This document shows positions 1-64,000 of a stretch of 64,000 nucleotides of DNA, in pieces. How positions within the stretch are numbered: the first letter of the stretch is position 1; each line of letters starts with the position of its first letter. The notes beneath the pieces are model-generated. The model did no database searches. It had not been told where the DNA came from and was given only the letters and a program-made list of their open reading frames with translations. The translations under genes were made by a program, and so were the position numbers. Source of the stretch: a virus; IMG/VR virus record IMGVR_UViG_3300045988_101799; one strand, written 5' to 3'.

Positions 1-24
1 AAAACAATAGAAAGAAATAAAACC

Positions 25-327
25 ATGAATGAAGACGAAAAGAAAACGGCAATCAATATTTTAGCCGCCCATATCCGGGAAACAGGCCCCTATCTTTTCC
101 AGTTGTCCGCACGCCATGATGAAGAGATAGGACTAATCGCCGCACTAGCAACGGAAACGGGAAGCAAGGCAAGCCTACTTGTCAGGTGCCGGGAATCCGG
201 GGTAATGTGGGCAATCAGCATTGCGGACTATCGCCCTCATGAAATGGTAGTCAGCCGTGCCTCTATTTCAGACCCACTATGCCTCGCACTGGAGGAAGCG
301 GGCGCAAGGATTGGGTATAACCGTTAA
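25..327 (+). CDS. hypothetical early protein
   Basis: Intact 100-aa ORF. AACAATAGAAAGAAATAAAACC immediately upstream of the ATG, the same motif seen before 837 and 1699. TAA stop. Confidence 0.5.
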   Translation: MNEDEKKTAINILAAHIRETGPYLFQLSARHDEEIGLIAALATETGSKASLLVRCRESGVMWAISIADYRPHEMVVSRASISDPLCLALEEAGARIGYNR

Positions 328-342
328 GTTCCCCCTGAAAAG

Positions 343-393
343 TTACGCCGCCCTACAAAAAGTATTTGACAAGATAATAAAATCCGATAAACT
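343..393 (+). promoter_or_regulatory. sigma70-like promoter: TTGACA 366-371, 16-bp spacer, TAAACT 388-393, with a conserved upstream ACGCCGCCCTACAAAAAG box
   Basis: The whole ~55-bp cassette is duplicated almost exactly at 1571-1622. It sits ~60 bp upstream of ORF 453. Confidence 0.5.
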
Positions 394-404
394 AAAATCA
401 GCAA

Positions 405-423
405 GCGGGAGACAAGCTCCCGC
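405..423 (+). promoter_or_regulatory. stem-loop immediately downstream of the promoter (GCGGGAG / CTCCCGC, 5-nt loop)
   Basis: Perfect 7-bp stem. The same arrangement follows the second promoter copy at 1635-1654. Confidence 0.45.
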
Positions 424-452
424 ATAACCTCAAACCTAAACAACACTATATC

Positions 453-782
453 ATGAACACTCAAATTGAACTGAAAGACAACGAAATCCCGGCATGGGCA
501 TTCTACGAAAACGGCGATGGCCTTCTGTCCCTTATCTTTTTCGCCAAGTCATCCTCGCATGCACGCCCCATTGCCGCCCTGCTTAACATATACCCGTGGG
601 ACGCCCTGCCCGCAATAGATGATTCTGACATTGTGCGCTTGTGGCAGGCGGTGAATGAAAGGGAGCTAGGGGCTTGGTGTACCTACGACCCGGTGGAAAT
701 TAACCAGTATCTGGAACAACGGTTCTGCCAACCAGTAGCTAAAGCTTCGCATGCTCAAATATTCCCGCTCCCCATTGAATAA
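453..782 (+). CDS. hypothetical early protein
   Basis: 109-aa ORF downstream of the promoter+hairpin cassette. Confidence 0.55.
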   Translation: MNTQIELKDNEIPAWAFYENGDGLLSLIFFAKSSSHARPIAALLNIYPWDALPAIDDSDIVRLWQAVNERELGAWCTYDPVEINQYLEQRFCQPVAKASHAQIFPLPIE

Positions 783-836
783 CTACGCCGCCCTATAAAA
801 TCAAACTAATAATAAACAATAGAAAGCAACCATATT

Positions 837-1367
837 ATGAAGACTACAACTAAACCGGAAGTGCTTAAAGTATCAGACTATGCCCTTATCCATGACATTC
901 CCACCTATGCCCTCAATTACTTGGCGTGTGGGGAAGATGAAAGCCTCGCCCCTGACGACATTGAAAACATTGAAGAGTGGGAAAAAGACTACTATCTTGC
1001 CTACCTCGTTGAAGGCCAGCAGGTTGCCCTTCATTCTGCCACCCCGGCTTTCGGTTCACCCTGCCCCTGCGTAAAATACTATGTCCTGCCTCGCTTTATG
1101 GGTGCCGTCCTATCATGGATAAATCCGGGTTGTCGGATGACTAACTGCTACCTTGAACTTAGGCTTACAGACGGCGGCCGGGTAAAGGTGTATCTGAAAG
1201 GAAATCAAACCCTGCGTAGTACTATCCGCAATCTGATAGCCTTGGTAGAAACGGGACATACTTTCACCGATATGAACGGGCACAATGTATCCCCCCGTCC
1301 CCGTGATATCGTTAATTTCTGGGTTCGCACGATGCACGGCCAAACACTGGCAACTGGAAGAATATAA
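837..1367 (+). CDS. hypothetical early protein
   Basis: 176-aa ORF. AACAATAGAAAGCAACC upstream, and an ACTACGCCGCCCTATAAAA box at 782-800. Confidence 0.55.
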   Translation: MKTTTKPEVLKVSDYALIHDIPTYALNYLACGEDESLAPDDIENIEEWEKDYYLAYLVEGQQVALHSATPAFGSPCPCVKYYVLPRFMGAVLSWINPGCRMTNCYLELRLTDGGRVKVYLKGNQTLRSTIRNLIALVETGHTFTDMNGHNVSPRPRDIVNFWVRTMHGQTLATGRI

Positions 1368-1397
1368 ACCACTTGCGGCTTGTTCCACATGGAACAT

Positions 1398-1536
1398 TTA
1401 AACCCCGGAATCCCCGGAACCCGTCAAATAACTCTAACCAAATAGAAAGAAAAAGTAGAAAGACAAAGGAATAATTCCCGCCCCCGGAATGCGGGGGATA
1501 TCGGGTGCAACGGGTTCCGGGGATTCCGGGGTTTAA
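1398..1536. repeat. perfect 26-bp inverted repeat (TTAAACCCCGGAATCCCCGGAACCCG at 1398-1423; its reverse complement at 1511-1536) around an 87-nt A-rich spacer with a nested GC hairpin (1481-1497)
   Basis: Reverse complement verified base by base. No long ORF inside; a 15-codon mini-ORF starts at 1489. Confidence 0.8.
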
Positions 1537-1570
1537 CAATAAACCAATCATAAATTACAGACCGTGAATA

Positions 1571-1622
1571 ACTACGCCGCTCTATAAAAAGTATTTGACA
1601 AGATAAGAAAATCTGCTAAACT
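1571..1622 (+). promoter_or_regulatory. second copy of the sigma70-like promoter (TTGACA 1595-1600, TAAACT 1617-1622)
   Basis: Near-identical to 343-393. Followed by the hairpin GCGGGG/CCCCGC at 1635-1654. Confidence 0.5.
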
Positions 1623-1698
1623 GAAATCATCCAGCGGGGGGGGACAAGCCCCGCAACAATAAACCAAACAACAATAAACTAATAGAAAGAATAAAACA

Positions 1699-2448
1699 AT
1701 GAATACTACAATCACAACCCTCACCAGTGCCGCCGCAATCAATGCCCTTACTGAACGGGCAAATGCCGCTATCGATGCCGCCGTAGACAAGGTACGTGAC
1801 GACCTCATGAAGAATAATCAGAATGACTATGTCATCCCGGTGAAAAACATGGGGCATAACCTGAAACAGGTTGTCCGAGATAATGCCGCCTATGGTCTGG
1901 CAACCTTTATCACCTTCCGCATGCTGATGCAAGTGGCCGAACGCCTTCGCCAGTTTGAAGGCAAGGTCTATAACGTCCGAGTAGAACGGATGATGGATGA
2001 CTGTCTGGCCGCCGCAATCGTACAAAGCGTTGATGCGGACATTAAAATCCGAGCCTATATAGATAGGAGTCACTACTCATGGCCGCAAGTGGTGTTTCAT
2101 CATATCCTCCCCTGCATGTTTGATTCCGTGAATATTTCCTTTAACTTTGACATCAATGAGCTGACGCAGGGGCAGAAGCGGATTGTCACCGGAAGGGACA
2201 TGGAGAAATTCATTGAAGGAATCCATAAGGATATGGTTCGCCTTGATACCAAGCTTCAAGGGATTGAGGATTCAAACTACCGCCTTTGCAATTCCGACTA
2301 CGTGTGCGCCTATTTTGCACAAGCCGTTAAAGTGGAAGAACAAGTGAAGAGCTTGAAGCAAGGCCTTGAAAACCTGACTGGTGCACAATACTATCGCTTC
2401 GACTATAACCACACAACCGTTTCCACCCTTCCCTCATACAGGGCATGA
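1699..2448 (+). CDS. hypothetical early protein
   Basis: 249-aa ORF. AACTAATAGAAAGAATAAAACA before the ATG. Confidence 0.55.
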   Translation: MNTTITTLTSAAAINALTERANAAIDAAVDKVRDDLMKNNQNDYVIPVKNMGHNLKQVVRDNAAYGLATFITFRMLMQVAERLRQFEGKVYNVRVERMMDDCLAAAIVQSVDADIKIRAYIDRSHYSWPQVVFHHILPCMFDSVNISFNFDINELTQGQKRIVTGRDMEKFIEGIHKDMVRLDTKLQGIEDSNYRLCNSDYVCAYFAQAVKVEEQVKSLKQGLENLTGAQYYRFDYNHTTVSTLPSYRA

Positions 2449-2477
2449 CTTAAACCCCGCCCCAGCTACCCTATTTA

Positions 2478-2489
2478 TTAGAACCCTCA
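2478..2489 (+). promoter_or_regulatory. TTAGAACCCTCA motif (phage-specific upstream element, copy 1 of 5)
   Basis: One of five TTAGAA(A)CC..CA copies. Sits upstream of ORF 2534; adjacent to CAAATAACTCTAACCAA, which also occurs at 1424-1441. Confidence 0.35.
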
Positions 2490-2533
2490 AATAACTCTAA
2501 CCAACCAATCAACAAACCAAACAATAAAATACC

Positions 2534-2848
2534 ATGAGAACCTACATTGAAAAATTAGGCAAGGAATACATTGAAGGCAGAAAAGAAAGTGGCAAGTCTC
2601 CCTTGCGGACCGGATTATACGGAGAGCGTTTGCGCTCTATGTCATGGCAGGGCAACCGACTTTTCTCCTATCAAACGCATGTTGCCACCATTGACCGTGC
2701 GGGAAAAGTCCTGTATGTTACAACCAAGAAATATTCACAAACCACTACCCGGCAAATGCGGGATAATGAATGGCTCGCAAGTTGCAACGGCTTTCATATC
2801 GTACCTACCGAACGCGTTGAAGATTATGCACATATCCTTGAAGGATAG
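2534..2848 (+). CDS. hypothetical early protein
   Basis: 104-aa ORF. Confidence 0.5.
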   Translation: MRTYIEKLGKEYIEGRKESGKSPLRTGLYGERLRSMSWQGNRLFSYQTHVATIDRAGKVLYVTTKKYSQTTTRQMRDNEWLASCNGFHIVPTERVEDYAHILEG

Positions 2849-2896
2849 TATCATACATATTAAAGTAAAAACCTGATAGAGTATTATCTTTTCCCT

Positions 2897-2908
2897 TAGA
2901 ACCGACAA
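2897..2908 (+). promoter_or_regulatory. TTAGAACCGACA motif (copy 2 of 5)
   Basis: 28 bp upstream of the ATG at 2925. Confidence 0.35.
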
Positions 2909-2924
2909 AGAACACTACAAAATT

Positions 2925-3530
2925 ATGACTGCATTTGATATTGATATTACAGGCAGGAAACGTGATGAACTTTCCCGCACGGAATGGCTTAAGCTCACAA
3001 ATCAAATCAATAAACTTCAACCTGCAATCTTTTCTTTTAAGGCTGGTGTAATATCCCATAGGATAGACAGGCCTTCCGAATGGGATGGAGAAGGAACGGT
3101 ATATGTTAAGCCGTACATGCGGCCCTACGCAATCGAACTGGAACGCACACACAATGGCGCGTGCATTGTCCGGCTCCACAAGTTGAAGTGGAATGGCACG
3201 GTGTGGAAACTTGCGGAGATGGCGGCTCTGACTGTGGGGGATGCTATAGAACTGGCAAAGCACTTTATTGCGGTGGTTAATCAGAACTGGCAGGAAGTGG
3301 GGTTGCGTATTGCGCAGGAAGCGAGGGCGGTGGACTTCATGGTTGATGGTAGCCTCACCTATATGCGCTTCCGATTCCTCACACCCGATAAGGAATCCAT
3401 GAATAAACTTAACTCCATAAAGGTTCGCAAGCTGGCAGAACGTTTCTTCCTCCCCTGCATGGTGAAGTTTACGAGCAACAAATGGCACGATGAATTGAAT
3501 CTGGAAACCGTGAAGCTCGTACTCCGTTGA
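2925..3530 (+). CDS. hypothetical early protein
   Basis: 201-aa ORF. Confidence 0.55.
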   Translation: MTAFDIDITGRKRDELSRTEWLKLTNQINKLQPAIFSFKAGVISHRIDRPSEWDGEGTVYVKPYMRPYAIELERTHNGACIVRLHKLKWNGTVWKLAEMAALTVGDAIELAKHFIAVVNQNWQEVGLRIAQEARAVDFMVDGSLTYMRFRFLTPDKESMNKLNSIKVRKLAERFFLPCMVKFTSNKWHDELNLETVKLVLR

Positions 3531-3535
3531 ACCCT

Positions 3536-3547
3536 TAGAAACCTCAC
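3536..3547 (+). promoter_or_regulatory. TTAGAAACCTCA motif (copy 3 of 5)
   Basis: 25 bp upstream of the ATG at 3561. Confidence 0.35.
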
Positions 3548-3560
3548 ATAGCTCTATAGT

Positions 3561-3914
3561 ATGACCTCCGAAAAAGAATCTAACGTCGTCATCCTCCGCA
3601 AGAACTGTCTCCACCACATCGGGCGAGCCGATAGGCTTCATGCCTTGTGGAGCATCGTGGAGCACCTCCATTCGGTAGTGGACATTGTTGCCCTCGTAAG
3701 TGCACTGGTTTGTTTAGGATACCTCCTTGCTACTGGTGAACTTCTCGTATCGTACCTTACATGGTGTGTTATCATCACGGGCTGGTTTGTCTTCCAGCTA
3801 CTGGTAGAGTGGGGCATTGACATTATACGCCGACGCCTAAAGCGGCACCAGCTGGAGGCAAATCGCCTCGCCCGTTGCCTTGAAGATATGGGATTTACTC
3901 GACCTATCTTCTAA
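3561..3914 (+). CDS. small membrane protein
   Basis: 117-aa ORF with two hydrophobic helices (IVALVSALVCLGYLLATG and VIITGWFVFQLLV) and a basic C-terminus. Confidence 0.5.
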   Translation: MTSEKESNVVILRKNCLHHIGRADRLHALWSIVEHLHSVVDIVALVSALVCLGYLLATGELLVSYLTWCVIITGWFVFQLLVEWGIDIIRRRLKRHQLEANRLARCLEDMGFTRPIF

Positions 3915-3926
3915 TTAGAAACCTCA
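3915..3926 (+). promoter_or_regulatory. TTAGAAACCTCA motif (copy 4 of 5)
   Basis: 31 bp upstream of the ATG at 3946. Confidence 0.35.
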
Positions 3927-3945
3927 AAGCACGCTAGAAATTATT

Positions 3946-4299
3946 ATGGAGAATTTTGACCTAATACTTAGCCAAGCAGAAACCGCAACTGGAAGGAAGC
4001 CGTACCCTGATAAGCCGAAAGAGCAGGACCTTCTTGCAATCAGCTTCAAAATATCTAGTCGGAAAAAGCGGATGTTACTCTGTCTTCAACAAACAATATC
4101 ATCAAAGACTGGTGAAAACATCTTCCCCATACGAACCTATAGGCTGCCCTATTCTATGGTTGTCAAGGATATATACATTTATCTGTGCGGGTACGACCCG
4201 GATAACGTGACCTTCGTAATTGCTCGTGACGGCATCTTCCTTTACCTTGAATCCAGTGAGGACGGGTACCCGACTATTCGCTGGAAACTGGATATTTAG
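3946..4299 (+). CDS. hypothetical protein
   Basis: 117-aa ORF following the motif. Confidence 0.4.
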   Translation: MENFDLILSQAETATGRKPYPDKPKEQDLLAISFKISSRKKRMLLCLQQTISSKTGENIFPIRTYRLPYSMVVKDIYIYLCGYDPDNVTFVIARDGIFLYLESSEDGYPTIRWKLDI

Positions 4300-4307
4300 A
4301 AACCATA
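4296..4307 (+). promoter_or_regulatory. TTAGAAACCATA motif (copy 5 of 5)
   Basis: 38 bp upstream of the ATG at 4334. Confidence 0.3.
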
Positions 4308-4333
4308 AATCGCTCTACAAAAACAAAACAGAT

Positions 4334-4909
4334 ATGAAACCTATCGCACTCGCTCAACAAATCATGCTCCTTCATTCTTGGGCACGGGATAATAATGGTC
4401 GTACCGGAAAACTTGGAAGCCCTATGGTTCTTCCTGCCCATGTCAAGGGAGAGTTCTATATTCCCCGGAACCCGGAGGATAATATTCTCCAATCTGAACA
4501 GACCAAATTCCAGATTGAATCCTTCGGTATTGGGGAGGTATTCACGTCAGGCATCTTCTTTGCGGTTAGGACACTCTACGACCCGAATGCCTATGAGGAT
4601 AGAACGGTGCGCATCATTCGTCTCAACTACCATAAGGTGAAGCGCGGAGAAAACCATGATTATGCCACCCTATTTTCCTACCATAATTTTTACGCCGTTA
4701 GGTATAGCAAAACCCTTTACGACGCTATGTTTAAGGCTCGTCCATCTCTTGCCCGCTCCGTTAAATTGGGTTGTATATTTCCTACGGAGCCGGGTGCGGA
4801 GATTCTGTCCATGACGCCTGACCACATGGTGCTTAACATGAGCACGCTATCTAAGGATGAAATCCTCTCGCTCCACAAAGATTCCTTCCAATGCAATCTA
4901 AGAGTTTAA
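4334..4909 (+). CDS. hypothetical protein
   Basis: Frame of track ORF 4220..4909. The start at 4334 (MKPIALAQQ) is chosen because it follows the upstream motif and avoids overlap with 3946..4299. Confidence 0.5.
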   Translation: MKPIALAQQIMLLHSWARDNNGRTGKLGSPMVLPAHVKGEFYIPRNPEDNILQSEQTKFQIESFGIGEVFTSGIFFAVRTLYDPNAYEDRTVRIIRLNYHKVKRGENHDYATLFSYHNFYAVRYSKTLYDAMFKARPSLARSVKLGCIFPTEPGAEILSMTPDHMVLNMSTLSKDEILSLHKDSFQCNLRV

Positions 4910-5023
4910 CCCAACAATTTCTTGCACTCCTTCGGGTTTCCCGTTTAACTCGGAAGATAATGCAGGAACAAAAAGAACAATACGAACGAAATCCAAAAAG
5001 TTATAACCACTACTATCAAGAAT

Positions 5024-5560
5024 ATGTTAGAACCCAAAGAATTAGAAAAATTTATCGATGAGGACATTAACCCCGGTGACTACATTGTCAGAGAACTGGG
5101 TGGAGAGTATTACGTGGGGAGGGTAGTCGAGCTTTCCCCGAACTTCTACAGATACAAAGTCTTAAATGCTTTCCCTCTGGGTGAGGGGGTTGTCCGTCAT
5201 GAAGAAGCAATCAAATGTTACCCTACACCTCTTCGGAAGTTTAAGGAGGGGGACGAGGTAATTTGTAGGGAACATATAGGTAAATGGACTGTAATGGAGG
5301 ACGAGAAGGATTCCGTTCTTGTCGGTATTAAGGATAAACGTACAGGAACTATCAAAGCAGTAACCCCTGCCTCCCTTCTTCTCATCAGGCCAATCGACCT
5401 GCATTATCGGTTCAGAGTTATCGACGGAGCTATTTGGGACTTCAAGAAGAATCGGTCCTTACGTGTCAACCCTTCATGTGAGGGAACAACCGAAATGGAA
5501 CGCCTCTGCAATCTTCTGAATGAATTAGACAGAAACGAAGAAACTTCTCTTGACAAGTAA
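5024..5560 (+). CDS. hypothetical protein with a KFKEGDEV Tudor/SH3-like motif
   Basis: 178-aa ORF. Contains RKFKEGDEVICREHIGKW, similar to motifs in ORFs 28153, 28595 and 36682. Confidence 0.5.
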   Translation: MLEPKELEKFIDEDINPGDYIVRELGGEYYVGRVVELSPNFYRYKVLNAFPLGEGVVRHEEAIKCYPTPLRKFKEGDEVICREHIGKWTVMEDEKDSVLVGIKDKRTGTIKAVTPASLLLIRPIDLHYRFRVIDGAIWDFKKNRSLRVNPSCEGTTEMERLCNLLNELDRNEETSLDK

Positions 5561-5586
5561 TAAAACCCAGATACTATTATCCGTAC

Positions 5587-6186
5587 ATGAACACCACAGA
5601 ACCAAACGAATTGAGCCTCGATAATATTCAGGAAGAGGTAGCCCGCATTCTCACCGAACCGAAGTCTATCATGTTGAAGGAAAGACTGCAACGGGAGTGG
5701 GATGCAGTCCCCGCATTCAACCTGCCCATCGACGCGCCTGCGGATGCGGTTGCCGAGAAAGCTCTTGAACTGGGAGACTACGCCGCCAACATCTTTGATA
5801 TTGAACCCCCGCCGCTGGCGGGAGTTCAGTTCATCATGGCAGAAGTCGCCGAGAACCTCGTCACTGTAAAGGAATACATTGCCTTCATGCAGGAGCTTGA
5901 GAACCCCGGCAAGGCGTGTAATGTCTTTACAGATTCCCACGTCATGATTAAGGCACTCGTCCTCTTCATGGCCATTCACCTCTTGATAGCGTATGCCAGT
6001 CAGAACGACCCGGACCGCATTGATGAAGAGAAGGGAGGCATCTCCGCATTCCGTCTCTTCTCCGTGGCGAGCAATGTAATTTCCATGAACCTGATGGAAC
6101 AGTCTACTCTTACCTTCGTAGATAAGTCGGAGCTTGCCGAGAAGGAAGCCAACGCTCGTAAAATTATTCTGCCTCATGAAGCATAA
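5587..6186 (+). CDS. hypothetical protein
   Basis: 199-aa ORF. Confidence 0.55.
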   Translation: MNTTEPNELSLDNIQEEVARILTEPKSIMLKERLQREWDAVPAFNLPIDAPADAVAEKALELGDYAANIFDIEPPPLAGVQFIMAEVAENLVTVKEYIAFMQELENPGKACNVFTDSHVMIKALVLFMAIHLLIAYASQNDPDRIDEEKGGISAFRLFSVASNVISMNLMEQSTLTFVDKSELAEKEANARKIILPHEA

Positions 6187-6493
6187 ACCACACTATAAAC
6201 TGGCAGGGACAGTCATCGCGGCTATTATTTGCCTCGTTATTGTAACCATTTTATTTTCATGTAGACCACCAGAAAGCCCACCACCCAACGAAGAATATGA
6301 ACAATTTGTTATTTTTGTAGGAGACCGTGCTGTGTTTAGCAGGAAGGGAGTATTAGCCAAAGACGTTATCACGCCGCTCTCTGTGCCGAATGGACAGATG
6401 AGGGTGCATGTAATCGGGCGGGATGCGGAGAACAAACCCATCAACGTATTTGTGGAAGGAACTAACGTATCTGTATTAAAGCAATGGAAATGA
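6176..6493 (+). CDS. putative small lipoprotein
   Basis: Start placed at the ATG at 6176 (MKHKPHYKLAGTVIAAIICLVIVTILFSC). Hydrophobic signal ending in the lipobox-like ILFSC, followed by a Pro-rich segment. Confidence 0.45.
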   Translation: MKHKPHYKLAGTVIAAIICLVIVTILFSCRPPESPPPNEEYEQFVIFVGDRAVFSRKGVLAKDVITPLSVPNGQMRVHVIGRDAENKPINVFVEGTNVSVLKQWK

Positions 6494-6735
6494 CTAGCGA
6501 ACAGAAGAAATATCGTAAACTTGTACGGAAAATTATTCGGACAATCTGTAAGAACTTAGTGAAGAAAGCTAGCGAGTATAACAAGGTTCCCTTAAGGATG
6601 GAGTATGTTACCTTATTGGAGTTTGTACTTATGCCGCCTTCAGATTGTCACGAGATAGTAGAGAAAGAACTTGACAATCTCATTAGCGAAGGTATTATTC
6701 CAGTCAGAAAGGAAGACGACAATGGAGATAGGTAA
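6484..6735 (+). CDS. hypothetical basic protein
   Basis: 83-aa ORF with a Lys/Arg-rich N-terminus. Confidence 0.4.
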   Translation: MEMTSEQKKYRKLVRKIIRTICKNLVKKASEYNKVPLRMEYVTLLEFVLMPPSDCHEIVEKELDNLISEGIIPVRKEDDNGDR

Positions 6736-6745
6736 TCCTAAAAAC

Positions 6746-8716
6746 ATGAGCGTGATGGAGTTGGAAGAAGTGATTGCTATCTTCAATAGCTCCTACTACA
6801 AAGAGGGGAAAACCCTCCTCCCTGACACGGTTTACGATACTCTGGTTGAAGAACTGCGTTCCCGTTCCCCGGAATCCAAGGAACTCGATAGTCTTGGGGA
6901 CGACGTACAACGGGGAGCCAAGACCTTCCGGCATCCTAATCCCGTGCTCTCCCTTGCCAAGATTCATGAGGGCAAGGACGGAATTGGTATGGACCAGCTT
7001 CGCGGCTGGATTGCCGGACGTGACGTCGTGGTTGAACCAAAGTATGATGGCCTCACCCTCGTTCTGTACATTGAAAAGGGACGGCTCGTCAAGGCCGTTA
7101 CCCGTGGCAACGGAACCGAGGGGGAAGTAATCCCCCTTGATAAGGTTCTCTATATGGCCCCGCCAAGTTATGGGAACTATACGGGAGCTATCCGTGGGGA
7201 AGTGGTTGTGGCTAAGAGCAACGAAGGGCAGGTGGAAAGCATGGGGTACTCCAACCTCCGCGCCTGTGCCGTTGGTCAACTCCGCAACAATAAGCTCAAG
7301 TGGTCTGACTGGCTCATTACCTTCATCCCGTTCGATGCAAGTCCCTTCCCGGAGGGTGTTGAATCCCGCATGGAACTGCGTGGATGGCTGATGGAAATGT
7401 TTGACCTCGTAACTCTCCCCAACGTCTGGCCGGAAGGCGAAGCCCTGACGGATGAATATATCCGTGGCATGGTTCAGTACCTGCGGGAAGACAATGCCTA
7501 TCCCACTGATGGTATTGTGTTTAAGTTGAACCAGAAGAATGCTATAATCCATGCGGGAGAGGCTACCGCCCATCACCCGAAGGATGCCGTTGCCTTTAAG
7601 TTCAACCCGCAGGGCGTAGAGACTACCCTTCGCGATGTCATTTGGCAAGTAGGACGGACGGGGGTATTAACCCCGGTTGCTGTCTTCGATACGGTGAAGA
7701 TTGGTGGAACCAATGTATCCCGTGCCACCCTCTCCAACGTGGCTAACGCGGCATCCTTCCACATTGGCGATACCGTGGAGGTGATTAAGGCAGGGGAGAT
7801 TATTCCGTACATCCGCAAGGTTCGCGGCTGTGACAATACGGTTTCCGTTGTCCCTCTGACCTGCCCCTGTTGCGGCTCCACGTTATCCTCTAGTGACCTC
7901 AACATCTTCTGTACCAATCCGTTGTGCAGGGATAAGGTAGCGGCCAAGCTGGAATACGCATGCGGTAAGAACGCACTAGACATTGATGGCATGGGACTTG
8001 TATTCTCACGTATGATTGCAGACAAACTGCTCGCCGGGGAGAATGATGTAGAGCCTCCGACCGCAGAAACTGCTTACCTCCACCACCCGTTCCTGCTTCT
8101 CATGTCCGGCACGATGGACAATCTCATCAATGGAATCCCCGGAACCCAAGGGTACAGAGGATTCCTTGAAATCGTGGAGGAACGGAAGCACCATGCAACC
8201 CTTGCTCAATGGATTACTGCAATGGAGATTCCCCATGTCGGTTGCACTCGTGCGGAAAGTCTCTCCTATGCTTACCCCAATCTCTACGCTTTCCTCACTC
8301 TCTTCCCCGAAGATTTAAGGAACAAGCGTCATGCGGAGTTCGGCCCTCTGATGACCGAGGCAATTCTGAATTACATGGAGACCGTGCCAACGTGGAACGA
8401 GATGACGGCAATGGTTATGACAGGAGATATCCCCAATGCCGAGGGCAATGTTCCCAAGAGCACCGCGTTGCGGGGAGTAAACTTCGTCATCACGGGAACC
8501 CTGTCCCAGCCTCGCCATGTATATAACCTACTTGTTCAGGACATGGGAGGCACGGTCAAGGAGAACGTGTCGAGGAAGACCAACTACCTAGTCGTCGGTA
8601 AGGAACCGGGGGAGCACAAGCAAAAGATTGCGAGGCTCCACAAGATTCCTTCAATTACAGAAGAAGAATTCATGCAAATGATTAACCCTTCAATTACGAA
8701 TGAAGAAAATTCCTAA
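6746..8716 (+). CDS. ligA: NAD-dependent DNA ligase (LigA family)
   Basis: KxDG adenylation motif (EPKYDGLT); a LigA-type N-terminal Ia region (YY...DTVYDTLVEEL); a Cys4 zinc finger (CPCCGS...CTNPLC); a C-terminal BRCT-like segment (NFVITGTLSQPRH...YLVVG). Start chosen at ATG 6746, after the stop of the previous ORF at 6733-6735. Confidence 0.9.
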   Translation: MSVMELEEVIAIFNSSYYKEGKTLLPDTVYDTLVEELRSRSPESKELDSLGDDVQRGAKTFRHPNPVLSLAKIHEGKDGIGMDQLRGWIAGRDVVVEPKYDGLTLVLYIEKGRLVKAVTRGNGTEGEVIPLDKVLYMAPPSYGNYTGAIRGEVVVAKSNEGQVESMGYSNLRACAVGQLRNNKLKWSDWLITFIPFDASPFPEGVESRMELRGWLMEMFDLVTLPNVWPEGEALTDEYIRGMVQYLREDNAYPTDGIVFKLNQKNAIIHAGEATAHHPKDAVAFKFNPQGVETTLRDVIWQVGRTGVLTPVAVFDTVKIGGTNVSRATLSNVANAASFHIGDTVEVIKAGEIIPYIRKVRGCDNTVSVVPLTCPCCGSTLSSSDLNIFCTNPLCRDKVAAKLEYACGKNALDIDGMGLVFSRMIADKLLAGENDVEPPTAETAYLHHPFLLLMSGTMDNLINGIPGTQGYRGFLEIVEERKHHATLAQWITAMEIPHVGCTRAESLSYAYPNLYAFLTLFPEDLRNKRHAEFGPLMTEAILNYMETVPTWNEMTAMVMTGDIPNAEGNVPKSTALRGVNFVITGTLSQPRHVYNLLVQDMGGTVKENVSRKTNYLVVGKEPGEHKQKIARLHKIPSITEEEFMQMINPSITNEENS

Positions 8717-9020
8717 CGAATTTACACGCAACCCCTTCGTATGTCGGCTCATCTTTCGTGAAGCTGGCGTTGCCATCTATGAGCTAACCCATAAAGGAAG
8801 CGGGAAGGTAAACAATTATGAGGTTGTCATCATCCGTCAGCACAAAGCGGACAATGATTTCATCAAGGTTAAAGCCGGAGATGAATACCTCCCCAGCACC
8901 AGTGAGTGGGGCCAGTATGGATGGACATTCCCCACTCTTGAACTCGCAAACTACAAAGCCAAACATATCATTCATGAACGTTCTATGGATAAATCAGGAA
9001 GTCACACTTCCGCTAACTAA
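8700..9020 (+). CDS. hypothetical protein
   Basis: 106-aa ORF whose ATG overlaps the ligase stop codon. Confidence 0.45.
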   Translation: MKKIPNEFTRNPFVCRLIFREAGVAIYELTHKGSGKVNNYEVVIIRQHKADNDFIKVKAGDEYLPSTSEWGQYGWTFPTLELANYKAKHIIHERSMDKSGSHTSAN

Positions 9021-9636
9021 ATCAGTAATAGATAAACAGGTTGAGGCCGCAGAGATAATGGGTCGTATCTGCTATAAAAGCGAACCGAAGGGCGACCCCA
9101 TTGCGTTTCTCTCCCGTATCATTAACCGCGGACATGAAAGTGTCATCGAGCATATCAATATTCCCGCAGTCCTCCTGACGGACAGGGCAGTTACCCACCA
9201 GCTTGTCCGTCATCGTCACATGAGCGTGAGCATGGAGAGCCAGAGGTTCGTCAACTACTCCCGGAAGGGAACCATTTGCTTCACTCGTCCGCAGTTCTTT
9301 AGCGACGAGAAGGTTGACCCGAAGACCATTGAAGAGTTTAAGGATACCTGCCAGAACCTTGCGGAGAAGTACGTGGAACTTATCCAAGGGGGACTGCCTC
9401 CCGAGGAGGCGCGGGGATTGCTTCCGAACTGCACGGCTACGGTGATTGGCGTGACTGCTAACCTCCGCGAGTGGAGGCACATCTTCCGTATGCGACTAGA
9501 CGGTGCGGCCCAGCCGCAAATCCGTGCGCTCCTTCTGGCCCTCCGGCAAAAGATGGAATTGAAGTATGACCTCGCATGGGCATTCAAGGACATCCCAGTT
9601 GATACTAACCGACTTCATTCCGTTCCAGAACTATGA
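8974..9636 (+). CDS. thyX: flavin-dependent thymidylate synthase ThyX
   Basis: ThyX signature RHRxxSxxxxSxR (VRHRHMSVSMESQRF), with QLVRH and RxxR motifs upstream. The start is ambiguous between ATG 8974 and ATG 9058. Confidence 0.85.
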   Translation: MNVLWINQEVTLPLTKSVIDKQVEAAEIMGRICYKSEPKGDPIAFLSRIINRGHESVIEHINIPAVLLTDRAVTHQLVRHRHMSVSMESQRFVNYSRKGTICFTRPQFFSDEKVDPKTIEEFKDTCQNLAEKYVELIQGGLPPEEARGLLPNCTATVIGVTANLREWRHIFRMRLDGAAQPQIRALLLALRQKMELKYDLAWAFKDIPVDTNRLHSVPEL

Positions 9637-10238
9637 GCCGTATCAGTCTCAAGAAGTATCGGGAACAGATGGAAGCCGATATGAAGGCCAATCGCCTAAA
9701 GCGTCGAAGAGGAAAGTTCAAGTGCAAGAAATATAAAGGAAAATTTTACTGGTATCGAGATAGTCCCGCGGAGCAAAGGAAGTTCTTGAGGGAGACAAAA
9801 GCTAACAAGCTTCGGTCTCGCATCATGCCTGAACATAAGCAACTTATCCATGCCTCTCTCCGGTCGAAGAAACAACTGACCGAGGAACAACTAACCTATG
9901 GTCGCATCCTTGCGTCCAATAAAATATCTACTGGTGCAGTTGGAGAAACTACCCCAGATGAAACCCCTAGCTGGATTAAGGGGGACAACTCCTTTTTCTT
10001 CCAGTTTAAATTTCATGGCTATTTCATCAAAGGTATAGTCCCCGTGGCTCTTGTTGGAAGTTCCTCTGCGGTTCTGGAAATATGCAGGAAGGCGTACAAG
10101 TTCGCACGGAGAATTACAAGGAAGTGGACAGTCAAAGAAGGATGTTTAACTCTACCCTCTCCCCGCCTCTTCGTCATAGCCAAGATGTCTATTCGCAAAT
10201 ATATCAACAAACAAATTTACAAGCACCTCACCAAATAA
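9633..10238 (+). CDS. hypothetical basic protein
   Basis: 201-aa Lys/Arg-rich ORF; ATGA overlap with thyX. Confidence 0.45.
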   Translation: MSRISLKKYREQMEADMKANRLKRRRGKFKCKKYKGKFYWYRDSPAEQRKFLRETKANKLRSRIMPEHKQLIHASLRSKKQLTEEQLTYGRILASNKISTGAVGETTPDETPSWIKGDNSFFFQFKFHGYFIKGIVPVALVGSSSAVLEICRKAYKFARRITRKWTVKEGCLTLPSPRLFVIAKMSIRKYINKQIYKHLTK

Positions 10239-10239
10239 C

Positions 10240-10746
10240 ATGCACGCTCACGAAGCAATCAACGCAATCGTTTCAACCAAGGTAAACTCACAGGCTTTCC
10301 CCGACCTGCCGGAAGGAAAGGAATCCATGAACGATGCCGTCAACCACCCGAAGCATTACACCTCCCACCCCAGCGGAATCGAGACCATAGAAATTACTGG
10401 CAAGCTTCCCTTCGCATTAGGGAACGCCGTCAAGTATTTGATGCGGTCACAGTACAAGAAGAACCGTATTGAAGACCTCAAGAAAGCACGATGGTATTTG
10501 GAGTACCACGCTAAGCACTGGTCCAAGGTGTTCGAAACGTTTGACCTTTACCTTATCCTTGAACAGTTCAGGCGTACAGTCATGAGCCATAGCTACCAAC
10601 GTAGTCCCGAAGATTCCATTCTGGTACAGCTCTTCTATATCTGGGCGCATGATAAGTTGGTTGAGGTAAACCCCGCATCAGAATTGCAACGATGTATCGG
10701 AGAGATTACCCAGCTAATAGAATCCCTCGAAGCGAAACAGAACTAA
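10240..10746 (+). CDS. DUF3310-like phage protein
   Basis: NHPKHYTSHPSGIETIEI and KY..R..YK resemble the HPSHY/IE..E core of DUF3310 phage proteins (recalled from memory, not searched). Confidence 0.45.
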   Translation: MHAHEAINAIVSTKVNSQAFPDLPEGKESMNDAVNHPKHYTSHPSGIETIEITGKLPFALGNAVKYLMRSQYKKNRIEDLKKARWYLEYHAKHWSKVFETFDLYLILEQFRRTVMSHSYQRSPEDSILVQLFYIWAHDKLVEVNPASELQRCIGEITQLIESLEAKQN

Positions 10747-10751
10747 AACAA

Positions 10752-10785
10752 AAACCCCGGAAGATATTTCCTTCCGGGGTTTTCG
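10752..10785. terminator. bidirectional rho-independent terminator at the point where the two strands converge
   Basis: AAAACCCCGGAAG-atatttc-CTTCCGGGGTTTT. GC stem of ~10 bp flanked by an A-tract and a T-tract, so it works in both directions. Lies between the last plus-strand gene and the last minus-strand gene. Confidence 0.7.
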
Positions 10786-10869
10786 CTTAGAACCCAAACA
10801 ACTTACAGTCCAAACAGAATGATGTCGTTGCGGATTCTTTATACCATGCAGTACCTATGATGTCAATAC

Positions 10870-11250
10870 CTAACTGACAGGAACTTCGTTTTTCTCAATG
10901 CTCGCCATCAGTTCGGCGAGCTTTTTCTTTTTGGTTTCGAGTTGTTGTTCGAGCCTCTCTATCTCTTTGACGTAATCATGGCACGCATGCTTGGCCGCGT
11001 CCTGATAGGTGAGGAAGACAGTGTGGTTGAGATAGCCATTATCTATGGTTCTGAATCGGTGGTTGATGTATTCGATTCTGACACGAGAAACGAAACATTC
11101 GAAGGCGACATCAGATACTTCAACGGCTCTCACTGTGGGCATGCCACCGCAATGTACGTTAATGTACACCGTGCATCCCTTATAAAGGGGGAGCTTGTTA
11201 GCTTCTTCTGCTGTGAATATTGAGTTCATACGGAGGGAAGTATGTATCAA
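10870..11250 (-). CDS. hypothetical protein with a coiled-coil C-terminus
   Basis: 126-aa ORF. Ends EIERLEQQLETKKKKLAELMASIEK. TAG stop. Confidence 0.45.
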   Translation of the reverse strand: MIHTSLRMNSIFTAEEANKLPLYKGCTVYINVHCGGMPTVRAVEVSDVAFECFVSRVRIEYINHRFRTIDNGYLNHTVFLTYQDAAKHACHDYVKEIERLEQQLETKKKKLAELMASIEKNEVPVS

Positions 11251-11269
11251 CTTGAAATAATGTCAAGGA

Positions 11270-11875
11270 CTATTTTAGCCAGCAGTCAGATTCAATATCG
11301 AAGTGAGCCTTTACTGATAGGTCGCAACCACATAAGGTACAATAGAGAGGGGCCTTCCCGTTGGTCAGGTCCGCAAGCCCGGAAATTTTTTCCTTGAGGA
11401 ATTTGCGGCCAGCTCCTTCGGCACCGCAGGTAGCGCACCCCTGTTTCTCTAAATCCGGGGGAGGCGTAGAGGTAGCATAAGGACAGGAGGCGCAGATAGC
11501 ATAGCGGCGGCGAGCTTCTGCCTCATCTACAAACCTGTGTCCCCGTCGATACCAGAGAACCATAGTACCGAAGAAGGCCAATATCTTCTTGGCACTCATG
11601 GGTTCATACTCCTTCCATTCAATTCCCTTATCCCCGCAGGTGGTGCAGTACTGGGGAGGGAGAGAAGCGCAAAGCTCGGATTCAAAGAGCGCAACCTGAA
11701 AGGGTTCTCCGTTATTCATGAAGAGGCGTGCGACGGATTTGCGGAGTTGTTCCAGTGAACCCGCGGAAACCTTGGTTCCCTTGAGCCTGACACTCATGGA
11801 TTCAGGGACAATAAACTTCCAGCCTCCCGGAGGGGTGGCCATAATATGATTGGGTACTATACGAAAAGAGGGCAT
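11270..11875 (-). CDS. cysteine-rich hypothetical protein
   Basis: 201-aa ORF with CTTCGD, CASCPY, CATCG and CTLCGC pairs. It is in the same frame as the giant ORF; only the TAG at 11927-11929 separates them. Its own stop is also TAG. Confidence 0.5.
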   Translation of the reverse strand: MPSFRIVPNHIMATPPGGWKFIVPESMSVRLKGTKVSAGSLEQLRKSVARLFMNNGEPFQVALFESELCASLPPQYCTTCGDKGIEWKEYEPMSAKKILAFFGTMVLWYRRGHRFVDEAEARRRYAICASCPYATSTPPPDLEKQGCATCGAEGAGRKFLKEKISGLADLTNGKAPLYCTLCGCDLSVKAHFDIESDCWLK

Positions 11876-11926
11876 GGGAGAATTATATCTCCCATGCCCC
11901 CGAAGGTCAAGGATATAAACAGAGGA

Positions 11927-14900
11927 CTACTGCTTCATCCGATTATGAATTTCCTCCGCACTCAATGCCCCATCAATCTGAATGCTACCCTTCCTCATGA
12001 GGTTGATAATGAGTTTCTTCTGCTCTTCGATTAGGCGTTTGCCCTCGTCCGTGGTATTAGACTTCTGCAATTCGCGGTTGAGCTTCGCGATAGCCTCACG
12101 TCCTGCTTGCGGGCTGATGATGTAGGGCATGATGCCTTTCATGGCCGCGCCGTAGGTCTTGGCACTCATACCGGAAGTCTCAATCGCGGAAGCCAGAACT
12201 TCCTTCCGCAGAGCGGGGTCAAGCATGTTTGTAATTTCCGTAACAAACCGGACACTATTGACTAGCTTGGTGAAATTCTTCACGGCATCCGCGGTTTCCA
12301 CGGCTTCCATGAGTTCCACATCCACCCCGGATTCCATTCTCTTGTAGAAGTCCGGACGAAGAACGCTCGTTCGCTTTGACTTAGTGACTGCCGCGTTGGC
12401 ATTCTTTAACCCGGCGGCAAGGGCTTCGGTCAAATCCTTCGGACGACGGAGGCCCGCACCCAAGGACTGTAACCCGTATGCCGCGGCACTCATGTCAGGT
12501 GTATCGCTAAACGCTTGTTTACCTGACTTGACTGCCCAGCCGTAGAAGGGAATCTTTTTATTGGCAACCGTCGCGAATCGTTCAAGGACTTGCCATGTAT
12601 GTCCACTGCCGAACGAGGGGTTCAGCCCTGCGGCCAACAGGATTGCGTTGCCGACTGCCGGGAGAACGTTGACGCTTTCATCACCGGAGAGGCTATGCTT
12701 GTAATTGAAGTCTTCCTCATTAAACAATTCAGAAGCGGCATTCAGAAGGAGGGATTCTTCAAGCACCGTATTTTCCAGCAGGTTTTTCAGTTCGGCAACC
12801 TTGTTCATCCCCCACTTGTCCACATCCATATCCATGAAGAGGCTGGGCAGGGTTTTGGCTAACACCTTGATGGTCTTGAACGGGTTCATGTATTCAAGGT
12901 TCAAATACTCGAACTCATGTCGCTTCATATCTATGATGCCAATCAAGTCCCCGAACTTATCGTAGTCTGGAATTAGACCACTGTCTGCCAGCTTCCTCAT
13001 GACTTCCGCGTCGTCAATGATTTTACGGTCATCGTCATCTCCCAAGACACTGGTGATAATCTGTCGGGCAACCCAGGAAGAGACCGCAGAGGTTGCAGAA
13101 ATAGTTCCTACGGAACCAGCGATGCGAACGAAAGCGCGTCCCAAGAGGTAAGCCCCCTCCTTCTTCATGCCGTTATTGATAGCCCACACACCATCTACCC
13201 CTTCGCCTATGGCGTGGCCAAGGTTGTAGACTACAGACTGGGCGGTATGGTACTGGAACATGAAGAACGGAGCCGCAACTATATTCAGGGTTTTCACCCA
13301 CGAAGGAGTACGTGAACCCGTGGGGAGCAAGCTCTTCACCATGTGGGCAGTATACCTATCCACATACGCATTCCAACTCTGGGTAGTCTGGCTCGCGTCA
13401 ATGAGTATCTGGTCCCGTGCATTGGGGGTGTCCTTGCCCATCGCCCGTGCCAGTTGTACCTTTAATTGGGTATCGGCAATCGCTCTCTGGTTAGTGAAGA
13501 GAACAATCTTGGCCGCCGCGTCCGGCAAGCCATAGGCGAAGGACATCGTTTTGATGGGCCATGCTACGACTTTGCCCGCCATCTTGGCGGCATCCTTAGC
13601 CACCTCGCCCTTCGTCCGTTCCTGTTTCTCGTTCAGAGCTTCGGCCAGTTTGAAGAAGGAATCCTCATTCACTTCTTCAAATTCTCCTGCCATCTTACTG
13701 AACTCGTCAGACTTCCAGACGTTGCGCAGGAACTCCCCTTGACCTGCGTCCAGCAGACCAAGCTCTTGCCAGTAGCGAATCTTCTCGTTGTACCTGTCTT
13801 CCGCGGCCAGCAGTCTATCCGCGGAAGCCTGTGAAGCAAGGTCCCTGCCCTGTGATAGCCACCATAGCTTACGCAACTGGACCCAGTCCCCGACAAGGTT
13901 TGCGATGTCTTTACTCCCCGTGAATGGAAGTGCACCCGCATGGGTCATTTGAGCTACTGTACCATATAAGTTACGTAACGTGGAATTAGGACTCGCTATT
14001 AAGACAGAAAGGTTAGCCAAGCCACCCGCCTTACTCCACCATTCTTGACCCTTGCCGGACTTCTGCCAGTACTTGCGCACCTTCTTATAGTCGTCCGTCC
14101 TGCTATTCAGGATGTCGTCGCTCGGTCTGTAGATGCGGTAGATGGCATCGGCTACATCCTTGTCGGCGTACATTCCGTTCAACGCATTCTTCGTATTCTT
14201 CAAGGAGATTTCCACCATGTCCGAAGTACGGTTCGTGGAATTCGGGGGTACGACCACACCCTGTGCCTTGAGCACGGAGGTATACTCGTCAGCAAGCAAC
14301 TGGTTCACGGCAATCTTCGACTGCATGGATAGGGTATTCTGTAACGTCCCAATGGCATCCCCAATGGTGAGGTCGCTAAGTTCATACATAGCTTTCCTCT
14401 GCCATTCGGGCAAGCGTTTCCGCTGGGCCAGCGCATCTTCATTCGTCCTCTTCTTGGACAGAACTTCGTCAATGGCCTTCATGGCATCGTTCACCGCAAG
14501 ACGGGAGAGTTCCGGATATTGCAACACTTTCAAGTCGGTAGCGGAGATGACGTTGCCCATATTGTTCGCCCCCATGAGAATGCCCGCCTGACCGCGAAGA
14601 AGATTGAGCGTCTTGTCCAGTCGTTCTGCGGCATTCATATTCGGAGCGTTCCATATCTGGTCAATGGCCGAAGTCGGGATAGTGGGGATGACCTTGTTCA
14701 CTTCGGAAGCCACGGATGCCGGGGAATCAAGACTGCCGATTTTGTCCGCAATCGTTTTTCCCGGAAGGTCGGAGAAGACTTCGGCGAGGAAACTATCTCT
14801 GGCTTTCATGTCCAGAGTTTCCTTCGTCTCTGTCATCTTTGACTTCGTGTGATAGTCTGCCTGTGCTATCATGCTCATGGCCTTATCATATATGGCACTG

Positions 14901-17900
14901 ATGTTGTGGCCGTCCCTCAAATCTGCAAGCATTTGAACCGCGCCGAAGTTGTTCTGAATGAAGTCAAGAATTTCCCGGTTCCTGTAGTTCTTGGCTACAC
15001 CTTCGAACAGGAGTTTATAATTCGCAGAGGCTCCCGTGGGAGCTGACACCAGCGGAAGTTTCAACTCGTCGTGGAGCGCGGCCAATGCCTGCATGTTGTC
15101 CAGCACTTGGCTTACGTTTTCGGATAGTTCTCTCTGGTGCGCTTCGGCATGAGAGATTGCGGCTTCCTGCAACAGTTTCGTCAGACCGTCGTATTTCTGC
15201 GCCAGTTCTCCGTTGGGGTTTGCGATGATGTCCTTCATCGTCCGGGTGAAGTCTCCGGCATGGCGTCCTACGGCCATGTAGGTGCGATGAAGATAATTCA
15301 TCTCCGCGGCGTTGTCAGCCATACGGCTATCTCCAATGAGCTTGGCAATAGAGATTTGCGTTGCGGCAATTTCTTTACGGGAATCGGCGATGACATTGTG
15401 GACCAGTTGACCTACAACCCCTTGTGACAGAAGCCACTGTTCAGCGGCATCCCGCTTAGCCATATACTCCGCTTGTTTTTGACGGCGTGCATTGAGGATA
15501 GCGTTGTCCCGTTTCAGCCACACGGAACCAGCAGGGGTAGCTACGCCAGCGCGAGTTACACCCGCCTTCTTTGTTGCGGCGTAGAAATCCTCCTTGGCTT
15601 CCCGGATGATTTGTTTAGCTTCGGCCCGTGCCTTAGCGATGTCCTGAATCATAGGAGCGACGGCGGGATGGTTTGTACTCTCCGCATAGAGGAAGTCATT
15701 GCGAAGGTTGGACCACCTGTCCAGAAGTTCATCCATAGAGAAGGGACTATCCGCTTCGTTAATCATATCCGCGAGATAGTTTTGCGTGTCGCGGGCAAGA
15801 CCGAAGTAGGCAGTTTCCAGATTGGCATCCCCCGTCGCGGAGATACGAGAGCCGAGGTCGGAGAGCGATTTGTGAATCTGCTGGGAGAGCATGGGGAGAG
15901 CTACCTGCTTGTCCAGCATGGCACCATATCCCTTGCCGCTCATGTCTTTAATCCGGCGCATCATGTCGTTGATTTCCAATCGCCCTTCACTATTAAGCGC
16001 AAGGGAGTTAGCCAGACGCACCGCTTCCGCGTGCCTATTGACGGCATCGGTGACGGTCTTCTTAGCCAACGCGATACGGAAGTCGCGGGTCTGTTCATGC
16101 TGACGAACTTCTGCTTGAGCCTCTGCGTTAATGCGTGCAACAGTTTCAGGGTCAATATCGTTGTCCATATTCCCCGACATGTCAAGAATGGACTTGCTCC
16201 ATTTCTTTCGCGTAGCGGCATCCCAGCCCAGATTATCCGCACGGCGTTGAAGCATATCGCCGATTTTGTCAATGCGTTTAATACTACGTTCGTATGCCGC
16301 ATTCACGTTGGCCATTTGTTCCAGCACAACCAGCTTCTGTTCCTCGGACTTAACATTGATGCCAGCCTTGTCCCAGTTCTTGGTTACACCCAGCCATCCG
16401 TTCTTAATACTAGTCACCCAGTTCCCGGCATTCGTGCCAATGATTTCTGCGCCAAGGCCGAAGGACAGTCTCCGGGTCATGTCAGTCTCATAGGCCATCG
16501 GGTTAAAATAATCTACCCCGTTGCCCATAGTATAATCCGTATCGTCTACCTTCCATGACGGAGTGCGAGGCATATCGAACCACTTGCCGGGGGTCATGTC
16601 CGCGACGCGGGCCACATAGGAATCCCATTCAGCCACGCGTTCTGCGGCGGTGGTTCCGTCCATATCGTCCGCAGTTTGTCGCACGTCCCTAATCAAATCC
16701 TTAAGCCATTCGACGAGGCGCACATGAATAGGCTTCCGGCCTCCCGCCGCTTCGGCATAGCGAGCCAAATCCGTGATGGTGATATTGTCTCCACTAGCTT
16801 CCGCTACCATGAAGTTCATGACAGGATTGGAGAACGCGACACTGGCAAATTCGTCCGGGCCGCGGAGACCGTAGTTGAGGTCGGAAGCGAGCGCGGCGAT
16901 GGCATTCATCTCATTGATGTCCACGCTAGCGTCATACATAGCGGAGAGACTATCAACAATATTGTTGTAGTTCTCTGCAATCGCGCTTCTAATCTTATCC
17001 ATCCGCTGGGAATAGTCCGTGTTGGTGGTACGAAGATGACGGTCAATGAGGTGGATGACTTCGTGTAGTACCGTTCCCGTTACGCTTTCAATCGCATTGT
17101 CCCGGTTCACGTACAGGTCAATGACACCGCCGACAAGCTTCCCGTCCGTGCCGTTCATGTAGGTGATACTGGCGGGGGAAGAGATGTTCGCCGGAGCATT
17201 GGTTGCACGGATAGCAACATCCAAACCAGCGGCATGCAGTGCGCGGAGCACTCCATCAATGGCCGCGGCCTGTGCGGGAGAAGCATTAACTTGAAGGTCC
17301 GAAAGGATGCCGTAGGCATTTGCGCCAGTCCCATCCGTCGGGAGATTGAGAGCGGAGACCTTGTCTCCCCACTTGGTGCTAGGTGTCCCTCCCTCACCTG
17401 CGTTGTACATGCTTGCGTGCGGAGCGATGACAATGGTTTCTCCCGTGTTGCTGGTAATCATGGGGGCGTTAATCCCGGTCATCTCGTTCAGGGAGACGAG
17501 CTTCGCGCCGCGCTCCAATGGCGTACCATAGGAGAGCCACGCACCAGTATTACTATCGAACGAGGCGATTGCCGCATCCATGTTATCCACGGTTTCCACG
17601 GAACTGGGGGTAACTACTCCCGTCTCTACCATAGCAGTGATGGGGGCAATAGCATTGTCCCTCTCCTTCCGGGCAATAGCTACCGGGGATTCCTTGGGTT
17701 CCGTGGTAGCCGTGGTAGCCGGGGATTCCGTGGTAGCCGCGGCTTCCGTCAATCCGTTGATGACGTGAAGAGCGGCGTCGAGGTCTTCATCTCCTGTAGT
17801 AAGGATGGACAGGTCGTCGTCTACTTCGATAACCTGAACCCGGTCTCCCATAGCATCAAGGGCCTCCGAAAGCATGGTTCGCATGGTGTCGAGGTTTTCC

Positions 17901-20900
17901 TTATTTGGGAATGACAGGGTATTGGGCAAGTCGTTAATGGCTTCTGCCATGAAGGAGCTTGCCGCGGCACTGCCCTCATAGGTATGTATTTCGGAGGCCC
18001 GTTCAACTAGGTTGCGGAACTGGGTGAAGTTGCTGATACCCATACGGACTGCGCCATCCACCCATGCCTTGCGGGTTTCGTCGGAGACAACTAGACTTTC
18101 ATGGGCAATGGATTTGTCCACCCATTCGCGGGCAACTTCCGCGGCATCCCCCTTCTCCCCGGCAATCTCGATAACCTTCTTTCCGGTTTCTACCAAGCTT
18201 TCCGGCACATTGTTTTTGGTAATGGCTTTGCCCGTTTCCTCGATGATGTTGCTCGCATCTTTCGTAATATCCGGTAGCATGGAAGTAGCATCCTTTACAT
18301 CGAGAGTGGGGGCGGCTTCGGTTTGGAAACGTATGTTCCCCTCACCAGCTAAGTGGCTACCAACGTAGCCGCCGATACCTCCGAGGAAAGCAATCTTCAT
18401 AGCCCCACTAATCACTTGGTCAGTAGTGGCAATAGAAGATTCGGAGATTTCTCCGTTCTTCACCAGTTCGGTAAATGCCCATTCTTGGAATTCGTCTGTC
18501 AGTTCTTCGGTGGCTCCTTCCACTACGGCCTTGCTCGTGCTGTACAGATAGGAAGCAACGGCAAACGTCTTTTCCTTCGTGTTCATCTCCTTAAATGGCT
18601 TGCTTCTCCATCCGGCCATCTTCCGTTCAAGAGTTTGGAATGGAGATTGACCGCGAAGGTTTTTAGCCCCAACAATCTTACGCATGTAGGAATCCATACC
18701 TGCGCGGTTGTTGATGAGAGTACTACCAGTAGATACGAGAGCCGCACCAAAGAGGGCACGCATGTTGGCAATGCTCTGTGCCCTGTTCGTGTTCTCGGCA
18801 GTCGGTTCCTTCCCTTCCATCTCCCTATCATAAATGGTATAGAAGATGTCGGAGTAAGCATTCGGTGCAACCTGCGAGATGATGCTAAGATTTACCCCAG
18901 CTCCGGCTCCTGCCCGTTCGAGGTTCAACGCCGCAAGGTTGTCGAGGTTGCGCTGAATAGTTCCACTCAAACGTCCCGCCAATCCCGGACGGGCGGCAGG
19001 GACAAGAGCTTCGGCCCGCTTCGCTACGACGTTAGCCGTTGCCTTCGCGAACCGCGATAGCGCGGTACGTTCCAGTGCACGGCCAGCGAGGCCGCCAACT
19101 TTACCAGCTCCCGCGGTCGCTACCATTTGGTAGCCGAGGTTAGCGATTTCCGCAGTATAGTCCGCAAGGATATTGCCTCGAACAAGTTCAGCTTCCGCTT
19201 CCTGTTTTTTGTTCAGCTGGTCCCAGAGGGTGCGGGTATGTTCCATCGCCGCACGACTGCCAACTGCATTCTGTGCAAAGAGAAGAGCACCATAGGCGGT
19301 ACTTGTCCCAAGGTCGATTGCCTTGTGCGTACCTATCTGTAACCCGCGGAGAACAGAGTTGATGGTGTCTTGCCCTTTCTCCTGCCATGCGGAGAGGATG
19401 TCCTCGTCGCTCTTGCCCGCTTCCTTCTGTTCGTTGTAAAAATTCTTGAAGGAAAGGTGCTTGTCCAGATGCTTCATGGATTCAGTCAAGATAGGGTTGA
19501 ACTGCAAGCCGGAGCCAAGCCACGTATCGCGAAGCGTCCCCAGCGTCTCGTCCAATGCAATGTTGTCCTTCACAAGTTCCTGTGCGGATTTCTTGCGGAG
19601 GTTCTGGAACTTCTCAATGGTGCGATTGATGAGACCTTCGTCCGCGCCACTAGCACGGAGAGCCTCTATGCTCTGGTCCATCAGCTTATCATTGTAGAGA
19701 GCATTGGGGTTCAGTTCGAGTGTGGCGTTCGTATCAACTTCCTTGGTGTGCGGGTTGTACGCAAAGAGACTGCCACGGCCAACACCCAAGTCACCCATAC
19801 GTGCGGCATGGGAGAGGGAGTTAAGGGCATCGCGAGTACTTTCAATATGGTACTGGGCCATGTATTCCTTCAACTGTTCGGGACCTACTTCAAAGGATGG
19901 GCCGCCCGGCACGCCATACTGCCATGAGCCACGCTTCGTTCCCTTCCCCCATTCCATCAAGCTCATTGGGTCAGCGGTCTTACCCACACTATTATCCGGC
20001 TGGAAGGTAAGTACGTCCGCAATTTGTCCCGCCGTGCTTCGGTAGTTAGCCATTGCGCCTTTGACTGCATCCATGAGGGTGCCTCTCGGTGTAGCTTTGG
20101 CGGTATAGTCCTGAATCAGTTTGGTTACTCCCGCTTGACGCAGGGCGGATTTTGGAACCCCCGGAAACCTTGTGGCCACGGCTTCCAGTATAGCCTCACT
20201 CATGCCAATCTGTTCGGGGTTTTCGACGGTCAGAGGGCGGTCCTTCTGGCGGTGAACTTCCTCGGCAATGACCTTTGCCCGTGCACGTATTGCGTCCATG
20301 TCAGCACCGGGGACTAAAGACAGAAGGGCAGAGGCCGCGGCCTCTGGATTGAGAAGCGCGTCGCGAAGTTCGAGATAGGGAAGGCCAGTGTAGTCCTCTT
20401 CGAGGCGTCTTACGATTTTGTCTGCGGCTTCTATCTGTTCACGAATCCTATCATCAACAGGTTTTTCTTTTTTTGAAATGAGTTTTGCTTGGTCTGTATG
20501 GAGTTGTTTCGCATACGCTGTAGCAGATTCCGGGGATTTAATATCTTCCGTACTCCGGGAAAGGTAATCCCCGTAGTCGCGGACAAGCTGGAACATTTTG
20601 CTGGGAGACTTGGAAAGGTTGGCGAGTTCAGCAAAAACATTCCCAGTAAATGAAGGTGCTGAATCAGAGAATTCGCCAACGCCAAGCTCCCCCACGCTCG
20701 TTTGGCTGGGAGTTTTCTTCTGCACGCCCTCCGTCGAAGAAGAGCGGTGTTTGTCGTAAAGAGCCTTAGCGGCACGATAGTTGCCAATGTCTTCGCGCCT
20801 AATCGTATTGATGACGCTTTCTATTTCTTCTGCGGTGTAAGCAATAGGTGCGGTCTCGATGGCTTGTGCCGTAGGTTTACCTGTTCCAACATCTAGATTC

Positions 20901-21622
20901 GAGTTGAGGTAATCCTTCCGGGCCTTCTCCATTGTGGTGGCAATGGATTTGGCCACCGCCTTTGCGTTACGGTTTCTGTCCGCGGCAATGGCGAGGAACT
21001 TTTCCGTCACGACGGGGTTCCCGTCCTCTCCACTTCCGAAGCCAGAGCGGGATAAGAAGGCGGAGTGCGTAGGCGTAAGCTCGGAAGAAGACACAACGGT
21101 AATTCCCGTATTGTTAGCAAGCTTCTTAATGGCCTCGCTATCGCCGCGGGAGGCGGCCGTCAAATCAACCAGTGCATCCTCTCCGCGCTCTACATAGTCT
21201 TTCATGTAGTCGAATCCCTCAAAGCTGTACCCACGGTTTCCTTTGTTCAAGATGTCGAGGGCTTTATTTTCCTCGGCGGTTTTCCATTCTTGTTCCGTAT
21301 GGGCGCGGGATTTATCTTGCCATTCTACATTCTTCGCGTGTTCCGCATCCTTTTTCTGTTTCTCCGCAAAGTCATCAACAGACTTAAAGAGGAAGGTGTC
21401 ATAGTCTGCGGTCGCCGTCGCTCCCTTCTCGGCACGGGTCTGTCTCTTTTCCGCTAACCTTTGCTCGCGGTCCAGTGCTTTCTGTTCTCGGTCCCGCTGT
21501 TTCTGCGCTTGCGTCTCTTGCCACGCGGCGTGCCTTTCTACGGCACGCTGTTCACGTGCAATACTACTTCCCGACGTCGGAGTGAAGTCGGACATATTGG
21601 CGGTACTAAAGTCAATAGCCAT
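11927..21622 (-). CDS. giant (3231-aa) virion/cargo-like protein with a central HExxH zincin-like motif
   Basis: Uninterrupted 9.7-kb ORF with an ATG start. Largely helical, Ala/Glu/Lys-rich. VLHEVIHLIDRH is encoded at 17051-17065, near aa ~1520. No P-loop, no T7-like RNAP motifs, no DxDGD found. It is the last large gene of the late operon. TAG stop. Confidence 0.8.
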   Translation of the reverse strand: MAIDFSTANMSDFTPTSGSSIAREQRAVERHAAWQETQAQKQRDREQKALDREQRLAEKRQTRAEKGATATADYDTFLFKSVDDFAEKQKKDAEHAKNVEWQDKSRAHTEQEWKTAEENKALDILNKGNRGYSFEGFDYMKDYVERGEDALVDLTAASRGDSEAIKKLANNTGITVVSSSELTPTHSAFLSRSGFGSGEDGNPVVTEKFLAIAADRNRNAKAVAKSIATTMEKARKDYLNSNLDVGTGKPTAQAIETAPIAYTAEEIESVINTIRREDIGNYRAAKALYDKHRSSSTEGVQKKTPSQTSVGELGVGEFSDSAPSFTGNVFAELANLSKSPSKMFQLVRDYGDYLSRSTEDIKSPESATAYAKQLHTDQAKLISKKEKPVDDRIREQIEAADKIVRRLEEDYTGLPYLELRDALLNPEAAASALLSLVPGADMDAIRARAKVIAEEVHRQKDRPLTVENPEQIGMSEAILEAVATRFPGVPKSALRQAGVTKLIQDYTAKATPRGTLMDAVKGAMANYRSTAGQIADVLTFQPDNSVGKTADPMSLMEWGKGTKRGSWQYGVPGGPSFEVGPEQLKEYMAQYHIESTRDALNSLSHAARMGDLGVGRGSLFAYNPHTKEVDTNATLELNPNALYNDKLMDQSIEALRASGADEGLINRTIEKFQNLRKKSAQELVKDNIALDETLGTLRDTWLGSGLQFNPILTESMKHLDKHLSFKNFYNEQKEAGKSDEDILSAWQEKGQDTINSVLRGLQIGTHKAIDLGTSTAYGALLFAQNAVGSRAAMEHTRTLWDQLNKKQEAEAELVRGNILADYTAEIANLGYQMVATAGAGKVGGLAGRALERTALSRFAKATANVVAKRAEALVPAARPGLAGRLSGTIQRNLDNLAALNLERAGAGAGVNLSIISQVAPNAYSDIFYTIYDREMEGKEPTAENTNRAQSIANMRALFGAALVSTGSTLINNRAGMDSYMRKIVGAKNLRGQSPFQTLERKMAGWRSKPFKEMNTKEKTFAVASYLYSTSKAVVEGATEELTDEFQEWAFTELVKNGEISESSIATTDQVISGAMKIAFLGGIGGYVGSHLAGEGNIRFQTEAAPTLDVKDATSMLPDITKDASNIIEETGKAITKNNVPESLVETGKKVIEIAGEKGDAAEVAREWVDKSIAHESLVVSDETRKAWVDGAVRMGISNFTQFRNLVERASEIHTYEGSAAASSFMAEAINDLPNTLSFPNKENLDTMRTMLSEALDAMGDRVQVIEVDDDLSILTTGDEDLDAALHVINGLTEAAATTESPATTATTEPKESPVAIARKERDNAIAPITAMVETGVVTPSSVETVDNMDAAIASFDSNTGAWLSYGTPLERGAKLVSLNEMTGINAPMITSNTGETIVIAPHASMYNAGEGGTPSTKWGDKVSALNLPTDGTGANAYGILSDLQVNASPAQAAAIDGVLRALHAAGLDVAIRATNAPANISSPASITYMNGTDGKLVGGVIDLYVNRDNAIESVTGTVLHEVIHLIDRHLRTTNTDYSQRMDKIRSAIAENYNNIVDSLSAMYDASVDINEMNAIAALASDLNYGLRGPDEFASVAFSNPVMNFMVAEASGDNITITDLARYAEAAGGRKPIHVRLVEWLKDLIRDVRQTADDMDGTTAAERVAEWDSYVARVADMTPGKWFDMPRTPSWKVDDTDYTMGNGVDYFNPMAYETDMTRRLSFGLGAEIIGTNAGNWVTSIKNGWLGVTKNWDKAGINVKSEEQKLVVLEQMANVNAAYERSIKRIDKIGDMLQRRADNLGWDAATRKKWSKSILDMSGNMDNDIDPETVARINAEAQAEVRQHEQTRDFRIALAKKTVTDAVNRHAEAVRLANSLALNSEGRLEINDMMRRIKDMSGKGYGAMLDKQVALPMLSQQIHKSLSDLGSRISATGDANLETAYFGLARDTQNYLADMINEADSPFSMDELLDRWSNLRNDFLYAESTNHPAVAPMIQDIAKARAEAKQIIREAKEDFYAATKKAGVTRAGVATPAGSVWLKRDNAILNARRQKQAEYMAKRDAAEQWLLSQGVVGQLVHNVIADSRKEIAATQISIAKLIGDSRMADNAAEMNYLHRTYMAVGRHAGDFTRTMKDIIANPNGELAQKYDGLTKLLQEAAISHAEAHQRELSENVSQVLDNMQALAALHDELKLPLVSAPTGASANYKLLFEGVAKNYRNREILDFIQNNFGAVQMLADLRDGHNISAIYDKAMSMIAQADYHTKSKMTETKETLDMKARDSFLAEVFSDLPGKTIADKIGSLDSPASVASEVNKVIPTIPTSAIDQIWNAPNMNAAERLDKTLNLLRGQAGILMGANNMGNVISATDLKVLQYPELSRLAVNDAMKAIDEVLSKKRTNEDALAQRKRLPEWQRKAMYELSDLTIGDAIGTLQNTLSMQSKIAVNQLLADEYTSVLKAQGVVVPPNSTNRTSDMVEISLKNTKNALNGMYADKDVADAIYRIYRPSDDILNSRTDDYKKVRKYWQKSGKGQEWWSKAGGLANLSVLIASPNSTLRNLYGTVAQMTHAGALPFTGSKDIANLVGDWVQLRKLWWLSQGRDLASQASADRLLAAEDRYNEKIRYWQELGLLDAGQGEFLRNVWKSDEFSKMAGEFEEVNEDSFFKLAEALNEKQERTKGEVAKDAAKMAGKVVAWPIKTMSFAYGLPDAAAKIVLFTNQRAIADTQLKVQLARAMGKDTPNARDQILIDASQTTQSWNAYVDRYTAHMVKSLLPTGSRTPSWVKTLNIVAAPFFMFQYHTAQSVVYNLGHAIGEGVDGVWAINNGMKKEGAYLLGRAFVRIAGSVGTISATSAVSSWVARQIITSVLGDDDDRKIIDDAEVMRKLADSGLIPDYDKFGDLIGIIDMKRHEFEYLNLEYMNPFKTIKVLAKTLPSLFMDMDVDKWGMNKVAELKNLLENTVLEESLLLNAASELFNEEDFNYKHSLSGDESVNVLPAVGNAILLAAGLNPSFGSGHTWQVLERFATVANKKIPFYGWAVKSGKQAFSDTPDMSAAAYGLQSLGAGLRRPKDLTEALAAGLKNANAAVTKSKRTSVLRPDFYKRMESGVDVELMEAVETADAVKNFTKLVNSVRFVTEITNMLDPALRKEVLASAIETSGMSAKTYGAAMKGIMPYIISPQAGREAIAKLNRELQKSNTTDEGKRLIEEQKKLIINLMRKGSIQIDGALSAEEIHNRMKQ

Positions 21623-21725
21623 GTTTGTTGAGTATTAGTCTAATAAGTTTGCCCCACTCATGTGGGTCTTCAACATCCTATCATGAGTGGGGCGAGGGTC
21701 AAGTGAAATATGTATTATGTCAAAT

Positions 21726-22862
21726 TTATTTTCGGAAGTCCAAGTGAGTGAACTCCGGTCCCTTCATCAGTTCAGTGTAGAGGGTGAGCTTCGCTTGCGG
21801 GTCTTTCTTCCGCAGTGCCTGATACTGCGCGTAATGCCGAGCGAAGCGGGGGTCCCGGATGTTGAGCCGATTCCTGAACATGTTGCTAAGTTCCTTTATT
21901 TTGGCGCGTTCCAATTTTTCGAGGGTCTTAATCTCCTTGCCATACTTTTCCGGCTGGGCGTACATGGTTCGGACGCGGAGGTATGTTTGCGCCTGTGCTC
22001 TTGCTTCGGGGCTGGCCGTATCATCCCTCAAGGTTCGTAGCATATTCTCGGCAGTTCCAGTGCCCGCAGTCGTCGGGACGCTCGTGGGTACGGGAGCATT
22101 GCCGGAGGGGAGAGCAGAGGCGGGGAACCTAGAGCCAGAGGGGGCGGCCGTGGTTCCCGCGGTAGCTCCCGCGGTAGCTCCCGCGGCGGGCGCATTCTTG
22201 GTCTGGCTCTCTACATACTTGCTATATATCGCGTTCCTCTGCGCTTCCGGCATGGACATGAATGTCTTGAACTTCTCCGGGCCAAGCATCTTCTCCGCAT
22301 GCGCATAGAACCCAGCCGTGGTGGTGTCTGGGCTAGCGGTTGGAGCGGAAGCCGTGGAACCCTTGGAACCCGTGGAAGCCGTCGCTTGTGTCGGCATAGT
22401 CGGAGATATGACAGGCATCTGCCCACGGCTTATGTTCTGGTCCACGCCACGAAGCATAAGCCTGTCCTCCGCAGAGAGTTTCCCCGCCGCGGCTTGTTGC
22501 ATGCCCGCCGCATAGGTCGCCCGTTGCTGGGCGGCGTAGGCCGCGCTGTTGGGGTCGACCGCTCCGGGCGTTGCTGGTTCAGTAATCCCCCGTCCATAGG
22601 GACTAGGAGACTGGGCCGCCGCGGGTGCCGCGGATGCCGGGGGATTCTTGATGCCGTGGTTACTATTGGCCGCGGCGATGGTGTTCATCTCCTTCGCGTC
22701 GACGGGTTTGTTCGGGTCGTTGTTATTCATTGGACGGAGGGGGATGTCGGGGTTCGTCTTCGGAAGCACCTCGTCCATCGTCTTCTGCTTAATGGACTTG
22801 GCGGCGGGGATACCCCCGCTCGCGCTCGTCTCGCTCGATATGTCTGTACGTTTGGTTGCCAT
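21726..22862 (-). CDS. low-complexity Ala/Thr/Pro/Gly-rich protein (probable internal virion protein)
   Basis: 378-aa ORF with long AGATAGATAGTTAAPSG-type tracts and a basic helical C-terminus. Confidence 0.55.
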   Translation of the reverse strand: MATKRTDISSETSASGGIPAAKSIKQKTMDEVLPKTNPDIPLRPMNNNDPNKPVDAKEMNTIAAANSNHGIKNPPASAAPAAAQSPSPYGRGITEPATPGAVDPNSAAYAAQQRATYAAGMQQAAAGKLSAEDRLMLRGVDQNISRGQMPVISPTMPTQATASTGSKGSTASAPTASPDTTTAGFYAHAEKMLGPEKFKTFMSMPEAQRNAIYSKYVESQTKNAPAAGATAGATAGTTAAPSGSRFPASALPSGNAPVPTSVPTTAGTGTAENMLRTLRDDTASPEARAQAQTYLRVRTMYAQPEKYGKEIKTLEKLERAKIKELSNMFRNRLNIRDPRFARHYAQYQALRKKDPQAKLTLYTELMKGPEFTHLDFRK

Positions 22863-22864
22863 AA

Positions 22865-23608
22865 TTACATGAGGTTAAGTCCGGGGCACTGCATGATGCC
22901 GCCATTCTGAATAATGTTCGGAGCCTGATACGTGCCCTGACGATATTTGCGCAGGTGGTCGTTCAGGTATTTGACGGCAAGGCCGTAGCTGTCCGTCCCC
23001 ATTTGGGTATTGCCCTGCTCGTTATAGACCACGGCCAGCATCATCGCCTTCAATGCGGGAAGACATCCGGGGTAGATACGAACCTCCTTGTCCTCCCATG
23101 CCGCGTCATCATAAATGTTAAGGGACAGGCCGCGCAATGCGCACCGTGCCGAAACCGTCATGACGTTGCTCGTAGGATTATCGTTGATGCCGTTACTGCC
23201 AGACAATACCGAGTAGGTACGGAGGTTCTGTTCATTCAGCCCCATGTCCAGCATGATAGCATGATAGCCGCTGTCGTGCTTGGGATATTCGGAACGGAAC
23301 CAAGTATTGCTTTCGAACATGGCCCGGTCGATGATGTTGTATTTCTTGCCGCTGGGCGACCATGCCTCGACAATACTATCATATTCTTCGGGCAGGGAGA
23401 TAGAACCCCCGCGAGGGATTCCTTCAAAGTCCAAGGTATCCACGGAATCCGGGGATACCGTGGCCTCATTGAGCAGGAGGTTCTGCGCTTCCTTCAATAT
23501 GCGACGGAAGTCAACGTTGGACTTTGACGGCGGCTGGTTTGTAATGAGCATACAAAGCTCGTCACAAACATTGCGATAGGTCAAATAGGATTTGGTAATA
23601 AATGCCAT
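22865..23608 (-). CDS. hypothetical structural protein
   Basis: 247-aa ORF tightly packed between neighbours. Confidence 0.55.
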   Translation of the reverse strand: MAFITKSYLTYRNVCDELCMLITNQPPSKSNVDFRRILKEAQNLLLNEATVSPDSVDTLDFEGIPRGGSISLPEEYDSIVEAWSPSGKKYNIIDRAMFESNTWFRSEYPKHDSGYHAIMLDMGLNEQNLRTYSVLSGSNGINDNPTSNVMTVSARCALRGLSLNIYDDAAWEDKEVRIYPGCLPALKAMMLAVVYNEQGNTQMGTDSYGLAVKYLNDHLRKYRQGTYQAPNIIQNGGIMQCPGLNLM

Positions 23609-23612
23609 AAGC

Positions 23613-26504
23613 TTAACTGGGAGGATAGATTGTTACTTTCTTGCAAAGCATTCCACCGTTCCACGGGGATGCGTAATAGGAGGTCACGGGTTTCCAATCT
23701 GTGTGGGTAGTTCCCGGAAAGTTCGTATTAAACCCGCCGGGAAGCCACTTGGCGTCCTGATTGCCGATAGTTACGGATATAGTCAGCGGGCCGTGGAGGC
23801 ATGCGGGCAGACGGTAATCGCAAAGCGGTGAAGAGAAATATCCACTGTTCGTCGTGAACTGTACCGACGTCCCAAGGCCCCAGCCTTTAGGCCATGTACC
23901 ATCAGGGGAGAAGGCTTCCTCTACCACGGCGGTGCAAGGGCCGGAGTAACTGTCCCTCATCATCTTGGTCTGCGGGAAGTACTTGCCCTCCTGTCTACCG
24001 GAGAGGTCGGGCCTCGTATCCCACGGAATCCAATAAACCGAACCGAACACGGCAGGGAAACTGTAGTTCATCGTCGTGGTATATTTTTTGTAGTACCCGA
24101 TTCCCGGAATCTGCATGTAACTATCTACGGCGTAACAGGGGTTCACCCATTGGCGCAGGACGACGCGTTGAATCTTATCACTTGTCGCGACCTTCTTAAA
24201 GGTAGACCCCGTAAGTGCGCACAGGGTAAGATTAAATTGGAAATAGGGAAACTTTTGCCCGCTGTAGGATAGCGTCAGTTTATTGACTACCTCCGCATTG
24301 AGAACATAATCCCCAGCATGGTATTCCTGCTTAGCGGCAGTGGTGTTCTGAACCGTAAGAACCTTTTGCGTATCTAGGTCCACGGTTTCTACGTCAATGT
24401 CGAACGCCTTCTCACCATTAATCAGAATGGGAATAGTGCCATTGATTGCAGACCCTCTGGGATTAGCTATGACTACTAGGTTAAGCCGCCCATATTGGAT
24501 GTCCAGATATGCCCCCTGTATCCCGGAAGGAAGCGACCCTACGGAGAACATCATTTCAGAAGTATACGAAGCATCTCGTTGAAAGAAGGTAAGCCCTTGG
24601 GCGTTTCCTACGGGGAAGGTCCAAGTTTCGTTCGTAACAATTTCGGCATACAGGGTGGACTGAATAACGGTCTCCATATCTATCTTAACCTGTCCGTCTT
24701 CGGTGTACCACGGGCCTTGTGGATTGACGGCAAAGTATGCGTAGTCAAGCCAGAAGGTCCCCGGCGAATAAGTTGTAGGATAGCTGTTCTGAATATACAG
24801 GTTCCACAATCGTTTATCACGGAAATAGATGCCGAAGTTTCCTCCCCTGTCAGAGGTAGAACCGTCGGGTGGAGCACTAAGAATCCCGCTAACGCCCATA
24901 AAACCTTGGTACTCTGGGTAGTTAGGGTCGTTCATACCGTAGTTCAAATAGGGAATGCCCAGTATCTCGGTAGGGATTACGGAATCTTCTTGAACCGTCA
25001 GGTCCCAAGATTCCACATTTTCAATAGTAGTCCACCTCATGTCAGGGACGGTGACGGGAACCAGCGTAACAGGCTTCTCCAACTTCCGGCCATAGTAGGT
25101 ATTGCCCACGGCATCCGTGTATTTCTTGAACCCTTCTTCCTGCCAATCGGTGTCGAAGTCAGTGCTCGGATTATGTACAATCTTCCGCAGTACAGGATAG
25201 ACCTGATTGGTTATCCTATCAAACGAGGATTCCCAGAACTCGTCAATCTGGTCGTAGGTGGTGCAACTCTTTCGCGTTTCCTTGTGGCTATATCCTTCAT
25301 GTACTACCACAGAGGAATCTACACGCCATTGGCTACAGTTCTCGCCGGGGTCAGGAGGGTCAATCGCCGGGACATCGCCGTTCGCTGTCCAGTCAACGGA
25401 CTGGCTAGTCGTCACTGTCGTATTGATGCACCGGACAAAACGGGAATCAGGGTTACAACAATTACCGGAGAGGCTGTTCTGTTCCTCTTTCTCCGTGATG
25501 TTGCTGTTCCGTTTGTACATAGATACAAGGGTGTACATCTGCGTACTCGGATAACTGCCCTTGTCCCAGCCCGCACTAACGGGCTTATTGTCCAGTTCAA
25601 GGAGGGGCATGTGAGGAATGCGGGCCTGACCCGGTTCCGTCCCTCCACCATCGACGGGCCAAAGCGGCGCGGCCCAGACCTCTCTCGATAACTTAATTGC
25701 AGTCTGCGCCACCCATTCAGATTCGGGCAGGGACGTTCCCGGACCACCTTCATCCCACACCGTATCTCCCTTCTGCCAAATGTTATAAGGGACGAACTCT
25801 TTAACCACCGGGCCGGGCAGGGTTTTATACACGCGGATGACCTTACGAAAGTACTTGCGCAGGTGTTCCTCTTCGAACTGGGCTACTTCTTCATATACCA
25901 GCTGGGCATCGTATGCCGTGTAGAAATGCTGGTCATAGAAGTCAGGGTCAAGCTTTTCGTTGCTGGGGTCAAACGAGCCAAGGGGGAGCGGGGCATACGC
26001 GGAATCCGTGGGTTCCACCCATTCCCGTGTAATCTCGTAGAAGTCCTTCAACTCTTCCGTGTCTGCATCCGGACCCATGAACTTACCCGTAGCGGCAGTA
26101 TCTTTCAACGTATAGCCGTCACGGATTTTCTTCATGTCCTGAATGTTATATCGGAACTGCTGTTCCGGTGGGACCATGTAGTAGAAACGATAAACGTGCT
26201 GTCTCGCCGCCTCATTGACGGGTTCGACATGCACGAGAACTGCATCCCGCATAAACGGGAGGAAGGTCGTACCTGCGGTAGGTACGAACGGGGTTCCCAA
26301 TTCAATGGTAATCTCGCTGGGATTCTTGGCAATCCTCTCAACGAAGAACATCACGTTCTTTACCACAGGAGTGGGAAAGTTAATTATCGGCTCACCCATT
26401 GGCCTGTCAGGACTGAACCCATTGCGCCACGTGGAATCCGTGGTTCCAATGGGTATCGTCGGAGGCTGTGGGTTGGAGGCCGGAGTGTTAGGAATTAAGG
26501 CCAT
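23613..26504 (-). CDS. large structural protein (tail/baseplate candidate)
   Basis: Frame of track ORF 23613..26570. Start moved to ATG 26504 (MALIPNTP...), just after the upstream gene's stop at 26488. Beta-rich, Asn/Thr/Tyr-rich. Confidence 0.55.
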   Translation of the reverse strand: MALIPNTPASNPQPPTIPIGTTDSTWRNGFSPDRPMGEPIINFPTPVVKNVMFFVERIAKNPSEITIELGTPFVPTAGTTFLPFMRDAVLVHVEPVNEAARQHVYRFYYMVPPEQQFRYNIQDMKKIRDGYTLKDTAATGKFMGPDADTEELKDFYEITREWVEPTDSAYAPLPLGSFDPSNEKLDPDFYDQHFYTAYDAQLVYEEVAQFEEEHLRKYFRKVIRVYKTLPGPVVKEFVPYNIWQKGDTVWDEGGPGTSLPESEWVAQTAIKLSREVWAAPLWPVDGGGTEPGQARIPHMPLLELDNKPVSAGWDKGSYPSTQMYTLVSMYKRNSNITEKEEQNSLSGNCCNPDSRFVRCINTTVTTSQSVDWTANGDVPAIDPPDPGENCSQWRVDSSVVVHEGYSHKETRKSCTTYDQIDEFWESSFDRITNQVYPVLRKIVHNPSTDFDTDWQEEGFKKYTDAVGNTYYGRKLEKPVTLVPVTVPDMRWTTIENVESWDLTVQEDSVIPTEILGIPYLNYGMNDPNYPEYQGFMGVSGILSAPPDGSTSDRGGNFGIYFRDKRLWNLYIQNSYPTTYSPGTFWLDYAYFAVNPQGPWYTEDGQVKIDMETVIQSTLYAEIVTNETWTFPVGNAQGLTFFQRDASYTSEMMFSVGSLPSGIQGAYLDIQYGRLNLVVIANPRGSAINGTIPILINGEKAFDIDVETVDLDTQKVLTVQNTTAAKQEYHAGDYVLNAEVVNKLTLSYSGQKFPYFQFNLTLCALTGSTFKKVATSDKIQRVVLRQWVNPCYAVDSYMQIPGIGYYKKYTTTMNYSFPAVFGSVYWIPWDTRPDLSGRQEGKYFPQTKMMRDSYSGPCTAVVEEAFSPDGTWPKGWGLGTSVQFTTNSGYFSSPLCDYRLPACLHGPLTISVTIGNQDAKWLPGGFNTNFPGTTHTDWKPVTSYYASPWNGGMLCKKVTIYPPS

Positions 26505-27000
26505 GTATATTGGTTTGATAGAACGGCATGATTGCACCGGGAAGCGGGGGTGTCCACAACATGTGCACATGTCCGTTCAACGTTAATTGCATTGGTTCTC
26601 CCCGCTGAAAACTTACTGTCTCGCCCCGATAATAGGTGCGGTTTGTTCTCCTGTCAATAACATATCCTCGTATGACAAGTAATTTATGGCTTCTCTCCGC
26701 GTCAATGATTCTCGGCAGTTGAACTTCTTCACGAGTTTTAACCTGTGTAACCGAAGAGGTAAGGGTTTCTCCGTCATAACGAACTCCTACTTTCCCCCGT
26801 AAAAAATAGGCCCACTGGTTTCTGGGCAGTTTCAGCTCACCCTCGCGACCAAGAGGAAGGGAGGCATAGAACCGATTCCTTGAGCGGAGTTTTTCAGTAC
26901 ACGCACGGAGGCTTTCCTGTAATTGATTAAGATTCTGGGTCAACTCGTTTTCGAGTTGTTCCTGCTCGGGGCTTTTTCGGAACAGATTGAATAGTTTCAT
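26488..27000 (-). CDS. hypothetical protein
   Basis: 170-aa ORF downstream of the lysis genes. Confidence 0.45.
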   Translation of the reverse strand: MKLFNLFRKSPEQEQLENELTQNLNQLQESLRACTEKLRSRNRFYASLPLGREGELKLPRNQWAYFLRGKVGVRYDGETLTSSVTQVKTREEVQLPRIIDAERSHKLLVIRGYVIDRRTNRTYYRGETVSFQRGEPMQLTLNGHVHMLWTPPLPGAIMPFYQTNIHGLNS

Positions 27001-27349
27001 TTCTGTCGGAGGGGTGTGTATCTTGTTGCGAGATAGCGTAGAAGGCGCGGTCGATTATCTCTTCATGGTCGCTTCGTAGATTGTCTATTTTTCCATGTAG
27101 TTGGTCTAGAGAATCATCCAACTCGGATATAACTCTTAGAGCTTCTTGCAATAGTATGAGAAATGACTTCTCCTTGTCAAGACTAAACTCTATCTTTTTT
27201 GAGAGGTACTTATATGCCAGCTTTACTGCCACGTAAATAACTCCCACAAATACGAGATATGCGGGAGACATTTCATCGACGATACGAGTGAGAAACAATG
27301 CCCACACGTTGCCGTCAGTAGCATTAAGCTGTGCGATGAAATTAAACAT
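26927..27349 (-). CDS. membrane protein, holin/spanin candidate
   Basis: 140-aa ORF with an N-terminal TM helix (PAYLVFVGVIYVAVKLAY) and a coiled-coil tail. Immediately downstream of the endolysin-like gene. Confidence 0.35.
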   Translation of the reverse strand: MFNFIAQLNATDGNVWALFLTRIVDEMSPAYLVFVGVIYVAVKLAYKYLSKKIEFSLDKEKSFLILLQEALRVISELDDSLDQLHGKIDNLRSDHEEIIDRAFYAISQQDTHPSDRNETIQSVPKKPRAGTTRKRVDPES

Positions 27350-27416
27350 GGCGGCAAGGAATTACCTCACCACCATGTTAGCATTTGGGATTTAATGGGT
27401 CAAGAAAATTCCCTGC

Positions 27417-28175
27417 TTATTTCCTTGACAACAGAGTAAGAGCGTAGGCAAGCCGTGCATTGCATCGGTTGGACCAGCCGGAGAGAAACTTCGCCTTCAC
27501 TGGATTGGCCCTTACAATGGAACAGTAGCGGGCACGACAAGCACGGTCCAGCGAATCGAGAACTACCTTTTCATCCCATGATTGAATGGCGTCTGTCCAT
27601 TTGGCTTGGGTATTTTTCCCCCACTTGCCGTCAATACCAAGGTCGAGCATGCGCTGGACAACCTTGGTCGTTCCCGCCACACCCATGTTGAAGGTCATGT
27701 CGCGAAGCATGAACTCAATGGCGTAGCATCCTGCAACTCCCTTGGCAACCAGTGGTTCCGTATTGGCGAGAACATAGCGGAGACATTCATCCCATGCCGC
27801 ATCTCTATCGCCCCGGTCCAACATGGATTTGATTAGATTGAATTCCTTGGGTTCAATCCCATCACAGATACCTGCAATCTCCCACTTGCCACCGCCGTCA
27901 CCAGAGGGGAGGCGAGTTACGCGCAGAGATTCCGGCCCGGTAATCTTGTAATCCTCCATGTTGAGAATCTTCTTAGCCATGCCCTTGCGGACAAGCTCTG
28001 CCGGGGACACGTATGCCGCGGATACCGGGGAATCGTTGGGTTGTTCATCGGGTACCGGGGATTCCGTGGGTTGTATCTTCTTCCATATAGCATCAATGGT
28101 CTTATCACCAAGGATACCGTCGGGCGTAGTTCCCGCCCACTTCTGTATTTCCTTAATTTTGTTTTTGCTTGTCAT
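27417..28175 (-). CDS. endolysin-like protein with an N-terminal peptidoglycan-binding-type domain
   Basis: The N-terminus (KEIQKWAGTTPDGILGDKTIDAIWKKIQ) resembles PG-binding domain repeats. It is followed by a TESPVPDEQPNDSPV linker and a globular C-domain. Confidence 0.5.
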   Translation of the reverse strand: MTSKNKIKEIQKWAGTTPDGILGDKTIDAIWKKIQPTESPVPDEQPNDSPVSAAYVSPAELVRKGMAKKILNMEDYKITGPESLRVTRLPSGDGGGKWEIAGICDGIEPKEFNLIKSMLDRGDRDAAWDECLRYVLANTEPLVAKGVAGCYAIEFMLRDMTFNMGVAGTTKVVQRMLDLGIDGKWGKNTQAKWTDAIQSWDEKVVLDSLDRACRARYCSIVRANPVKAKFLSGWSNRCNARLAYALTLLSRK

Positions 28176-28620
28176 TAGTTTTTTCTACTTTGATTCCATC
28201 CGAGGTTAGCTTCCCCAATGAGATTTGAAGGTTAATAATGTTCGCCATCGACTGGGCAATTTCTCTGGCCCAGCTTTCGAAGTGAAGAGTGCCCAATGGG
28301 GTGGCAATGTCCGTGAGAATGGTGGCAATAGTGTCCCCATTCATGGACACCCTCACGGCATCCGAGAATTCTTCTACCTTGGCTTTCGCGGGTAAGTGGT
28401 CGATTTCGTACCACATAACATCCTGTATCTCTTCGTCTTCATCATCCGCTTGGGGATATTGGACACGAACGACACCAGCAACATCCTCGTCGGACATTAC
28501 CCGGAGGATAGACCCTGTTGGGATGCTATCCCCACACATGCCACATCTCCCCGTATCTATCCGAAGAACAACGTCGCCGCACTTAAATCTGGTCTTAACT
28601 TTTCCGGGTCCTGCTTTCAT
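28153..28620 (-). CDS. hypothetical protein with an N-terminal RFKCGDVVLRIDTGR Tudor/SH3-like motif
   Basis: 155-aa ORF. Motif shared with ORFs 28595, 36682 and 5024. Confidence 0.5.
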   Translation of the reverse strand: MKAGPGKVKTRFKCGDVVLRIDTGRCGMCGDSIPTGSILRVMSDEDVAGVVRVQYPQADDEDEEIQDVMWYEIDHLPAKAKVEEFSDAVRVSMNGDTIATILTDIATPLGTLHFESWAREIAQSMANIINLQISLGKLTSDGIKVEKTNDKQKQN

Positions 28621-29032
28621 TTTCGTTTTTGGTTTTGTTTATATCTGGTAATATGACATGCTCGTTGAGGTCTTCAACAATCTGCTTGGCCCAGTCCACT
28701 AATTCCTCGCACATATCGACCTCTTGGTCGCCCAGCCGGTACTTGGTAGGTATGCGGAGAACGGGCTGATAGTTGAAGAGGATGATAGCCTCGTCCCGTG
28801 TGTATCGGACGAAGACTTCATGTTCGGTCTCTTCCACTAGCTCAAACTCATAGAAGGGATACCACTTCCCTTCGTTGTCCTCGGTCTTGATAAGGATGCA
28901 GTGGTTTCTATCTTCCCCGCTTTGAACATACGCTAAAGAACCCTCCGCTAGGCTCTCCCATATTTCTGGATGTCTTCCTGTGTTGATGAACCGAACAAGG
29001 TCTCCCTTTTTGAATCTGCGTTTGTTAGTCAT
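28595..29032 (-). CDS. hypothetical protein (MTN start; RFKKGDLVRFINTGR motif); translationally coupled to the paralog array
   Basis: Frame of track ORF 28595..29170. Start placed at ATG 29032 (MTNKRRFKKGDL). ATGACTAA gives the same 8-nt overlap with the upstream stop that is used within the array. Confidence 0.45.
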   Translation of the reverse strand: MTNKRRFKKGDLVRFINTGRHPEIWESLAEGSLAYVQSGEDRNHCILIKTEDNEGKWYPFYEFELVEETEHEVFVRYTRDEAIILFNYQPVLRIPTKYRLGDQEVDMCEELVDWAKQIVEDLNEHVILPDINKTKNENESRTRKS

Positions 29033-29282
29033 TGAAGATTGGTTGTTCCTTTTCGACGAAGGTAATCCCCGTGTCGGATTCTTCCGTCGTGCATTTCTTA
29101 ATCTTGTCACGAAGTTCGATTGCCATTTCGAGGGCGAAGTCTCTTGTCGGAAGTCCCTTCTCATCCTCATTCCTGTGATAGGGGAACATAGCGATACGGT
29201 AGTTTCGATGAATCACCGCAATGATTCCTGCTCGCGGGTATTCCATTAAGAAGGTTTCCAGTAGATATTTATCGTTGGTCAT
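29025..29282 (-). CDS. small paralog family member P1 (type A)
   Basis: MTNDKYLLETF...GIIAVIHRNYRIAMFPYHRNEDEKGLPTRDFALEMAIELRDKIKK. The internal ATG at 29282 overlaps P2's stop by 14 nt. Confidence 0.55.
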   Translation of the reverse strand: MTNDKYLLETFLMEYPRAGIIAVIHRNYRIAMFPYHRNEDEKGLPTRDFALEMAIELRDKIKKCTTEESDTGITFVEKEQPIFND

Positions 29283-29505
29283 TGTTGTTCCTTTTAAGTT
29301 TAAATCCTTTTTCGGTTTCGATAATCGTGCTCTTCTCAATTTTGTGGGCAATCTTCGTTGCCAGTTTCTTTGCCGCGTCTCGCGTCATGAAGCCCCGTTC
29401 GTCCCACTCTGTGTAGTAGAAAAATTGGGCAACGGCAATCCCATCATATTCCACTTCGAACCCGCCGAGCATTTTATTCTCGAAAATTCTTACTTTGTCG
29501 TTCAT
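29269..29505 (-). CDS. small paralog family member P2 (type B)
   Basis: 78 aa. Has the ...FFYYTEWDERGFMTRDAAKKLATKIAHKIEKSTIIETEKGFKLKRNNNDQR core. Confidence 0.6.
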   Translation of the reverse strand: MNDKVRIFENKMLGGFEVEYDGIAVAQFFYYTEWDERGFMTRDAAKKLATKIAHKIEKSTIIETEKGFKLKRNNNDQR

Positions 29506-29508
29506 GAT

Positions 29509-29757
29509 TTATTCGTCTTGGATTGTACAGTCCGTCGGGCAAAGGTCAATGCCCCTTTCTGTCATAACGGGATTCGTGTGGATGAGATGGCGAGCAACCA
29601 TCTTCGCCATTTCTATAGCCCTTTCGCGCGTGGGATAACACTGTTCCTTCTCGCCTCCCTCCCGACAATAGTTAAAGATGGCAAAGGTAGCTCCCTCATA
29701 TTTCACCTTGAGGATTCCTACTCTCTTATTATCTACAATACTAATCTCGTTGGTCAT
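29509..29757 (-). CDS. small paralog family member P3 (type A)
   Basis: MTNEISIVDNKRVGILKVKYEGATFAIFNYCREGGEKEQCYPTRERAIEMAKMVARHLIH. ATG at 29757 overlaps P4's stop by 17 nt. Confidence 0.55.
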   Translation of the reverse strand: MTNEISIVDNKRVGILKVKYEGATFAIFNYCREGGEKEQCYPTRERAIEMAKMVARHLIHTNPVMTERGIDLCPTDCTIQDE

Positions 29758-29983
29758 TGTTGTTCCTTTTAAGTTTAAATCCTTTTTTGGTTTTGATGGT
29801 CGTACTATTTTCAATTTTGCGGACTAGCTTCTCGGTCAGCTTCTTGGCTTGCTTCTTGGTGAAATGTCCTTCCTCGCCTTCCGTGCAATAGTAAAAGGCG
29901 GCAACGCAACAGTTTTCAAGCATGACCCGGAAAAATCCGGCAATGGGGTCATCTACGGTGGTAATATTTAGAGTGTCAGTCAT
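29741..29983 (-). CDS. small paralog family member P4 (type B)
   Basis: 80 aa. FYYCTEGEEGHFTKKQAKKLTEKLVRKIENSTTIKTKKGFKLKRNNNDQRD. Confidence 0.6.
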   Translation of the reverse strand: MTDTLNITTVDDPIAGFFRVMLENCCVAAFYYCTEGEEGHFTKKQAKKLTEKLVRKIENSTTIKTKKGFKLKRNNNDQRD

Positions 29984-30212
29984 TAGTATTGTTCCTTTTA
30001 AGTTTGATTCCCATCTTTGTTTCTATGACCGTGCTCTTCTCAATTTTGCGGGCGAGCTTGATGGCTAGTTTCTTAGCTTGCTTCTTGGTGAAGAAGCCGC
30101 TTTCATCTGCCACGCAATAGTTGAAAACGGCGACGCAACTTCCTCTGTGCCTGACGTGGAACATTCCGCTAGTAGGGAGGTCATAAACACGGGTATCTGA
30201 ATCGTTATTCAT
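29976..30212 (-). CDS. small paralog family member P5 (type B)
   Basis: 78 aa. FNYCVADESGFFTKKQAKKLAIKLARKIEKSTVIETKMGIKLKRNNTND. 8-nt overlap with P4. Confidence 0.6.
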   Translation of the reverse strand: MNNDSDTRVYDLPTSGMFHVRHRGSCVAVFNYCVADESGFFTKKQAKKLAIKLARKIEKSTVIETKMGIKLKRNNTND

Positions 30213-30441
30213 TGATGTTGTTCCTTTCCAATTTGATTCCCTTTTCGGTTTCGATAATCATGCTCTTCTTAATTTTGCGGGAGAGCTTGTCGGCCAGTTT
30301 CTTAGCTTGCTTCTTGGTGAAGAAGCCACTATCATCTTTCGCGCAATAGTAAAAGGTGGCAACGCAACAGTTTTCAAGCAGGACCCAGAAAAATCCGATA
30401 TCGGGGTCATCTATGGTGGTAATATTTAGAGTGTCAGTCAT
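30205..30441 (-). CDS. small paralog family member P6 (type B)
   Basis: 78 aa. The N-terminus MTDTLNITTIDDP is nearly identical to P4. 8-nt overlap with P5. Confidence 0.6.
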   Translation of the reverse strand: MTDTLNITTIDDPDIGFFWVLLENCCVATFYYCAKDDSGFFTKKQAKKLADKLSRKIKKSMIIETEKGIKLERNNINE

Positions 30442-30673
30442 TGGTGTTGAAATAGATTTGGTTAAGTGATACTCCCTCGATGGTACAAACTGTCCCTCTG
30501 CTAACTACGTAGCGGGCAATCTTCGTTGCCAGTTTCTTTGCGGAATCTCGTGTCATATATCCTTGTTCACCAGAGCCAGTGCAGTAAAGAAAATCTGCAA
30601 TGACACTTCCACAGTGAGTTACTCGGAAGAATCCAAATCCTTTGTCTTCTAAAATAGCTACTTTGTCGTTCAT
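30434..30673 (-). CDS. small paralog family member P7 (divergent type B)
   Basis: 79 aa. MNDKVAILEDKGFGFFRVTHCGSVIADFLYCTGSGEQGYMTRDSAKKLATKIARYVVS. 8-nt overlap with P6. Confidence 0.55.
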   Translation of the reverse strand: MNDKVAILEDKGFGFFRVTHCGSVIADFLYCTGSGEQGYMTRDSAKKLATKIARYVVSRGTVCTIEGVSLNQIYFNTND

Positions 30674-30684
30674 GATTTATTCGT

Positions 30685-31194
30685 CTATACGTTTGCGGTT
30701 TCAATTTTTGAGGGGTCGCCGGGAATGGCAATCTCCCAACAGAAGGAGGCGATGAAATCGTTGCGAAGAGTTACCTCTTCTCCGACTTTATACCATCCGT
30801 CGGGAAGGAGATAATCCCTCTTCATATCAATGGCGGCTCCTGCCTCTATTGGTTCCAACGCCATGAAACGGTAGTCCCATTCGTTGTTTTCCGTCTTAAA
30901 GGATTGCAGGATGAACCAAGGGGTAACGTCGGCGGCTTCATCCCCATCTTCGGTTTCCTCCCCAGTAGGCGTTCCTACGACGCGGGCACAATAACCGTTC
31001 CTCATGTTCTCCAAGGCAACCCCGAAGGGCAGGTTGAAGTGAGAGAGGGAATAGGCAATAACGCCCCATGTCAAGGACCGGGCGCGGGAGCAAACCCCGT
31101 CAAGCCTTGGAAGTACCGTGGCTATTACTTCGGGGTTGCTCTCCGGGCCGTCGGAGCAGAGGAAAAATTCTCGGACGCGAGTTGTTGTAGGCAT
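30685..31194 (-). CDS. hypothetical protein
   Basis: 169-aa ORF. Confidence 0.5.
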   Translation of the reverse strand: MPTTTRVREFFLCSDGPESNPEVIATVLPRLDGVCSRARSLTWGVIAYSLSHFNLPFGVALENMRNGYCARVVGTPTGEETEDGDEAADVTPWFILQSFKTENNEWDYRFMALEPIEAGAAIDMKRDYLLPDGWYKVGEEVTLRNDFIASFCWEIAIPGDPSKIETANV

Positions 31195-31202
31195 GGGTTC
31201 TA

Positions 31203-31655
31203 TTAGACGATTTGAAGAGTGAAGGGGAAGGTGCGGGTCCAGTCAACCGTATTGGAGAACTCAACAGTCATCCAGTAGGTCCCGGCAGGATATTCGTCAG
31301 AATCTAATTCAAAGATGTCCGTAGAAAGGATAATGGTGTCAGCAGTGCCTCCGGGTTTCACCGAGGACGTCATGCCAGACGCGACTGTCTTCCATACAGG
31401 CAAGGCTCCGGCGTTGAGCGGGGCTAACTGAATCTTCCATGCAAAGGGGCTTGACGGGGAGACGTTGACAAGAAGAGCGGAGGCATGGGAGAAATTAAAT
31501 TGGAGGTCTCCCTTAAATCCTGCGCCAAAATGGAGGGCAAGGGAGGACATTCCATGCTGAACTTCCAACGTGGGATTTACGCTTACCTGTTCATAGTTCG
31601 CCTTGCGAATGAACTGTCCGAGGCTTCCGTCAAAATATAATTGGTTCGTGTTCAT
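31203..31655 (-). CDS. hypothetical beta-rich protein
   Basis: 150-aa ORF. Confidence 0.5.
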   Translation of the reverse strand: MNTNQLYFDGSLGQFIRKANYEQVSVNPTLEVQHGMSSLALHFGAGFKGDLQFNFSHASALLVNVSPSSPFAWKIQLAPLNAGALPVWKTVASGMTSSVKPGGTADTIILSTDIFELDSDEYPAGTYWMTVEFSNTVDWTRTFPFTLQIV

Positions 31656-31669
31656 GGTGTGAATGAAGA

Positions 31670-32347
31670 TTAAATATTGTGTTTGGGTTTGTCAACCATA
31701 ATCTGCACGCGGCGCGGATAATCCGCAGAGCAGGGAGCGGTGCTTGCGCTCTTTTCCCAGCCGCGTTTCACGGCGATGTCGAGAACCTCCTTGTCGTATT
31801 GGTAGTCGAGGCTCACTCCGAAGTGTCCGGCGAACGCGTCATGATAGACATAATAGATACTTCTCATTTTCTTAATGGCTTTCAGGTCGCTATCGTGCCG
31901 GAACCCCCACACACTACCGTCAACTATACTGGTCCATGCAGGGAAGTCTTCGATGGCCGCCCGCTTCATTCCCATGTATGCGGAGATGAAGATGACATCT
32001 TTCTCGGTAGCTATCTGGCTAGCCATAACATCGAGAAGGTCCGCTTCGCGCACCGGGCATTGAGTATCGAGCACCATGATGTCCATTCCCGCATGCTCTG
32101 CGGCGATGGAGAGGATGGCTTCATCGGGTGCGTCAGGGACGCGGGCAACGTTCAGCCCCTCCGCTTTGGCCCATGAAAGAACGCCAAGGTCCTCGGACAT
32201 GACAGTAATGCGCTCGCCGGGGATGTGCAGGGATTTAAGATAATTGACCGTGTAATGGATTAGGTTTGATTCCCTCTCCGGCCAATGAAGGGAGGGGTTA
32301 TACGAGCTAATGATGTAATGGAAGTTATTGTCCATGCCCGCCATCAT
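31670..32347 (-). CDS. hypothetical protein, possible nucleotidyl- or glycosyl-transferase-like
   Basis: 225-aa ORF adjacent to the GT2-like gene; no firm motif. Confidence 0.4.
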   Translation of the reverse strand: MMAGMDNNFHYIISSYNPSLHWPERESNLIHYTVNYLKSLHIPGERITVMSEDLGVLSWAKAEGLNVARVPDAPDEAILSIAAEHAGMDIMVLDTQCPVREADLLDVMASQIATEKDVIFISAYMGMKRAAIEDFPAWTSIVDGSVWGFRHDSDLKAIKKMRSIYYVYHDAFAGHFGVSLDYQYDKEVLDIAVKRGWEKSASTAPCSADYPRRVQIMVDKPKHNI

Positions 32348-32427
32348 ACACAGAAGAAGATTCTGGTCAAGAAATTTTTAATTGGTATGACACAACCGCA
32401 CACGCTAGTGCCGAGGGTGCAACGAAG

Positions 32428-32476
32428 GAACCCACGGAACCCATTGTGACCATTTGGCCGTGGGTTCCGTGGGTTC
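32428..32476. repeat. perfect 16-bp inverted repeat / hairpin (GAACCCACGGAACCCA ... TGGGTTCCGTGGGTTC, 17-nt loop)
   Basis: Reverse complement verified. Lies in the intergenic gap between the GT2-like gene (stop at 32534) and the next gene (start at 32347). Confidence 0.7.
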
Positions 32477-32533
32477 CGTGGGATTTAACGTCCTGACATT
32501 TCGATGTACGAAATCGATAAGCCAGTTGTACTG

Positions 32534-33286
32534 CTACATTGAATTGTCAGAAGGATAGACACATTCACGTAACTCCTTCATGGCTAATGCCCTAAGGCTT
32601 CTCGGCTTGAAGGAGGGCATAACCATACCGAAGGTGACCACCGAAAAGTGTTTATACTTTTCCGGGGTTACGGTGAAGCTCATCCAGTTCCATGCAGTCC
32701 ATCTCGCCGAAGGGGTCGATGGCGTCCAAGGAAACTCTTTAAGAATGTTTTCCTCTCCCACGATAGTGGAAGCCAGTCGATATATCTCTAAATCTTCCGG
32801 AGCCGTTTCTGACCAATCTGTCCAAGACAAAGATTTCTGAAATGCTTGCTTTGCCAGCTTCCCCGTCATGGCATAACATGTTCCGTGTATATAGTAAATG
32901 TCCTTCCATGCAGTATAGCGTGAGCTACATCCAGCCATGCTCTTCCCCTGCGCTAGCATGTCTTCAATCCAGTCCGCAGACAGAAGACAAGTATCGGAAT
33001 CTAGCTTTATCACAATGTCTTCGTCTTCGGCCTTTTGTGCTAGGTAGGAGAGGATGCCTCGCACACATTCGGGACCGTTAAGATTTCCCCTTCGATTAAA
33101 TTGGCTTCGCTCATAATGTGTGGCTCCAGCTTGTAGGAACTGGGTTTCTGCGCCTTCCGTACACGGGGAATTTCCATCATCGACTACAGTAATAACTGCA
33201 TGAGGGAGAGTTTTTCTCGCGCAACGTACACATTCCAGCGCATCTGGCTGGTCTCTTCTGTAAGTGAATATATAGATGTAGGTCAT
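32534..33286 (-). CDS. glycosyltransferase family 2-like protein
   Basis: ITVVDDGNSP and IKLDSDTCL (DxD-type) motifs typical of GT-A fold enzymes. The track start at 33331 is a TTG codon; ATG 33286 is preferred. Confidence 0.5.
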   Translation of the reverse strand: MTYIYIFTYRRDQPDALECVRCARKTLPHAVITVVDDGNSPCTEGAETQFLQAGATHYERSQFNRRGNLNGPECVRGILSYLAQKAEDEDIVIKLDSDTCLLSADWIEDMLAQGKSMAGCSSRYTAWKDIYYIHGTCYAMTGKLAKQAFQKSLSWTDWSETAPEDLEIYRLASTIVGEENILKEFPWTPSTPSARWTAWNWMSFTVTPEKYKHFSVVTFGMVMPSFKPRSLRALAMKELRECVYPSDNSM

Positions 33287-33299
33287 GGGGCTGGGGGGT

Positions 33300-33860
33300 T
33301 TAAGCAGGACCAAAGACAAATTCAGAACCAATGAATACGGCCCCTCTGTGTAATTGCTGAATGTACCCGTTGGTTCCTTTTCGAGTTCGAGCTACGGGAA
33401 GAGAAAAGAAGGCATCCGGCGATGGCACACTACTTACCATAGACAGACTATAATCATCTCTATTGACGTTAAGATACCATATAATATCATCATCAAGGGG
33501 TGCCATTTCTCCACTGGCTACGGGGTGTAAATTTCCGGGAGCACCACCTATGTTAAAAACCGCGCTTCCAGATACAATAACCCCGGCCACAAACATGACC
33601 GCCGCGTTAGGTCCGGAATTCGTTGGGTCATACACGATGGAGAACATGCTCTCTTCCCGGTTGCGCATGAGGGGGTCATCATTATATACCGGGGTATGGA
33701 ACACTCCTATGTCGCTCTCACCGTATACTGGGGCAATCGGGTCCGGCATTGAATCAAACGGCGGGGCCTCATTAAACATCTCCGTACCCACGGGAACCGA
33801 GGGTACGGGATGATTAAAGAGGTCAGGAGCTTGTGGAATCTCGCTGTACTCTTCTGCCAT
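33300..33860 (-). CDS. hypothetical protein
   Basis: 186-aa ORF. Confidence 0.5.
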   Translation of the reverse strand: MAEEYSEIPQAPDLFNHPVPSVPVGTEMFNEAPPFDSMPDPIAPVYGESDIGVFHTPVYNDDPLMRNREESMFSIVYDPTNSGPNAAVMFVAGVIVSGSAVFNIGGAPGNLHPVASGEMAPLDDDIIWYLNVNRDDYSLSMVSSVPSPDAFFSLPVARTRKGTNGYIQQLHRGAVFIGSEFVFGPA

Positions 33861-33861
33861 A

Positions 33862-34296
33862 TTATTTGCAGTATTCTTTGGAGGGAATTACTACCGGACC
33901 TGCATCCGTCTTGGGCTGTTCCTGCGTAAAGGTCAACCTTCCGGGGCTAACGATTACACAGGATTCTCCATTGCAGATAACTGCGCGGTCCTTACTCACA
34001 TCCGCGTAGGTGCAACTACTCTGCCCCAACGCTCCAAACATGGCTAAAGCTCCAAGGGCGGCACTAATAATCCCGGAGATGATAGTCTTGTACTTGCCGG
34101 GTACGCCAAGGGCGACGCAGTACTTCGCCGTCAGCTGGGCAAAGATGTCAGCCTCTCCCTTGATTAGTTTGCCCGCCATGTTCATGTAGGGCTTCTTCTT
34201 TACCGCGGTGAGCTGGTCCCACGGGGTTGGAAGTTCAGCCATGCTATAGAGCTTGGCCGCGACTTCTACCTGTTCATCGATATTGTTCTTTTCCAT
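33862..34296 (-). CDS. membrane-anchored hypothetical protein
   Basis: 144-aa ORF with the TM segment IISGIISAALGALAMFGAL. Confidence 0.45.
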   Translation of the reverse strand: MEKNNIDEQVEVAAKLYSMAELPTPWDQLTAVKKKPYMNMAGKLIKGEADIFAQLTAKYCVALGVPGKYKTIISGIISAALGALAMFGALGQSSCTYADVSKDRAVICNGESCVIVSPGRLTFTQEQPKTDAGPVVIPSKEYCK

Positions 34297-34304
34297 GTCG
34301 TTGA

Positions 34305-34658
34305 TTAGATTGTTTGTGGCCGGAAGATGTCACGACAGAAAGTGATACCTTTCGGAGTTAGTTTACTTTTAGTCTGTCTCCTCGACCCCCTCACTCCCTC
34401 GTATTCAATATACCCTTTTTCTTCCAGCTTGCGCAGGATAGAGTAAAGAGAAGATATGGGGATGCGAGTGCCCTCACTTATTGTCGGATTCTCATGTTTC
34501 TGCTCGAAGCCATTGGCGTGCATGTACAGAAGGACACGTATGTTATCAATGGTGAGGGAGAAGTCAAGGAGGTCAATATTCAGAAGGAGACCGAGCAAGG
34601 CTCGCTGATTGCTCTGGCCCTTCTGTACGGTTCTGGTTGTGGAGTAGGTCGTTCTCAT
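34305..34658 (-). CDS. PadR/MarR-like winged-helix transcriptional regulator
   Basis: SSLYSILRKLEEKGYIEYEGVRGSRRQTKSKLTPKG matches the PadR recognition helix and wing. Confidence 0.5.
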   Translation of the reverse strand: MRTTYSTTRTVQKGQSNQRALLGLLLNIDLLDFSLTIDNIRVLLYMHANGFEQKHENPTISEGTRIPISSLYSILRKLEEKGYIEYEGVRGSRRQTKSKLTPKGITFCRDIFRPQTI

Positions 34659-35131
34659 ACGTCAGAGCTATCTAAACCTAAATGGGACAACAAGTCAACC
34701 AGATTGTACGCGAATCGTGTCCTACGACCGCGAGGGTCGCTATCATCACGATACCGTACACGTTGAACCTTGCCCCGCTTGAATAGGGTGGTCAGATACG
34801 CCGGAGACTTCAAGCCCGTAGATTCCAATGCGGTAGCTACATCAACGTATCCTTCCGGGATACTGTCATATAGGCCTTTGACCTGCATCTGAATATAGTC
34901 ATTGGCTCCTTCCCCTTCCCAGTACATGGTGTGACCGCAACGAACGTGTTTGACCTTCAATCGGTTCAGGGCGTGAATTACCCACACGGAGCTTCTCCCG
35001 ATTTTATCAGCAATCTCCCCGGTGGCAATGTAGCCCTTCGGTATGTTCTTTACCGGGGGAGTACTATGCCGGGGCCTCCGTGGATGTTTCAATCCGGGAT
35101 GGACGATTAGTCCTCTACTGTTCTTCTTCAT
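34655..35131 (-). CDS. putative HTH DNA-binding protein
   Basis: YIATGEIADKIGRSSVWVIHALNRL is a helix-turn-helix-like segment. Basic N-terminus. Confidence 0.4.
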   Translation of the reverse strand: MKKNSRGLIVHPGLKHPRRPRHSTPPVKNIPKGYIATGEIADKIGRSSVWVIHALNRLKVKHVRCGHTMYWEGEGANDYIQMQVKGLYDSIPEGYVDVATALESTGLKSPAYLTTLFKRGKVQRVRYRDDSDPRGRRTRFAYNLVDLLSHLGLDSSDV

Positions 35132-35218
35132 GCAGGGGTAAAGTCGTTGTCGTTATTGTTCTCGATGATGTAGTATAAGAGAATACCGAGAAGGAATCCG
35201 ATTAGTATATACATACGT

Positions 35219-35449
35219 TTAGCGAAAGAATTTGGCTGTACGGCTCAATACGTCGTTAGGGATTAGAAGAATCTCGTCTCCGGTCGTATAGCCACCGTTG
35301 TATGGTATGGCGAAGAAGAATCCTTTTTTGAGGACTGTGTCAATGAGGTCTTCGTCGGAGGCTAGACCAACTTCGATAGGGGAGAGAATGTGCTCTTCAA
35401 TAAGAAATTGGCGAAGCCCTTTCATTTGTCCAATGTATGGAAGGTTCAT
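35219..35449 (-). CDS. small hypothetical protein
   Basis: 76-aa ORF. Confidence 0.35.
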   Translation of the reverse strand: MNLPYIGQMKGLRQFLIEEHILSPIEVGLASDEDLIDTVLKKGFFFAIPYNGGYTTGDEILLIPNDVLSRTAKFFR

Positions 35450-35546
35450 GAGATGAAATGTTATGCGGCGAGGTCTCCCTCCGCGATTAGTATTGAGTTA
35501 ATGGGGAGGACGAATCCTCCCCCGCTAATGGTTATCCAGTGGTTGT

Positions 35547-36563
35547 TCATTTTTCTTGGGACTTCATAGTTAATACGAAGCTATTCCAGTGGGCTACCGC
35601 TTCTTCGCGAGTGCGGCCATGAATGGAAATGCTATGTGGAAGAAGCTTGGTCCCGTTGCAGACAACATAGCAATGTTTCTCTCCGGGGTAGATGGTTTCC
35701 TCCACGACCTCCGGGATTTCTCCACAGTAGGGGCAGGGACGTGGATGGGCGTCGCAGGCTTCAAAATACCGTCGCACCTCTTGCCCCACTCTTTCGGTAA
35801 ACATATCAACAATATGCTGTGGCACGATTCCTTTGATTCCGGAACCCACGGTGCCTTCGTCCCCGGATTCCGTGGCTTCCTCGTAGTTCAGGGGATGGTC
35901 CAGCCCCTCGTCGAAACAGGAAGCACAGGGTCCCACGGTTCCGGGCAAGTCCCCGTACTTGCATGTGGAGCAGGGGGAGAGGACATCCTCTTCATCCTCT
36001 TCCGCTTCTTCATATTCCGGGTACTCAATTCCCCGCTCCTGTCGGCAATGAGAGCATGGAGGATTGCAACGGAGGTTATCCCGGTGAGTGCAAGTATTGC
36101 ACGGTTCGATGACATCATCGTTCTCGTCTGTACCTTCGGCACATGGGGCAGATTCATCTGGGGTATAATTCTGATAGCCGTTGCAGGAGATGCAGGGTTC
36201 CTCTTCGATAGATACCCCCTTATGTTTACATGTCAGACAGGTAGGACCAGCCATCTCGGCTTCCCTCCGCTTTGCTTCTTCCCGCTTCATCATCTCCATC
36301 GCCGCCAGCTTGTTGGTATCGGAGGTGAAGCTGGGAAGTCCGGGAGTGAGAGCACACTTCTGACAGGGGGATTGCACCAGCAAGGTATCACGGAATTTGC
36401 AGAGGGAGCACCTCCGTGCATCCTCGCTTGCCGCGGTGTCCGTCGCTTGCGTGGATTCCGTGGATTCAAAGTGGCTAAAGTACATGTCACAACTGGCGCA
36501 GGGTTCCGCGGTGTCGGGGAGGTCACGGTATGCGCAGGTAATACAATTCGGTTCGTCGTTCAT
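35547..36563 (-). CDS. multi-zinc-ribbon protein with a C-terminal Lar-like (restriction alleviation) domain
   Basis: Five tandem C-x2-C-x(11-13)-P-C-x2-C modules (CITCAYRD...CASC, CSLCKFRD...CQKC, CLTCKHKG...CISC, CNTCTHRD...CSHC, CSTCKYGD...CASC). The C-terminus RPCPYCGEIPE...HCYVVCNG...EEAVAHWNSF resembles Lar family proteins (PCPFCG...EAIEAWNRR). Confidence 0.6.
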   Translation of the reverse strand: MNDEPNCITCAYRDLPDTAEPCASCDMYFSHFESTESTQATDTAASEDARRCSLCKFRDTLLVQSPCQKCALTPGLPSFTSDTNKLAAMEMMKREEAKRREAEMAGPTCLTCKHKGVSIEEEPCISCNGYQNYTPDESAPCAEGTDENDDVIEPCNTCTHRDNLRCNPPCSHCRQERGIEYPEYEEAEEDEEDVLSPCSTCKYGDLPGTVGPCASCFDEGLDHPLNYEEATESGDEGTVGSGIKGIVPQHIVDMFTERVGQEVRRYFEACDAHPRPCPYCGEIPEVVEETIYPGEKHCYVVCNGTKLLPHSISIHGRTREEAVAHWNSFVLTMKSQEK

Positions 36564-36681
36564 TTTCTTTTGATGTATTTCTTAATGGTTTCGATTACCC
36601 ACAGGGTGAATAGGGCGAGTGCGCACAGAGCAATAGCACCCCATGCGAGGATGTCAGTAATACCAACAAATATTGTCATGG

Positions 36682-37161
36682 TTAGTCGATTAGTTTGAGG
36701 TCAAAGAACATAACGGTGTTGAAGTAGCTAGTGGTCACTCCATCGATAGCTACCCAGCCGTCGCTGTCTTCATCATCGTAAACCGCGTACTCCTGATAGG
36801 GTGTAGGCTCTTCATCGTAGCTTACCCAGCCGCGAGGAACGTATTGTACCCTATCCCCTCTCTTGAACGGTCGCCGGGGTTTGGCGGTGTTATTGCAACT
36901 GGCGCGGACAGATTCTTCTGGCGCATCTAGAACTTCTTCTGGCGCATCTAGAACTTCTTCTGGCGCATCTAGAACTTCTTCCATCTGGTAAGCAGAGGCC
37001 CACTCCGCTAATCCTCCCGAATAGCGTACCTTGTACGGGTAGAAGTCCTTTTCGTTGTCGATTTCCACGACGCGACCGCAAGGGCCGTAGTCGACGCGGA
37101 CAATCATTCCGAGTTTAACTTGATTCTTTTCCATGTTAGAATTTGATGTTTGGGTATTCAC
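36682..37161 (-). CDS. hypothetical protein with two Tudor/SH3-like motifs and an (EEVLDAP)x3 repeat
   Basis: KLGMIVRVDYGPCGRVVEI at the N-terminus and PFKRGDRVQYVPRGW at the C-terminus. The central EEVLDAPEEVLDAPEEVLDAPEE is encoded by a 21-bp x3 tandem repeat. Confidence 0.5.
   Translation of the reverse strand: MNTQTSNSNMEKNQVKLGMIVRVDYGPCGRVVEIDNEKDFYPYKVRYSGGLAEWASAYQMEEVLDAPEEVLDAPEEVLDAPEESVRASCNNTAKPRRPFKRGDRVQYVPRGWVSYDEEPTPYQEYAVYDDEDSDGWVAIDGVTTSYFNTVMFFDLKLID
36915..36977. repeat. 21-bp tandem repeat x3 (CTTCTGGCGCATCTAGAACTT)
   Basis: Three exact in-frame copies inside CDS 36682..37161. Confidence 0.85.
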
Positions 37162-37597
37162 GGTAAAGTCGATAGCGGGTCATCCACATGAAAACCCCCG
37201 TGGTTATGTAGTTAGATACAACAATAAAGAGATACCATGCGGCAATCCATGCGGAGATAAGAGAGAGGACATAAAGCGGAGGTGCGGGAAGAGTGAAGAG
37301 GCACTCGGCAATGATACTTACAGTTAGTCCGATTAGCCCAAAGATAACCCACTGAACCGAGATATTGAAGATATGGTTGTATATGTTCTCCATTTCCTTG
37401 CGCTCATATAGGGTATACTCGCTTCCTCTCGTCCGGTAGCTATTGGTCTCAATGCCAATGAGCTTCAAGTGAGCTTTCAGTTGCTTTGCCATCGCGGTAA
37501 GAGCCGTGCCGCCGAACCCACGGAGAGCTACACCCGCAAGCGCGAAAAGGCCCGCAAGCGCGAAGTATTGTGTGGTTGATAGATGCAATGCGTTCAT
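37136..37597 (-). CDS. polytopic membrane protein
   Basis: 153-aa ORF with 3-4 hydrophobic helices. Confidence 0.45.
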   Translation of the reverse strand: MNALHLSTTQYFALAGLFALAGVALRGFGGTALTAMAKQLKAHLKLIGIETNSYRTRGSEYTLYERKEMENIYNHIFNISVQWVIFGLIGLTVSIIAECLFTLPAPPLYVLSLISAWIAAWYLFIVVSNYITTGVFMWMTRYRLYREYPNIKF

Positions 37598-37615
37598 GAT
37601 TGTTCTCCTTCATGG

Positions 37616-38200
37616 TTACTCGGCTTGCTCCATTCCCCACGGCCATTCAACTATATTGCCGGGTTCAATGCTTCGCCCATCCTCCAACAGGATGCGCATG
37701 GAGACGCGGGTTCTTCCTGCAACGATTCCGGTATGCCGACGGAACATACCATCGAAGTACTGGATTTCGGAACCGGGTTGAAGACGCAGAAGCGGAGGAC
37801 AATGGTCAATGAAGAATCGAGCATTATTCCATGCCTCTTCATACGCTGTCTCCGGGTCATCGTTATCACATCCTTGCACGGCCAGTGAGCAACTCACACA
37901 TTGAATGAACTCGTAGTTACCCTTCCGTCTTTCTTCCAGCAGACCACCGCAGATAGGACAGAACAGTGGGGGAGGTTCTTCCTCTGGGAATGCCTCATCA
38001 AAGGCCTTCTCAACTACTGCTTGCGATTCTACGGATTCATCGCGAAAAGAGAATTCGCTCTTGGTAGGAATGTTCGTTGGGGCCGTGGTATTGGCTTTAA
38101 CTATTTTCGGGCTAAGGTCTGACATATAAACGTGTGTCAAGCCATTGGCCTCGTCAATAACAATCTTGGTTATCTGTTTGGGGTTTGATGTCTTGGACAT
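37616..38200 (-). CDS. Lar-like zinc-ribbon protein (restriction alleviation family candidate)
   Basis: CPICGGLLEERRKGNYEFIQCVSCSLAVQGC...AYEEAWNNARFF matches the Lar family hallmarks: CPxCGG, a second C-x2-C, and the terminal EAWN. Confidence 0.55.
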   Translation of the reverse strand: MSKTSNPKQITKIVIDEANGLTHVYMSDLSPKIVKANTTAPTNIPTKSEFSFRDESVESQAVVEKAFDEAFPEEEPPPLFCPICGGLLEERRKGNYEFIQCVSCSLAVQGCDNDDPETAYEEAWNNARFFIDHCPPLLRLQPGSEIQYFDGMFRRHTGIVAGRTRVSMRILLEDGRSIEPGNIVEWPWGMEQAE

Positions 38201-38338
38201 GGCACCACCATATAATAGTTTTATTATTTGTCAAGAAATTATTTCAATAAAAATCCCCGGAGGGGTTAGCCTCCGGGGCGATGTGCTACTTGCGCTTCCA
38301 GCCAAGTAAGTCAAGAAGTTCGAGTAAGCTCATGATTA

Positions 38339-38731
38339 TCATCCTTTTGTGAAGAAGTTAAAGAAGGATAGTGTACCGCTATCGGTGAGTACGAACTGGG
38401 GATATTGGTCAGGGGTAAATATTTTTGTACCCCCGGAATCCCCGGTAGCCTCGACAGTCAGAAGGACTGCGGGCACCTTGTCCGTCGGGCTGGATGGAGA
38501 TGGAATATCTCCCAATCGTGCCCAAACTTGGCACGCTTGCCACTGTTCGTCAAGAGCGGCAATGGCCTCGATAGCCTTGGCTATTGCAGGTATCTGCTCA
38601 TCCGGAACTGTGGTCTCACTGTACTGGTCAAGGTGCGTAAAGCCCAGTGCGTCCACGTAGATTACACTCATAATGAGCTTGGTCCAGTTGCCGGGCTGCG
38701 GGAACTGAATTTGTATTTCTGCGTCGTTCAT
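38339..38731 (-). CDS. hypothetical protein
   Basis: 130-aa ORF immediately downstream of the tail fibre gene. Confidence 0.5.
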   Translation of the reverse strand: MNDAEIQIQFPQPGNWTKLIMSVIYVDALGFTHLDQYSETTVPDEQIPAIAKAIEAIAALDEQWQACQVWARLGDIPSPSSPTDKVPAVLLTVEATGDSGGTKIFTPDQYPQFVLTDSGTLSFFNFFTKG

Positions 38732-38733
38732 GA

Positions 38734-40872
38734 TTAGAGAGGTATGTTAATATCTTCAAAATCAGCTGTTTCCTCGGATTCAATGGCATTGACGGCCATT
38801 GCTTCCAGTCCATAAAAGACCGGGTTCGTGCCTCCCGGCTGGTAATAGGTGTGTTCTCCGTCACCTGCATTGATGTAAGTGTCACCAGACGAATTATTCA
38901 CCACATCAGTTACCCAGCTAATAATACCGGAGTTTGTCTCAAAGTTACTGACACCGCGGCATGTGGCAATTTTATACAGATTATTTGCCTGACCTCCGGT
39001 GAGCATGAGCCAGAGTGTACCCAGATTATCATACTGGGCAATATCGGCCGGAGCGTTCTGCTGGTAAATAACCTTGGCAATCGTCCAAGGGATGGGTTCG
39101 TTTTGATTGGCCGGGATGAAGCTGGTGGTGGTTTTCACCAGCCAGCCCGCCGTGGAATCGAGTGCGAAAATCTCACGCACCCGCACCGTATAACCGTTGC
39201 GCTGGGTATCTCTGACGTTGTCAAAGGTAATATCCAGAATTTCGCCATGATTGTACGCCAAATCGTTTGCCGGGATAATACTGTAAGAATCTATGGAAAG
39301 GTCGGGACGAACCGTCTTCGCGCCACGGCCGATACCAAAGGTCAACTTTGCGGCATCAGTAGCACGCCAAACGAAAGAGAACCCTGCGAAACTGGAATAA
39401 TTCCAGCGGGCATTAACTCCCACAAAGGCCGCCTGAATGGTCGAATGAGTTCCCGGTGGAACCTTAATAGTAGCTATATGGTAGGGGACTTTTTGGGTCA
39501 CCGTCGAAGTCCCTGTCTTGGTAATGGTCGCCGTATTGAGGAAAGCATTAGTGGTCAGGATGTTCGTCTCGCCAGCCAATCCTAGCGCATAAAAGCGATT
39601 AACCGCCCCCGTATTCGTCGGTGCACCCGCGGCCAGCGGGATGTTAATCCCGGCGTTGGCATTAGGAGTTTTGGTGAACGTCAGAACACCGTCCACGGAA
39701 ATGGTGCCGTACATACGGGTTTGGACGTTGAACGTAACTACCCCGTTATGGTTTTCATTTCTGTAGACCCACAAGTGCCCAGCCCCATCGATGGTCATTG
39801 TCTTATCGTTGACGTTATTAGGGTCCGTTATGGAGAGGAAACCGTTGGATTCTTCGTAAAGTATGGCTCGCGTAGGACCGCTCTCCTTGCCGAAGAGGAT
39901 GCACTTCATCTTCTCGCCAGTGGTGGCAACGAAGCTAATGCCGTCATCAAAAGTGGTGGGGTTTTGGAACTTGACAGGAATCGCAACGTCCATGTGAGAA
40001 GCGCTCGTCCCCTCAATGACTGCGGCTCCGTTACCATCGCCGTGGATTTTAAGAGCATTTTCTCCTTGTCCGAGAACTAAAGGAACTTCGTTTCCGAGAA
40101 CCAATCCCGCCGTGTTGGTGAAACTCCATGCCCCGGAGATTGTCTGGTCACTAGCTGGGTCAAAGCCAGTGCCAGAACCGCCACCCTCACCGGAGCCTAA
40201 ACTAAAATTTCGGATAGAGACGAAGAAGTCCGCTTCTTCAATCGTACTGCCGAGAGAAAGAATTGCGGAAGTTTCAGTTGCCACAAAGACCAGCTGGTCA
40301 GTAGTCTTACCGCCAGCGAGGAATGCCTTAGGATTGTTGTCGGCTCCTACGCTAAAGAGCGCATAGCTGAATTCCGGATTAGGCTTCGTTTCCATCAAGC
40401 CACCCAAGTCAGGATGCACATTGATAGAGTAGAGCTTACCACTTTCGAGGTTGGAGATTTTGTAGAAACCTTCGGAGACAGGACCATCACCGTCCAGCGG
40501 GAGGGCCTGATACTCTTGGTCGTAGTCGAACCCCAGCGGGTGAAGTGCAATCGTCGCGTGTGCACTTTCGACGGAGGCGTTCTTGTCCTGCGCGTTAGTG
40601 GGGACGACGAAGTACTTACCGTCGGGGGATTCAATCTCAATCACCTGTCCCGCGACCGAGCCATTGATGATGAACTGTTCCGGCGTAATGTTGGACCACA
40701 GTTCGTCAGTAGGAGCGGTAGCGGAAAGCTTGAAGAGACAGGGAGAACTGGAAGCAAGAAGCCACGCGGTGTGCGTGTCGGCATCGCCCAGCTTATAGGT
40801 TACGCCCGGTGTAATAGGAGAACCGTTGACGTAATTTTCAATTTGGATTTCAGAAGAACGTTTACGTGCCAT
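38734..40872 (-). CDS. tail fibre / receptor-binding protein candidate
   Basis: 712-aa ORF rich in Gly/Ser/Thr/Asn, with beta-strand repeats and a GSGEGGGSGTG linker. Confidence 0.5.
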   Translation of the reverse strand: MARKRSSEIQIENYVNGSPITPGVTYKLGDADTHTAWLLASSSPCLFKLSATAPTDELWSNITPEQFIINGSVAGQVIEIESPDGKYFVVPTNAQDKNASVESAHATIALHPLGFDYDQEYQALPLDGDGPVSEGFYKISNLESGKLYSINVHPDLGGLMETKPNPEFSYALFSVGADNNPKAFLAGGKTTDQLVFVATETSAILSLGSTIEEADFFVSIRNFSLGSGEGGGSGTGFDPASDQTISGAWSFTNTAGLVLGNEVPLVLGQGENALKIHGDGNGAAVIEGTSASHMDVAIPVKFQNPTTFDDGISFVATTGEKMKCILFGKESGPTRAILYEESNGFLSITDPNNVNDKTMTIDGAGHLWVYRNENHNGVVTFNVQTRMYGTISVDGVLTFTKTPNANAGINIPLAAGAPTNTGAVNRFYALGLAGETNILTTNAFLNTATITKTGTSTVTQKVPYHIATIKVPPGTHSTIQAAFVGVNARWNYSSFAGFSFVWRATDAAKLTFGIGRGAKTVRPDLSIDSYSIIPANDLAYNHGEILDITFDNVRDTQRNGYTVRVREIFALDSTAGWLVKTTTSFIPANQNEPIPWTIAKVIYQQNAPADIAQYDNLGTLWLMLTGGQANNLYKIATCRGVSNFETNSGIISWVTDVVNNSSGDTYINAGDGEHTYYQPGGTNPVFYGLEAMAVNAIESEETADFEDINIPL

Positions 40873-40972
40873 GATAGTAAAAATTTGGGGCTGAACCCAT
40901 AGAAGTTTAGCTCATGAGTTCAGCCCCGTCAAGGTTTAATTGTTGGTTATGCGATATTTCCAACGAAGGTAA

Positions 40973-41251
40973 TCACCGCAGTCCCTTAAAGGTCCCGGCA
41001 TCACCGCCCGTAGGAATCTGGAACGAGGCAACGGCGGCTTGCTGTCCCGCATCAAGAGCGGTTCCCTGTGAAAAGATAAGAGTTCCTCGAAGGTTCTTAC
41101 CAGTCACAATACCCTGCGCGGCCGCGAGAGGAAGAAGACCTTGCGCCCCTGCTTCCCCAACTACGTTGGTAAGGACTACGTTCTGGTTCTGGATAGTGAT
41201 GTTGCCATCGTATAGGAATTCAGGCGCGGTGGCCTCTGTCACGAAGTCCAC
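40973..41251 (-). CDS. ORF in frame with upstream gene 41321..41923; possible read-through C-terminal extension
   Basis: Same frame as the upstream ORF. The only stop between them is the TAG at 41321-41323. No start context of its own. Confidence 0.35.
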   Translation of the reverse strand: MDFVTEATAPEFLYDGNITIQNQNVVLTNVVGEAGAQGLLPLAAAQGIVTGKNLRGTLIFSQGTALDAGQQAAVASFQIPTGGDAGTFKGLR

Positions 41252-41298
41252 GCGGTAATATCCGGCAGGGGTAGGACCTACAAGAGCTACGTCGGAAA

Positions 41299-41358
41299 CG
41301 GTGTCCGAAAGGGTCGTAAGCTAGGGAGCGGTGTCCGAGAGGGTCGTAAGCGGGGGAG
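41299..41358. repeat. 30-bp tandem duplication (CGGTGTCCGARAGGGTCGTAAGCKRGGGAG x2) spanning the TAG stop of CDS 41321..41923
   Basis: Copies at 41299-41328 and 41329-41358 differ at 3 positions. One of these differences creates the amber codon. Confidence 0.85.
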
Positions 41359-41923
41359 CGGCTACGATGTCAACGTTAGCCTTTACTGCTCCATCTACGT
41401 ATACCCACGCATTCGTACCGGTGGAAGTGAAACGAGTGGTCCCTGCGGCAGTTACAAACGGAGGTTCTTCTATTGCGCCTGCAATGGTATCTCCTGTCTT
41501 GACAAATACGGTTACAGGGACTTCCGCACTTACTTTCAATTCATACCCCGTACCTGCGACTAAATTACCGATACTATACCACTTGTCAGGTAATAAGCCT
41601 GCGGGAAGAGTTGCTTCTGTGGGAACCGGAATTTCGTCAGCCTTCATAGTCAAGGTAATCTCCGCGCCCTCAAGGGCATCGATGCGGAGGTAAGCTTTAG
41701 TCTGACCACCCTCCGTCGCGAAGTAGAAAGCACGGCCAAAAAGATACCCTTCGGCTTGCACCTGCTCCAACGCTTCATCTTTCGCGATGACCACATGCGG
41801 GCACTTGGTAGACGTGACAATAAACTTATACCGAGTAGCCTTGGTCAGTCCGGTAAGCTGATAGATTTGCCCGCGAGCGATAGTTGCATTCTCTGCGGGG
41901 ATGGGAAGATTTTCTATTGCCAT
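41321..41923 (-). CDS. putative structural protein (decoration or tail-tube candidate)
   Basis: 200-aa beta-rich ORF two genes downstream of the capsid gene. Ends ...AAPPLTTLSDTAP-TAG. The sequence after the stop continues in frame as LTTLSDTVSD... Confidence 0.5.
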   Translation of the reverse strand: MAIENLPIPAENATIARGQIYQLTGLTKATRYKFIVTSTKCPHVVIAKDEALEQVQAEGYLFGRAFYFATEGGQTKAYLRIDALEGAEITLTMKADEIPVPTEATLPAGLLPDKWYSIGNLVAGTGYELKVSAEVPVTVFVKTGDTIAGAIEEPPFVTAAGTTRFTSTGTNAWVYVDGAVKANVDIVAAPPLTTLSDTAP

Positions 41924-41953
41924 AATTCTTCGTTAAGAGTTTTAGTTAAAAGG

Positions 41954-42223
41954 TTATGCTCCAAAGCCAGAGGCGATAATAGAACCAATGTCGGCTCCTT
42001 CTGCCAGTTCTTCGGCTTCTTCGGTTTCGGTTTCCTGTTTGGGAGATTCGGTTTCTTCTTCTTCGGAGTTATCGTCACTATCATCGTCACCTATTTCTTG
42101 GTCCTCGATAGAAACAATCTCAATAGATTTGCCGTCATCTGAAACAACGCCAACTCCCATGAGCTGAACATCATCCCCCGGTTTAAGGTCTCCAAATTTT
42201 TCAGGGTCATACGTAATCTTCAT
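41954..42223 (-). CDS. small acidic protein
   Basis: 89-aa ORF with a poly-acidic C-terminus (DDDSDDNSEEEETESPKQETETEEAEE). Confidence 0.4.
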   Translation of the reverse strand: MKITYDPEKFGDLKPGDDVQLMGVGVVSDDGKSIEIVSIEDQEIGDDDSDDNSEEEETESPKQETETEEAEELAEGADIGSIIASGFGA

Positions 42224-42290
42224 GCAGATAAAAAATTGAGGCGAACGGGTCCATCCCGCCCGCCTCGGTTTAAGAGTTATAGGTTTAGGC

Positions 42291-43547
42291 TTAGAGGCCC
42301 GGCACTGCCGCGGGAGTACTTACCAGAGAGCCAACGGGCTTACCGTCAGCACCAACGAGTTCGCGGCCAGCGGTCGTGCGAATGTGTCGGATGACTACAC
42401 CGTGACGCGGGAAGACAGGCATCGGAGCGGCAGAAAGCGTCGCGATGAACATGCCCTGCGTACCCATGTAGTTATCGCCGTTGTCCTTGTTGTTCACCCA
42501 AACCAGCTCACCAGCGTAAGTCACGGGGTCCCACTTGGCCTGACCGTAGGAAGACACCGGACGAGGAACGAGGGACTTGTACACGTCCTTCACAAAGATA
42601 ATCGTATCTTCGTAGGGGGCGTTCATGTACGCGGGGTTCGGCACATAGCGGTTACCAACAGTCGTTTCCACCTTGATATACTGGGGAACTTCCACCCACT
42701 TCTGACCAGTCGGCTTGGTGTCGTCGAAGGTGTAGCGGGGGTTCATGTTGTCCACGATGTAGGTAAAGCCCTTGTACGTCCACTTCACGCCCAGCTGACG
42801 CAGGAGGGTAGCATCCTTGCCTTCCGCGGCCTCTGCGAAGTTCCAGTCCTTGCGGATAACTTCGTTGTGACGCAGGATGAAGTCCACGGTGTCCTTCGAG
42901 GTGTAAGCCAAGAAGACAGGGGAACCTTGGTCCATCAGAGCGGCAGATTCGCCAGCACCTTCATTGATGAGCAACTGCCAAGCTTGGTTCATCAGGTCGT
43001 CGTTCAGAGCGGCTTCGGGCTTAACTTCCGGCATGGAGTTAATATCGTTGCTCACGACATCGAGACCAACAACACCCGCCTTCGTGGGGATGAGTTTGTA
43101 GCTGGCGATGTTGATGTAGCTCTGACGATAGAAGCGAGACCAAGTATTACCGACGGCACGGACCAACTGCTTCACCGCATTCTCGGCCTGTTGCTTAGCT
43201 TGCCAAGACTGACGCATACGGAGTACGTCCAGTTTCTGGGAGGAAAGCCTCGTGATGAAGCGGCTGTAGGAGTATTCCGTAGCCCCCGTATCATTTACCG
43301 TAATCGGAATCTGGTTGGAGGTGGAAGCGAGGTTAATGTTCATCCATTCGGCACGGGGGTCCGTAGCACCGAAGGTTGCGATGCGCCCGGAATCACCAAC
43401 ACCGTCAGTCCATTCTCCCGTCATAATCATCTGAGAGTTCCACGGAGAAGTACGAGCAAAGGTGCTGAACATGTTGGCGTTAAGAAGGTTGGTCATCGTG
43501 ACCAGCTTCAATTCTTGGGCCTGAATATCGTTAGGAGAAGTAGCCAT
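42291..43547 (-). CDS. major capsid protein candidate
   Basis: 418-aa ORF directly downstream of the scaffold-like gene. Size and mixed alpha/beta composition fit an HK97-fold capsid protein. Inferred from position only. Confidence 0.55.
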   Translation of the reverse strand: MATSPNDIQAQELKLVTMTNLLNANMFSTFARTSPWNSQMIMTGEWTDGVGDSGRIATFGATDPRAEWMNINLASTSNQIPITVNDTGATEYSYSRFITRLSSQKLDVLRMRQSWQAKQQAENAVKQLVRAVGNTWSRFYRQSYINIASYKLIPTKAGVVGLDVVSNDINSMPEVKPEAALNDDLMNQAWQLLINEGAGESAALMDQGSPVFLAYTSKDTVDFILRHNEVIRKDWNFAEAAEGKDATLLRQLGVKWTYKGFTYIVDNMNPRYTFDDTKPTGQKWVEVPQYIKVETTVGNRYVPNPAYMNAPYEDTIIFVKDVYKSLVPRPVSSYGQAKWDPVTYAGELVWVNNKDNGDNYMGTQGMFIATLSAAPMPVFPRHGVVIRHIRTTAGRELVGADGKPVGSLVSTPAAVPGL

Positions 43548-43759
43548 TTGTAAATTAAATTTGGTTTAATTTGCAACGCCTAGTTCTCTTTGGAAGATTT
43601 TGTTTTGGGGTCTTACGCGGTCATGGCAGGGTCAGGACCAAGAATTTTCACACCTGCATAAAGGTTTGTTTTGGTTTGCTCGCGGGAAAGCAAGAATGGG
43701 GCACCGCATTTGATGCCCCATTCTTGTCATAAAATTACCAGTATGTCAAGGAAAATTTA

Positions 43760-44980
43760 TTATAATCCGAAGGCACTACCAATAATGTCCCCGACTGCGG
43801 TCGGCCCGGCGGGTGGCTGGGTCTCCGGAGCTTTGGAGCTACCACTGTTAGCGGAGGGGCGGGCCTTGCGGAGTTTGGCCACCTTCACGTTGAGAGCCTC
43901 GATTGTCGCGCGAGCATCTGCCAGTTCCTTGACCATGAGTTCGGCCAGTGCGCCGTCCATGAAGGAACCATTATTTATCTTGTGAGCAAGATGGCGGGCA
44001 TGCTTCACATTCTCTTCGGTAATCTCCGTGGTCATGCCCAGTTCCTTGGCGCGTTCCTTCATCGCTTCCAACGTGTAGTTGTCGAGGTTGACGGTGTAGG
44101 TCCCGGCCTCCGACTTGCCGCCGCGGCTGGCTTTCAACTCTTCCACATACTTGTCGGCTTCGGCCTGATAGTTTCCGTGGGCGACAATGGCCGCGTCGCG
44201 GACCTTAGCCATGCGGACAAATTTGAACATGGCAGAATCGCTGATGCCCAGTTCCTTCCCAATGGCCTCATACGCTTCTTCCCGGTCGTACTCGTCGAGG
44301 TCGGGATTAAGGGCAACTTCATTCAGCTTGTCCATGTCGAGAGAGGCTCCGCTCGCGCGGGCAATCTCCGCAAGTTTGGCGTTAGCCTTATTGTACGGGG
44401 CAGTTACATTGGTCTTGTATTCTTCGGTTGCGGTGAAGGCATAGCCGCGTACAATTTCTCGCAGAGATTCAAGCTCTTCATTGCTTGACGTGGACTTACC
44501 CGCTTCTTCCAGCTTGGCCTTCAAGTCCGCGATTTCTTTCTTCGCGCCCCTCAACTGGACGCGCATTTCAGCGAATGCCTTGCTCGCCGCCTTGCTGGCC
44601 CGTTGTTCCTTCGGCCCATCATCTTTCTTTTCTTCCTTCTTCTCTTCTTCGTTTTCTTCCTCTTCGTTTTCCCCCTCTTCGTTTTCCCCCTCTTCGTTCT
44701 GTTCTTCCTCGGTTTCCTCGGATTCCGTGTCATCCGTGGGAACCGGGGTTCCCGTGGTATTGACTACTTCATCATCCGCGATGCGAGGCCCAGCATCTGG
44801 CATGACTACCGTACCATCCGGGGATTCAATGGGAGCCGTGGGGTTAGCGGGATTGGTGGGTTGAGTGGAATCCGTGGAATCCGGGGCGAACAGGGTCTGT
44901 TCAAAAATGCTATGTACGTCGTTGTGAATGGCACCACCTATGATGCCCTCCGCTACTGCGGGAATATTTACATTATCCAT
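43760..44980 (-). CDS. scaffolding protein candidate
   Basis: 406-aa helical, highly charged protein with an acidic EEEQNEEGENEEGENEEEENEEEKKEEKKDD block. Lies between the portal and the capsid gene. Confidence 0.55.
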   Translation of the reverse strand: MDNVNIPAVAEGIIGGAIHNDVHSIFEQTLFAPDSTDSTQPTNPANPTAPIESPDGTVVMPDAGPRIADDEVVNTTGTPVPTDDTESEETEEEQNEEGENEEGENEEEENEEEKKEEKKDDGPKEQRASKAASKAFAEMRVQLRGAKKEIADLKAKLEEAGKSTSSNEELESLREIVRGYAFTATEEYKTNVTAPYNKANAKLAEIARASGASLDMDKLNEVALNPDLDEYDREEAYEAIGKELGISDSAMFKFVRMAKVRDAAIVAHGNYQAEADKYVEELKASRGGKSEAGTYTVNLDNYTLEAMKERAKELGMTTEITEENVKHARHLAHKINNGSFMDGALAELMVKELADARATIEALNVKVAKLRKARPSANSGSSKAPETQPPAGPTAVGDIIGSAFGL

Positions 44981-44987
44981 CTATGTA

Positions 44988-45305
44988 TTACTTGTTTGGT
45001 GAAAGTGAGTTAATCCAAGCGTTACGCTCGGTCATGGGATGATTCATCATAGTTACCGGGGATTCGGTTTCTTCATTCTCTTCGGCCAGATTGAAGAGAG
45101 CGGCGATAACGGATTTAGCCCCAGCCGCGAAAGCTCCATTCAATGCGGCGGCTTCCATTGTGGGCTGTAATGTCGCATTGAGTTTTGACTGAACAATGCA
45201 GAGAGCTTCTTCCATTACCGGGTCATGCAGGAGTTCAGCAAGGCGGCCAGTCGCCGCCTTGTTGCTTTTGAACCCTTCGACAGTGTAGGTAGGAACTGCC
45301 TTCAT
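44988..45305 (-). CDS. hypothetical protein
   Basis: 105-aa ORF with ATGA overlap to the portal stop. Contains ETESPV. Confidence 0.45.
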   Translation of the reverse strand: MKAVPTYTVEGFKSNKAATGRLAELLHDPVMEEALCIVQSKLNATLQPTMEAAALNGAFAAGAKSVIAALFNLAEENEETESPVTMMNHPMTERNAWINSLSPNK

Positions 45306-47572
45306 CGTGCACCTCCCAGCGATTGAGCCGCTTTAGCGTTGGCTTCTACGGCGTTACGAGTAATCTCGGCATCCTGCTTTTCCTTAGCCAACTGGATTTC
45401 AGCTTCCGTCTTCATGCGCTTCAATTCAATTTCGGCTTCGGCTTTCATCTGTTCAGGAGTAGGTCCTTCTTGAGGAGCCGCTTCTTCGTTCTGTTGCATC
45501 GCTTCCAAGGCCCGCATGCCGTTGGTAATAACCTCGTTGCACCTCTTGACCAGTTTCTCGTACTGTTCAAATTCGGGGACAACTTCCTTGGCGGCCTGCA
45601 AATAGTCCATGTGTCCTGCCAACTGGGCGACCAGAAGCTGTAGCGGCTGGGCAAGCTGGGCCATCTCTTCGGGTTCCAGCTGTGCGTCCGGTAGCATGGA
45701 CATGATGAAGTTGGCATGCACTTCCGCGTGCGTTCTGTGGTCCTCGTTCGGCATAACCGGAACTTCCTGCCCTGCCATGAGCTGGTTGTTCTGGATGGAT
45801 GCGATAGAGGCGGCCACGGTTTCGGACGGGTTGGGGTCATCCTTCAACGGCATGAACAACTGCGCGGTGCGTCCATTCGTTTCGTTGGCAATGGCCATGC
45901 GGATGAGACGTTCCTGCCCAGCTCGTGGCATGAACTGCATGTAGTTGAGACACTGACGGAGAGCCATCGTGCGGCGAACCTTACTGCCCGCGCCAATGGG
46001 AGGAAGAGCGGTAACGCTGTCAAGGTCGATAGCGAAGAAGGCATCCCTTGGCACACCTGCTTCGTCCAGACGTTGGAGCATGCGTTCACGTTCCTTAAAC
46101 CCGCCAATCCCTTCATCGTAGTCCTTGCGGATGATACGGCGAACGATTTCACGGAGAAGGATGGTCATGTGCTCCAAGAGCATATCCATGATGTTATTGC
46201 TGACCTTGCTCGCATTGCCCATACGGATTTCAGCTTCCAGCTGGGTGCGGCCCATGCCTCCATCAGCATTCACGTCAATCTCGCCCAAGCGTTCCCGGAT
46301 TTGGTTCTGCAAGAATGCGAGGGGAGTTCCGGCAACCTGTTGCAGATTCGGCACGGGATTAGGAACCACTTGCGTTGACGGGTCCAAAATGGTATAGGCC
46401 CCCATCGGGTTCACCATTGCGGAGAGACGGGAGGTTTCATTGGTGGCAGAGACGTTTAACGCCATGCCGAGGAACGCCGCGTCCGTCGCTTGGTTCATCA
46501 ACTTGTCAATGACACGAGTGTGAGGCAGAAGGTCATTGCCATATCCGCGAAGGGCATGAATATCTCCATTGGTGCTACTGCCCAGCGGGAAGAGAATGAA
46601 GGCTTCTTCCATAGAGTTGTAGGCTCCTTCCTTGGTGTAGAGGAACTTGGTGTCATCTACATCGCGGTTCTGGTCACGCTTCACATCCTGACCATTGCCG
46701 CCGCTTCCGTTGACGAAGAAAATGGAATGAGTAACCGTACCGTTGAATTCGCGAACCCACATGTGGGCAATCGGAATACTGGTTCCAATTACGTCGGTCA
46801 GGGTGTAGTCTCCGTTTTTGAGCATCTTCTCGGTCTCCCAAGAGATACGCTGGGGCTGTACTGTCTGATTGTAACTACAGGTCTTCAACACCTTCATGAC
46901 CTCTTCCACATCCCAGCCCGCTTCCCTTGCGGTCTGCGGGTCACGAATGAAATCGTAGAGTTCATGGGCACGAAGGGTACGAGTAGCAAACACAACCTCA
47001 AGGGTGCTACTGTCCGGCTTAACCTTTCGCTCGAAGGCAAACTCGTTCAGACTACCTGCCTTGAAGTACCAAGTGTCAGGGTCCTCAAAGTAGGCAAGGC
47101 CGAAGCCGTGGAAGGAGAAGTTGTGAAGAAGGTCTGTCATGATGGAAGTGAATCCCGGCATGGACTTGACCATCTTCGTCACCTCGGTGGAAAGGATGTC
47201 TGAATAAATGGGGCGACGAGCATTATCTCCGAAGGTGGTTTGCACCGAAACAAGTTCGGGGTTATCCCATACTTCGCGGAGGCTAGCCGCCACCTTTTCA
47301 CGAACAATCCGCATCGTGCGGAAGTTGTAGTTGGTTCGATAATTCTGACCAACTGCGGAAAGGGCCATTGGGTCATACGGGCGTTGTCCGTCCAGCTCTG
47401 CCTGTGCCTCTGTCCTCGCTTGCATGGATAGCTGGTCAGCGGTGAGGCAGAAGTAGAGCAAGGCGCGGGCTTGGTCAGCGGTCGGAACCCTTCGCTTGAG
47501 AAGAGTTCCGTTCTCGTCAACCACGCCGATAACCCCCGGACCTACGGGAGCATTTGCGTCTGGTTTCGGCAT
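45302..47572 (-). CDS. portal protein candidate
   Basis: 756-aa ORF placed between the terminase and the scaffold/capsid genes. Inferred from size and gene order. Confidence 0.5.
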   Translation of the reverse strand: MPKPDANAPVGPGVIGVVDENGTLLKRRVPTADQARALLYFCLTADQLSMQARTEAQAELDGQRPYDPMALSAVGQNYRTNYNFRTMRIVREKVAASLREVWDNPELVSVQTTFGDNARRPIYSDILSTEVTKMVKSMPGFTSIMTDLLHNFSFHGFGLAYFEDPDTWYFKAGSLNEFAFERKVKPDSSTLEVVFATRTLRAHELYDFIRDPQTAREAGWDVEEVMKVLKTCSYNQTVQPQRISWETEKMLKNGDYTLTDVIGTSIPIAHMWVREFNGTVTHSIFFVNGSGGNGQDVKRDQNRDVDDTKFLYTKEGAYNSMEEAFILFPLGSSTNGDIHALRGYGNDLLPHTRVIDKLMNQATDAAFLGMALNVSATNETSRLSAMVNPMGAYTILDPSTQVVPNPVPNLQQVAGTPLAFLQNQIRERLGEIDVNADGGMGRTQLEAEIRMGNASKVSNNIMDMLLEHMTILLREIVRRIIRKDYDEGIGGFKERERMLQRLDEAGVPRDAFFAIDLDSVTALPPIGAGSKVRRTMALRQCLNYMQFMPRAGQERLIRMAIANETNGRTAQLFMPLKDDPNPSETVAASIASIQNNQLMAGQEVPVMPNEDHRTHAEVHANFIMSMLPDAQLEPEEMAQLAQPLQLLVAQLAGHMDYLQAAKEVVPEFEQYEKLVKRCNEVITNGMRALEAMQQNEEAAPQEGPTPEQMKAEAEIELKRMKTEAEIQLAKEKQDAEITRNAVEANAKAAQSLGGAR

Positions 47573-47577
47573 ATCTA

Positions 47578-48468
47578 CTATTTGTCAATTTCGTCTTTAC
47601 CCTCAACCGCATCAGCCTTCATGGCTTTCTTGGTCTTGGGCTTCACAGGTGCAGGTGTAACAACTTTCGCGCTGGGTGTCAAGTCTTCTGCTTCACTTAA
47701 ATCCTCGCGGGCTTTAGTTGCTCCACCTACTTGCTCGGACTGTCCCATCATATTGATAGATTCCGCTTTGATGCTGGCGATAGATACCTCGGCAGGGGTC
47801 GTTACCGTCACCTCGCCCAAAACTTGGGGAAGCTTAAAGTTGTCCGCGTCGGGGATTTCACCAACGGTGATGAGGTCGTCCCAGTTCTCCACGTTGAAGC
47901 ACTTCTCGGTCAGCACCTTGTCAAGGAAGAGACGGAAATGCGGGGAGATGGTGACGTAGGGAACTCGCTGGGGATAGAGCTTCGCCATCTGGCTGGACAT
48001 GACGAAGGTTCCGTCCACGGTGCGGGATTCGTAGGAACATTCGGTAGCGGGAACGGTGAAGTATTTACCCGCAATAACCGGAGCCTTCTTGCGATAGAAC
48101 GTTGCATCCAGCGTATCAATCGCGCCGGGTTTAAACTTTTCATTGCCGCGTTCGGAAACCCAAATGATAGCTCGTTCGTCCGGCGCGTTCTCGTAAGCCA
48201 GAGCCTGTTGCAGTCGGGCGAAGAGATGAGTAACGAGTGCGTAGCTACCCGTGACAGGGGTCAGCAACTCAATCGTGCGAAGGTCCCGGAACTGATTCTT
48301 CAAGATTTTAATCATGGGTTCAGCGGCGGCCTTGGCCCGGTAAGGGAGCAGGAGCCAAACATCGTGGTCGCCACGGCTGGAAGCCGCAACGCTGTCAATG
48401 AGGTTCTGTGCAATGTTCGCGCCGTTGATGAGGACGCGAGGTTCACAAGGGATTGCTATTGTAGCCAT
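47578..48468 (-). CDS. hypothetical protein
   Basis: 296-aa ORF. Confidence 0.5.
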   Translation of the reverse strand: MATIAIPCEPRVLINGANIAQNLIDSVAASSRGDHDVWLLLPYRAKAAAEPMIKILKNQFRDLRTIELLTPVTGSYALVTHLFARLQQALAYENAPDERAIIWVSERGNEKFKPGAIDTLDATFYRKKAPVIAGKYFTVPATECSYESRTVDGTFVMSSQMAKLYPQRVPYVTISPHFRLFLDKVLTEKCFNVENWDDLITVGEIPDADNFKLPQVLGEVTVTTPAEVSIASIKAESINMMGQSEQVGGATKAREDLSEAEDLTPSAKVVTPAPVKPKTKKAMKADAVEGKDEIDK

Positions 48469-48474
48469 TGTCGT

Positions 48475-48966
48475 TTATTTTGGTTTACTTGCTTTGAGGG
48501 CGCGGCGTTCAGCCTGTATGCCCAAGGATGTGTCCGCTTGAGGCGGCAGGATATTGAATGCCCATTCAGTTACCAACTGCTGGAAGAGATACCAGCGGAA
48601 GTAGAGCTGGGATTCGACGAGAGGCTCATACATTAGATAGGAGAAGAAGGGGTACTTTCGAGGACTGCCCGGAGTTAGCGTGAGGGGTCTAACGAGTGGG
48701 GTTTCCGTACTATTCGAGAATATCTTTGTCCGAAAGTATTTAGGACGCACTCCATATATGGGGTCAACATCCTTAAAGGCCATCACGTGTGTAGGGTTCG
48801 CCCGGTCAGGGTAGGGGTGCATGACCTCGCCACGTGTAGGCGCAAGCCTCGCGGACTTCCCGTTCACCCACGCAAGGTAGTAGGCACGGTATCTCCATGC
48901 TTTTCCCCACACCTCCTTATCCTGTGCTACCTCATGGAAGATAGCCGCGTTCTCACTTATCGCCAT
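48475..48966 (-). CDS. hypothetical protein
   Basis: 163-aa ORF. Confidence 0.45.
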   Translation of the reverse strand: MAISENAAIFHEVAQDKEVWGKAWRYRAYYLAWVNGKSARLAPTRGEVMHPYPDRANPTHVMAFKDVDPIYGVRPKYFRTKIFSNSTETPLVRPLTLTPGSPRKYPFFSYLMYEPLVESQLYFRWYLFQQLVTEWAFNILPPQADTSLGIQAERRALKASKPK

Positions 48967-49717
48967 TGTCGGACGTGGGTTTCAGGTTTTTATCCTCTTG
49001 TGCGTCTGCAAGGTAGTTGACGAAGTTAATGAAGGTAGCCGCGTCAAATTCGGGCAGTTCGTTCTTGTAACTGGCATACGCGCTTGTATTCGCCATCGGG
49101 ATTGCGGGCCAAGGTTTATATTCCTTGGTCAGCTTCTCGGCAATACTGCGTAAGAACTGACTATATTCCTCCGACGGTGCGATGAGGGAAAGGAAGACGT
49201 CCACCCCGTCAGGGCTACCGGAGGTCTCTACCTCCCTGTCAAACGTCAGCGGGTCGTCCGCGTACTCGACATGGGAGAGCTTGGCATTGTACTTGTTCGT
49301 TCTCTTGACGGTCTTCTTGTACTTCTTCGCGTGTTCGCGAAGCTTGTCAAGGTCATCGAGCCACAGAGGAACCTGTTGCCACCATGAACGCATAGCTTCT
49401 ACCCGCAAGCGGATAAGATAGGATGAGCGCATGATTTGGGTCAGGCATCCACAATGATGTTGCTTGCGCGTTAATTGCAGACGGTTCATCGTGACTACAT
49501 TCCCACATGCACATTGCGCGACATACGGATATCGGACATCGTGAGAGTACCCGATAACTGTTAGAATCCCTTGGGTATGACCAACAGGCAACGGTTCATC
49601 ATCCGTTCCCATATAATCGGGGAACGTTTCTGGGGTCTTCACTTCCTCCGGCAAACCCATAAGGGCTACCGGGGTCCAACGACGGAATACTTCTTGGATT
49701 GATTCGGGTTTGGACAT
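48953..49717 (-). CDS. hypothetical protein
   Basis: 254-aa ORF with Cys/His pairs (CACGN..HHCGC). Confidence 0.45.
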   Translation of the reverse strand: MSKPESIQEVFRRWTPVALMGLPEEVKTPETFPDYMGTDDEPLPVGHTQGILTVIGYSHDVRYPYVAQCACGNVVTMNRLQLTRKQHHCGCLTQIMRSSYLIRLRVEAMRSWWQQVPLWLDDLDKLREHAKKYKKTVKRTNKYNAKLSHVEYADDPLTFDREVETSGSPDGVDVFLSLIAPSEEYSQFLRSIAEKLTKEYKPWPAIPMANTSAYASYKNELPEFDAATFINFVNYLADAQEDKNLKPTSDNGDK

Positions 49718-49753
49718 GGTCCCACTATACGCGAATGGACGACGTTGTCAATG

Positions 49754-50422
49754 TTATTTTTCGTCAGCTTCGGGCTTTTCGCCCTTCTTCTTGAGCTTCA
49801 AGGTGATGGTACGGGCCGCGCTTCCTTCTTCCAGTTCGGGACGGGTTCCGTCCTTGTTCAGAGTTACTGGTCCACCCTGCAATCCCATCTGTGTCACTAT
49901 CTCGGTTTGTTCCAGCTCGAACTGCTGGATGACCTGTGACAGTAGGTCCATGTCGCGCTTCGCAATCGCTTCGTTAAACTTCTCCCACAGACCGTGGCTT
50001 CGCTCCATGATAGAGAGGAAGAGAGGTACATCCTTAATTGATTGTATCTCTGCGTCGGCCATGAAGGAAGCGACACGGGAGAATCCACTGTTCATCAGTT
50101 CTTTGTACTGGCTACTCATGGATTCAACGATGTCAAGCTCTATCTTCGTCCTCGCCTCTTGGCGTTGGAGGATGCGTGCCTGTGTGTTCTGTGTGTACGT
50201 ATTGAGAAGTTCATTGCGGATAGCCAGTTCCTCCTTCGAGAGTTGGACGCTATCAACAATCTTATCAACACGTTCACGGGGGAGGCCAGTAACTTCCGAG
50301 ATGACAGGAACCGGGGTCCCTGCCTTGTACATCTCAATGGCCTTCCTTATAACGGTGTTCTCGTTAGTGATTGGTTTGGGGGCGGCTATCTTTGCGGCGG
50401 CTCTTAAATCCATCAGTTCCAA
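49754..50422 (-). CDS. HTH-containing coiled-coil protein; possible small terminase or DNA-binding protein
   Basis: An N-terminal HTH-like segment (ISEVTGLPRERVDKIV) followed by a long helical region. Confidence 0.3.
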   Translation of the reverse strand: MELMDLRAAAKIAAPKPITNENTVIRKAIEMYKAGTPVPVISEVTGLPRERVDKIVDSVQLSKEELAIRNELLNTYTQNTQARILQRQEARTKIELDIVESMSSQYKELMNSGFSRVASFMADAEIQSIKDVPLFLSIMERSHGLWEKFNEAIAKRDMDLLSQVIQQFELEQTEIVTQMGLQGGPVTLNKDGTRPELEEGSAARTITLKLKKKGEKPEADEK

Positions 50423-52257
50423 AGGGTTTGCATTGCGGCGGTTACGTCGGAGGCAAAGGTGTCGCGGGCAGGAGCGGAGGCAGGAGCGGGGGCATTGCCT
50501 CCGACGAAGCCTCCGAGGTACCTGCCAATGTCTGCGGCTTCGATGTACGCAGTCCCGTCTTCGCGATATTTGATTACCTCTTGATGTTCTACCACCTTAT
50601 GGTTCTGAATGTCAAGCCTAATCTTACCGAACTCCGGCCCCATGATTCCCCGGCACACGTGCACCAATAGTGCTAGTGCGTCCGCGTTGTCCGGGGATTT
50701 ATGAATCCGCTTCTTCATGGCCGCCTTGGGTTCCACGGCAATTCGGGTTCCATTCATGGTGTAGAGCCGGGATTTAAGCTCGACGATAGTTGTCGGGTCG
50801 AGGCCATAAAGTTGGCGAGCGTTGATTGCCAGTTTCATACATCCCCAAAGCTCGGAGACCTTGTTGCTATATTGCTGACATGCCTCCTGATTCTGCAACA
50901 GGCCAATGGGCACTTTGCTCGCCATACCCGCGAAGCTGACCGTCTGGAAGTCTGTGCCGACATGCTGGGCGAGGATGTCGATGAAACCAGTACCTCCGGT
51001 TACGTCCACGGCAAGGTACTTACTTTCAACCCCGTTGGCCCGGAGAATCTCTCCAACTTGCTGGGCGATGTCGAAGTTTCGTTGCTTCATCCGTTCCTTG
51101 TCGGACGTAGACTTCAACAAATAGGTACGGAAGACTGCACAAGCCCAAAGCCCTTCAACCGTTCGTCCGACTTTGGCGAGTTTAAGGCAGGACTGGTCGC
51201 CGCCGTTGGTGTAGGCAGGGTCCAATCCTGCGATGGTAATCAACTCGCCGTCTCCCCAGACGGGCATGGCATCCGCGCCACTGCCGTAAATTTCAGCCTC
51301 CGACATTAGTGAACCTTCTTCCGTATCATCTGAAAAGGTAGCCCGGTGGAACCGCATCACGAACGGACTATTCTCCCCGTACTGTTCAATCGTTTGCTGA
51401 ACGATGTTCAACGGGGTGTAGAAGCTCCAATCCTCGCGGCCATATTTGATGCGGGGGTTTTGAGTGTTATCGAAGCGGATGTAAATCCCGTCCTTGGTCT
51501 CCCATTCATATTCCTCAAAGATGTCAACGCTGTTCCACCCATCCTTGGGCATAGCCATAACACCAAAGGCATCGGTGCGGCTCTTGGGGTTAGAGGCGGC
51601 CATCAGGGTAGGCGGCGTGTCCGCTCTGTTGGTGATGAGGTTGGTACGCCACACCTCGACGAGTTCAATCGGCAATTCGGAAAGCTCGTCATAAAATACG
51701 TGCATGTTCTTTGCCTTAATACCGATAAATCGGCTACTGGGGTCGCCGACGTTCGCGCAGGGGATAATGGAGATGCCGCGGGAATCATCAATATCTCCGT
51801 CCTCGTTCACGCCTTTAATCTGTCCCTTACCATCAACGAGCTTACCCGGAAATTCCTTGCGCCACAACCGTTTAATATCCTTGAAGATACGTTTCTTCGC
51901 ACCCTCAATAGTAGTCGATGTGACTAGGCAAAGAGTATCGACGGGGTCGGCCAGATAGAAGAGCGTCGCCATGATAGCCATAGATAATGACTTCCCAGAG
52001 GACGAGCCTCCACCCATGATGACCACATCATATTTGCACGCGGTTTCAATCATCCGTTCAATCCACGGTGTCCAGATAATGGGAGTAGGACTGCCCTTGT
52101 AATTCCACAGGAGATTGATGGCGTTCTTAGCGTGTCCATACCTGCCCAGCCCTCCCTTCTCTTCGGGCCATGCGTATTTGAAGCACCAGAGTTCGATGTC
52201 CAATTCCGAAACTCCGTACTCCCATTGTCGTCCATAGCGGGTAAAGTGTCGTGCCAT
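50413..52257 (-). CDS. terminase large subunit
   Basis: Walker A (VIMGGGSSSGKS), Walker B-like (VFYDELSE), and a C-terminal RNaseH-like nuclease half with conserved acidic residues. ATG start. Confidence 0.8.
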   Translation of the reverse strand: MARHFTRYGRQWEYGVSELDIELWCFKYAWPEEKGGLGRYGHAKNAINLLWNYKGSPTPIIWTPWIERMIETACKYDVVIMGGGSSSGKSLSMAIMATLFYLADPVDTLCLVTSTTIEGAKKRIFKDIKRLWRKEFPGKLVDGKGQIKGVNEDGDIDDSRGISIIPCANVGDPSSRFIGIKAKNMHVFYDELSELPIELVEVWRTNLITNRADTPPTLMAASNPKSRTDAFGVMAMPKDGWNSVDIFEEYEWETKDGIYIRFDNTQNPRIKYGREDWSFYTPLNIVQQTIEQYGENSPFVMRFHRATFSDDTEEGSLMSEAEIYGSGADAMPVWGDGELITIAGLDPAYTNGGDQSCLKLAKVGRTVEGLWACAVFRTYLLKSTSDKERMKQRNFDIAQQVGEILRANGVESKYLAVDVTGGTGFIDILAQHVGTDFQTVSFAGMASKVPIGLLQNQEACQQYSNKVSELWGCMKLAINARQLYGLDPTTIVELKSRLYTMNGTRIAVEPKAAMKKRIHKSPDNADALALLVHVCRGIMGPEFGKIRLDIQNHKVVEHQEVIKYREDGTAYIEAADIGRYLGGFVGGNAPAPASAPARDTFASDVTAAMQTLWN

Positions 52258-52258
52258 G

Positions 52259-52774
52259 CTATATCCTTTCTATATCCCAGTTGTCGAGGGTCAGTGTGTG
52301 GTCGTCGTTCAGTTCCCGGTACGCGTACAATAGAATGAGAAGAGCGTCCGCGTTCTGCAATGTCACCTTCGCGCCGGGGAAGTTCTCCATTGCGATGCGC
52401 TTCAAGTTATTCTTCCACTTGGTCCGGTCCCTTGCGGTTAGTCCCGTATCATACGCGCCCATAGCCCGCATCCATACGATTGGGGAAACCTTTGTGACAG
52501 TGTACCCCGCCGCCGCGGCATAACCGAGGACCTTCCCGGTTGCCTCTCCCAATATGCCACTACTTCTCGGATTGGACACCTTGCCGCCTCCGCTCATGGC
52601 ATAGCTCATCTTCTCAATGTACATGATACGATGACGGCTACGTGGCAGTTTGTTCAATATGATTTCCAGTTCCCTTTCGTCCTCTGGCATGTGCTTTATC
52701 CAGATTTTCTTGCTCCGGGTGTCCGCGAGTACAAGGGCACCGTGGGTTCCGGGGTCAACTCCTACTAGTTGCAT
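52259..52774 (-). CDS. RuvC-like Holliday junction resolvase
   Basis: N-terminal MQLVGVDPGTHGALVLAD matches the RuvC/YqgF catalytic Asp motif. 171 aa. Confidence 0.65.
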   Translation of the reverse strand: MQLVGVDPGTHGALVLADTRSKKIWIKHMPEDERELEIILNKLPRSRHRIMYIEKMSYAMSGGGKVSNPRSSGILGEATGKVLGYAAAAGYTVTKVSPIVWMRAMGAYDTGLTARDRTKWKNNLKRIAMENFPGAKVTLQNADALLILLYAYRELNDDHTLTLDNWDIERI

Positions 52775-52919
52775 AGGAGAATATATCCCACAAAGTCCAG
52801 AAGGTCAAGCACAAAAATAAGACGGCCACCATAGCGTACTATGATGGCCGAATGGAACGTGCCCCTTTTTTACCCGCAATGCGGTGCTACGGGATAAACC
52901 CGTCAGGGCCGGGAGGGGG

Positions 52920-53684
52920 TTACTTGGTCACGGCGGAAAGGAGGCCCATCTCTTGGATGGCTTCAACCTGTCCTTCCACCGGATGCGGCTTGAACTTGAG
53001 GAACGCTTTGGCGTAGCTGTTCTTCCCGTCGCGGGAGACGGCGCGTTGTGCACCAATCTGCACACGGAAGGGCAGGGAGCCAAGCTTATTACCTTTCAAC
53101 ATCATGAACTGGATGAAGGGAGCACCAACGCCCGTGTACTGATTACCTTCCGGGGTGTATCGTGCCAGCGTCCACTGGTCGCCCATGAAGTCAATAGTGA
53201 AGAGAGCGTCAAGGTCATCCTCGGTGGTACTTGCGTCCTTAATACCCTGCGGCTTCTTAACCAGTAGCCACATGGCAAGGGCACGGTTGACCTGCGACTT
53301 GTCGAATCCTTCTGCTTCATACTCTTCCTTCGTATTCCACGTCTTAGCATATACGCCGGGCTGACGTTCGTTGTACGGGATGTATTCGCGGAAGAACTTA
53401 CGAGCCTTCAATACGATACATTCAAGAGGATTATTGCGCTCGGCAACGACCAGACCGTTGAGAAGGAACGCACCCAAACTGCCAATCGGTTCTTCCAATT
53501 TGGCTTCATCGCAAGAGGCTTGCCACAGTTTGAGGTAGGGAATCTGAATGTCCGAAGCGTCGGTCTCACCCTCGAAGGAGTGGTATTCCGTAGCGGTTGC
53601 GAGTTGATTGGGTTCCGGGGTTCCCAGTTCCAATGCGTCTCCCGGGTCTATTCCTAAGGTTTCGTGTTCGGTTTTCTTAGCCAT
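52920..53684 (-). CDS. hypothetical protein of the replication/recombination module
   Basis: 254-aa ORF between the nuclease and resolvase genes. Confidence 0.5.
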   Translation of the reverse strand: MAKKTEHETLGIDPGDALELGTPEPNQLATATEYHSFEGETDASDIQIPYLKLWQASCDEAKLEEPIGSLGAFLLNGLVVAERNNPLECIVLKARKFFREYIPYNERQPGVYAKTWNTKEEYEAEGFDKSQVNRALAMWLLVKKPQGIKDASTTEDDLDALFTIDFMGDQWTLARYTPEGNQYTGVGAPFIQFMMLKGNKLGSLPFRVQIGAQRAVSRDGKNSYAKAFLKFKPHPVEGQVEAIQEMGLLSAVTK

Positions 53685-53793
53685 GTTATTCTAGTATTCT
53701 TGGTTTTGGGTTGAGGGCTTCTTTGGCGAGTGAACTACCCTCGGTAACTTCTCTGACGCGACTATATCACAAGTTCGAAGAAAGTCAAGATGT

Positions 53794-55008
53794 TTATTTG
53801 ATTTTGAGCAAAGCCATCGCGCTCGTCACTTCCTTCACTACTCCAAGTTCTTGAAGCTCTTCGAGTAATGATTCCTTGACCTCCTTCATCTCGGCACGGG
53901 TGGCTCCTTCAACTTTGTTTTTATCTACCACCATGTCAAGAAGCTTCGACACAGGAAGGCGGGAGATGCTGTCCAGAATTTCCTCTGGGGAAATGTACTG
54001 CTCGACGTAGGCACGGAAGGCATCATTGTCCACCTTCACGGTATTACCTCGCCGTGCATACTTCCATCCGGGAACATCAATGCCGCAAGCGAAGAGGGTC
54101 TTGGCATAGTCCTTATGCACCTTGTTGGCCTCCGCGATAATGTTCGCAAAGGAAAGAAGGGAGCCAAGGGTTTCCGGGTTGTCCATCGCCGTACCGACAT
54201 TGTCAATCATTCCCTCGGCTAGGTCCTTGTCCTTCAACACTTTGAGCGAGAAGTTACGGGCCATGCTAGTCACCTTCTTACACCGGGCGAGACGGGAACA
54301 GTAGGGGCAGACATGCGGAGAGGATGAGTAGGCATAGGGATTCTCCGCATCACGACAATGGCGGGCAATGACTGCGGACATGTTTCCCCTTGCGGTAGCC
54401 TCGTCCATAGGGACTGCGGACATGTCGGTGGTAAATTTTGGACCCTTACCGTCGCGGTAGAACGCCGCAATCTTCATGCTTTCGGTCTGGCTGGGTTGTA
54501 CCACCGCAAGGATAATACGCTTACATTCAGGGCGTTCTGCCATTTCCAGCAAACCATAGTAGATGAACTGGGTATTCTCGGCAGGGTCGGATACAGGGAC
54601 CATCCCCATTTTGTAGTCGATAATCATGGAAGTATCGCCATGCCGGACAAGAACGTCAGCCGTTCCGGTTTGTGCTTCGTCGTCTGGGTTGAAGACGATT
54701 CCTTCGAACTTATGTTCCGGGAGTACTTCTACCTTGTCCGTTTGTACCTCGGTTGCGAAGATGGACATGAGCCGTTCGACCATGTTGGAGGCCGCGGTGT
54801 AGAGGATGTGCTCATGCTTGGTCAAAAGGGAATCTGGGTTCTTGGTTTCGAGGGCCGCGTGAACACGGGTCCCAATGGCCGCCGGGGAGAAGTCATCCTC
54901 TTCTTCCTCTTTAGTCATGGGGCGTGGGACATATCCGGGACAGGTAGCGAGCAATGCCATCTTACTCGGACTGTACTTGCTGTGAGTGTTGGTTTCGTTG
55001 TTAGCCAT
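53794..55008 (-). CDS. Cas4/RecB-like PD-(D/E)XK nuclease with an Fe-S cysteine cluster
   Basis: D..D...IIDYK motif (DVLVRHGDTSMIIDYKMG). An N-terminal Cys (CPGYV) plus C-terminal CPYCSRLARC gives the four-Cys arrangement typical of Cas4-like nucleases. Confidence 0.65.
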   Translation of the reverse strand: MANNETNTHSKYSPSKMALLATCPGYVPRPMTKEEEEDDFSPAAIGTRVHAALETKNPDSLLTKHEHILYTAASNMVERLMSIFATEVQTDKVEVLPEHKFEGIVFNPDDEAQTGTADVLVRHGDTSMIIDYKMGMVPVSDPAENTQFIYYGLLEMAERPECKRIILAVVQPSQTESMKIAAFYRDGKGPKFTTDMSAVPMDEATARGNMSAVIARHCRDAENPYAYSSSPHVCPYCSRLARCKKVTSMARNFSLKVLKDKDLAEGMIDNVGTAMDNPETLGSLLSFANIIAEANKVHKDYAKTLFACGIDVPGWKYARRGNTVKVDNDAFRAYVEQYISPEEILDSISRLPVSKLLDMVVDKNKVEGATRAEMKEVKESLLEELQELGVVKEVTSAMALLKIK

Positions 55009-56356
55009 TTGATGTTAATGCGTTAAAGCAAATTTCTTTTGTGTTGAGTGATTGTATGATTCGTTCCTCCACCGTACCGGAGGCGGTCACAATGTACTGC
55101 AAGGTGTGTGACTTTGCACCGAGGCGGGCGATACGTCCTTGAGCTTGCAGGAGTGACGAGAGGGAAAAATCGGGCGAGATAAGTGCGGCGCGGGGGTGGC
55201 CTCCCTCGGTATCGTGAAGCGACACCCCAGTTCCTCCTGCACTAATCTGCACGAGAGCGAGAGGAACTTCATTCCGTTGGAACTTGTCCACCTCTTCCTG
55301 TCGGTTCTTCCCAGTCACCGCTCCACTAATCTCGGAGTAGGGAACTGTTCTCCCCGATTTATTGTTAATGAGTTCCGAGAGTGTGGAGAGACTGTCGAGG
55401 AAAGACACGAAGATGGCGACGCTATATCCACTATCCAGAAGTTCGACTGCCTTCTCTGCCATCGTGGGGAGCTTAGCCAATTCAGATTGCTGGCGAAGCC
55501 GAAGGAGTTCAACGATAGCAGGAAGTTCGATTCCCTTCTCGTTAGCCCGTTCGATGGACTGGTCCCATGATTTGTCCAGCTTGTCAAGTGCTTTCTGTAA
55601 TTGTTTAATCTCTTTCATACCTTTCATGTCTACGTCCACGGACAGATATTCGATTCTATTCTCCGGGAAGAATGTGTCAAGTCTATCCTTGTCAATCTCT
55701 GTCATAACCCCAGCAGTGAAGAGCTTTTGTTTCAGGTTCTCCATCATGGCGTGGTTACGTGGGTTGAGCTTAAACTCGATACCTCCCCAGAAGCTGTCGG
55801 TGCATCCGTGCATACGTGCCCAGAGCCAGAACCCTCGCCGGGGGTCTTGAATCCACTTGGCATATGTTGCGGGGACACTCATATCGAGGGGAGACATAAA
55901 AGGAGTGGCAGAGAGCATAATCGTCGGAAGTCCTTGATGGGCCGCAGTTAATGCCATGATGTTGCTTTGGCTACCATAGGTTTTGGCCTTATGGCTTTCA
56001 TCAAGGACCAGCAAGGAATCGTCGGGAAGGGTCCAAGCCCCGAAGACTATCCGGGACTTGGGAACCTTTGTAGGGCGTTTGTAGTAGGAGGTACTTCCCC
56101 TGCGCACCTTCTCCCATGAGAGGACATCCACCGCGTCCGCTCCTTGCTGTTCAATCGCTCGCTTCCATTGGGTCACTACGATGGCAGGGCAGACGACGAG
56201 AAGTCTCTTGCCCATAGCCTTCGCGGTTTCGATAGTAACCAATGTCTTCCCCGTACCCGTGCAGGATTTATTTATCACATAGCCGTGCCGGGTAATTGCA
56301 TCCACCATATCGTGGATGCAATCTTCTTGAGGAGGGAATGGAGTAAGTGCGCTCAT
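55001..56356 (-). CDS. SNF2/DEAD-like superfamily 2 helicase
   Basis: Walker A GTGKT, DExH box (VLDESHKAKT), motif VI QAQGRIARLG. Confidence 0.8.
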   Translation of the reverse strand: MSALTPFPPQEDCIHDMVDAITRHGYVINKSCTGTGKTLVTIETAKAMGKRLLVVCPAIVVTQWKRAIEQQGADAVDVLSWEKVRRGSTSYYKRPTKVPKSRIVFGAWTLPDDSLLVLDESHKAKTYGSQSNIMALTAAHQGLPTIMLSATPFMSPLDMSVPATYAKWIQDPRRGFWLWARMHGCTDSFWGGIEFKLNPRNHAMMENLKQKLFTAGVMTEIDKDRLDTFFPENRIEYLSVDVDMKGMKEIKQLQKALDKLDKSWDQSIERANEKGIELPAIVELLRLRQQSELAKLPTMAEKAVELLDSGYSVAIFVSFLDSLSTLSELINNKSGRTVPYSEISGAVTGKNRQEEVDKFQRNEVPLALVQISAGGTGVSLHDTEGGHPRAALISPDFSLSSLLQAQGRIARLGAKSHTLQYIVTASGTVEERIIQSLNTKEICFNALTSNG

Positions 56357-58272
56357 TTGCGATACTTGTCCATGATTTCAGGTTCGGCAAGGAGCGGAAG
56401 GGATGAAGCCCACTGCGGAGTTTCTTCCATTATCTGTTCGATGCGCTGGGCGTATTCCTCGGCACGGTCAGCCGGAACCATCACTACGGCTTCGTCATGT
56501 ACGAGAAGGATAGGTTGCGCACCCTCTAATTCCTTGCACAGGCGGTTGAACGTGCGGACCATGAGGTCACGTGCGATTGACTGGATGTTATTATTGCTAA
56601 GGAGGTTAGTATTGACAATGGAGGACTTGTATCCGAAATCGACGCAGGTTGCGAAATAGGGACGACGACCATCCTTGGGTTGAATGAGTTTCTTGTAACA
56701 GTTACGATAATAGAGCTTCCGGCCAGAGGGAAGGGAGAGCGCGAAGCTATGGGAGGGGGTACGATAGCCGCGAGCCGCTAATGCGTCCAACTCTCTCCAC
56801 CATGCCACCACTTCCGGGCTACGACTGCGGTACATGTCCACAATCGCTTGGCACTGGTCCCTGTCCATTCCGGGGTTCGAGCGTTGAATAGCCTTCCATC
56901 CAGCACTAAAGCCGCAAGCAAGTACCCCCGCCTTCACATGCTGACGAAGGTCCGCTTGCCCCGGAGTTTCCTTGCAGTACTGTTTGAAGTCCTTGACATC
57001 CGCGGGGATGAGGCCCCAACCTTTCGCGTTAGCGGCATAGATGTCCTTCTCACCAGCACGGAGGGTATCAAGAATTTTCTCCTGCCCGCAGAGCCAAGCG
57101 GTCAGACGTGCTTCAATCCCGGCCCAGTCACATACCACGAGCTTATACCCTTCGGGTGCTTGAATGGCGTTGCGCTGGTTAAAGCCCAGAACGTCTTCAC
57201 GGTTAAGCTGTTGCAGGTTGAGCTTGTCGCCCCCGGCAGTCCAACGGCCCGTGCTTGCGCCACAGTAGGTCAGCGTATAGGGGAGACGTTCTATCCCTTC
57301 ATGGTCAGTATAGACGCGGGAAAGCATGCGCTCGGTAATGCTAATCATGCGGTTCACGCTCCTGTACTTCCCGATAAGAGTTACCCACGGGACGAGGTGG
57401 CCATACTCTTCCAGCCAGTCCGTAAAATCTTCGCTGGACTTGCTGGTGGTTGTGGGGGGCGGGATGTTCAGTTCCTCGCACGCTCTACGTAGTTGGGGAA
57501 TGGAGAGTTTCTTTTCAAGCGGGATAGCTTCCTTGTATTCCTCCTGTGCCTGATGGAGTTTCTCCAATCCGTCAAGAAGATACTGACGGGAAGTCGGAAC
57601 TCCGCGCCATCCCATGATGCAGGTATTGAGCCAACAGGCGCGTTCATCTTCCGGCCAGAAGTTCTTCATCTTGTCCCACAAGGCGAGACAGTAGTAACTA
57701 TCGCCCGCCACGTATTCCTTCATGTCGTCGGGGATGACCTCCATCTTGCGGAAGTCAACGCCTTCGGCCTTGGCTCGGACTTCCTTGCTAATCTCTACAC
57801 CCCAAAGCTTTGCGACAATCTTGTCAAGAGAGCCATAGATGGCAAGATAGTTGGAAGCGGCACGGGAACAGAGCCACTCCTTGAAGGGCGGCCGGAAACT
57901 GGGAGTACATGGGATGCCCTTGGCCCCCGGCGCGTGAAGACCGAAGAGGTAAACGGCATAGTCGAAGCTGGCGTTAAACGCGACGAGGGTTTTGTCCTTC
58001 GTAGTTTTCTCCCAGTCAAAATCCTTCGGATGTCCTACCCAGCAATACTTCCCGTCATAGACGGACATGATGTATGCGTCGAACCGTGGGTCCAGACAGT
58101 AGGAATGCGGGTCCATGCACTTGAGGGAGTAGTTGCCCTCGTAGTATGTTTCAAAGTCAACGGCAAGAGTATCGCCTGTGAGTTTGGTCTGGTCGTCTGT
58201 AATCTCCATTTCATACCCCGGAATGCGAGGCAGTGAAAATGATATAGGGTTCTTATCTAATTCTTCGTGCAT
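56353..58272 (-). CDS. family A DNA polymerase with a 3'-5' exonuclease domain
   Basis: Exo I (LAVDFET); motif A (VVCDWAGIEARLTAW); motif B-like (RQHVKAGVLACGFSAG); motif C (LVHDEAVV). Start set at ATG 58272, which overlaps the MazG-like stop as ATGA. Confidence 0.85.
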   Translation of the reverse strand: MHEELDKNPISFSLPRIPGYEMEITDDQTKLTGDTLAVDFETYYEGNYSLKCMDPHSYCLDPRFDAYIMSVYDGKYCWVGHPKDFDWEKTTKDKTLVAFNASFDYAVYLFGLHAPGAKGIPCTPSFRPPFKEWLCSRAASNYLAIYGSLDKIVAKLWGVEISKEVRAKAEGVDFRKMEVIPDDMKEYVAGDSYYCLALWDKMKNFWPEDERACWLNTCIMGWRGVPTSRQYLLDGLEKLHQAQEEYKEAIPLEKKLSIPQLRRACEELNIPPPTTTSKSSEDFTDWLEEYGHLVPWVTLIGKYRSVNRMISITERMLSRVYTDHEGIERLPYTLTYCGASTGRWTAGGDKLNLQQLNREDVLGFNQRNAIQAPEGYKLVVCDWAGIEARLTAWLCGQEKILDTLRAGEKDIYAANAKGWGLIPADVKDFKQYCKETPGQADLRQHVKAGVLACGFSAGWKAIQRSNPGMDRDQCQAIVDMYRSRSPEVVAWWRELDALAARGYRTPSHSFALSLPSGRKLYYRNCYKKLIQPKDGRRPYFATCVDFGYKSSIVNTNLLSNNNIQSIARDLMVRTFNRLCKELEGAQPILLVHDEAVVMVPADRAEEYAQRIEQIMEETPQWASSLPLLAEPEIMDKYRK

Positions 58273-58655
58273 CAGTGTTTGGGTGTATTTAGTTGTTCCT
58301 TCGCTTGCGCGTAGTATTCTTGGGGTGTGCTCATAGGAATTCCGGCGGTTCTGTCCTTCTTGTACAGTTTCACGGCACGGTTCATGCGGTTTACGACTTC
58401 CCGGCATTTTTCGTTTGTGAGGAATATCCCATCCTCAAAGGAGAAACCTTCATCCCGTCCGGTCGCCGCGACGAGGCGCAATGCGAGAATGGCGATGTCG
58501 GTTGCCTCCTTTACGCGGTCCTCCGCGTCAGCTTCCCGGTATTCTTCAATCTCCCACAGAAGATGGCGCAGGAGGTCAGCGGCGGATTCCTCTAATCCCA
58601 TATAGGAGAAGTGGGAATCAACAGTTTGGGCGGCGATGGCAATTTCGTTGTACAT
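58272..58655 (-). CDS. MazG-like nucleotide pyrophosphohydrolase
   Basis: EExxE...E..D metal-binding pattern (LLWEIEEYREADAEDRVKEATDIA). Size 127 aa. Confidence 0.5.
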   Translation of the reverse strand: MYNEIAIAAQTVDSHFSYMGLEESAADLLRHLLWEIEEYREADAEDRVKEATDIAILALRLVAATGRDEGFSFEDGIFLTNEKCREVVNRMNRAVKLYKKDRTAGIPMSTPQEYYAQAKEQLNTPKH

Positions 58656-58658
58656 AGT

Positions 58659-58919
58659 TTAGAATGATATGATAATGAAGAAGAGGGTGACCAATGTTGC
58701 GGAGAGGCCAAAGATATTGACGTTCATGTCCCGGTTACTCCGTTTCAATAGATGCGTGATGGTGATGTAGATGAAGGACCACACCCACAGAACGATGAGG
58801 ACGAGAATGAGCGAGAAGATGAGGGAGGCCAGTAGGGGCATACCATTGACCAGAAAGCCCGCGAATAGGGAGAGGTAATAGATGCCCATGTAGGGGGATA
58901 ATTCTGCTAGGTCTTTCAT
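58659..58919 (-). CDS. small membrane protein
   Basis: 86 aa with 2-3 TM helices. Confidence 0.4.
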   Translation of the reverse strand: MKDLAELSPYMGIYYLSLFAGFLVNGMPLLASLIFSLILVLIVLWVWSFIYITITHLLKRSNRDMNVNIFGLSATLVTLFFIIISF

Positions 58920-58924
58920 GATGT

Positions 58925-59224
58925 CTATATGTTAATACCCATCCAGTGGCAGAAGAGGGAGGGGACAATAAAGAAGGCAGTACCGAGAATGACCAGTCCG
59001 TAGAACATATGCTCCTTCTTCGGAATAGAAATCATGGCCGCGGCAAAGAGAATCTGAATCAGGCTCATGCCGACAACGGTCAAGAAGCACATCATCCAAG
59101 AAGACTGGGGCAGGTGTGATTTAAGGTACGTGACAAAGTATAAAGGACAGATGAAGGCATACGGAAGCATCCGTACCATGTCCATGAAGTTATCCCTAAA
59201 TCTTTGAGAGTATGTTGTAGTCAT
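58925..59224 (-). CDS. small membrane protein
   Basis: 99 aa with 3 TM helices. Confidence 0.4.
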   Translation of the reverse strand: MTTTYSQRFRDNFMDMVRMLPYAFICPLYFVTYLKSHLPQSSWMMCFLTVVGMSLIQILFAAAMISIPKKEHMFYGLVILGTAFFIVPSLFCHWMGINI

Positions 59225-59377
59225 GTTTATTGCTTGTTTGCTTTTATTATTCTATGGGATTAGCGGAACGGGATTGGCCCCGCCCCGGAATCCCGGTGAC
59301 GAGGCCAATATATCACGTGTTAGATTTTTGTCAAGAAGTTTTTAGAAGAAATTTTTGAGGGAGTTGTAACTCGCTCA

Positions 59378-62263
59378 CTATCCTACAATTACTTCTTGGC
59401 GTTGTTTGTCCTGTTCTTCCCATTCGGGGAAGTCCCGATACCAACGGGCCTTAGTACTGTCGCTTGCGTACTTGAGCCAGTCCTCTACATAAAGGAACCT
59501 CATGCGCCTCCTTCCTCCCGACATCTGTTTTGCTTTCCACAATGCTTCATCTTGGAAGTAGGTAACGACGGCTGTCTTAAACCCGGTGATGGCCTGACGC
59601 TTAGGAACGTTGTTGGAACGGGGCTGGTCGGTTACTACTCCTGTATCTCGAATGGTGTAGAGAATTTGCAGGAGAGCTTGCGGCCCCGTATAGGTGAGAG
59701 GAATGCGCTTCCACAGGGGGTTGCCATCCTTGTCCGTATCTACATCCCAATCAACGGGACGAAGCTGGGTTACAAAGGATTCTTCCGCGGATTCCCGCAT
59801 ACCATACTTGGTGTTTATCTCTTGGGACTTCTGCACTACTCGGTCTACCAACTCGTTAATGTCCTCGCTTAGTGAGTGGTAGTTCTGATGCACTTGTGCC
59901 CATAGTTGCTGTATATCTATGGAATCACGGACCTTCTTCGCCTTTGCTAGGTCTCCTCCCACACTGCGGACATAAAGGACAGAGTAGCGGCGGTTCCCCG
60001 TAGTATCCGTCAGCGGGTTGGGGTCGTTGGTAGTACCAATGAACACTGCCTTCGGATTATACTTCTGCTGGTTGCGCTGGTATGCCGCACGGGTTTTAGC
60101 AGGTTGGAGGTCAAGGGAGTTCTTCACTTCGTTAGCCTTATCCGGGTCCGAGAGGATTCGGTCAATCTCGTCCAGCTGGATGACATGGGTACTGCTCTTC
60201 TGCACGATAGCATCCTTCTCGTTGCGAATGTCGAAGCTACCCGAAAAGCATCCGGGATAGTTGGCAAGAAGCTTAGTAGTCCAATGGGATTTACCGCATC
60301 CTTGGCCCCCAATGAAGATGGGGCAGAAGATGGAGCACATGTTGTTGACATCCTCCATCGACTTCTCCACGTGGTCGATAACCGTGTAGAGCCATGTACG
60401 AAGCACGAATTCGAGCCATTCCTTCTCGGTATAGCCTTCCGGGGCCATGCCCTCTTCCAGTTCGAGGGTATGGATGTACTGTCCCACTCGGTCAATACCA
60501 TCCCAAGGCTTTACGCGCAGTGTGGAAGCGAGGGGGTGATAGAAGTAGTTGGTGGAGACACTAAGGAAAGTTGCGTCCAGTTCGTGTTGTACTTTGGGAG
60601 TGGACATCCCTCCGGCCAGATATTTGGCCCACTTGCCCGCGATGTGGTTCACGAATTCCGGGTCGTAGGGGTAGAGCTTTTTACCCACGAGGTCCAATAC
60701 CAGCTTGGTATCATTGGCAACATCGGTCACAATGCGGAGACCAATAGAGGCAAGAAGGAATTCAACGTTCTCATATATTACGGGAACAGTGCCTCTCTTC
60801 TGGTCTCTGGTCGGGAAGTCGAAGTCAGCCCAGCGTTCCGGTTTCTTCGCCTGATAGTGCTTCCCTTCCGGCAGAGGTCCGGCCTCGGCTAGGATTTTCT
60901 TTAACGCCTCGTCGGGGTTATATATCTTAGCCAGTAGGGATTCGGATTCAGATTCCGAAGCGGAGGGTGCGATGGGAGCGATGTCTCTGTTCTCGATGTC
61001 CAGCACATACATGCGGAACAGGTCATTCATGCTCTTCACCTTCCGGTCCTTGTCTTGGCAGGAGCTATGGAGGCAATGGAACCATGAGGTAGATGGGAAG
61101 TCCCGGACAATGTTGAATTGAAGGTCCCGGTCAGCACGATGCCCCGTACATACATGGGCGCATGCGGGGCACATGCCGTACATGTGATTCCCTTCCCAGC
61201 GCATTGCCCGGAAGCCCTCGGCCTGTTCGGTGTAGCCATTATCGTCCAGCCACTTGGGGAACTCGGAGATAAGAATGGGAAGCGGGTCCCGCTCGGTCAG
61301 GAGGTCATCCTCTGCCGCGGGAGCCACGGTTTCCTTGGTAGCCCGTTCGACCAGCTTGTCAAGGGAGGGCACGGTAAATACCCGCGGCGTATCCTTAGCC
61401 CGTTCCACCAACTCCCCGTGGTAGAGGAACTGCAACCGGGAGATGTCCTTACATGCGGGGTCGCAGGTCAGACCGGAGAGGTTGTACACTTGGTCCCACA
61501 GGTATTTGCAGATTAGCTGGTGGCGAGCCTGACGAATAGCCGCGAGGTACTTGCCCATGTCAGGGATATGGGTATCCGTGGAATCCGTGGAATCCGTGGA
61601 ATCCGTGGAATCCGTGGAATCCGTGGAATCCGTGGAATCCGGGGGTTCCGAGATGTTGAGAGCCTCGCGTGCCCGTTCATCGACTTGGACGAAGAACTTG
61701 AACCCGCCGCTGGGGCTGACGTACCCGAACAAGTAACCGGGCAAGTGGGAGAGCTTATCCTCGGCAATGCGTTTAAGTTCCTCCGTAGTGGCGGGGTTCG
61801 TATCTTCATCCTTCTTCTTTAGGTCAATGTCCAGACCAATGATGCCGGAGTGGGACCAGAAGGAGATAGCCCGGCGCAATGCGGTACGTGGGTCAACGGT
61901 CTTCTTATTCTCGCCCAGCATAGATGAGACGGAATGGAAGATGACGGAAGGGATGAGGGCAGGAAGCGCGTTCTTGACCTTCACCTCACCGTCAGGGCTA
62001 TTCTCCTTCCATCGGGTATAGACCTTCTCATAGGCGGGAGCCAATGGCGCACGAAGCGGCCGCCCTGCCTGTTTATCGAGAAGGAGTGATAATTGGAGAC
62101 TTGTCTTTAACCGCTCGTCCGCGATGTCGTTACTGCGGAGGAAGTTAATGAGACAGTCGATTGTAATTGCCTGTGGATTCTTTCCGCTTCCGGTAAAGAC
62201 GCGAGGAGCGTTACTCCGCTCCAACAAATCCCAAGGCGTGGGGATTAGAGTAATGGATTGCAT
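59378..62263 (-). CDS. primase-helicase (P4/D5-type; zinc-binding primase N-terminus plus SF3-like NTPase)
   Basis: Zinc motif CPACAHVC...H..C..C. Walker A FIGGQGCGKSHW. Walker B VIQLDEID. The track start at 62308 is a GTG codon; ATG 62263 (MQSITLIP) is preferred. Contains an (STD)x7 repeat. Confidence 0.7.
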   Translation of the reverse strand: MQSITLIPTPWDLLERSNAPRVFTGSGKNPQAITIDCLINFLRSNDIADERLKTSLQLSLLLDKQAGRPLRAPLAPAYEKVYTRWKENSPDGEVKVKNALPALIPSVIFHSVSSMLGENKKTVDPRTALRRAISFWSHSGIIGLDIDLKKKDEDTNPATTEELKRIAEDKLSHLPGYLFGYVSPSGGFKFFVQVDERAREALNISEPPDSTDSTDSTDSTDSTDSTDSTDTHIPDMGKYLAAIRQARHQLICKYLWDQVYNLSGLTCDPACKDISRLQFLYHGELVERAKDTPRVFTVPSLDKLVERATKETVAPAAEDDLLTERDPLPILISEFPKWLDDNGYTEQAEGFRAMRWEGNHMYGMCPACAHVCTGHRADRDLQFNIVRDFPSTSWFHCLHSSCQDKDRKVKSMNDLFRMYVLDIENRDIAPIAPSASESESESLLAKIYNPDEALKKILAEAGPLPEGKHYQAKKPERWADFDFPTRDQKRGTVPVIYENVEFLLASIGLRIVTDVANDTKLVLDLVGKKLYPYDPEFVNHIAGKWAKYLAGGMSTPKVQHELDATFLSVSTNYFYHPLASTLRVKPWDGIDRVGQYIHTLELEEGMAPEGYTEKEWLEFVLRTWLYTVIDHVEKSMEDVNNMCSIFCPIFIGGQGCGKSHWTTKLLANYPGCFSGSFDIRNEKDAIVQKSSTHVIQLDEIDRILSDPDKANEVKNSLDLQPAKTRAAYQRNQQKYNPKAVFIGTTNDPNPLTDTTGNRRYSVLYVRSVGGDLAKAKKVRDSIDIQQLWAQVHQNYHSLSEDINELVDRVVQKSQEINTKYGMRESAEESFVTQLRPVDWDVDTDKDGNPLWKRIPLTYTGPQALLQILYTIRDTGVVTDQPRSNNVPKRQAITGFKTAVVTYFQDEALWKAKQMSGGRRRMRFLYVEDWLKYASDSTKARWYRDFPEWEEQDKQRQEVIVG
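61573..61640. repeat. 9-bp tandem repeat (ATCCGTGGA) x7.5 inside the primase gene, encoding (STD)7
   Basis: Exact tandem copies; in-frame. Confidence 0.85.
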
Positions 62264-62400
62264 ACTTTTATGTGTAAGGCATAGGGGCGTGGACGGCGTA
62301 GTCCGCACCCTCGTGGCCTATGGTTTGAATTGCCGAACGGTGTCCGTCGGTGTCCAAAGCTACCACGGGTTCCGGGGGTTGTCAAGTAGAATCTACGGCC

Positions 62401-62930
62401 TATAACAAGCACGTAACAAGCAATATTTAGAGTAGTTGTTACGGTAAGTGATTGAGTATATACGACTTAACAACTATAACAAGCATAACAAGCAAAAATC
62501 GTAGTTAAACGTGTACGCACCTCGTCCTCGTGCCGTATGGCGGTCGCGCTACGCGCTCCGCGGACCATGTTTTTATGATAGGGACAGGGCTAAATCGAAG
62601 AGGTATTGAAACTGAATGAGTTAGCGTAACAACCTATCAAAATCTCGACGTAAGATGTTAAGAGCCAAGGACTTAACAACTGAAGCACGAAAGAGGTTGT
62701 TACGCTGGACCATTGAAACTGAATGAGTTAACAACTATAACAAGCAAACAAGCAAATTCTACAGACTCTATATATGTGTATATATGGCCTCCCCTATACC
62801 CTCTTTTCTTATATATCTTCTATTTTTGCTTGTTTTGGTTGTTATAGTTGTTAAACTATTAAAAAAGAAGGGGTTAGCGTAACAACTACTCTAAATCATA
62901 CTTGTTATAGGTTGTTAGTAGATGTTACAA
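62401..62930. repeat. iteron-rich, AT-rich non-coding region; putative origin of replication
   Basis: Direct repeats TTAACAACTATAACAAGCA (62466, 62727; inverted copy at 62826-62853). ATTGAAACTGAATGAGTTA at 62604 and 62711. An 18-bp inverted repeat (62424-62441 / 62878-62895) bracketing the region. A GC-rich core at 62510-62570. An AT-rich TATATATGTGTATATATGG tract at 62765-62830. All immediately upstream of the primase gene. Confidence 0.4.
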
Positions 62931-63000
62931 GATTGAGAATGAATGGATTAAGAGAACAGCATTGGGCGTCAGCCCCTTATGAGTATGGGGTTCTCCGGCT

Positions 63001-63044
63001 AAAGAAAAACCCTTCGGAAGCAGGACATGCCTACCTCCGAAGGG
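63001..63044 (-). terminator. candidate rho-independent terminator for leftward transcription
   Basis: Stem CCCTTCGGA(A)G / CTCCGAAGGG with a 15-nt loop. On the minus strand it is followed by TTTTTCTTT. Confidence 0.4.
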
Positions 63045-63078
63045 CTACGCCTTGGGAACATCAACCTAGGAGATGGGT

Positions 63079-63152
63079 GACAGGAGGGCGTTGCTTCGAG
63101 TAGGTCTTACTTCTTACCTTACTGCCTACCCTCCGCGCGTTGCCCTCCTGTC
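63079..63152. repeat. 11-bp perfect inverted repeat (GACAGGAGGGC / GCCCTCCTGTC) enclosing a 52-nt loop; a TATAAT hexamer follows at 63159-63164
   Basis: Reverse complement verified. Confidence 0.6.
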
Positions 63153-63271
63153 TGGCCGTATAATACCAGCCCGCTCGAAAAAGTCAAGACAATCCTCTGC
63201 CAATATGTTATTTTGTTATGCACGCGTATATACGCGCCCACATGTGTGTATGCACCATCTCCAAATCCCCT

Positions 63272-63328
63272 GAATTTAATCGAGGGTCCTACCCTAGAAC
63301 GCGCCGCACGGGGCGGTCCGCTACAACT
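63272..63328. repeat. direct repeat copy A (GAATTTAATCGAGGGTCCTACCCTAGAACGCGCC...GGTCCGCTACAACT)
   Basis: 34 bp identical to copy B at 63750-63783, with a further ~20 bp of partial identity. Confidence 0.75.
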
Positions 63329-63749
63329 GTCCACCCGGACCCCATCCCCTCCTTCTACCCCGCCACACTGGATTAAATTCGTAAACGCGCCATCACACCA
63401 ATTTCCTCTTGACTTTCTCCCCTGATGTGATATGTTGCACCTGTTCGCTCCGAACGGCAACCGAACCAGCTAAGCTCAATGCTTCTGGCTATCCCAAGCA
63501 AGGAACTTGCTCGCCACAGGAGCGGACCAAACACTCTCCTTTCTACAGGCATTTTCCATAGTTACGCCCGTGGGTAGTCTCGTCAAGCTACCTGCGGGCT
63601 TTTTCTTTACCGCCAAATCCGCGAGAGCCGCTCCGACGCATCATGCCCGCCGTGCGCAAATTTGGTCGATGGTAGTGCCCTATCTCCTGTTTCATGACTA
63701 ATGTACCCTCTCGCTACCTATACCCCGTCACACTCTTGTAAATTTGCCC

Positions 63750-63806
63750 GAATTTAATCGAGGGTCCTACCCTAGAACGCGCCACAACCGCTGGTCCGCT
63801 ATAACT
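63750..63806. repeat. direct repeat copy B
   Basis: See copy A; the spacing between copies is 478 bp. Confidence 0.75.
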
Positions 63807-63847
63807 ACCCGCCCGAAGAGTATACCCGCCTTCTAGGTCGATACGTC

Positions 63848-63972
63848 CCCGTGGAATGGCCGCATGTCGATTTTGCTTGACGTGGCAGGAATGGGGTGCA
63901 GACCAGATGAGGCTGAAACAGACCAGAAGTATATTCCACCCGTGGAACGGCCGCGTGTCGATTTTGCTTGAC
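63848..63972. repeat. second direct repeat pair (CCCGTGGAAYGGCCGCRTGTCGATTTTGCTTGAC x2, 91 bp apart)
   Basis: Copies at 63848-63881 and 63939-63972 with 2 mismatches. Each ends in a TTGAC(A/G) -35-like hexamer. Confidence 0.7.
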
Positions 63973-64000
63973 ATGCCCAGAAGGGTACCCCCTCCCCCGT

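Follow-up and report, generated by a model that had tools for sequence, protein, structure and literature searches.

A recombining tandem array of small paralogous genes in an uncultured human-gut phage: possible accessory recognition modules with a putative AP2/integrase-arm-like fold

The poxvirus K3L gene is an example of a gene accordion. Both integrases and the HNH homing endonucleases of phages can contain domains of the AP2 type, and in integrases a basic N-terminal motif, K-R-G-K-x-W, contacts DNA. In phage T6, counter-defence genes undergo tandem amplification driven by SegB (PMC13096335). For tandem paralogous genes in a bacterial species, an evolutionary unit that crosses gene junctions is reported (PMC2568036).

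The locus compared here with these systems lies in a stretch of 64,000 nucleotides, referred to as a whole as the window, from an uncultured ~70-kb phage of the human gut. Seven paralogs of 78-85 aa follow one another in the same orientation on the minus strand (29025-30673), and all seven open reading frames of the co-directional array described in a sequence-only reading were verified. They are numbered P1-P7 in the 5'->3' direction along the minus strand, the earlier numbering having followed ascending coordinates. Once the two following genes, Q8 and Q9, are counted with P1-P7, this is really an array of nine genes (Table 1).

Table 1. Genes of the array and other located genes of the window.
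Feature	Position	Strand	Description
P1 (type A)	30434-30673	-	79 aa; first array member; without KLKRNN tail
P2 (type B)	30205-30441	-	78 aa; N-part acidic, helix basic; 8-nt overlap with P1
P3 (type C)	29976-30212	-	78 aa; pI 9.7; 8-nt overlap with P2
P4 (type D)	29741-29983	-	80 aa; 8-nt overlap with P3
P5 (type E)	29509-29757	-	82 aa; acidic; divergent helix AIEMAKMVARHL; 17-nt overlap with P4
P6 (type F)	29269-29505	-	78 aa; 3-nt gap to P5
P7 (type G)	29025-29282	-	85 aa; acidic; 14-nt overlap with P6
Q8	28595-29032	-	145 aa, MTN... start; 8-nt overlap with P7
Q9	28153-28620	-	155 aa; overlaps of 26 nt with Q8 and 23 nt with the endolysin gene
Endolysin gene	27417-28175		borders the co-directional block
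Large terminase gene	50413-52257		borders the co-directional block
HNH-like gene	48953-49717		

Every start codon had been said to overlap the preceding stop codon, and this holds for six of the seven junctions from P1 to Q8, including the one that joins Q8 to P7. The exception is P5->P6, where a gap (TAA ATC ATG) takes the place of an ATGA-type overlap. The ATG starts of P5 and P7 are internal to longer ORFs that begin with TTG. Motifs resembling a Shine–Dalgarno (SD) sequence precede only 11 of 54 genes, five of the 11 being array genes, so SD sequences are not generally used by this phage. The overlapping stop and start codons suggest that translation may be coupled and roughly equimolar.

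Q8 and Q9, which separate the array from the endolysin gene, encode products of two domains each. Q8 has a KOW/SH3-like N-domain (about residues 12-67), followed by a C-domain of five strands and then a helix, which in some phages is a separate gene of 75-88 aa. The N-domain of Q9 is paralogous to that of Q8 (BLASTP, E 1e-7), and both have the five-stranded barrel of KOW-similar domains. The C-terminal ~70 aa of Q9 represent the family domain in diverged form (hhalign, E 5e-4 over 60 columns). A statistical link from the Q8 C-domain to the family was rejected, the hhalign comparison being non-significant (E 0.09-0.14); in size, position, stand-alone short forms and predicted topology, the C-terminal half of Q8 looks like the family domain. 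In-frame fusions of an array member with Q8 recur naturally (P0151, P0178, P0201, P0202, P0205, P0212 and P0216), which suggests that the products may work side by side. Both genes are part of the same system, and this alters the choice of what to clone and test.

The seven paralogs share 26-65% pairwise protein identity, and nine columns are invariant among them (M1, G14, V18, A26, F28, Y30, T41, A45 and G67). A common C-terminal core of 45 aa had been ascribed to all seven; it is present in P2, P3, P4 and P6 and partly in P1, but not in P5 or P7 (AIEMAKMVARHL and ALEMAIELRDKI, respectively). The KL[KE]RNN tail is found in the same four members with the full core and is absent from P1, P5 and P7. 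Since the gene at 30434-30673, P1 here and "P7" in ascending numbering, has no tail, its earlier assignment to a tailed type B was a miscall. The order A-B-A-B-B-B-B and the amplified ancestral A-B pair read from it are likewise not supported, as at least seven module types can be told apart. In the structure model the tail is a low-confidence terminal stretch, and its DNA overlaps the start of the next gene. Conservation of the tail as the ribosome-binding site of that gene (AAAGGAACAAC) was considered and rejected as the main explanation, given the scarcity of SD-like motifs in the phage. In P7 the DNA of the KLKRNN tail is read in a different frame, for which homologous DNA carrying indels is the better explanation. 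The paralogs also differ in charge: types E and G, together with Q8 and Q9, are acidic (pI 4.8-5.7), and types B, C, D and F are basic.

Searches of Pfam, PHROGs and PADLOC assigned the array proteins to no recognised family, in agreement with the sequence-only reading, and no known structural or chaperone family emerged. Pooled dN/dS was 0.50 for residues 1-13, 0.46 for the sheet, 0.51 for the loop, 0.26 for the helix and 0.15 for the C-terminal hairpin. The ratio is below 1 in every region, positive selection is not apparent overall, and values of 0.15-0.5 indicate that the array genes are real, coding and under purifying selection.

Four DNA stretches of 60-80 bp had been called near-identical and taken as signs of recent duplication. 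Measured against one another, they are only 77-89% identical. Exact identity is limited to shorter tracts of 28-41 nt at the junctions and starts of genes, and the best long tract, with 92 of 100 nt identical, is shared by P2 and P4 in their 5' modules. The start region of P6 (28 nt) is identical to that of P1, its 3' end (41 nt) is identical to that of P4, and identical tracts of 36-42 nt cross the P4->P5 and P6->P7 junctions. The repeats of the array are far beyond chance expectation. The shared tracts look like the outcome of recombination or gene conversion between old paralogs, rather than of recent whole-gene duplication.

Among 1.84e9 representatives, 22 family clusters were found at E<=1e-3. 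All matches are unannotated and lie on contigs of 65-72 kb or 106-173 kb, and the family is limited to two metagenomic phage groups, namely human-gut phages of ~70 kb and a lineage of 106-173 kb. GTDB genomes contained no relatives of the queries Q8 and P0156, and a third large homologue search (E<=1) added no distant or domain-fused relatives. Against 50,697 phage records, neither a 6-kb megablast nor a tblastn search with a 418-aa ORF gave a match, and matches to TerL among phage records reach only 26%.

Copy number varies among close relatives. In 33 complete arrays, two copies were counted in 2, three in 2, four in 7, five in 12, six in 8 and seven in 2. Two further loci are without Q8, and one of them (L027) retains a single member. 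The number thus ranges from one to seven although the flanking gene is 93-99% identical among the compared phages, and a single undiversified copy is not what related phages carry. Moreover, related arrays combine their N-terminal, middle and C-terminal modules in differing ways, giving a mosaic. Types E, A and G, with Q8 and Q9, are the stable members across phages, type E frequently standing first and type G nearly always last among the members. Very little variation is seen in types A, F and G, including the N-module of P1, and types B, C and D vary in both sequence and number, with variability focused on few positions of their N-modules. Short-read assembly artefacts could account for some of the mosaics and fusions.

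These data bear on the view that the genes are functionless or selfish remnants, that is, decaying DNA-binding domains which homing endonucleases or integrases left behind and slippage then duplicated, or that their diversity is largely an assembly artefact. The occurrence of AP2-type domains in HNH homing endonucleases and integrases, the HNH-like gene elsewhere in the window, and the frameshifted and truncated versions of the family present in the database all speak for such an origin. Nevertheless, purifying selection acts on all regions, and intact ORFs with a conserved junction layout occur on hundreds of contigs, one cluster comprising 224 member sequences and single protein sequences being found on up to 81 contigs. 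The same arrangements also repeat in independent samples (L001 and L002; L008, L009 and L035), and the cassette is kept in two distinct phage lineages. This explanation is therefore regarded as very improbable.

The array lies within a long co-directional block between the large terminase gene and the endolysin gene. No convincing internal terminator was found in this block, where sigma-70 and terminator scans were uninformative, and Bacteroides-type promoter motifs were not enriched. The window contains no tRNA genes and no Rfam families. Its proteins of 712, 985 and 3231 aa have no relatives in the PDB; the latter two have no Pfam or PHROG matches, and the 712-aa protein has no PHROG match. 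A Lar-like restriction-alleviation gene is found 5 kb upstream of the array.

Such a position invites the interpretation that the products are accessories of the virion or tail fibre, for instance fibre assembly chaperones, adaptors, or packaged (ejected) proteins, whose genes in the late block adjoin those for fibres and lysis. The long block between the terminase and endolysin genes, with no convincing internal terminator, is in accordance with it, and gene overlap is typical for products that assemble together. Additionally, in the second, larger phage lineage an E-A-Q8 cassette directly follows a fibre-like 500-aa gene and a 116-aa gene, which are homologues of the 712-aa and 130-aa genes of the window. 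Yet one to seven copies in near-identical phages fit a stoichiometric structural or assembly role poorly, no structural PHROG family is matched, and the folds resemble nucleic-acid-binding domains (AP2/arm and KOW) rather than known fibre chaperones. Such an accessory role is held to be improbable.

The fold itself had been left unassigned in the sequence-only reading; an AP2/integrase-arm-like fold, moderately supported, can now take the place of that statement. The AF2 model of P1 (pLDDT 78.6) has the order strand-strand-strand, helix, strand-strand. By far the most recurrent Pfam match is PF14657 (Arm-DNA-bind_4), seen in 18 of 48 members, always below threshold; the best value (E 0.015) belongs to P2, and no member reached the gathering score (15.3 vs 22.3 bits). 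AP2 (PF00847) was matched by one of the 48 members (E 0.15). A profile of the 48 family sequences (A4) was compared by hhalign with the N-domains of four integrases that score 29-44 bits on PF14657 (A5), giving Prob 62%, P 7.5e-5 and a score of 26.5 over 49 columns, a result of moderate strength, the arm family having been selected after an hmmscan hint. The nulls obtained by shuffling columns averaged 9.4 (sd 2.1) and did not exceed 17.9, and reversing the alignment gave a score of 8.4. These lines are not independent of one another, all of them resting on the G-[FY]-x-T-[KR]-x-x-A segment that leads from strand to helix. With moderate support, the family domain may be distantly related to the AP2/integrase arm-type DNA-binding domain, as a form that stands alone.

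The residues by which arm domains contact DNA are a different matter. All four arm domains carry an unvarying K-R-G-K-x-W motif that the family lacks; the region aligned by hhalign begins beyond it, and the family residues before G14 are acidic or neutral. At the position aligned with an invariant arm-domain Arg, the seven paralogs have R, W, H, R, K, E and A, and the conserved basic and aromatic contact residues are not kept. Cognate DNA sites were not identified. No catalytic module of the tyrosine recombinase or HNH kind is attached to the family, the only fusions being those with the KOW/SH3-like domain of Q8/Q9. Foldseek against the PDB gave nothing significant, and PDB sequence searches with family profiles gave no match. 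A constructed arm-domain consensus also found no chain in the PDB; it was otherwise used only for retrieving real integrases. A dsRNA-binding domain, considered for its helix start TKKxAKK, was rejected, as neither its helix-three strands-helix fold nor a Pfam dsrm match is present.

The reading that is tentatively preferred, with a probability of roughly 0.4, is that the array is an accessory cassette of dispensable, recombining small recognition modules for interaction with the host or with nucleic acid, rather than parts from which the virion is built. In each protein, a constant helix (T-[KR]-x-x-A-K-K-L-A...) would serve as scaffold for a variable recognition surface formed by the beta-sheet and the hairpin. 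The set would expand, contract and re-assort through homologous recombination, both within the conserved DNA that codes for the helix and at the conserved gene junctions. In the infected cell, the products would recognise nucleic acid or host factors associated with it, the nucleic acid being most plausibly DNA for the basic types B, C, D and F. Their role could lie in regulation, host takeover or counter-defence and could differ between phage strains. From the sequences, the anti-defence, exclusion or takeover role proposed earlier is possible, as is a pairing of acidic with basic partners.

An alternative that is possible, if on the doubtful side, treats the AP2-like fold as a mere scaffold for protein-binding inhibitors or adaptors, whose variable, partly hydrophobic sheet face and C-terminal hairpin bind host proteins or each other. 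Defence nucleases, RNA polymerase or NusG-type factors and capsule regulators would be candidate targets, acidic E, G, Q8 and Q9 might pair with basic B, C, D and F, and the array would track variable host targets in the manner of anti-defence or host-takeover genes. The loss of the arm-domain DNA-contact motifs points in this direction, along with the division of the paralogs into acidic and basic ones, the dispensable, strain-variable copies with mosaic modules, and the few variable positions in the B, C and D N-modules. The Lar-like gene upstream and the tandem-amplified anti-defence loci of T-even phages (PMC13096335) agree with it as well. On the other hand, known defence and anti-defence proteins are unmatched in Pfam, PHROGs and PADLOC, pooled dN/dS stays below 1 throughout, and types A, F and G scarcely vary; the KOW-like partners and the helix of B, C, D and F, which is exposed and strongly basic, indicate nucleic acid as much as protein.

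The recognition-module reading also has a bolder form, which is considered a long shot. Here, recombination in the helix-coding segment and at the junctions would amount to natural module shuffling that continually re-assorts N-terminal sheets and C-terminal hairpins on the AP2-like scaffold. With the resulting strain-specific DNA or protein specificities, gut phages would reprogramme or disarm strain-variable host functions, such as defence systems and capsule or antitermination regulators. The array would then be a recombination-based counterpart of diversity-generating retroelements, with integrase-arm-like domains that stand alone as its building material.

If the products are recognition modules, the array would amount to a library of small binders that is compact and re-assorts naturally, carried by an abundant uncultured human-gut phage, and would add a branch of stand-alone proteins, new to the AP2/integrase-arm superfamily. 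It would also offer a tractable case of phage tandem paralogs that expand, contract and exchange modules, as well as a marker of strain-level phage-host adaptation. If they are inert or structural, the array still illustrates clearly how recombination centred on junctions acts in a family of phage genes, with limited wider interest.

The KOW/SH3-like barrel of NusG/Spt5 KOW, ribosomal L24 and OapB is a comparison for the N-domains of Q8 and Q9 only. In contrast to KOW proteins, Q8 and Q9 are acidic, have their barrel fused to an AP2-like domain instead of NGN, and show no match to Pfam KOW (PF00467) at E<=1. With the AP2/arm superfamily, the array family has in common a predicted core of three antiparallel strands followed by a helix, and the G-[FY]-x-T-[KR]-x-x-A motif. 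It differs in one more predicted strand at the N terminus and a beta-hairpin at the C terminus, in its stand-alone size of ~80 aa, in the acidity of several paralogs and in its tandem multi-copy arrangement in a window without an integrase. The expansions of ApiAP2 in Apicomplexa and of AP2/ERF in plants concern eukaryotic transcription factors with demonstrated DNA binding and dispersed genes, whereas the phage genes overlap in tandem and encode putative DNA binders.

Gene accordions change in copy number by recombination between repeats, as the array probably does, and in both the number differs between close relatives, as seen among the close genomes compared here. Accordions, however, consist of recent, near-identical units under acute selection, whereas the array is a mosaic of old paralogs in which exact identity is confined to 28-41-nt tracts beside the single 92/100 tract. 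With the bacterial tandem paralogs (PMC2568036), the array shares a conserved unit of exchange that spans the junction and takes in the 3' end of the first ORF and the 5' end of the one that follows; that case is bacterial, whereas here the genes belong to a phage and their stop and start codons overlap.

The array occupies positions 30673-29025 of the minus strand, where seven open reading frames of 78-85 aa (P1-P7, numbered 5' to 3', which also define module types A-G) can be aligned over their full length. Their proteins share 26-65% pairwise identity, and only nine alignment columns are invariant. In gene order, the junctions consist of overlaps of 8, 8, 8 and 17 nt, a 3-nt gap, and then overlaps of 14 nt (P6 to P7) and 8 nt (P7 to the next gene, Q8). 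ATGA-type coupling, described at every junction in the sequence-only reading, was found at six of the seven, the 3-nt gap being the exception. The long core motif proposed there for all copies is present in P2, P3, P4 and P6 and partially in P1, but it is missing from P5 and P7; the KL[KE]RNN tail, attributed to five copies, occurs in four. Four DNA stretches regarded as near-identical proved to be 77-89% identical. Exactly identical tracts between array genes are 28-41 nt long, and the best long shared tract (92/100) connects the 5' modules of P2 and P4.

Features of the window and, in the last row, of a related locus
Feature	Position	Strand	Remarks
P1, type A	30434-30673	minus	
P2, type B	30205-30441	minus	
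P3, type C	29976-30212	minus	
P4, type D	29741-29983	minus	
P5, type E	29509-29757	minus	
P6, type F	29269-29505	minus	
P7, type G	29025-29282	minus	
Q8	28595-29032	minus	gene after P7
Q9	28153-28620	minus	gene after Q8
Endolysin gene	27417-28175	minus	
Direct repeat in endolysin gene	28019-28074		26 nt, 85% identity, 30-nt spacing
Gene with Lar-like match	35547-36563	minus	338 aa; 5 kb upstream of array
Gene with HNH-endonuclease match	48953-49717	minus	254 aa
Giant ORF	11927-21622	minus	3231 aa
Inverted repeat	1398-1424 / 1510-1536		27-nt arms, 85 nt apart
Inverted repeat	10746-10788		18-nt hairpin, end of plus-strand gene block
Inverted repeat	32427-32443 / 32461-32477		17-nt perfect arms, in gap 32348-32533
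Iteron-like repeat cluster	62400-62920		in 1.7-kb non-coding region upstream of primase-helicase gene
Direct repeat pair	63269-63357 / 63747-63835		89 nt, 80% identity, non-coding, near window end
Direct repeat pair	63848-63894 / 63939-63985		47 nt, 85% identity, non-coding, near window end
Three-gene cassette of larger lineage	L041 9001-9866		also in L042, L043, L048

Judged by sequence comparison, the array extends past seven genes into Q8 and Q9, two longer genes with KOW/SH3-like N-domains. These N-domains are paralogous (47% identity over 38 aa, E 1e-7), and the C-terminal ~70 aa of Q9 match the family profile as a whole domain (hhalign E 5e-4, 60 columns). The C-half of Q8 has no significant similarity to the family (hhalign E 0.09-0.14); in related phages it also stands alone, as a 75-88-aa gene with the MTN start of the family. 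Additionally, there are database proteins in which an array member is joined to Q8 or Q9, in some of them (P0252, P0254, P0158) at homologous positions, and in-frame fusions between a member and Q8 are found in P0151, P0178, P0201, P0202, P0205, P0212 and P0216. Part of these joined proteins may be assembly errors.

The dynamics of the array are accordion-like and mosaic. Related loci were obtained through the upstream 169-aa gene (32 IMG/VR loci, 93-99% identity) and through exact-protein look-ups, and an array was considered complete when bounded by this gene and Q8. Among 33 complete arrays, two have 2 members, two have 3, seven have 4, twelve have 5, eight have 6 and two have 7, which places the window at the maximum size among the arrays compared. 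Two loci beyond the 33 lack Q8 as well, and one of them, L027, is reduced to a single member. Such variation in copy number makes it less likely that the products are virion or fibre proteins. When N, middle and C modules were typed against the seven genes of the window, their order and combination varied by phage (for instance, E-A-B-C-D-G, A-D-E-F-G and A/F-G), and chimeric members such as FFa, BDd, CCB and DDF were found in related phages. An array nearly always ends with type G and often begins with E-A. Between phages, sequence hardly changes in types A, F (N-part) and G and differs at a few positions in types B, C and D. Since the same arrangements recur in independent samples, with single sequences on up to 81 contigs, the bulk of this variation is unlikely to be an artefact. 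Identical tracts cross gene junctions, a pattern that fits unequal homologous recombination both there and within the conserved DNA that encodes the helix.

Selection on these genes was assessed across 40 related loci, which supplied about 176 family genes; for each region, the pairs with similar sequence in that region were pooled. The pooled dN/dS was 0.50 for residues 1-13, 0.46 for the sheet, 0.51 for the loop, 0.26 for the helix and 0.15 for the C-terminal hairpin; as the pairs are non-independent, these values describe a pattern and are not a formal test. With dN/dS of 0.15-0.51 by region, the family genes are constrained coding sequences. In the proposed model, the helix would serve as a constant scaffold, with the sheet and hairpin as variable surfaces that recombination could re-assort. 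The array products would then be dispensable recognition modules in the infected cell, directed at nucleic acid or nucleic-acid-associated factors. Types B, C, D and F, in which the net charge of the helix and C-part is +6 to +10, are plausible DNA binders; for the acidic types E and G, as for Q8 and Q9 (pI 4.8-5.7), such binding is doubtful. The main rival explanation is that the products bind proteins, acting as anti-defence or takeover factors.

The window covers most of the 67-72-kb genome of a phage found in human-gut metagenomes. 'CHAT13' in the record names presumably denotes the Le Chatelier 2013 cohort, and the format of one IMG sample ID suggests HMP. The minus strand encodes, in order, primase-helicase, PolA, helicase, exonuclease, TerL, unknowns, the Lar-like protein, unknowns, the array, Q8, Q9, endolysin, and proteins of 985 and 3231 aa. 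A position of the array inside the late block is plausible; promoter and terminator scans were uninformative. The Lar-like match is a weak C-terminal one to a restriction-alleviation zinc ribbon (PF14354, E 9e-4, below cut-off; phrog_599, E 1.8e-4). Read along the coding strand, the HNH-like gene (phrog_374, E 1.9e-6) follows the large terminase gene at a distance of about 700 nt. In the endolysin gene, the direct repeat lies where a Pro/Asp/Ser-rich stretch (TESPVPDEQPNDSPVS) is encoded, just past the N-terminal PG_binding_1 match. The giant ORF, conserved in related phages at 3212-3214 aa, had no Pfam, PHROG or PDB sequence match; by size alone, it recalls the virion-packaged giant proteins of N4-like and crAss-like phages.

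A cassette of an E-type gene, an A-type gene and a 127-aa Q8 homologue (KOW-fusion) is present on the 106-173-kb contigs of a second, larger phage lineage. Immediately before it lie a fibre-like gene of 500 aa and a gene of 116 aa, homologues of the 712-aa and 130-aa genes of the window, and after it come NADAR/DUF488 and PIF1-helicase genes. Queries with Q8 and P0156, a database protein, found no relatives in GTDB genomes.

Several repeats lie outside the array. The dense iteron-like cluster contains TAACAACTATAACAAGCA five times at <=3 mismatches (0.03 expected) in both orientations, a 9-nt TAACAAGCA periodicity, three copies of GCGTAACAAC and several inverted repeats of 30-50 nt; it is possibly a replication origin or early regulatory region. 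The three perfect or near-perfect inverted repeats, built on the CCCCGGAA / GGGTTCCG motif, look like terminator or regulatory hairpins with one common motif. SD-like motifs precede only 11 of 54 gene starts (five of them within the array), regions upstream of gene starts are A-rich, and the primase-helicase N-domain has a sub-threshold BT4734-like match (19.9 vs 22.4 bits). Together, these features hint weakly at a host not reliant on SD sequences, such as Bacteroidota.

Searches of the family against Pfam, PHROGs and PADLOC gave nothing significant, and Foldseek against PDB gave no significant match. When 1.84 billion cluster representatives were scanned in full with HMMER, only 22 clusters matched, and in two word-indexed profile searches all matches were unannotated ~80-aa proteins on 65-72-kb or 106-173-kb contigs. 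PF14657 (Arm-DNA-bind_4) was the sole recurrent sub-threshold Pfam match, in 18 of 48 members (best E 0.015), with no member reaching its cut-off; every other Pfam family matched at most three of the 48, and AP2 matched once. The 48-sequence family alignment was compared with the N-domains of four phage integrases, each confirmed for PF14657 at 29-44 bits, giving Prob 62% and P 7.5e-5 over 49 columns. The score was 26.5, against a mean of 9.4 (sd 2.1, max 17.9) for column-shuffled controls and 8.4 for the reversed alignment. An AP2/arm-like fold of the array proteins is moderately supported, and all its lines of evidence depend on one and the same strand-to-helix segment, G-[FY]-x-T-[KR]-x-x-A. 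The integrase domains have an invariant basic N-terminal segment and Arg, whereas neither is conserved in the array family. Because of this difference, the reliance on a shared segment, the sub-cut-off Pfam scores and the null Foldseek result, the family is regarded as a probable distant, stand-alone relative of the AP2/integrase arm-type superfamily (PF14657, PF00847), not as an established member. By these comparisons, the family is new and absent from every library searched, and it represents a stand-alone, tandemly arrayed form of a known kind of domain.

Follow-up and report, generated by a model that had tools for sequence, protein, structure and literature searches.

Among the closest described systems is Lar, also called RalR, which is encoded by the Rac prophage of E. 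coli K-12 and alleviates restriction according to King and Murray (1995, as cited in PMC4041452). Lar and Ral are both described as alleviating EcoKI restriction (PMC12707154; King and Murray 1995, as cited in PMC4041452). Lar/RalR was later reported as a non-specific endodeoxyribonuclease, a DNase toxin whose activity is abolished by the K52Q substitution (PMC4041452), and its database annotation is likewise that of a non-specific endodeoxyribonuclease. Thousands of phages carry proteins annotated as Lar-family, and only the E. coli one, with its two conflicting reported activities, has been studied. We know of no family member other than E. coli Lar for which restriction alleviation has been shown, and the literature on the Lar family, Lar_restr_allev and DUF3310 returned annotation mentions only.

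Among small zinc-binding folds, zinc_ribbon_2 (PF13240), DZR (PF12773) and the RanBP2-type fingers (C-x2-C-x10-C-x2-C) carry two CxxC knuckles about 10–11 residues apart and form minimal Cys4 ribbons; RanBP2-type fingers also occur in tandem arrays with flexible linkers. Ocr and ArdA are strongly acidic DNA-mimic anti-restriction proteins.

The gene described here (35547–36563) encodes 338 aa plus the stop codon, with a pI of 4.6 and 27 Cys. It lies on the minus strand of the window (the whole 64-kb stretch of DNA that was analysed), as do the parts of the gene and the neighbouring features given coordinates below. The protein consists of five Cys4 beads of ~30 aa on a string, then a conserved helix, then a divergent Lar/RalR-like ribbon. 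Like Lar/RalR, it is of phage origin and has a PCP[FY]CG knuckle, a beta-ribbon with CNG and an EA..WN helix. It differs in that Lar is a 64-aa stand-alone protein, whereas the corresponding domain forms the C-terminal quarter of a 338-aa fusion, has a second knuckle of the form C-x3-C (C298, C302) in place of CNGC, has S and F where RalR has K52 and R53, and carries a four-residue insertion (LLPH). Lambda Ral, Ocr and ArdA are candidate functional analogues with no sequence or structural similarity to it, although the array is acidic like Ocr and ArdA. We hold this account of the architecture and homology of the protein with high confidence.

Genome context and probable host

The window is a phage genome, with genes for an NAD-dependent ligase, a large terminase, an exonuclease, a helicase and DNA polymerase A, together with a VapE-like primase/helicase domain protein and a peptidoglycan-binding protein. 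The replication module lies at 53–62 kb. The target gene is found elsewhere, after a tail-fibre-like gene (38734–40872) on the same strand, and beyond it, downstream, are the peptidoglycan-binding gene and genes for proteins of 985 and 3231 aa, all three of which may be late or virion genes. Over its C-terminal third, the tail-fibre-like gene matches Akkermansia phage Chantilly with 79.6% DNA identity, and because Chantilly was isolated on A. muciniphila, an Akkermansia host is suggested. The genome is probably that of an uncultivated gut phage of roughly 70 kb infecting Akkermansia. In tblastn searches of 50,697 genomes from cultured phages, neither the large terminase nor the target protein gave a match, and a scan of GTDB genomes revealed no relative that could have confirmed the host.

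A strong terminator-like hairpin (38278–38255) followed by a promoter-like site (38234–38207) probably marks the start of the transcription unit containing the target; both are consensus matches, of kinds whose counts are not above those of shuffled sequence. This boundary (38207–38278) precedes a gene for a 194-aa protein, and suggests that the target belongs to a separate small, non-structural unit. The genes near the target are small and non-structural, including some for wHTH proteins. Immediately upstream is a 39-aa hydrophobic, single-TM-like ORF (36560–36679), the stop codon of which overlaps the target start codon (ATGA), and equivalent ORFs of 39–43 aa occupy the same position in four relatives (L002 and L006–L008). 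The gene order is conserved among relatives: 130 aa, 194 aa, a 153-aa membrane protein, a protein of ~140–159 aa, the 39–43-aa hydrophobic peptide, the target and, following it, proteins of 76, 158, 117 (wHTH) and 144 aa.

The 194-aa protein (37616–38200), encoded by the first gene of this probable unit, had been taken from the sequence alone for a single-domain Lar-like protein, a description that does not fit it well. A central CPICGG...CVSC zinc ribbon is followed by EEAW and is flanked by N- and C-terminal extensions, so that the protein has several parts. It matches PF14354 weakly (E = 0.006, 17.2 bits) and TIGR03655 not at all, and hhalign relates it to Lar with a probability of 8–47%. 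As judged by these scores, it is only weakly Lar-like.

The Cys4 array and the Lar-like C-terminus

A regular-expression scan found all five modules to be exactly C-x2-C-x11-C-x2-C, with Pro preceding the third Cys. These are module A (aa 7–25, CITCAYRDLPDTAEPCASC; 36489–36545), module B (aa 52–70, CSLCKFRDTLLVQSPCQKC; 36354–36410), which is missing from many relatives, module C (aa 109–127, CLTCKHKGVSIEEEPCISC; 36183–36239), module D (aa 155–173, CNTCTHRDNLRCNPPCSHC; 36045–36101) and module E (aa 198–216, CSTCKYGDLPGTVGPCASC; 35916–35972). The distances between module starts are 45, 57, 46 and 43 aa. In 100,000 composition-preserving shuffles, one module arose 1,048 times, two arose 5 times and three or more never, so the modules are not due to chance, and the five tandem Cys4 modules noticed by the sequence-only reading are borne out. 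The finer pattern that it gave, CxxC[AKT][YFH][RKG]D, holds for four of the five but not for module 3, which has G for D. In order from A to E, the residue after the second Cys is A, K, K, T and K (Lys in three of five) and the next is Y, F, H, H and Y (aromatic or His in all five). Outside the target, the Cys pattern was not found in any of the six frames of the 64-kb window. The target gene contains no repeats detectable at the DNA level; the modules are therefore old paralogues, and a recent tandem DNA duplication is ruled out as the origin of the array.

Residues 1–245 are acidic (50 D+E against 20 K+R, pI 4.3), and the net charge of the array is −30. The acidic linkers described earlier are seen in the overall composition of this region, but the linker between modules 2 and 3 (B and C; aa 83–104, 36252–36317) is of mixed charge and is predicted by AF2 to be helical over its whole length (pLDDT ~60–74). 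Pfam zinc-ribbon families gave no match to the modules even at E ≤ 1, and the modules have neither the Gly that follows the knuckles nor the Trp/Asn conserved in RanBP2 fingers. The target is matched by phrog_19852 (E = 1.5e-5) in two stretches, the best of which (aa 197–231) contains module E.

When module C was modelled alone by AF2 with an alignment of 102 modules, the predicted, metal-free structure had a mean pLDDT of 82; Foldseek returned zero matches to it in the PDB. The full-length model has a pLDDT of 52, with the array below 50 and disordered-looking, while aa 249–337 are predicted as a helix, three strands and a helix with pLDDT of ~76–90. Foldseek searches with the full model gave a best PDB match of E = 0.05, to dsRNA-binding domains, which is not significant, and no significant match in BFVD. 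One zinc ion would be held by each module and one by the C-terminal ribbon, giving about six per protein. Rubredoxin-like Fe centres and RiPP precursor repeats were also considered as identities for the modules, and neither is supported by sequence or context.

The array is followed by a conserved helix (aa 249–271; 35751–35819; AF2) in which I251, D253, M254, E257 and Q261 are invariant in the family alignment, and which is also found in solo-domain relatives (P0128–P0132). Next comes the divergent Lar/RalR-like zinc ribbon (aa 275–329; 35577–35741), recognised by Lar profiles, BLASTP, hhalign and AF2 and made up of the PCPYCG knuckle, three strands, CYVVCNG and the EEAVAHWN helix.

The sequence-only reading saw the hallmarks of Lar-family proteins in this C-terminus and proposed an HMM search with a Lar profile. 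Three independently built Lar profiles match the target, and do so at aa 274–328 only: PF14354 (E = 9e-4), TIGR03655 (anti_R_Lar; E = 1.6e-5) and phrog_599 ('Lar-like restriction alleviation protein'; E = 1.8e-4). No better match to these residues exists in the Pfam, PHROG and NCBIfam libraries. All scores are, however, under the curated cut-offs, at 19.8 bits against 28.6 for PF14354 and 25.1 bits against 39.6 for TIGR03655. Across the family, PF14354 gave E < 0.01 in 32 of 52 members, with a best value of 7.2e-5 among the 52. With E. coli K-12 b1348 as the Lar/RalR reference, BLASTP aligned aa 275–327 at 32% identity over 53 aa (pairwise E = 1e-4). A profile of 85 C-terminal domains aligned by hhalign to the E. 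coli Lar clade with a probability of 92.2% (E = 6e-7), rising to 98.7% when P0158 and P0160, members above the PF14354 threshold, were added; the Lar profile used is shallow, because a word-index search with E. coli Lar gave only homologues at least 73% identical. In the reverse direction, the family profile retrieves true PF14354 members from 1.84 billion representatives at E < 1e-3, among them P0158, which scores 45.9 bits against PF14354.

At the residue level, the first knuckle (P276-C277-P278-Y279-C280) is invariant in the family alignment and G281 nearly so (at least 90%). The second CxxC knuckle, CNGC in Lar, is absent, the target having CNGT and its relatives CNGA; C298-x3-C302 could supply alternative ligands, and the sister group has Arg in place of C298. 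The EEAVAHWN segment (aa 320–327) fits the E-A-x-x-x-W-N motif, with W326 and N327 nearly invariant, and lies under a helix predicted by AF2 at aa 319–337. The equivalents of RalR K52/R53 are S328/F329. Remote homology of the C-terminus to Lar is well supported, since three profiles, BLASTP and hhalign agree, but membership of the Lar family is not established, because the scores fall below the cut-offs and the domain departs from Lar both in its second knuckle and at the basic positions that follow WN.

Module variation among relatives and in other phages

A word-index search gave 120 relatives with 43–96% identity, all metagenomic and on contigs of up to ~70 kb, and the N-terminus (MNDEPNC) and C-terminus of the target are kept across these homologues. 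Modules were typed in 80 full-length cluster representatives, giving 33 collinear architectures of 1–6 modules in the constant order A, F, B, C, c, D, E/e, H. The number five is not constant among close relatives; the A-B-C-D-E architecture of the window is the commonest (20 of 80). Module A is present in 79 of the 80, the remaining protein starting with an A/C hybrid, and the Lar-like domain in all 80, as follows from the way in which the full-length set was built. The Lar-like domain is nearly invariant in the family alignment; the parts kept across relatives are the first module and the C-terminal domain.

Comparison of syntenic genomes shows that the array differs by insertion and deletion of whole modules, while flanking proteins are 70–98% identical to those of the window and the C-terminal domain of the target is 66–90% identical to its counterparts. 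In-register recombination between modules is shown by hybrids, such as an A head with an E tail or an initial half of B fused to E. Among phages whose gene order is otherwise shared, the middle modules have been gained and lost and have recombined in register. A single pairwise estimate of dN/dS, for the window and L002, gave 0.54 for the whole gene and 0.32 for the C-terminal domain; the figure of 1.7 for the module cores is not robust, since it comes from 12 non-synonymous and 2 synonymous changes. Frame disruption, often at G-runs, affects about 16 of 127 cluster representatives (~13%), and the gene is therefore dispensable in at least some genomes. Homologues of 248 aa, considered as natural truncations, proved to be gene-calling artefacts, the full 338-aa ORF being present in L002.

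The module also occurs far outside this family. An exhaustive search of 1.84 billion representatives with the family profile gave 48 proteins at E ≤ 1e-3, of which ~30 are unrelated phage-like proteins with 2–10 strict-pattern module copies. The module consensus is C-x2-C-[KR]-[YHF]-x9-P-C-x2-C, followed after 3–12 residues by [WFY]-x-P-K-E. In distant modules, the 11-residue spacing is invariant and the second Cys is followed by K/R (72%) and then Y/H/F (94%). Instances were picked by their Cys pattern, so the four invariant Cys are weak evidence; the Pro before the third Cys is independent evidence, and occurs in 97% of the 71 modules from distant proteins and in essentially every one of the 241 unique modules from the family. 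Pure-array proteins (P0134, P0135) gave no Pfam match at E ≤ 0.1, and a word-index search with the module alignment gave no candidates. The unannotated phrog_19852 is the sole family that covers the module, and it also matches distant array proteins. A strict back-translated DNA pattern, with fewer than one chance occurrence expected in IMG/VR by our estimate, was found there in at least 120 viral contig stretches.

Among the IMG/VR matches listed, most are single-module proteins of 50–100 aa. DUF3310 is the commonest fusion partner, found in 7 of the 28 non-redundant viral ORFs of at least 100 aa among the matches listed, and other partners are dGTP_diPhyd_N and HNH. In PHROGs, DUF3310 is named nucleotide kinase, the family of T7 gp1.7. 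The N-terminal half of T7 gp1.7 is Cys-rich, and the protein was considered as a carrier of the same module but was ruled out, as it lacks the C-x2-C-x11-C-x2-C spacing; unlike T7 gp1.7, the target lacks DUF3310. One stand-alone array, of seven modules, is encoded between the NrdD/NrdG and dUTPase genes, near DNA polymerase A, and arrays of the module are acidic in general (median pI 4.8).

Judged by its recurring pattern, the C-x2-C-x11-C-x2-C module is a widespread phage mini-domain without a curated family. The module is not confined to the target, given its spread and its other fusion partners. The modules of the target share with those of phrog_19852 and other mini-domain proteins the Cys spacing, the Pro before the third Cys and an acidic tail; of the two residues that follow the second Cys, the aromatic or His is found in all five target modules and the Lys in three. 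The mini-domain proteins are, however, mostly single-module whereas the target has five copies, and the W-x-P-K-E tail is replaced in the target by NYTPDE, HFESTE or NYEEATE. A Lar-like partner was found only in the phage lineage of the target and its sister group. The fusion of a Lar-like ribbon to a cassette-variable array of an uncurated mini-domain is real and unusual.

Possible functions of the fusion protein

The data are best explained by an accessory protein of a gut phage, cytoplasmic and strongly acidic. We give a rough probability of 0.45 to its being a host-takeover or anti-defence factor; restriction alleviation in particular, as its analogy with Lar might imply, is doubtful. In a host-takeover or anti-defence factor, the Lar-like domain would be the effector end, engaging a host target as Lar does, for which a type I restriction-modification methyltransferase would be the leading candidate. 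The variable polyanionic array would provide multivalent attachment to, or a decoy for, a variable host or phage partner. Bead number varies between phages, which suggests a host-interaction role. The proposal of the sequence-only reading, that the protein could bind several restriction-modification subunits or stretches of DNA at once, is conjecture, and the acidity of the array argues against simple DNA binding.

Several observations weigh against the anti-defence reading. The homology to Lar is remote and under all curated thresholds, S328/F329 stand at the K52/R53 positions, and a C-x3-C takes the place of the canonical second CxxC. In other proteins, the partners and gene contexts of the module suggest nucleotide and DNA metabolism, not anti-restriction. 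Disrupted frames are seen in ~13% of cluster representatives, and structure searches gave no informative match.

The same partners lend some weight to the main alternative, a protein serving DNA or nucleotide metabolism, in which the array would tether effectors to replication, dNTP supply or DNA, and the Lar-like domain would act on DNA. DUF3310 is the commonest partner (7 of 28 ORFs among the matches listed), dGTP_diPhyd_N and HNH are others, the seven-module array sits between NrdD/NrdG and dUTPase, and E. coli Lar/RalR is itself annotated and reported as a non-specific endodeoxyribonuclease (PMC4041452). This role nevertheless seems unlikely for the target, which has no equivalent of the K52 required for RalR DNase activity, carries an array whose net charge of −30 is unfavourable to DNA binding, and is encoded outside the replication module at 53–62 kb. 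Zinc ribbons are common among transcription factors, and wHTH genes lie nearby, as might be expected of a factor regulating phage or host genes; Foldseek also gave weak matches to a TFIIS-like phage protein (E = 0.037) and to an alpha-beta3-alpha topology like that of dsRNA-binding domains (E = 0.05). Neither structural match is significant, the protein is acidic and matches no DNA-binding family, and copy-number variation is hard to square with a dedicated regulator, which together leave a regulatory function improbable.

The position of the gene, on the same strand as the tail-fibre-like gene and between it and the possible late or virion genes, could indicate a virion-associated or ejected protein, resembling T4 IPI or P1 Dar if it acts in anti-defence. 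There is only a slight chance of this, as the target matches no structural PHROG or Pfam family, is separated from the tail-fibre operon by the terminator-like and promoter-like boundary, has small wHTH or unassigned genes as neighbours, and shows copy-number plasticity and frame-disrupted variants that are unusual in structural proteins. The disrupted frames (~16 of 127 representatives, often at G-runs), the overall dN/dS of 0.54 and the existence of single-module and solo-domain relatives would also be compatible with a decaying or near-neutral repeat gene of no important function. Against this, synteny is kept, the C-terminal domain is nearly invariant, module order is collinear and the module recurs in at least 120 viral contig stretches; the four invariant Cys add weak evidence, as instances were chosen by their Cys pattern. 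We regard decay as very improbable.

Returning to a host-takeover or anti-defence factor, a wider and more speculative proposal, to which we give little credence, is that the mini-domain is a widely used, hitherto undescribed phage 'adaptor bead' that brings diverse small effectors (Lar-like, gp1.7-like kinase, dNTP pyrophosphohydrolase-like and HNH domains) to a common cellular partner. In the lineage of the target, in-register recombination would reshuffle the number and type of beads in an arms race with a variable component of host defence. If this is true, the array would serve as an anti-defence decoy or clamp that is both multivalent and tunable.

These findings alone do not answer a long-standing question. 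They bring to light a common phage mini-domain outside the curated families, with fusion partners that hint at a target in common. Should Akkermansia muciniphila prove to be the host, the gene would be relevant to the conflict between phages and a gut bacterium of medical interest. Because the array varies in a cassette-like manner before a conserved Lar-like end, a natural deletion series of 1–6 modules is available, and this series can be used for asking what the Lar-like domain binds.

Genes adjoining the zinc-knuckle gene

The gene for the 338 aa protein with five zinc-knuckle modules and a Lar-like C-terminus (35547–36563, minus strand) is abutted by a small ORF on the same strand (36560–36679), encoding a hydrophobic peptide of 39 aa (MTIFVGITDILAWGAIALCALALFTLWVIETIKKYIKRK). 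The stop codon of this ORF overlaps the ATG of the zinc-knuckle gene (ATGA), and relatives carry a small ORF of 39–43 aa at the equivalent position, an arrangement suggesting that a small, putative membrane peptide and the zinc-knuckle protein are translationally coupled. Further upstream, a 159 aa gene (36682–37161, minus strand) contains a tandem EEVLDAP repeat at about aa 63–85, with three copies in the window versus two in relatives such as L002 (143 aa). Shorter versions, of 135–136 aa, are found in other relatives, and this is a second copy-number-variable repeat within the operon.

Frame-shifted and chimeric relatives

About 13% of the cluster representatives are frame-shifted relatives of the zinc-knuckle protein (P0037, P0039, P0043, P0058, P0084, P0085, P0097, P0100, P0117–P0120, P0122, P0124, P0126; and L097), in which the array and the Lar-like domain occupy separate ORFs. 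The frameshifts recur at G-runs, such as GTGGGGGAA in the EVVGE variants and GAGGGG(G)CTG in module E, and could reflect sequencing error, pseudogenisation or slippage-based switching. One metagenomic protein, P0127, is a chimera in which the first 72 aa of the neighbouring 194 aa zinc-ribbon protein are fused to the C-terminal part of the zinc-knuckle protein, equivalent in the window to 37616–38200 joined to 35547–about 35700. The junction is a 'PE' common to both parents, just past the first zinc knuckle of each, and the chimeric joint implies that roughly 2 kb separating the two zinc-ribbon genes was lost, unless it is an artefact of assembly.

Gene contexts in other contigs

In one relative (L007), an IS605 OrfB/TnpB (Cas12f-like) gene (9752–10963) lies a few genes downstream of the corresponding locus; this gene is absent from the window. 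On an unrelated phage contig (L009, 4448–8742), the stand-alone seven-module array protein P0135 is encoded between the anaerobic ribonucleotide reductase genes NrdD/NrdG and a dUTPase, a tentative sign that the mini-domain is connected with nucleotide metabolism.

Unannotated genes and the probable host

A large share of this phage is unannotatable. The giant ORF of 3231 aa (11927–21622, minus strand) gave no match at E ≤ 0.001 in a Pfam search, and ORFs of 985, 756, 712, 418 and 406 aa had none in Pfam or PHROG searches. Across the 20 kb searched (30000–50000), a single stretch (38685–39661) matched a cultured phage, with 79.6% DNA identity to Akkermansia phage Chantilly (ON453895.1, 16396–17372); the remainder showed no match to Chantilly or any other. 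The matching stretch spans the C-terminal part of a 712 aa tail-fibre-like gene and the start of the next gene, and looks like a shared receptor-binding module. Having this tail-fibre stretch in common with Chantilly points to Akkermansia muciniphila as the host.

Follow-up and report, generated by a model that had tools for sequence, protein, structure and literature searches.

The Reps of SaPI elements are self-loading initiator helicases, in which a C-terminal winged helix binds the iterons (PMC9371898). SaPI origins contain 6-12 penta- or hexanucleotide iterons, divided equally between the two sides of an AT-rich centre; no fewer than two are present per side, and the two sides are oppositely oriented (PMC9371898). 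A common order of primase, SF3 helicase and winged helix is found in P4 alpha and pRN1 ORF904 (PMC2777425).

The window analysed here is a 64-kb stretch of DNA from a phage lineage of ~70 kb found in human gut metagenomes, which is without a cultured or annotated relative and in which most large proteins match no family. A non-coding region of 530 bp in this window was originally predicted to be an iteron-type origin. On balance, we consider that the region probably is a phage replication origin, composed of iterons and an AT-rich centre and served by the primase-helicase encoded 137 bp away. The sequence-based tests agree with the original prediction, while its anatomy had to be revised, GC skew lent it no support and the region proved to be one module of a larger hub.

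When words were counted in the region, 16 copies of TAACAA/TTGTTA were found within 62403-62917, and this hexamer is the common core of the region's words. The region represents 0.83 % of the sequence yet holds 16 of the 32 copies in the window (binomial P = 2.6e-25). Simulation with the region's own dinucleotide content gave an expectation of 0.82 ± 0.91 copies with a maximum of 5, so the repeats are real and far exceed chance. No second TAACAA cluster was found elsewhere in the 64-kb window. The many short words reported originally were also recovered: all five window copies of TAACAAGCA lie inside 62403-62746 (0.39 expected from 100 window shuffles, none of which reached 5), as do four of the five window copies of GTAACAAC inside the region. 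The two copies of ATTGAAACTGAATGAGTTA are exact (62605 and 62712). At least three copies had been claimed for TTAACAACTATAACAAGCA; two of them are exact (62467 and 62728, plus strand) and the inverted one (62836-62854) has one mismatch. DnaA boxes (TTATCCACA, at most one mismatch) gave 17 window matches against 13 expected, none of them within 62000-64000. A scan of IMG/VR with TAACAANNNTAACAANNNTAACAA returned more than 120 unrelated matches, giant-virus (GVMAG) contigs included, and this pattern was therefore rejected as too unspecific to trace the element.

The words are arranged in the following order (strand given where the feature has one).

62403..62496: promoter-proximal iteron module 1, near-invariant in ten relatives
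62403 and 62414: TAACAAGCA pair of module 1
62426..62443: left arm of the 18-bp inverted repeat, TTTAGAGTAGTTGTTACG, an exact match to the right arm at 62878-62895
62435-62442: inverted GTAACAAC word of module 1
62468-62494: triple array A of module 1, TAACAACTA TAACAAGCA TAACAAGCA
62508..62570: GC-rich block, between module 1 and the central modules
62605..62706: middle words, with ATTGAAACTGAATGAGTTA at 62605 (second copy at 62712) and TTAACAACT at 62673
62623-62635 and 62694-62706: arms of an exact 13-nt inverted repeat, with GCGTAACAACCT (62624) and AGGTTGTTACGC (62694)
62729..62754, plus strand: iteron array B, left flank of the candidate unwinding element, TAACAACTA TAACAAGCA AACAAGCA
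62755..62826: spacer of 72 bp and 31 % GC proposed as the DNA-unwinding element; contains (TA)n tracts, with GGCCTCCCCTATA at its centre
62827..62854, minus strand: iteron array C, right flank of the spacer, TGCTTGTTT TGGTTGTTA TAGTTGTTA A, inverted with respect to B
62877..62917: distal words GCGTAACAACTA (plus), CTTGTTATAGG (minus) and GGTTGTTAG (minus), including the right arm 62878-62895

The exact 18-bp inverted repeat brackets ~470 bp and lies at the core of a longer one of 34 nt (88 % complementary). It had been predicted with its left arm at 62424-62441, which is 2 bp off. A GC-rich core of ~60 bp was likewise present as predicted (67 % GC in 62508-62570 compared with 38 % for the whole region), and GC-rich 9-mer arrays occupy the equivalent place in L013 and L027. 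The AT-rich unwinding tract, in contrast, had been placed next to this block, and this did not hold: the best candidate lies ~185 bp off, between facing arrays. These triple arrays (B and C) have a period of ~9 bp and face each other across the 72-bp spacer. When nearest-neighbour free energy was calculated along the 64 kb, the windows of lowest stability were 62795-62864 (70 bp) and 62769-62868 (100 bp), both overlapping the spacer and array C. The locus thus has a melting-prone AT-rich centre with at least two opposed words on each side (B on the plus strand, C on the minus strand), as SaPI origins do. From the sequence, we infer that the functional core would be 62696-62886 and not the whole bracketed block.

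Two small ORFs (44 and 32 aa) inside the region were considered and rejected, as indels among the relatives interrupt their frames; no conserved ORF was found in the region. Because the region is non-coding and such frame-breaking indels occur, it does not resemble a lambda-type origin with iterons inside the initiator gene.

When the window was aligned with ten close relatives (11 sequences), only 3 of 96 hexamer-core positions were variable compared with 100 of 445 positions elsewhere (Fisher P = 6.6e-7); by this count the hexamer cores are under purifying selection. The cores of array B are kept in relatives, and the third TTGTTA of array C is intact in several of them. Outside this close group, blastn of the region against L012/L013 (primase 64 % identical) gave nothing alignable. 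In three distant lineages with primases 49-64 % identical, convergent TAACAA words nevertheless flank the least stable 70 bp of the whole locus.

L013: words at 1444+ and 1452+ facing 1538- and 1546- (z = 4.2)
L027/L044: word at 5494+ facing 5581- and 5590- (z = 4.3)
L045: word at 1590+ facing 1675- and 1684- (z = 4.4)

In four lineages, facing arrays around least stable DNA are thus located 440-540 bp upstream of the primase operon, and the motif CCCCTATA was found again in the L013 and L027 spacers. TAACAA words cluster upstream of the primase gene in five of six distant loci (L012/L013, L027, L028 and L014) and are nearly absent in L015, for which 253 bp was available. The word itself is unchanged in lineages down to 44 % primase identity. 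Judged from these comparisons, the design is kept across lineages without sequence conservation. A DNA similarity search gave no match among 50,697 deposited phage genomes or in plasmids.

The genes to which the argument refers are as follows.

59378..62263, minus strand: primase-helicase gene (961 aa), presumed to encode the initiator
56353-58407: family-A polymerase gene
50413-52257: terminase gene, 10 kb from the region

The primase starts at ATG 62263 and not at GTG 62308; the region therefore begins 137 bp upstream of the ATG of this minus-strand gene, so that it is immediately adjacent to the gene. The N-terminus of the protein carries a weak BT4734-like/VirE_N domain; further on are a Cys/His cluster (about aa 365-403) and a VapE/D5-type SF3 ATPase (about aa 547-820), and the C-terminal part is conserved. 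Pfam analysis of the 961-aa protein gave E = 1.1e-27 for VapE-like_dom and E = 8.6e-4 for BT4734-like_N. In a sequence search of the PDB, SaPI1 Rep (7pds) was the sole significant match (E = 1.2e-8), and it was the ATPase region that matched. An AF2 model of aa 541-961, built from a 126-sequence alignment, had a pLDDT of 79. When it was compared using Foldseek, the best matches were the 7pds chains (E ~1e-11; 420-453 aligned columns, almost all of either protein), which ranked above NrS-1, poxvirus D5/E5 and SaPI5 PriRep5; identity to SaPI1 Rep in the fold alignment was 13-16 %. Sequence and model together identify the neighbouring protein as a homologue of Rep-type SF3 helicases.

Its last 40 residues are 42 % invariant compared with 33 % overall among relatives 48-99 % identical, and such conservation of the C-terminus fits a conserved word. 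No Pfam family, the winged helix included, matched the last 162 aa even at a threshold of E = 5; this part is covered by the fold alignment, with a local model confidence of 41-93 that is moderate for aa 830-960. In some lineages (L013, L028 and L015) an extra gene of 288-337 aa is located between the region and the primase gene. Its product has no Pfam match, is of winged-helix type in appearance and could be the real binder in those lineages. Relatives of the primase were not found in the representative genomes of 185,579 bacterial and archaeal species (one per species), and thus gave no clue to a host or prophage.

These observations suggest a scheme with initiator binding, melting, a bidirectional start and autoregulation. 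The C-terminal part of the 961-aa SF3 primase-helicase would recognise TAACAA, and the facing arrays B (62729-62754) and C (62827-62854) would place two helicase rings on either side of the spacer. The (TA)n-rich 72 bp would melt, and the rings, like SaPI Rep, would be self-loading and need no separate loader. The fused primase domain would then make primers, which the family-A polymerase would extend both ways. The remaining words, in module 1 (62403-62496), in the middle and distal parts and in the nested inverted repeats, would probably serve cooperative or looped binding. They would probably also allow autoregulation of the initiator, since module 1 ends 18 bp from the -35-like hexamer of the promoter-like site in the primase arm.

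Skew was computed on a pseudo-complete genome, made of the window and the missing 3.5 kb taken from L001. The cumulative GC skew has its maximum at 63104 and its minimum near 20000, so that the minimum is not at the region and the maximum that lies there has the wrong sign for a bidirectional origin. However, the GC and AT skew extrema coincide with gene-arm boundaries; as the skews track gene orientation, we take the GC skew to be uninformative rather than contradictory.

The transcription signals around the region bear on a different explanation, and they are listed here.

62355..62385, minus strand: promoter-like site of the primase arm, with TTGACA (62385-62380), a 17-nt spacer and TAGCTT(TG) (62362-62355)
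62998..63187, minus strand: small transcription unit aimed at the iteron region, from the promoter and terminator scan
63187-63160: promoter-like site of the small unit
63152-62998: predicted RNA of ~155 nt of the small unit
63046-63008: 17-bp terminator hairpin of the small unit

The site in the primase arm was read directly from the sequence, and a simple consensus scan did not list it. In the window and likewise in L013, L027 and L028, four lineages in all, TTGACA-N17-TAnnnT precedes the primase operon. One match to the Bacteroidota-type promoter TAnnTTTG overlaps the -10-like hexamer (62362-62355) and was rejected because other lineages conserve TTGACA-N17-TAnnnT and not this match. The spacer of the site contains two 9-mers of a second repeat family (AACCCCCGG AACCCGTGG). 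The iteron region is thus placed between a terminator and a promoter-like site, and between divergent gene arms.

From this setting it could be argued that the region is a transcriptional control array, in which the TAACAA words are operators or activator sites for a regulator, of phage or host, that times the promoter of the replication-and-structural arm, with no role in starting replication. Promoters and operators are expected between divergent arms, a distance of 18 bp separates the words at 62403-62422 from the -35-like TTGACA, the arrays are ~30 bp from the -35 hexamer in L028 and also abut the equivalent promoter-like site in L027, and a promoter-like match (TTGTTA-16-TATACT) is located inside array A. 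We nevertheless regard this explanation as possible but unlikely: 16 sites over 515 bp far exceed what a promoter needs, the conserved core is in four lineages located 440-540 bp ahead of the operon and not at the promoter-like site, and Pfam found no repressor-like or HTH protein in the ~50 ORFs scanned. In iteron replicons the iterons commonly also autoregulate the initiator gene. As a dual role is common there, transcriptional control may be a further function of the iteron region and not a competing one.

The region is one module of a non-coding hub of ~3.2 kb that extends past the window end, in which further repeat arrays are present together with sites resembling promoters and two small-RNA candidates. 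The repeat families of the hub include hypervariable 9-mer arrays, which share a CNNCGG core and occur in every lineage, and arrays of 19-mers, which occur in the close lineage. In L027 the CNNCGG-core arrays bracket the hub as inverted repeats of 35 nt, perfectly complementary and 2.36 kb apart. These other families could equally be, or belong to, an origin. The predicted ~155-nt RNA folds with an MFE of -68.4 kcal/mol (z = -4.5), its unit is 93-99.5 % identical in close relatives, and pairing of the terminator stem is preserved in L013 by double changes. Rfam gave no family over the whole window, nor at a relaxed threshold over the L011 non-coding region. A wider scheme can be drawn from these elements, in which the iteron region is a module of the conserved hub and replication is coupled to the early-to-middle transcription switch. 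The structured RNA, transcribed toward the origin and ending at its edge, would prime initiation, license it or titrate the initiator, and the CNNCGG 9-mers would form a loop of the hub by way of a second DNA-binding specificity that evolves fast. We hold this scheme to be doubtful.

It is improbable that the region is instead a packaging or terminal region (pac/cos or the flank of a terminal repeat), with the repeats as terminase or end-processing sites. It does lie in a long non-coding stretch that heads both transcription arms, and in T7- and N4-like phages the genome ends are at the head of the transcription arms. Many of the ~70-kb metagenome contigs also end in this stretch; however, most of the ends examined fall within long tandem arrays of 9-mers or 19-mers, at a distance of 2.5-2.9 kb from the primase gene, and none is in the TAACAA region. 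The ends therefore point to assembly breaks, and genome termini were rejected as the cause of their clustering. Breaks at other places in the genome are seen in further full-length contigs, which is the behaviour of circular or permuted assemblies. The distance to the terminase gene is 10 kb, and facing hexamer arrays around a melting-prone centre are not known as a design of terminase sites. As a separate observation, the fragment contig L004 ends at the primase ATG, ~140 bp from the TAACAA region.

Arrays of short direct and inverted repeats are also typical of type II centromeres and of integrase arm sites, and the repeat arrays upstream of the operon resemble both. A partition centromere (parC/parS-like), or an attP with arm-type sites, of a phage with an episomal or integrated lifestyle is nonetheless very improbable. 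The 219-kb contig L040 starts inside the primase gene and could hint at integration, but no primase relative is present among the representative genomes of the 185,579 species. Pfam found no ParA, ParM, ParB, integrase or recombinase in the ~50 ORFs and the early-arm ORFs of L011, a scan in which ~3.5 kb of the genome lies outside the window and four L011 early-arm ORFs (4503-6787) were included. A repeat-rich spacer without function, or the decayed remains of a MITE-like mobile element, as an exact 18-bp inverted repeat enclosing ~470 bp might suggest, is scarcely credible, since the words are under strong purifying selection, the design is at the same position in lineages with primases 49-64 % identical, the region is single-copy in the window with no similar DNA in phage or plasmid collections, and its flanks are without target-site duplication.

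Taken as an origin, the region follows an iteron/AT-rich design that is already known. It is a candidate supported by comparison among lineages, for which both a putative initiator and a recognition word of 6 bp can be named. This gives biochemistry a handle, as protein-DNA binding can be approached without knowing the host. It is also a reference point for replication-rate estimates (peak-to-trough ratio, metagenome read depth) and a candidate minimal replicon.

Among known systems, the origins of lactococcal phage c2, T7 and T4 are non-coding, lie between divergent blocks and have a small transcript or promoter directed toward AT-rich DNA. Here, too, the iteron region is bordered by the end of a predicted structured RNA (~155 nt), but a strong terminator separates this RNA from the iterons. 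The origins of iteron plasmids and lambdoid phages are close to or inside the initiator gene, and their iterons often repress the initiator promoter. As in the theta plasmids and lambdoid phages (RK2, pPS10, lambda ori), repeated initiator-binding words would adjoin an AT-rich unwinding element. However, the iterons of those replicons are 17-22 bp long, mostly direct and on one side of the unwinding element, and their initiators are not helicases and require DnaA or DnaB and a loader, whereas no DnaA box is near the phage region.

In the P4 ori/crr system, alpha combines primase, SF3 helicase and origin recognition in one polypeptide, as the phage protein would. The type I iterons of P4 are short repeats, direct and inverted, which build its origin. 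Unlike the phage protein, alpha has a DnaG-type primase domain, and it requires a second, distant repeat cluster (crr), for which the window has no TAACAA counterpart.

The SaPI ori resembles the phage locus: both have hexanucleotide iterons in two facing groups across an AT-rich segment, beside a gene for an SF3/D5-type helicase, which in SaPI5 is also fused to a primase. SaPI1 Rep is the closest relative of the phage helicase in sequence and fold among solved structures. The phage element differs in being upstream of its gene, whereas SaPI origins are downstream of rep, and in having 16-19 words over ~515 bp in three modules, compared with 6-12 in SaPI, together with nested inverted repeats and a GC-rich block. 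The phage protein is twice as long as Rep and has the BT4734-like N-terminal domain, and it belongs to a 70-kb phage in which no lysogeny genes were detected, in contrast to a satellite. With the candidate origin, the SaPI-type design of a self-loading helicase and facing hexamer iterons would reach beyond small Gram-positive satellites and include a large gut phage, a useful extension that leaves the concept itself unchanged.

The hexamer TAACAA/TTGTTA is the unifying element of the non-coding region 62401-62930, upstream of the minus-strand primase-helicase gene (59378-62263). Half of the window's 32 copies (16) fall within 62403-62917 (binomial P = 2.6e-25), against 0.82 ± 0.91 copies expected from simulated sequences with the region's own dinucleotide content. 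TAACAAGCA occurs five times in the window, always in this region (0.39 expected). The words listed in the original prediction were all found here, and the GC-rich block was located at 62508-62570 (67 % GC). The exact 18-bp inverted repeat exists as well (62426-62443 and 62878-62895), its first arm having been misplaced by two bases. Three alike modules of about 62 bp were recognized, each with one inverted GTAACAAC word, a spacer of about 25 bp and three direct units with a period of about 9 bp.

Words, modules and promoter-like site (window coordinates)
62435-62496, plus strand, module 1
62696-62757, plus strand, module 2
62825-62886, minus strand, module 3
62403, 62414, 62627, 62674, 62902 and 62912, further single words
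62385-62357, upstream of the primase gene, promoter-like site TTGACA-N17-TAGCTT

The facing modules 2 and 3 are separated by a 72-bp spacer (62755-62826, 31 % GC) holding (TA)n tracts and GGCCTCCCCTATA. When nearest-neighbour free energies were calculated, the lowest-stability 70-bp (62795-62864) and 100-bp (62769-62868) windows of the entire 64 kb both fell on this spacer and the adjoining word array (62827-62854, minus strand). Because the least stable DNA of the 64 kb sits there, this spacer between modules 2 and 3 is the likely unwinding element, and not the tract beside the GC-rich block that had been proposed.

In an alignment of the window with ten relatives (89-95 % identical over 62264-63010), substitutions and indels were frequent between the words and almost absent within them. 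Variable positions numbered 3 of 96 in the hexamer cores versus 100 of 445 elsewhere (Fisher P = 6.6e-7). Small ORFs inside the region are ruled out by 1- and 2-bp indels among relatives.

The distant relatives have primases 64 % (loci L012 and L013), 49-50 % (L027, L044, L045 and L014) and 44 % (L028) identical to that of the window. Using blastn, nothing alignable to L012/L013 was found within 62401-62930, and the sole match in the region to the shorter loci L014 and L015 was a marginal 44-nt match to L014 (62451-62494; E = 2e-4); this comparison covered these four loci. TAACAA copies are concentrated upstream of the primase operon in L013 (7 of 8), L027 (10 of 14), L028 (6 of 9) and L014 (3 of 4); for L015, with just 253 bp of upstream sequence, the figure is 1 of 2. 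In every locus with sufficient upstream sequence, convergent words flank the 70 bp of lowest duplex stability in the entire locus.

Least stable 70 bp in distant relatives (locus coordinates)
L013, 1500-1569, z 4.2, flanked by the perfect 23-nt inverted repeat AAAAAATAACAACATAACAACCT
L027, 5509-5578, z 4.3, flanked by words at 5494 (plus) and at 5581 and 5590 (minus)
L045, 1606-1675, z 4.4, flanked by words at 1590 (plus) and at 1675 and 1684 (minus)

In all four lineages the centre sits 440-540 bp before the start of the primase operon's first gene, and the window, L013 and L027 have the motif CCCCTATA in their spacers. Units repeat every 9 bp in the window and L027 and every 8 bp in L013, whereas L028 has periods of 9 and 11 bp. 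An extra gene for a protein of 288-337 aa lies between the iteron region and the primase in L013 (2042-2989), L028 (238-1104) and L015 (254-1267). Its product has no Pfam match and no homologue in the window by tblastn; its C-terminus looks like a winged helix-turn-helix, and in these three lineages this protein may be what binds the origin or operators instead.

The N-terminus of the 961-aa primase-helicase weakly matches BT4734-like/VirE_N, and the protein also has a Cys/His cluster and a VapE-like P-loop domain. For a profile of six family members, the single significant solved relative was 7pds_A (E = 1.2e-8), the DNA-bound SaPI1 Rep helicase (PMC9371898). An AlphaFold model of residues 541-961 (126-sequence alignment; pLDDT 79, pTM 0.73) gave the six 7pds chains as top fold matches (E ~1e-11; 420-453 aligned columns, essentially full length), followed by the NrS-1 helicase region, poxvirus D5/E5, AsfvPrimPol and SaPI5 PriRep5. 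SaPI Reps are self-loading initiator helicases in which a winged helix at the C-terminus recognizes iterons, 6-12 penta- or hexanucleotides on both flanks of an AT-rich centre, at least two per side and in opposite orientation, and two hexamers are thought to load, flanking this centre (PMC9371898). The domain order primase, SF3 helicase and winged helix is common to P4 alpha and pRN1 ORF904 (PMC2777425). A Pfam search for a winged helix in the last 162 residues of the phage protein gave no match; invariant positions make up 42 % of its last 40 residues versus a protein average of 33 %. An in-frame 9-nt tandem repeat (about 61574-61639, codons 209-230) encodes (DST)n in a linker of the N-terminal region, with about seven copies in the window and about four in the relative L011; its copy number is therefore strain-variable.

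The element is real, conserved and well structured, and is best read as an origin. We regard 62401-62930 as the probable replication origin of the phage, with its core at 62696-62886, and infer binding, melting and initiation from anatomy, word statistics, conservation and protein kinship. In this model, recognition of TAACAA would bring the primase-helicase to either side of the spacer, where it would assemble, melt the spacer, self-load and make the primers for the phage polymerase. The primase-helicase might also restrain its own expression via module 1. Such self-limitation is possible because the TAACAA words nearest the promoter-like site, assigned to module 1, end 18 bp from its -35-like TTGACA; the form of this site is conserved in four lineages.

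The phage is known from human gut metagenomes only; its genome measures roughly 68-70 kb, of which the window represents about 64 kb. Close or distant relatives of the primase are present in 11 IMG/VR contigs and 17 metagenome contigs, and none of 50,697 deposited phage genomes showed DNA-level similarity to the window. The divergent arms are separated by a non-coding stretch of about 3.2 kb, running from the primase ATG (62263) to beyond the window end (6788-10024 in L011), of which 62401-62930 is the AT-rich, primase-proximal sixth.

Gene arms of the window
11270-62263, minus strand, primase-helicase, family-A DNA polymerase, SNF2-type helicase, PD-(D/E)XK nuclease, large terminase subunit and a 3231-aa ORF
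1-10746, plus strand, small ORFs, NAD-dependent ligase and ThyX

Cumulative GC skew at 63104 is a peak, not a minimum. Since both GC and AT skews follow gene orientation, with AT-skew extrema (62382 and 10819) at the arm boundaries, skew is uninformative on the origin. No DnaA boxes were found in or near the region. The 3231-aa ORF (11927-21622, minus strand), without match in Pfam, PHROGs or NCBIfam, has a GC skew opposite to the remainder of its arm. Among the 25-nt stretches preceding 41 minus-strand genes, those listed are A-rich, and by eye hardly any carries a Shine-Dalgarno motif, a pattern also seen in Bacteroidota and their phages. Despite this, the best-conserved promoter-like motif before the primase operon is TTGACA-N17-TAnnnT. 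Contig ORSC01000004 (219,338 bp) is three times the genome length and starts within the primase gene (first 7.4 kb seen), and OKTX01000053 (99,153 bp) represents 1.4 genome lengths; integration, concatemers or chimeric assembly could account for both.

The non-coding stretch contains a second repeat family, tandem 9-mers with a CNNCGG core. Two units lie in the window, within the spacer of the promoter-like site of the primase gene (62363-62380), and at least four each in L027, L014, L013 and L028; the edge arrays of L027 form a perfect 35-nt inverted repeat with arms 2.36 kb apart. In the close lineage, long 9-mer and 19-mer arrays (about eight copies of the 19-mer) lie past the window end. 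Despite the common core, the 9-mer unit is strain-specific (CCCGGTTCC, CGGCTTCAA, TTCAACGGG, CCCACGGAA, GCCACGGTA, GAACCCCCG). Hypervariable tandem arrays sit at both edges of the stretch.

Hypervariable arrays (locus coordinates)
L011, 7004-7451, beyond the window end (roughly window 64850-65300)
L034, L039, L010, L042, L035 and L009, contig starts
L027, 3228-3351 and 5711-5899
L028, 1-50
L014, 23-58 and 174-207

Many 70-kb metagenome contigs are broken within the 9-mer/19-mer arrays. These arrays might belong to the proposed origin, be the origin in its place, or serve as regulatory sites. Two candidate small RNAs were also predicted.

Candidate small RNAs
62998-63187, minus strand, candidate 1 (about 155 nt), promoter-like TTGACT-16-TATTAT with extended TG at 63187-63160
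63409-63612, plus strand, candidate 2 (about 170 nt), divergent from candidate 1, promoter-like site at 63409-63436

Candidate 1 comprises a long hairpin and a 17-bp terminator with T-run (63046-63008), and the RNA has an MFE of -68.4 kcal/mol (z = -4.5). Its 3' end coincides exactly with the border of the iteron region. Close relatives share it at 93-99.5 % identity, pairing of the terminator stem is kept via double changes in L013, and Rfam gave no match. By eye, L027 seems to have a unit of like layout and other sequence (about 5136-5310). Candidate 2 has a 13-bp terminator (63566-63599) followed by a T-run, and its MFE is -57.6 kcal/mol (z = -4.1). The surrounding 63001-64000 is GC-rich and non-coding, with strong C excess on the plus strand, and is better conserved than the adjacent primase gene, as identity to L012/L013 is 85.7 % versus 73 % (coding DNA). 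Within it, a sequence of 89 nt occurs twice (63269 and 63747), as does one of 47 nt (63848 and 63939) carrying GTCGATTTTGCTTGAC, a motif also found four times in L027; the GTCGATTTTGCTTGAC-bearing repeats may be an array of phage-specific promoters. That origin, adjacent conserved small RNA and hypervariable 9-mer arrays form one integrated control hub is quite doubtful.

The closeness of the words to the promoter-like site speaks for a transcriptional operator array. We consider this unlikely due to the number and spread of the sites, the conserved core far upstream and the lack of any detectable regulator gene in Pfam scans of about 50 ORFs; operator function may come on top of origin function instead of competing with it. 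A packaging or terminal site is very improbable: many contigs end within the non-coding stretch, and the fragment contig L004 ends at the primase ATG, about 140 bp from the TAACAA region, but the contig ends examined lie mostly inside tandem arrays and none in the TAACAA region, and other full-length contigs break elsewhere. A centromere or attP is less probable still, as no Par protein or integrase was found in Pfam scans of about 50 ORFs plus early-arm ORFs of L011, and no primase relative among one representative genome for each of 185,579 bacterial and archaeal species. A decayed mobile element is hardly credible: the selection acting on the words and the conserved position of the element both contradict it.

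For a gut phage lineage that is otherwise opaque, the origin reading is a useful result; it is directly testable in vitro, although conceptually unsurprising. Classical plasmid and lambda iteron origins follow the same general principle; their direct repeats of 17-22 bp flank the unwinding element on a single side, and their initiators are non-helicase proteins. Among known systems, the SaPI origin with Rep/Pri-Rep comes closest: it has in common with the region the word length, the facing layout about an AT-rich centre, a helicase gene next to it and the protein family. However, the phage element lies upstream of the helicase gene whereas the SaPI origin lies downstream. The words of the phage element are also more numerous and fall into three modules, together with nested inverted repeats and a GC-rich block. 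Its carrier is a large phage in which lysogeny genes were not detected, SaPI being a satellite, and its protein is much longer than SaPI Rep/Pri-Rep, with another primase-type N-terminus.
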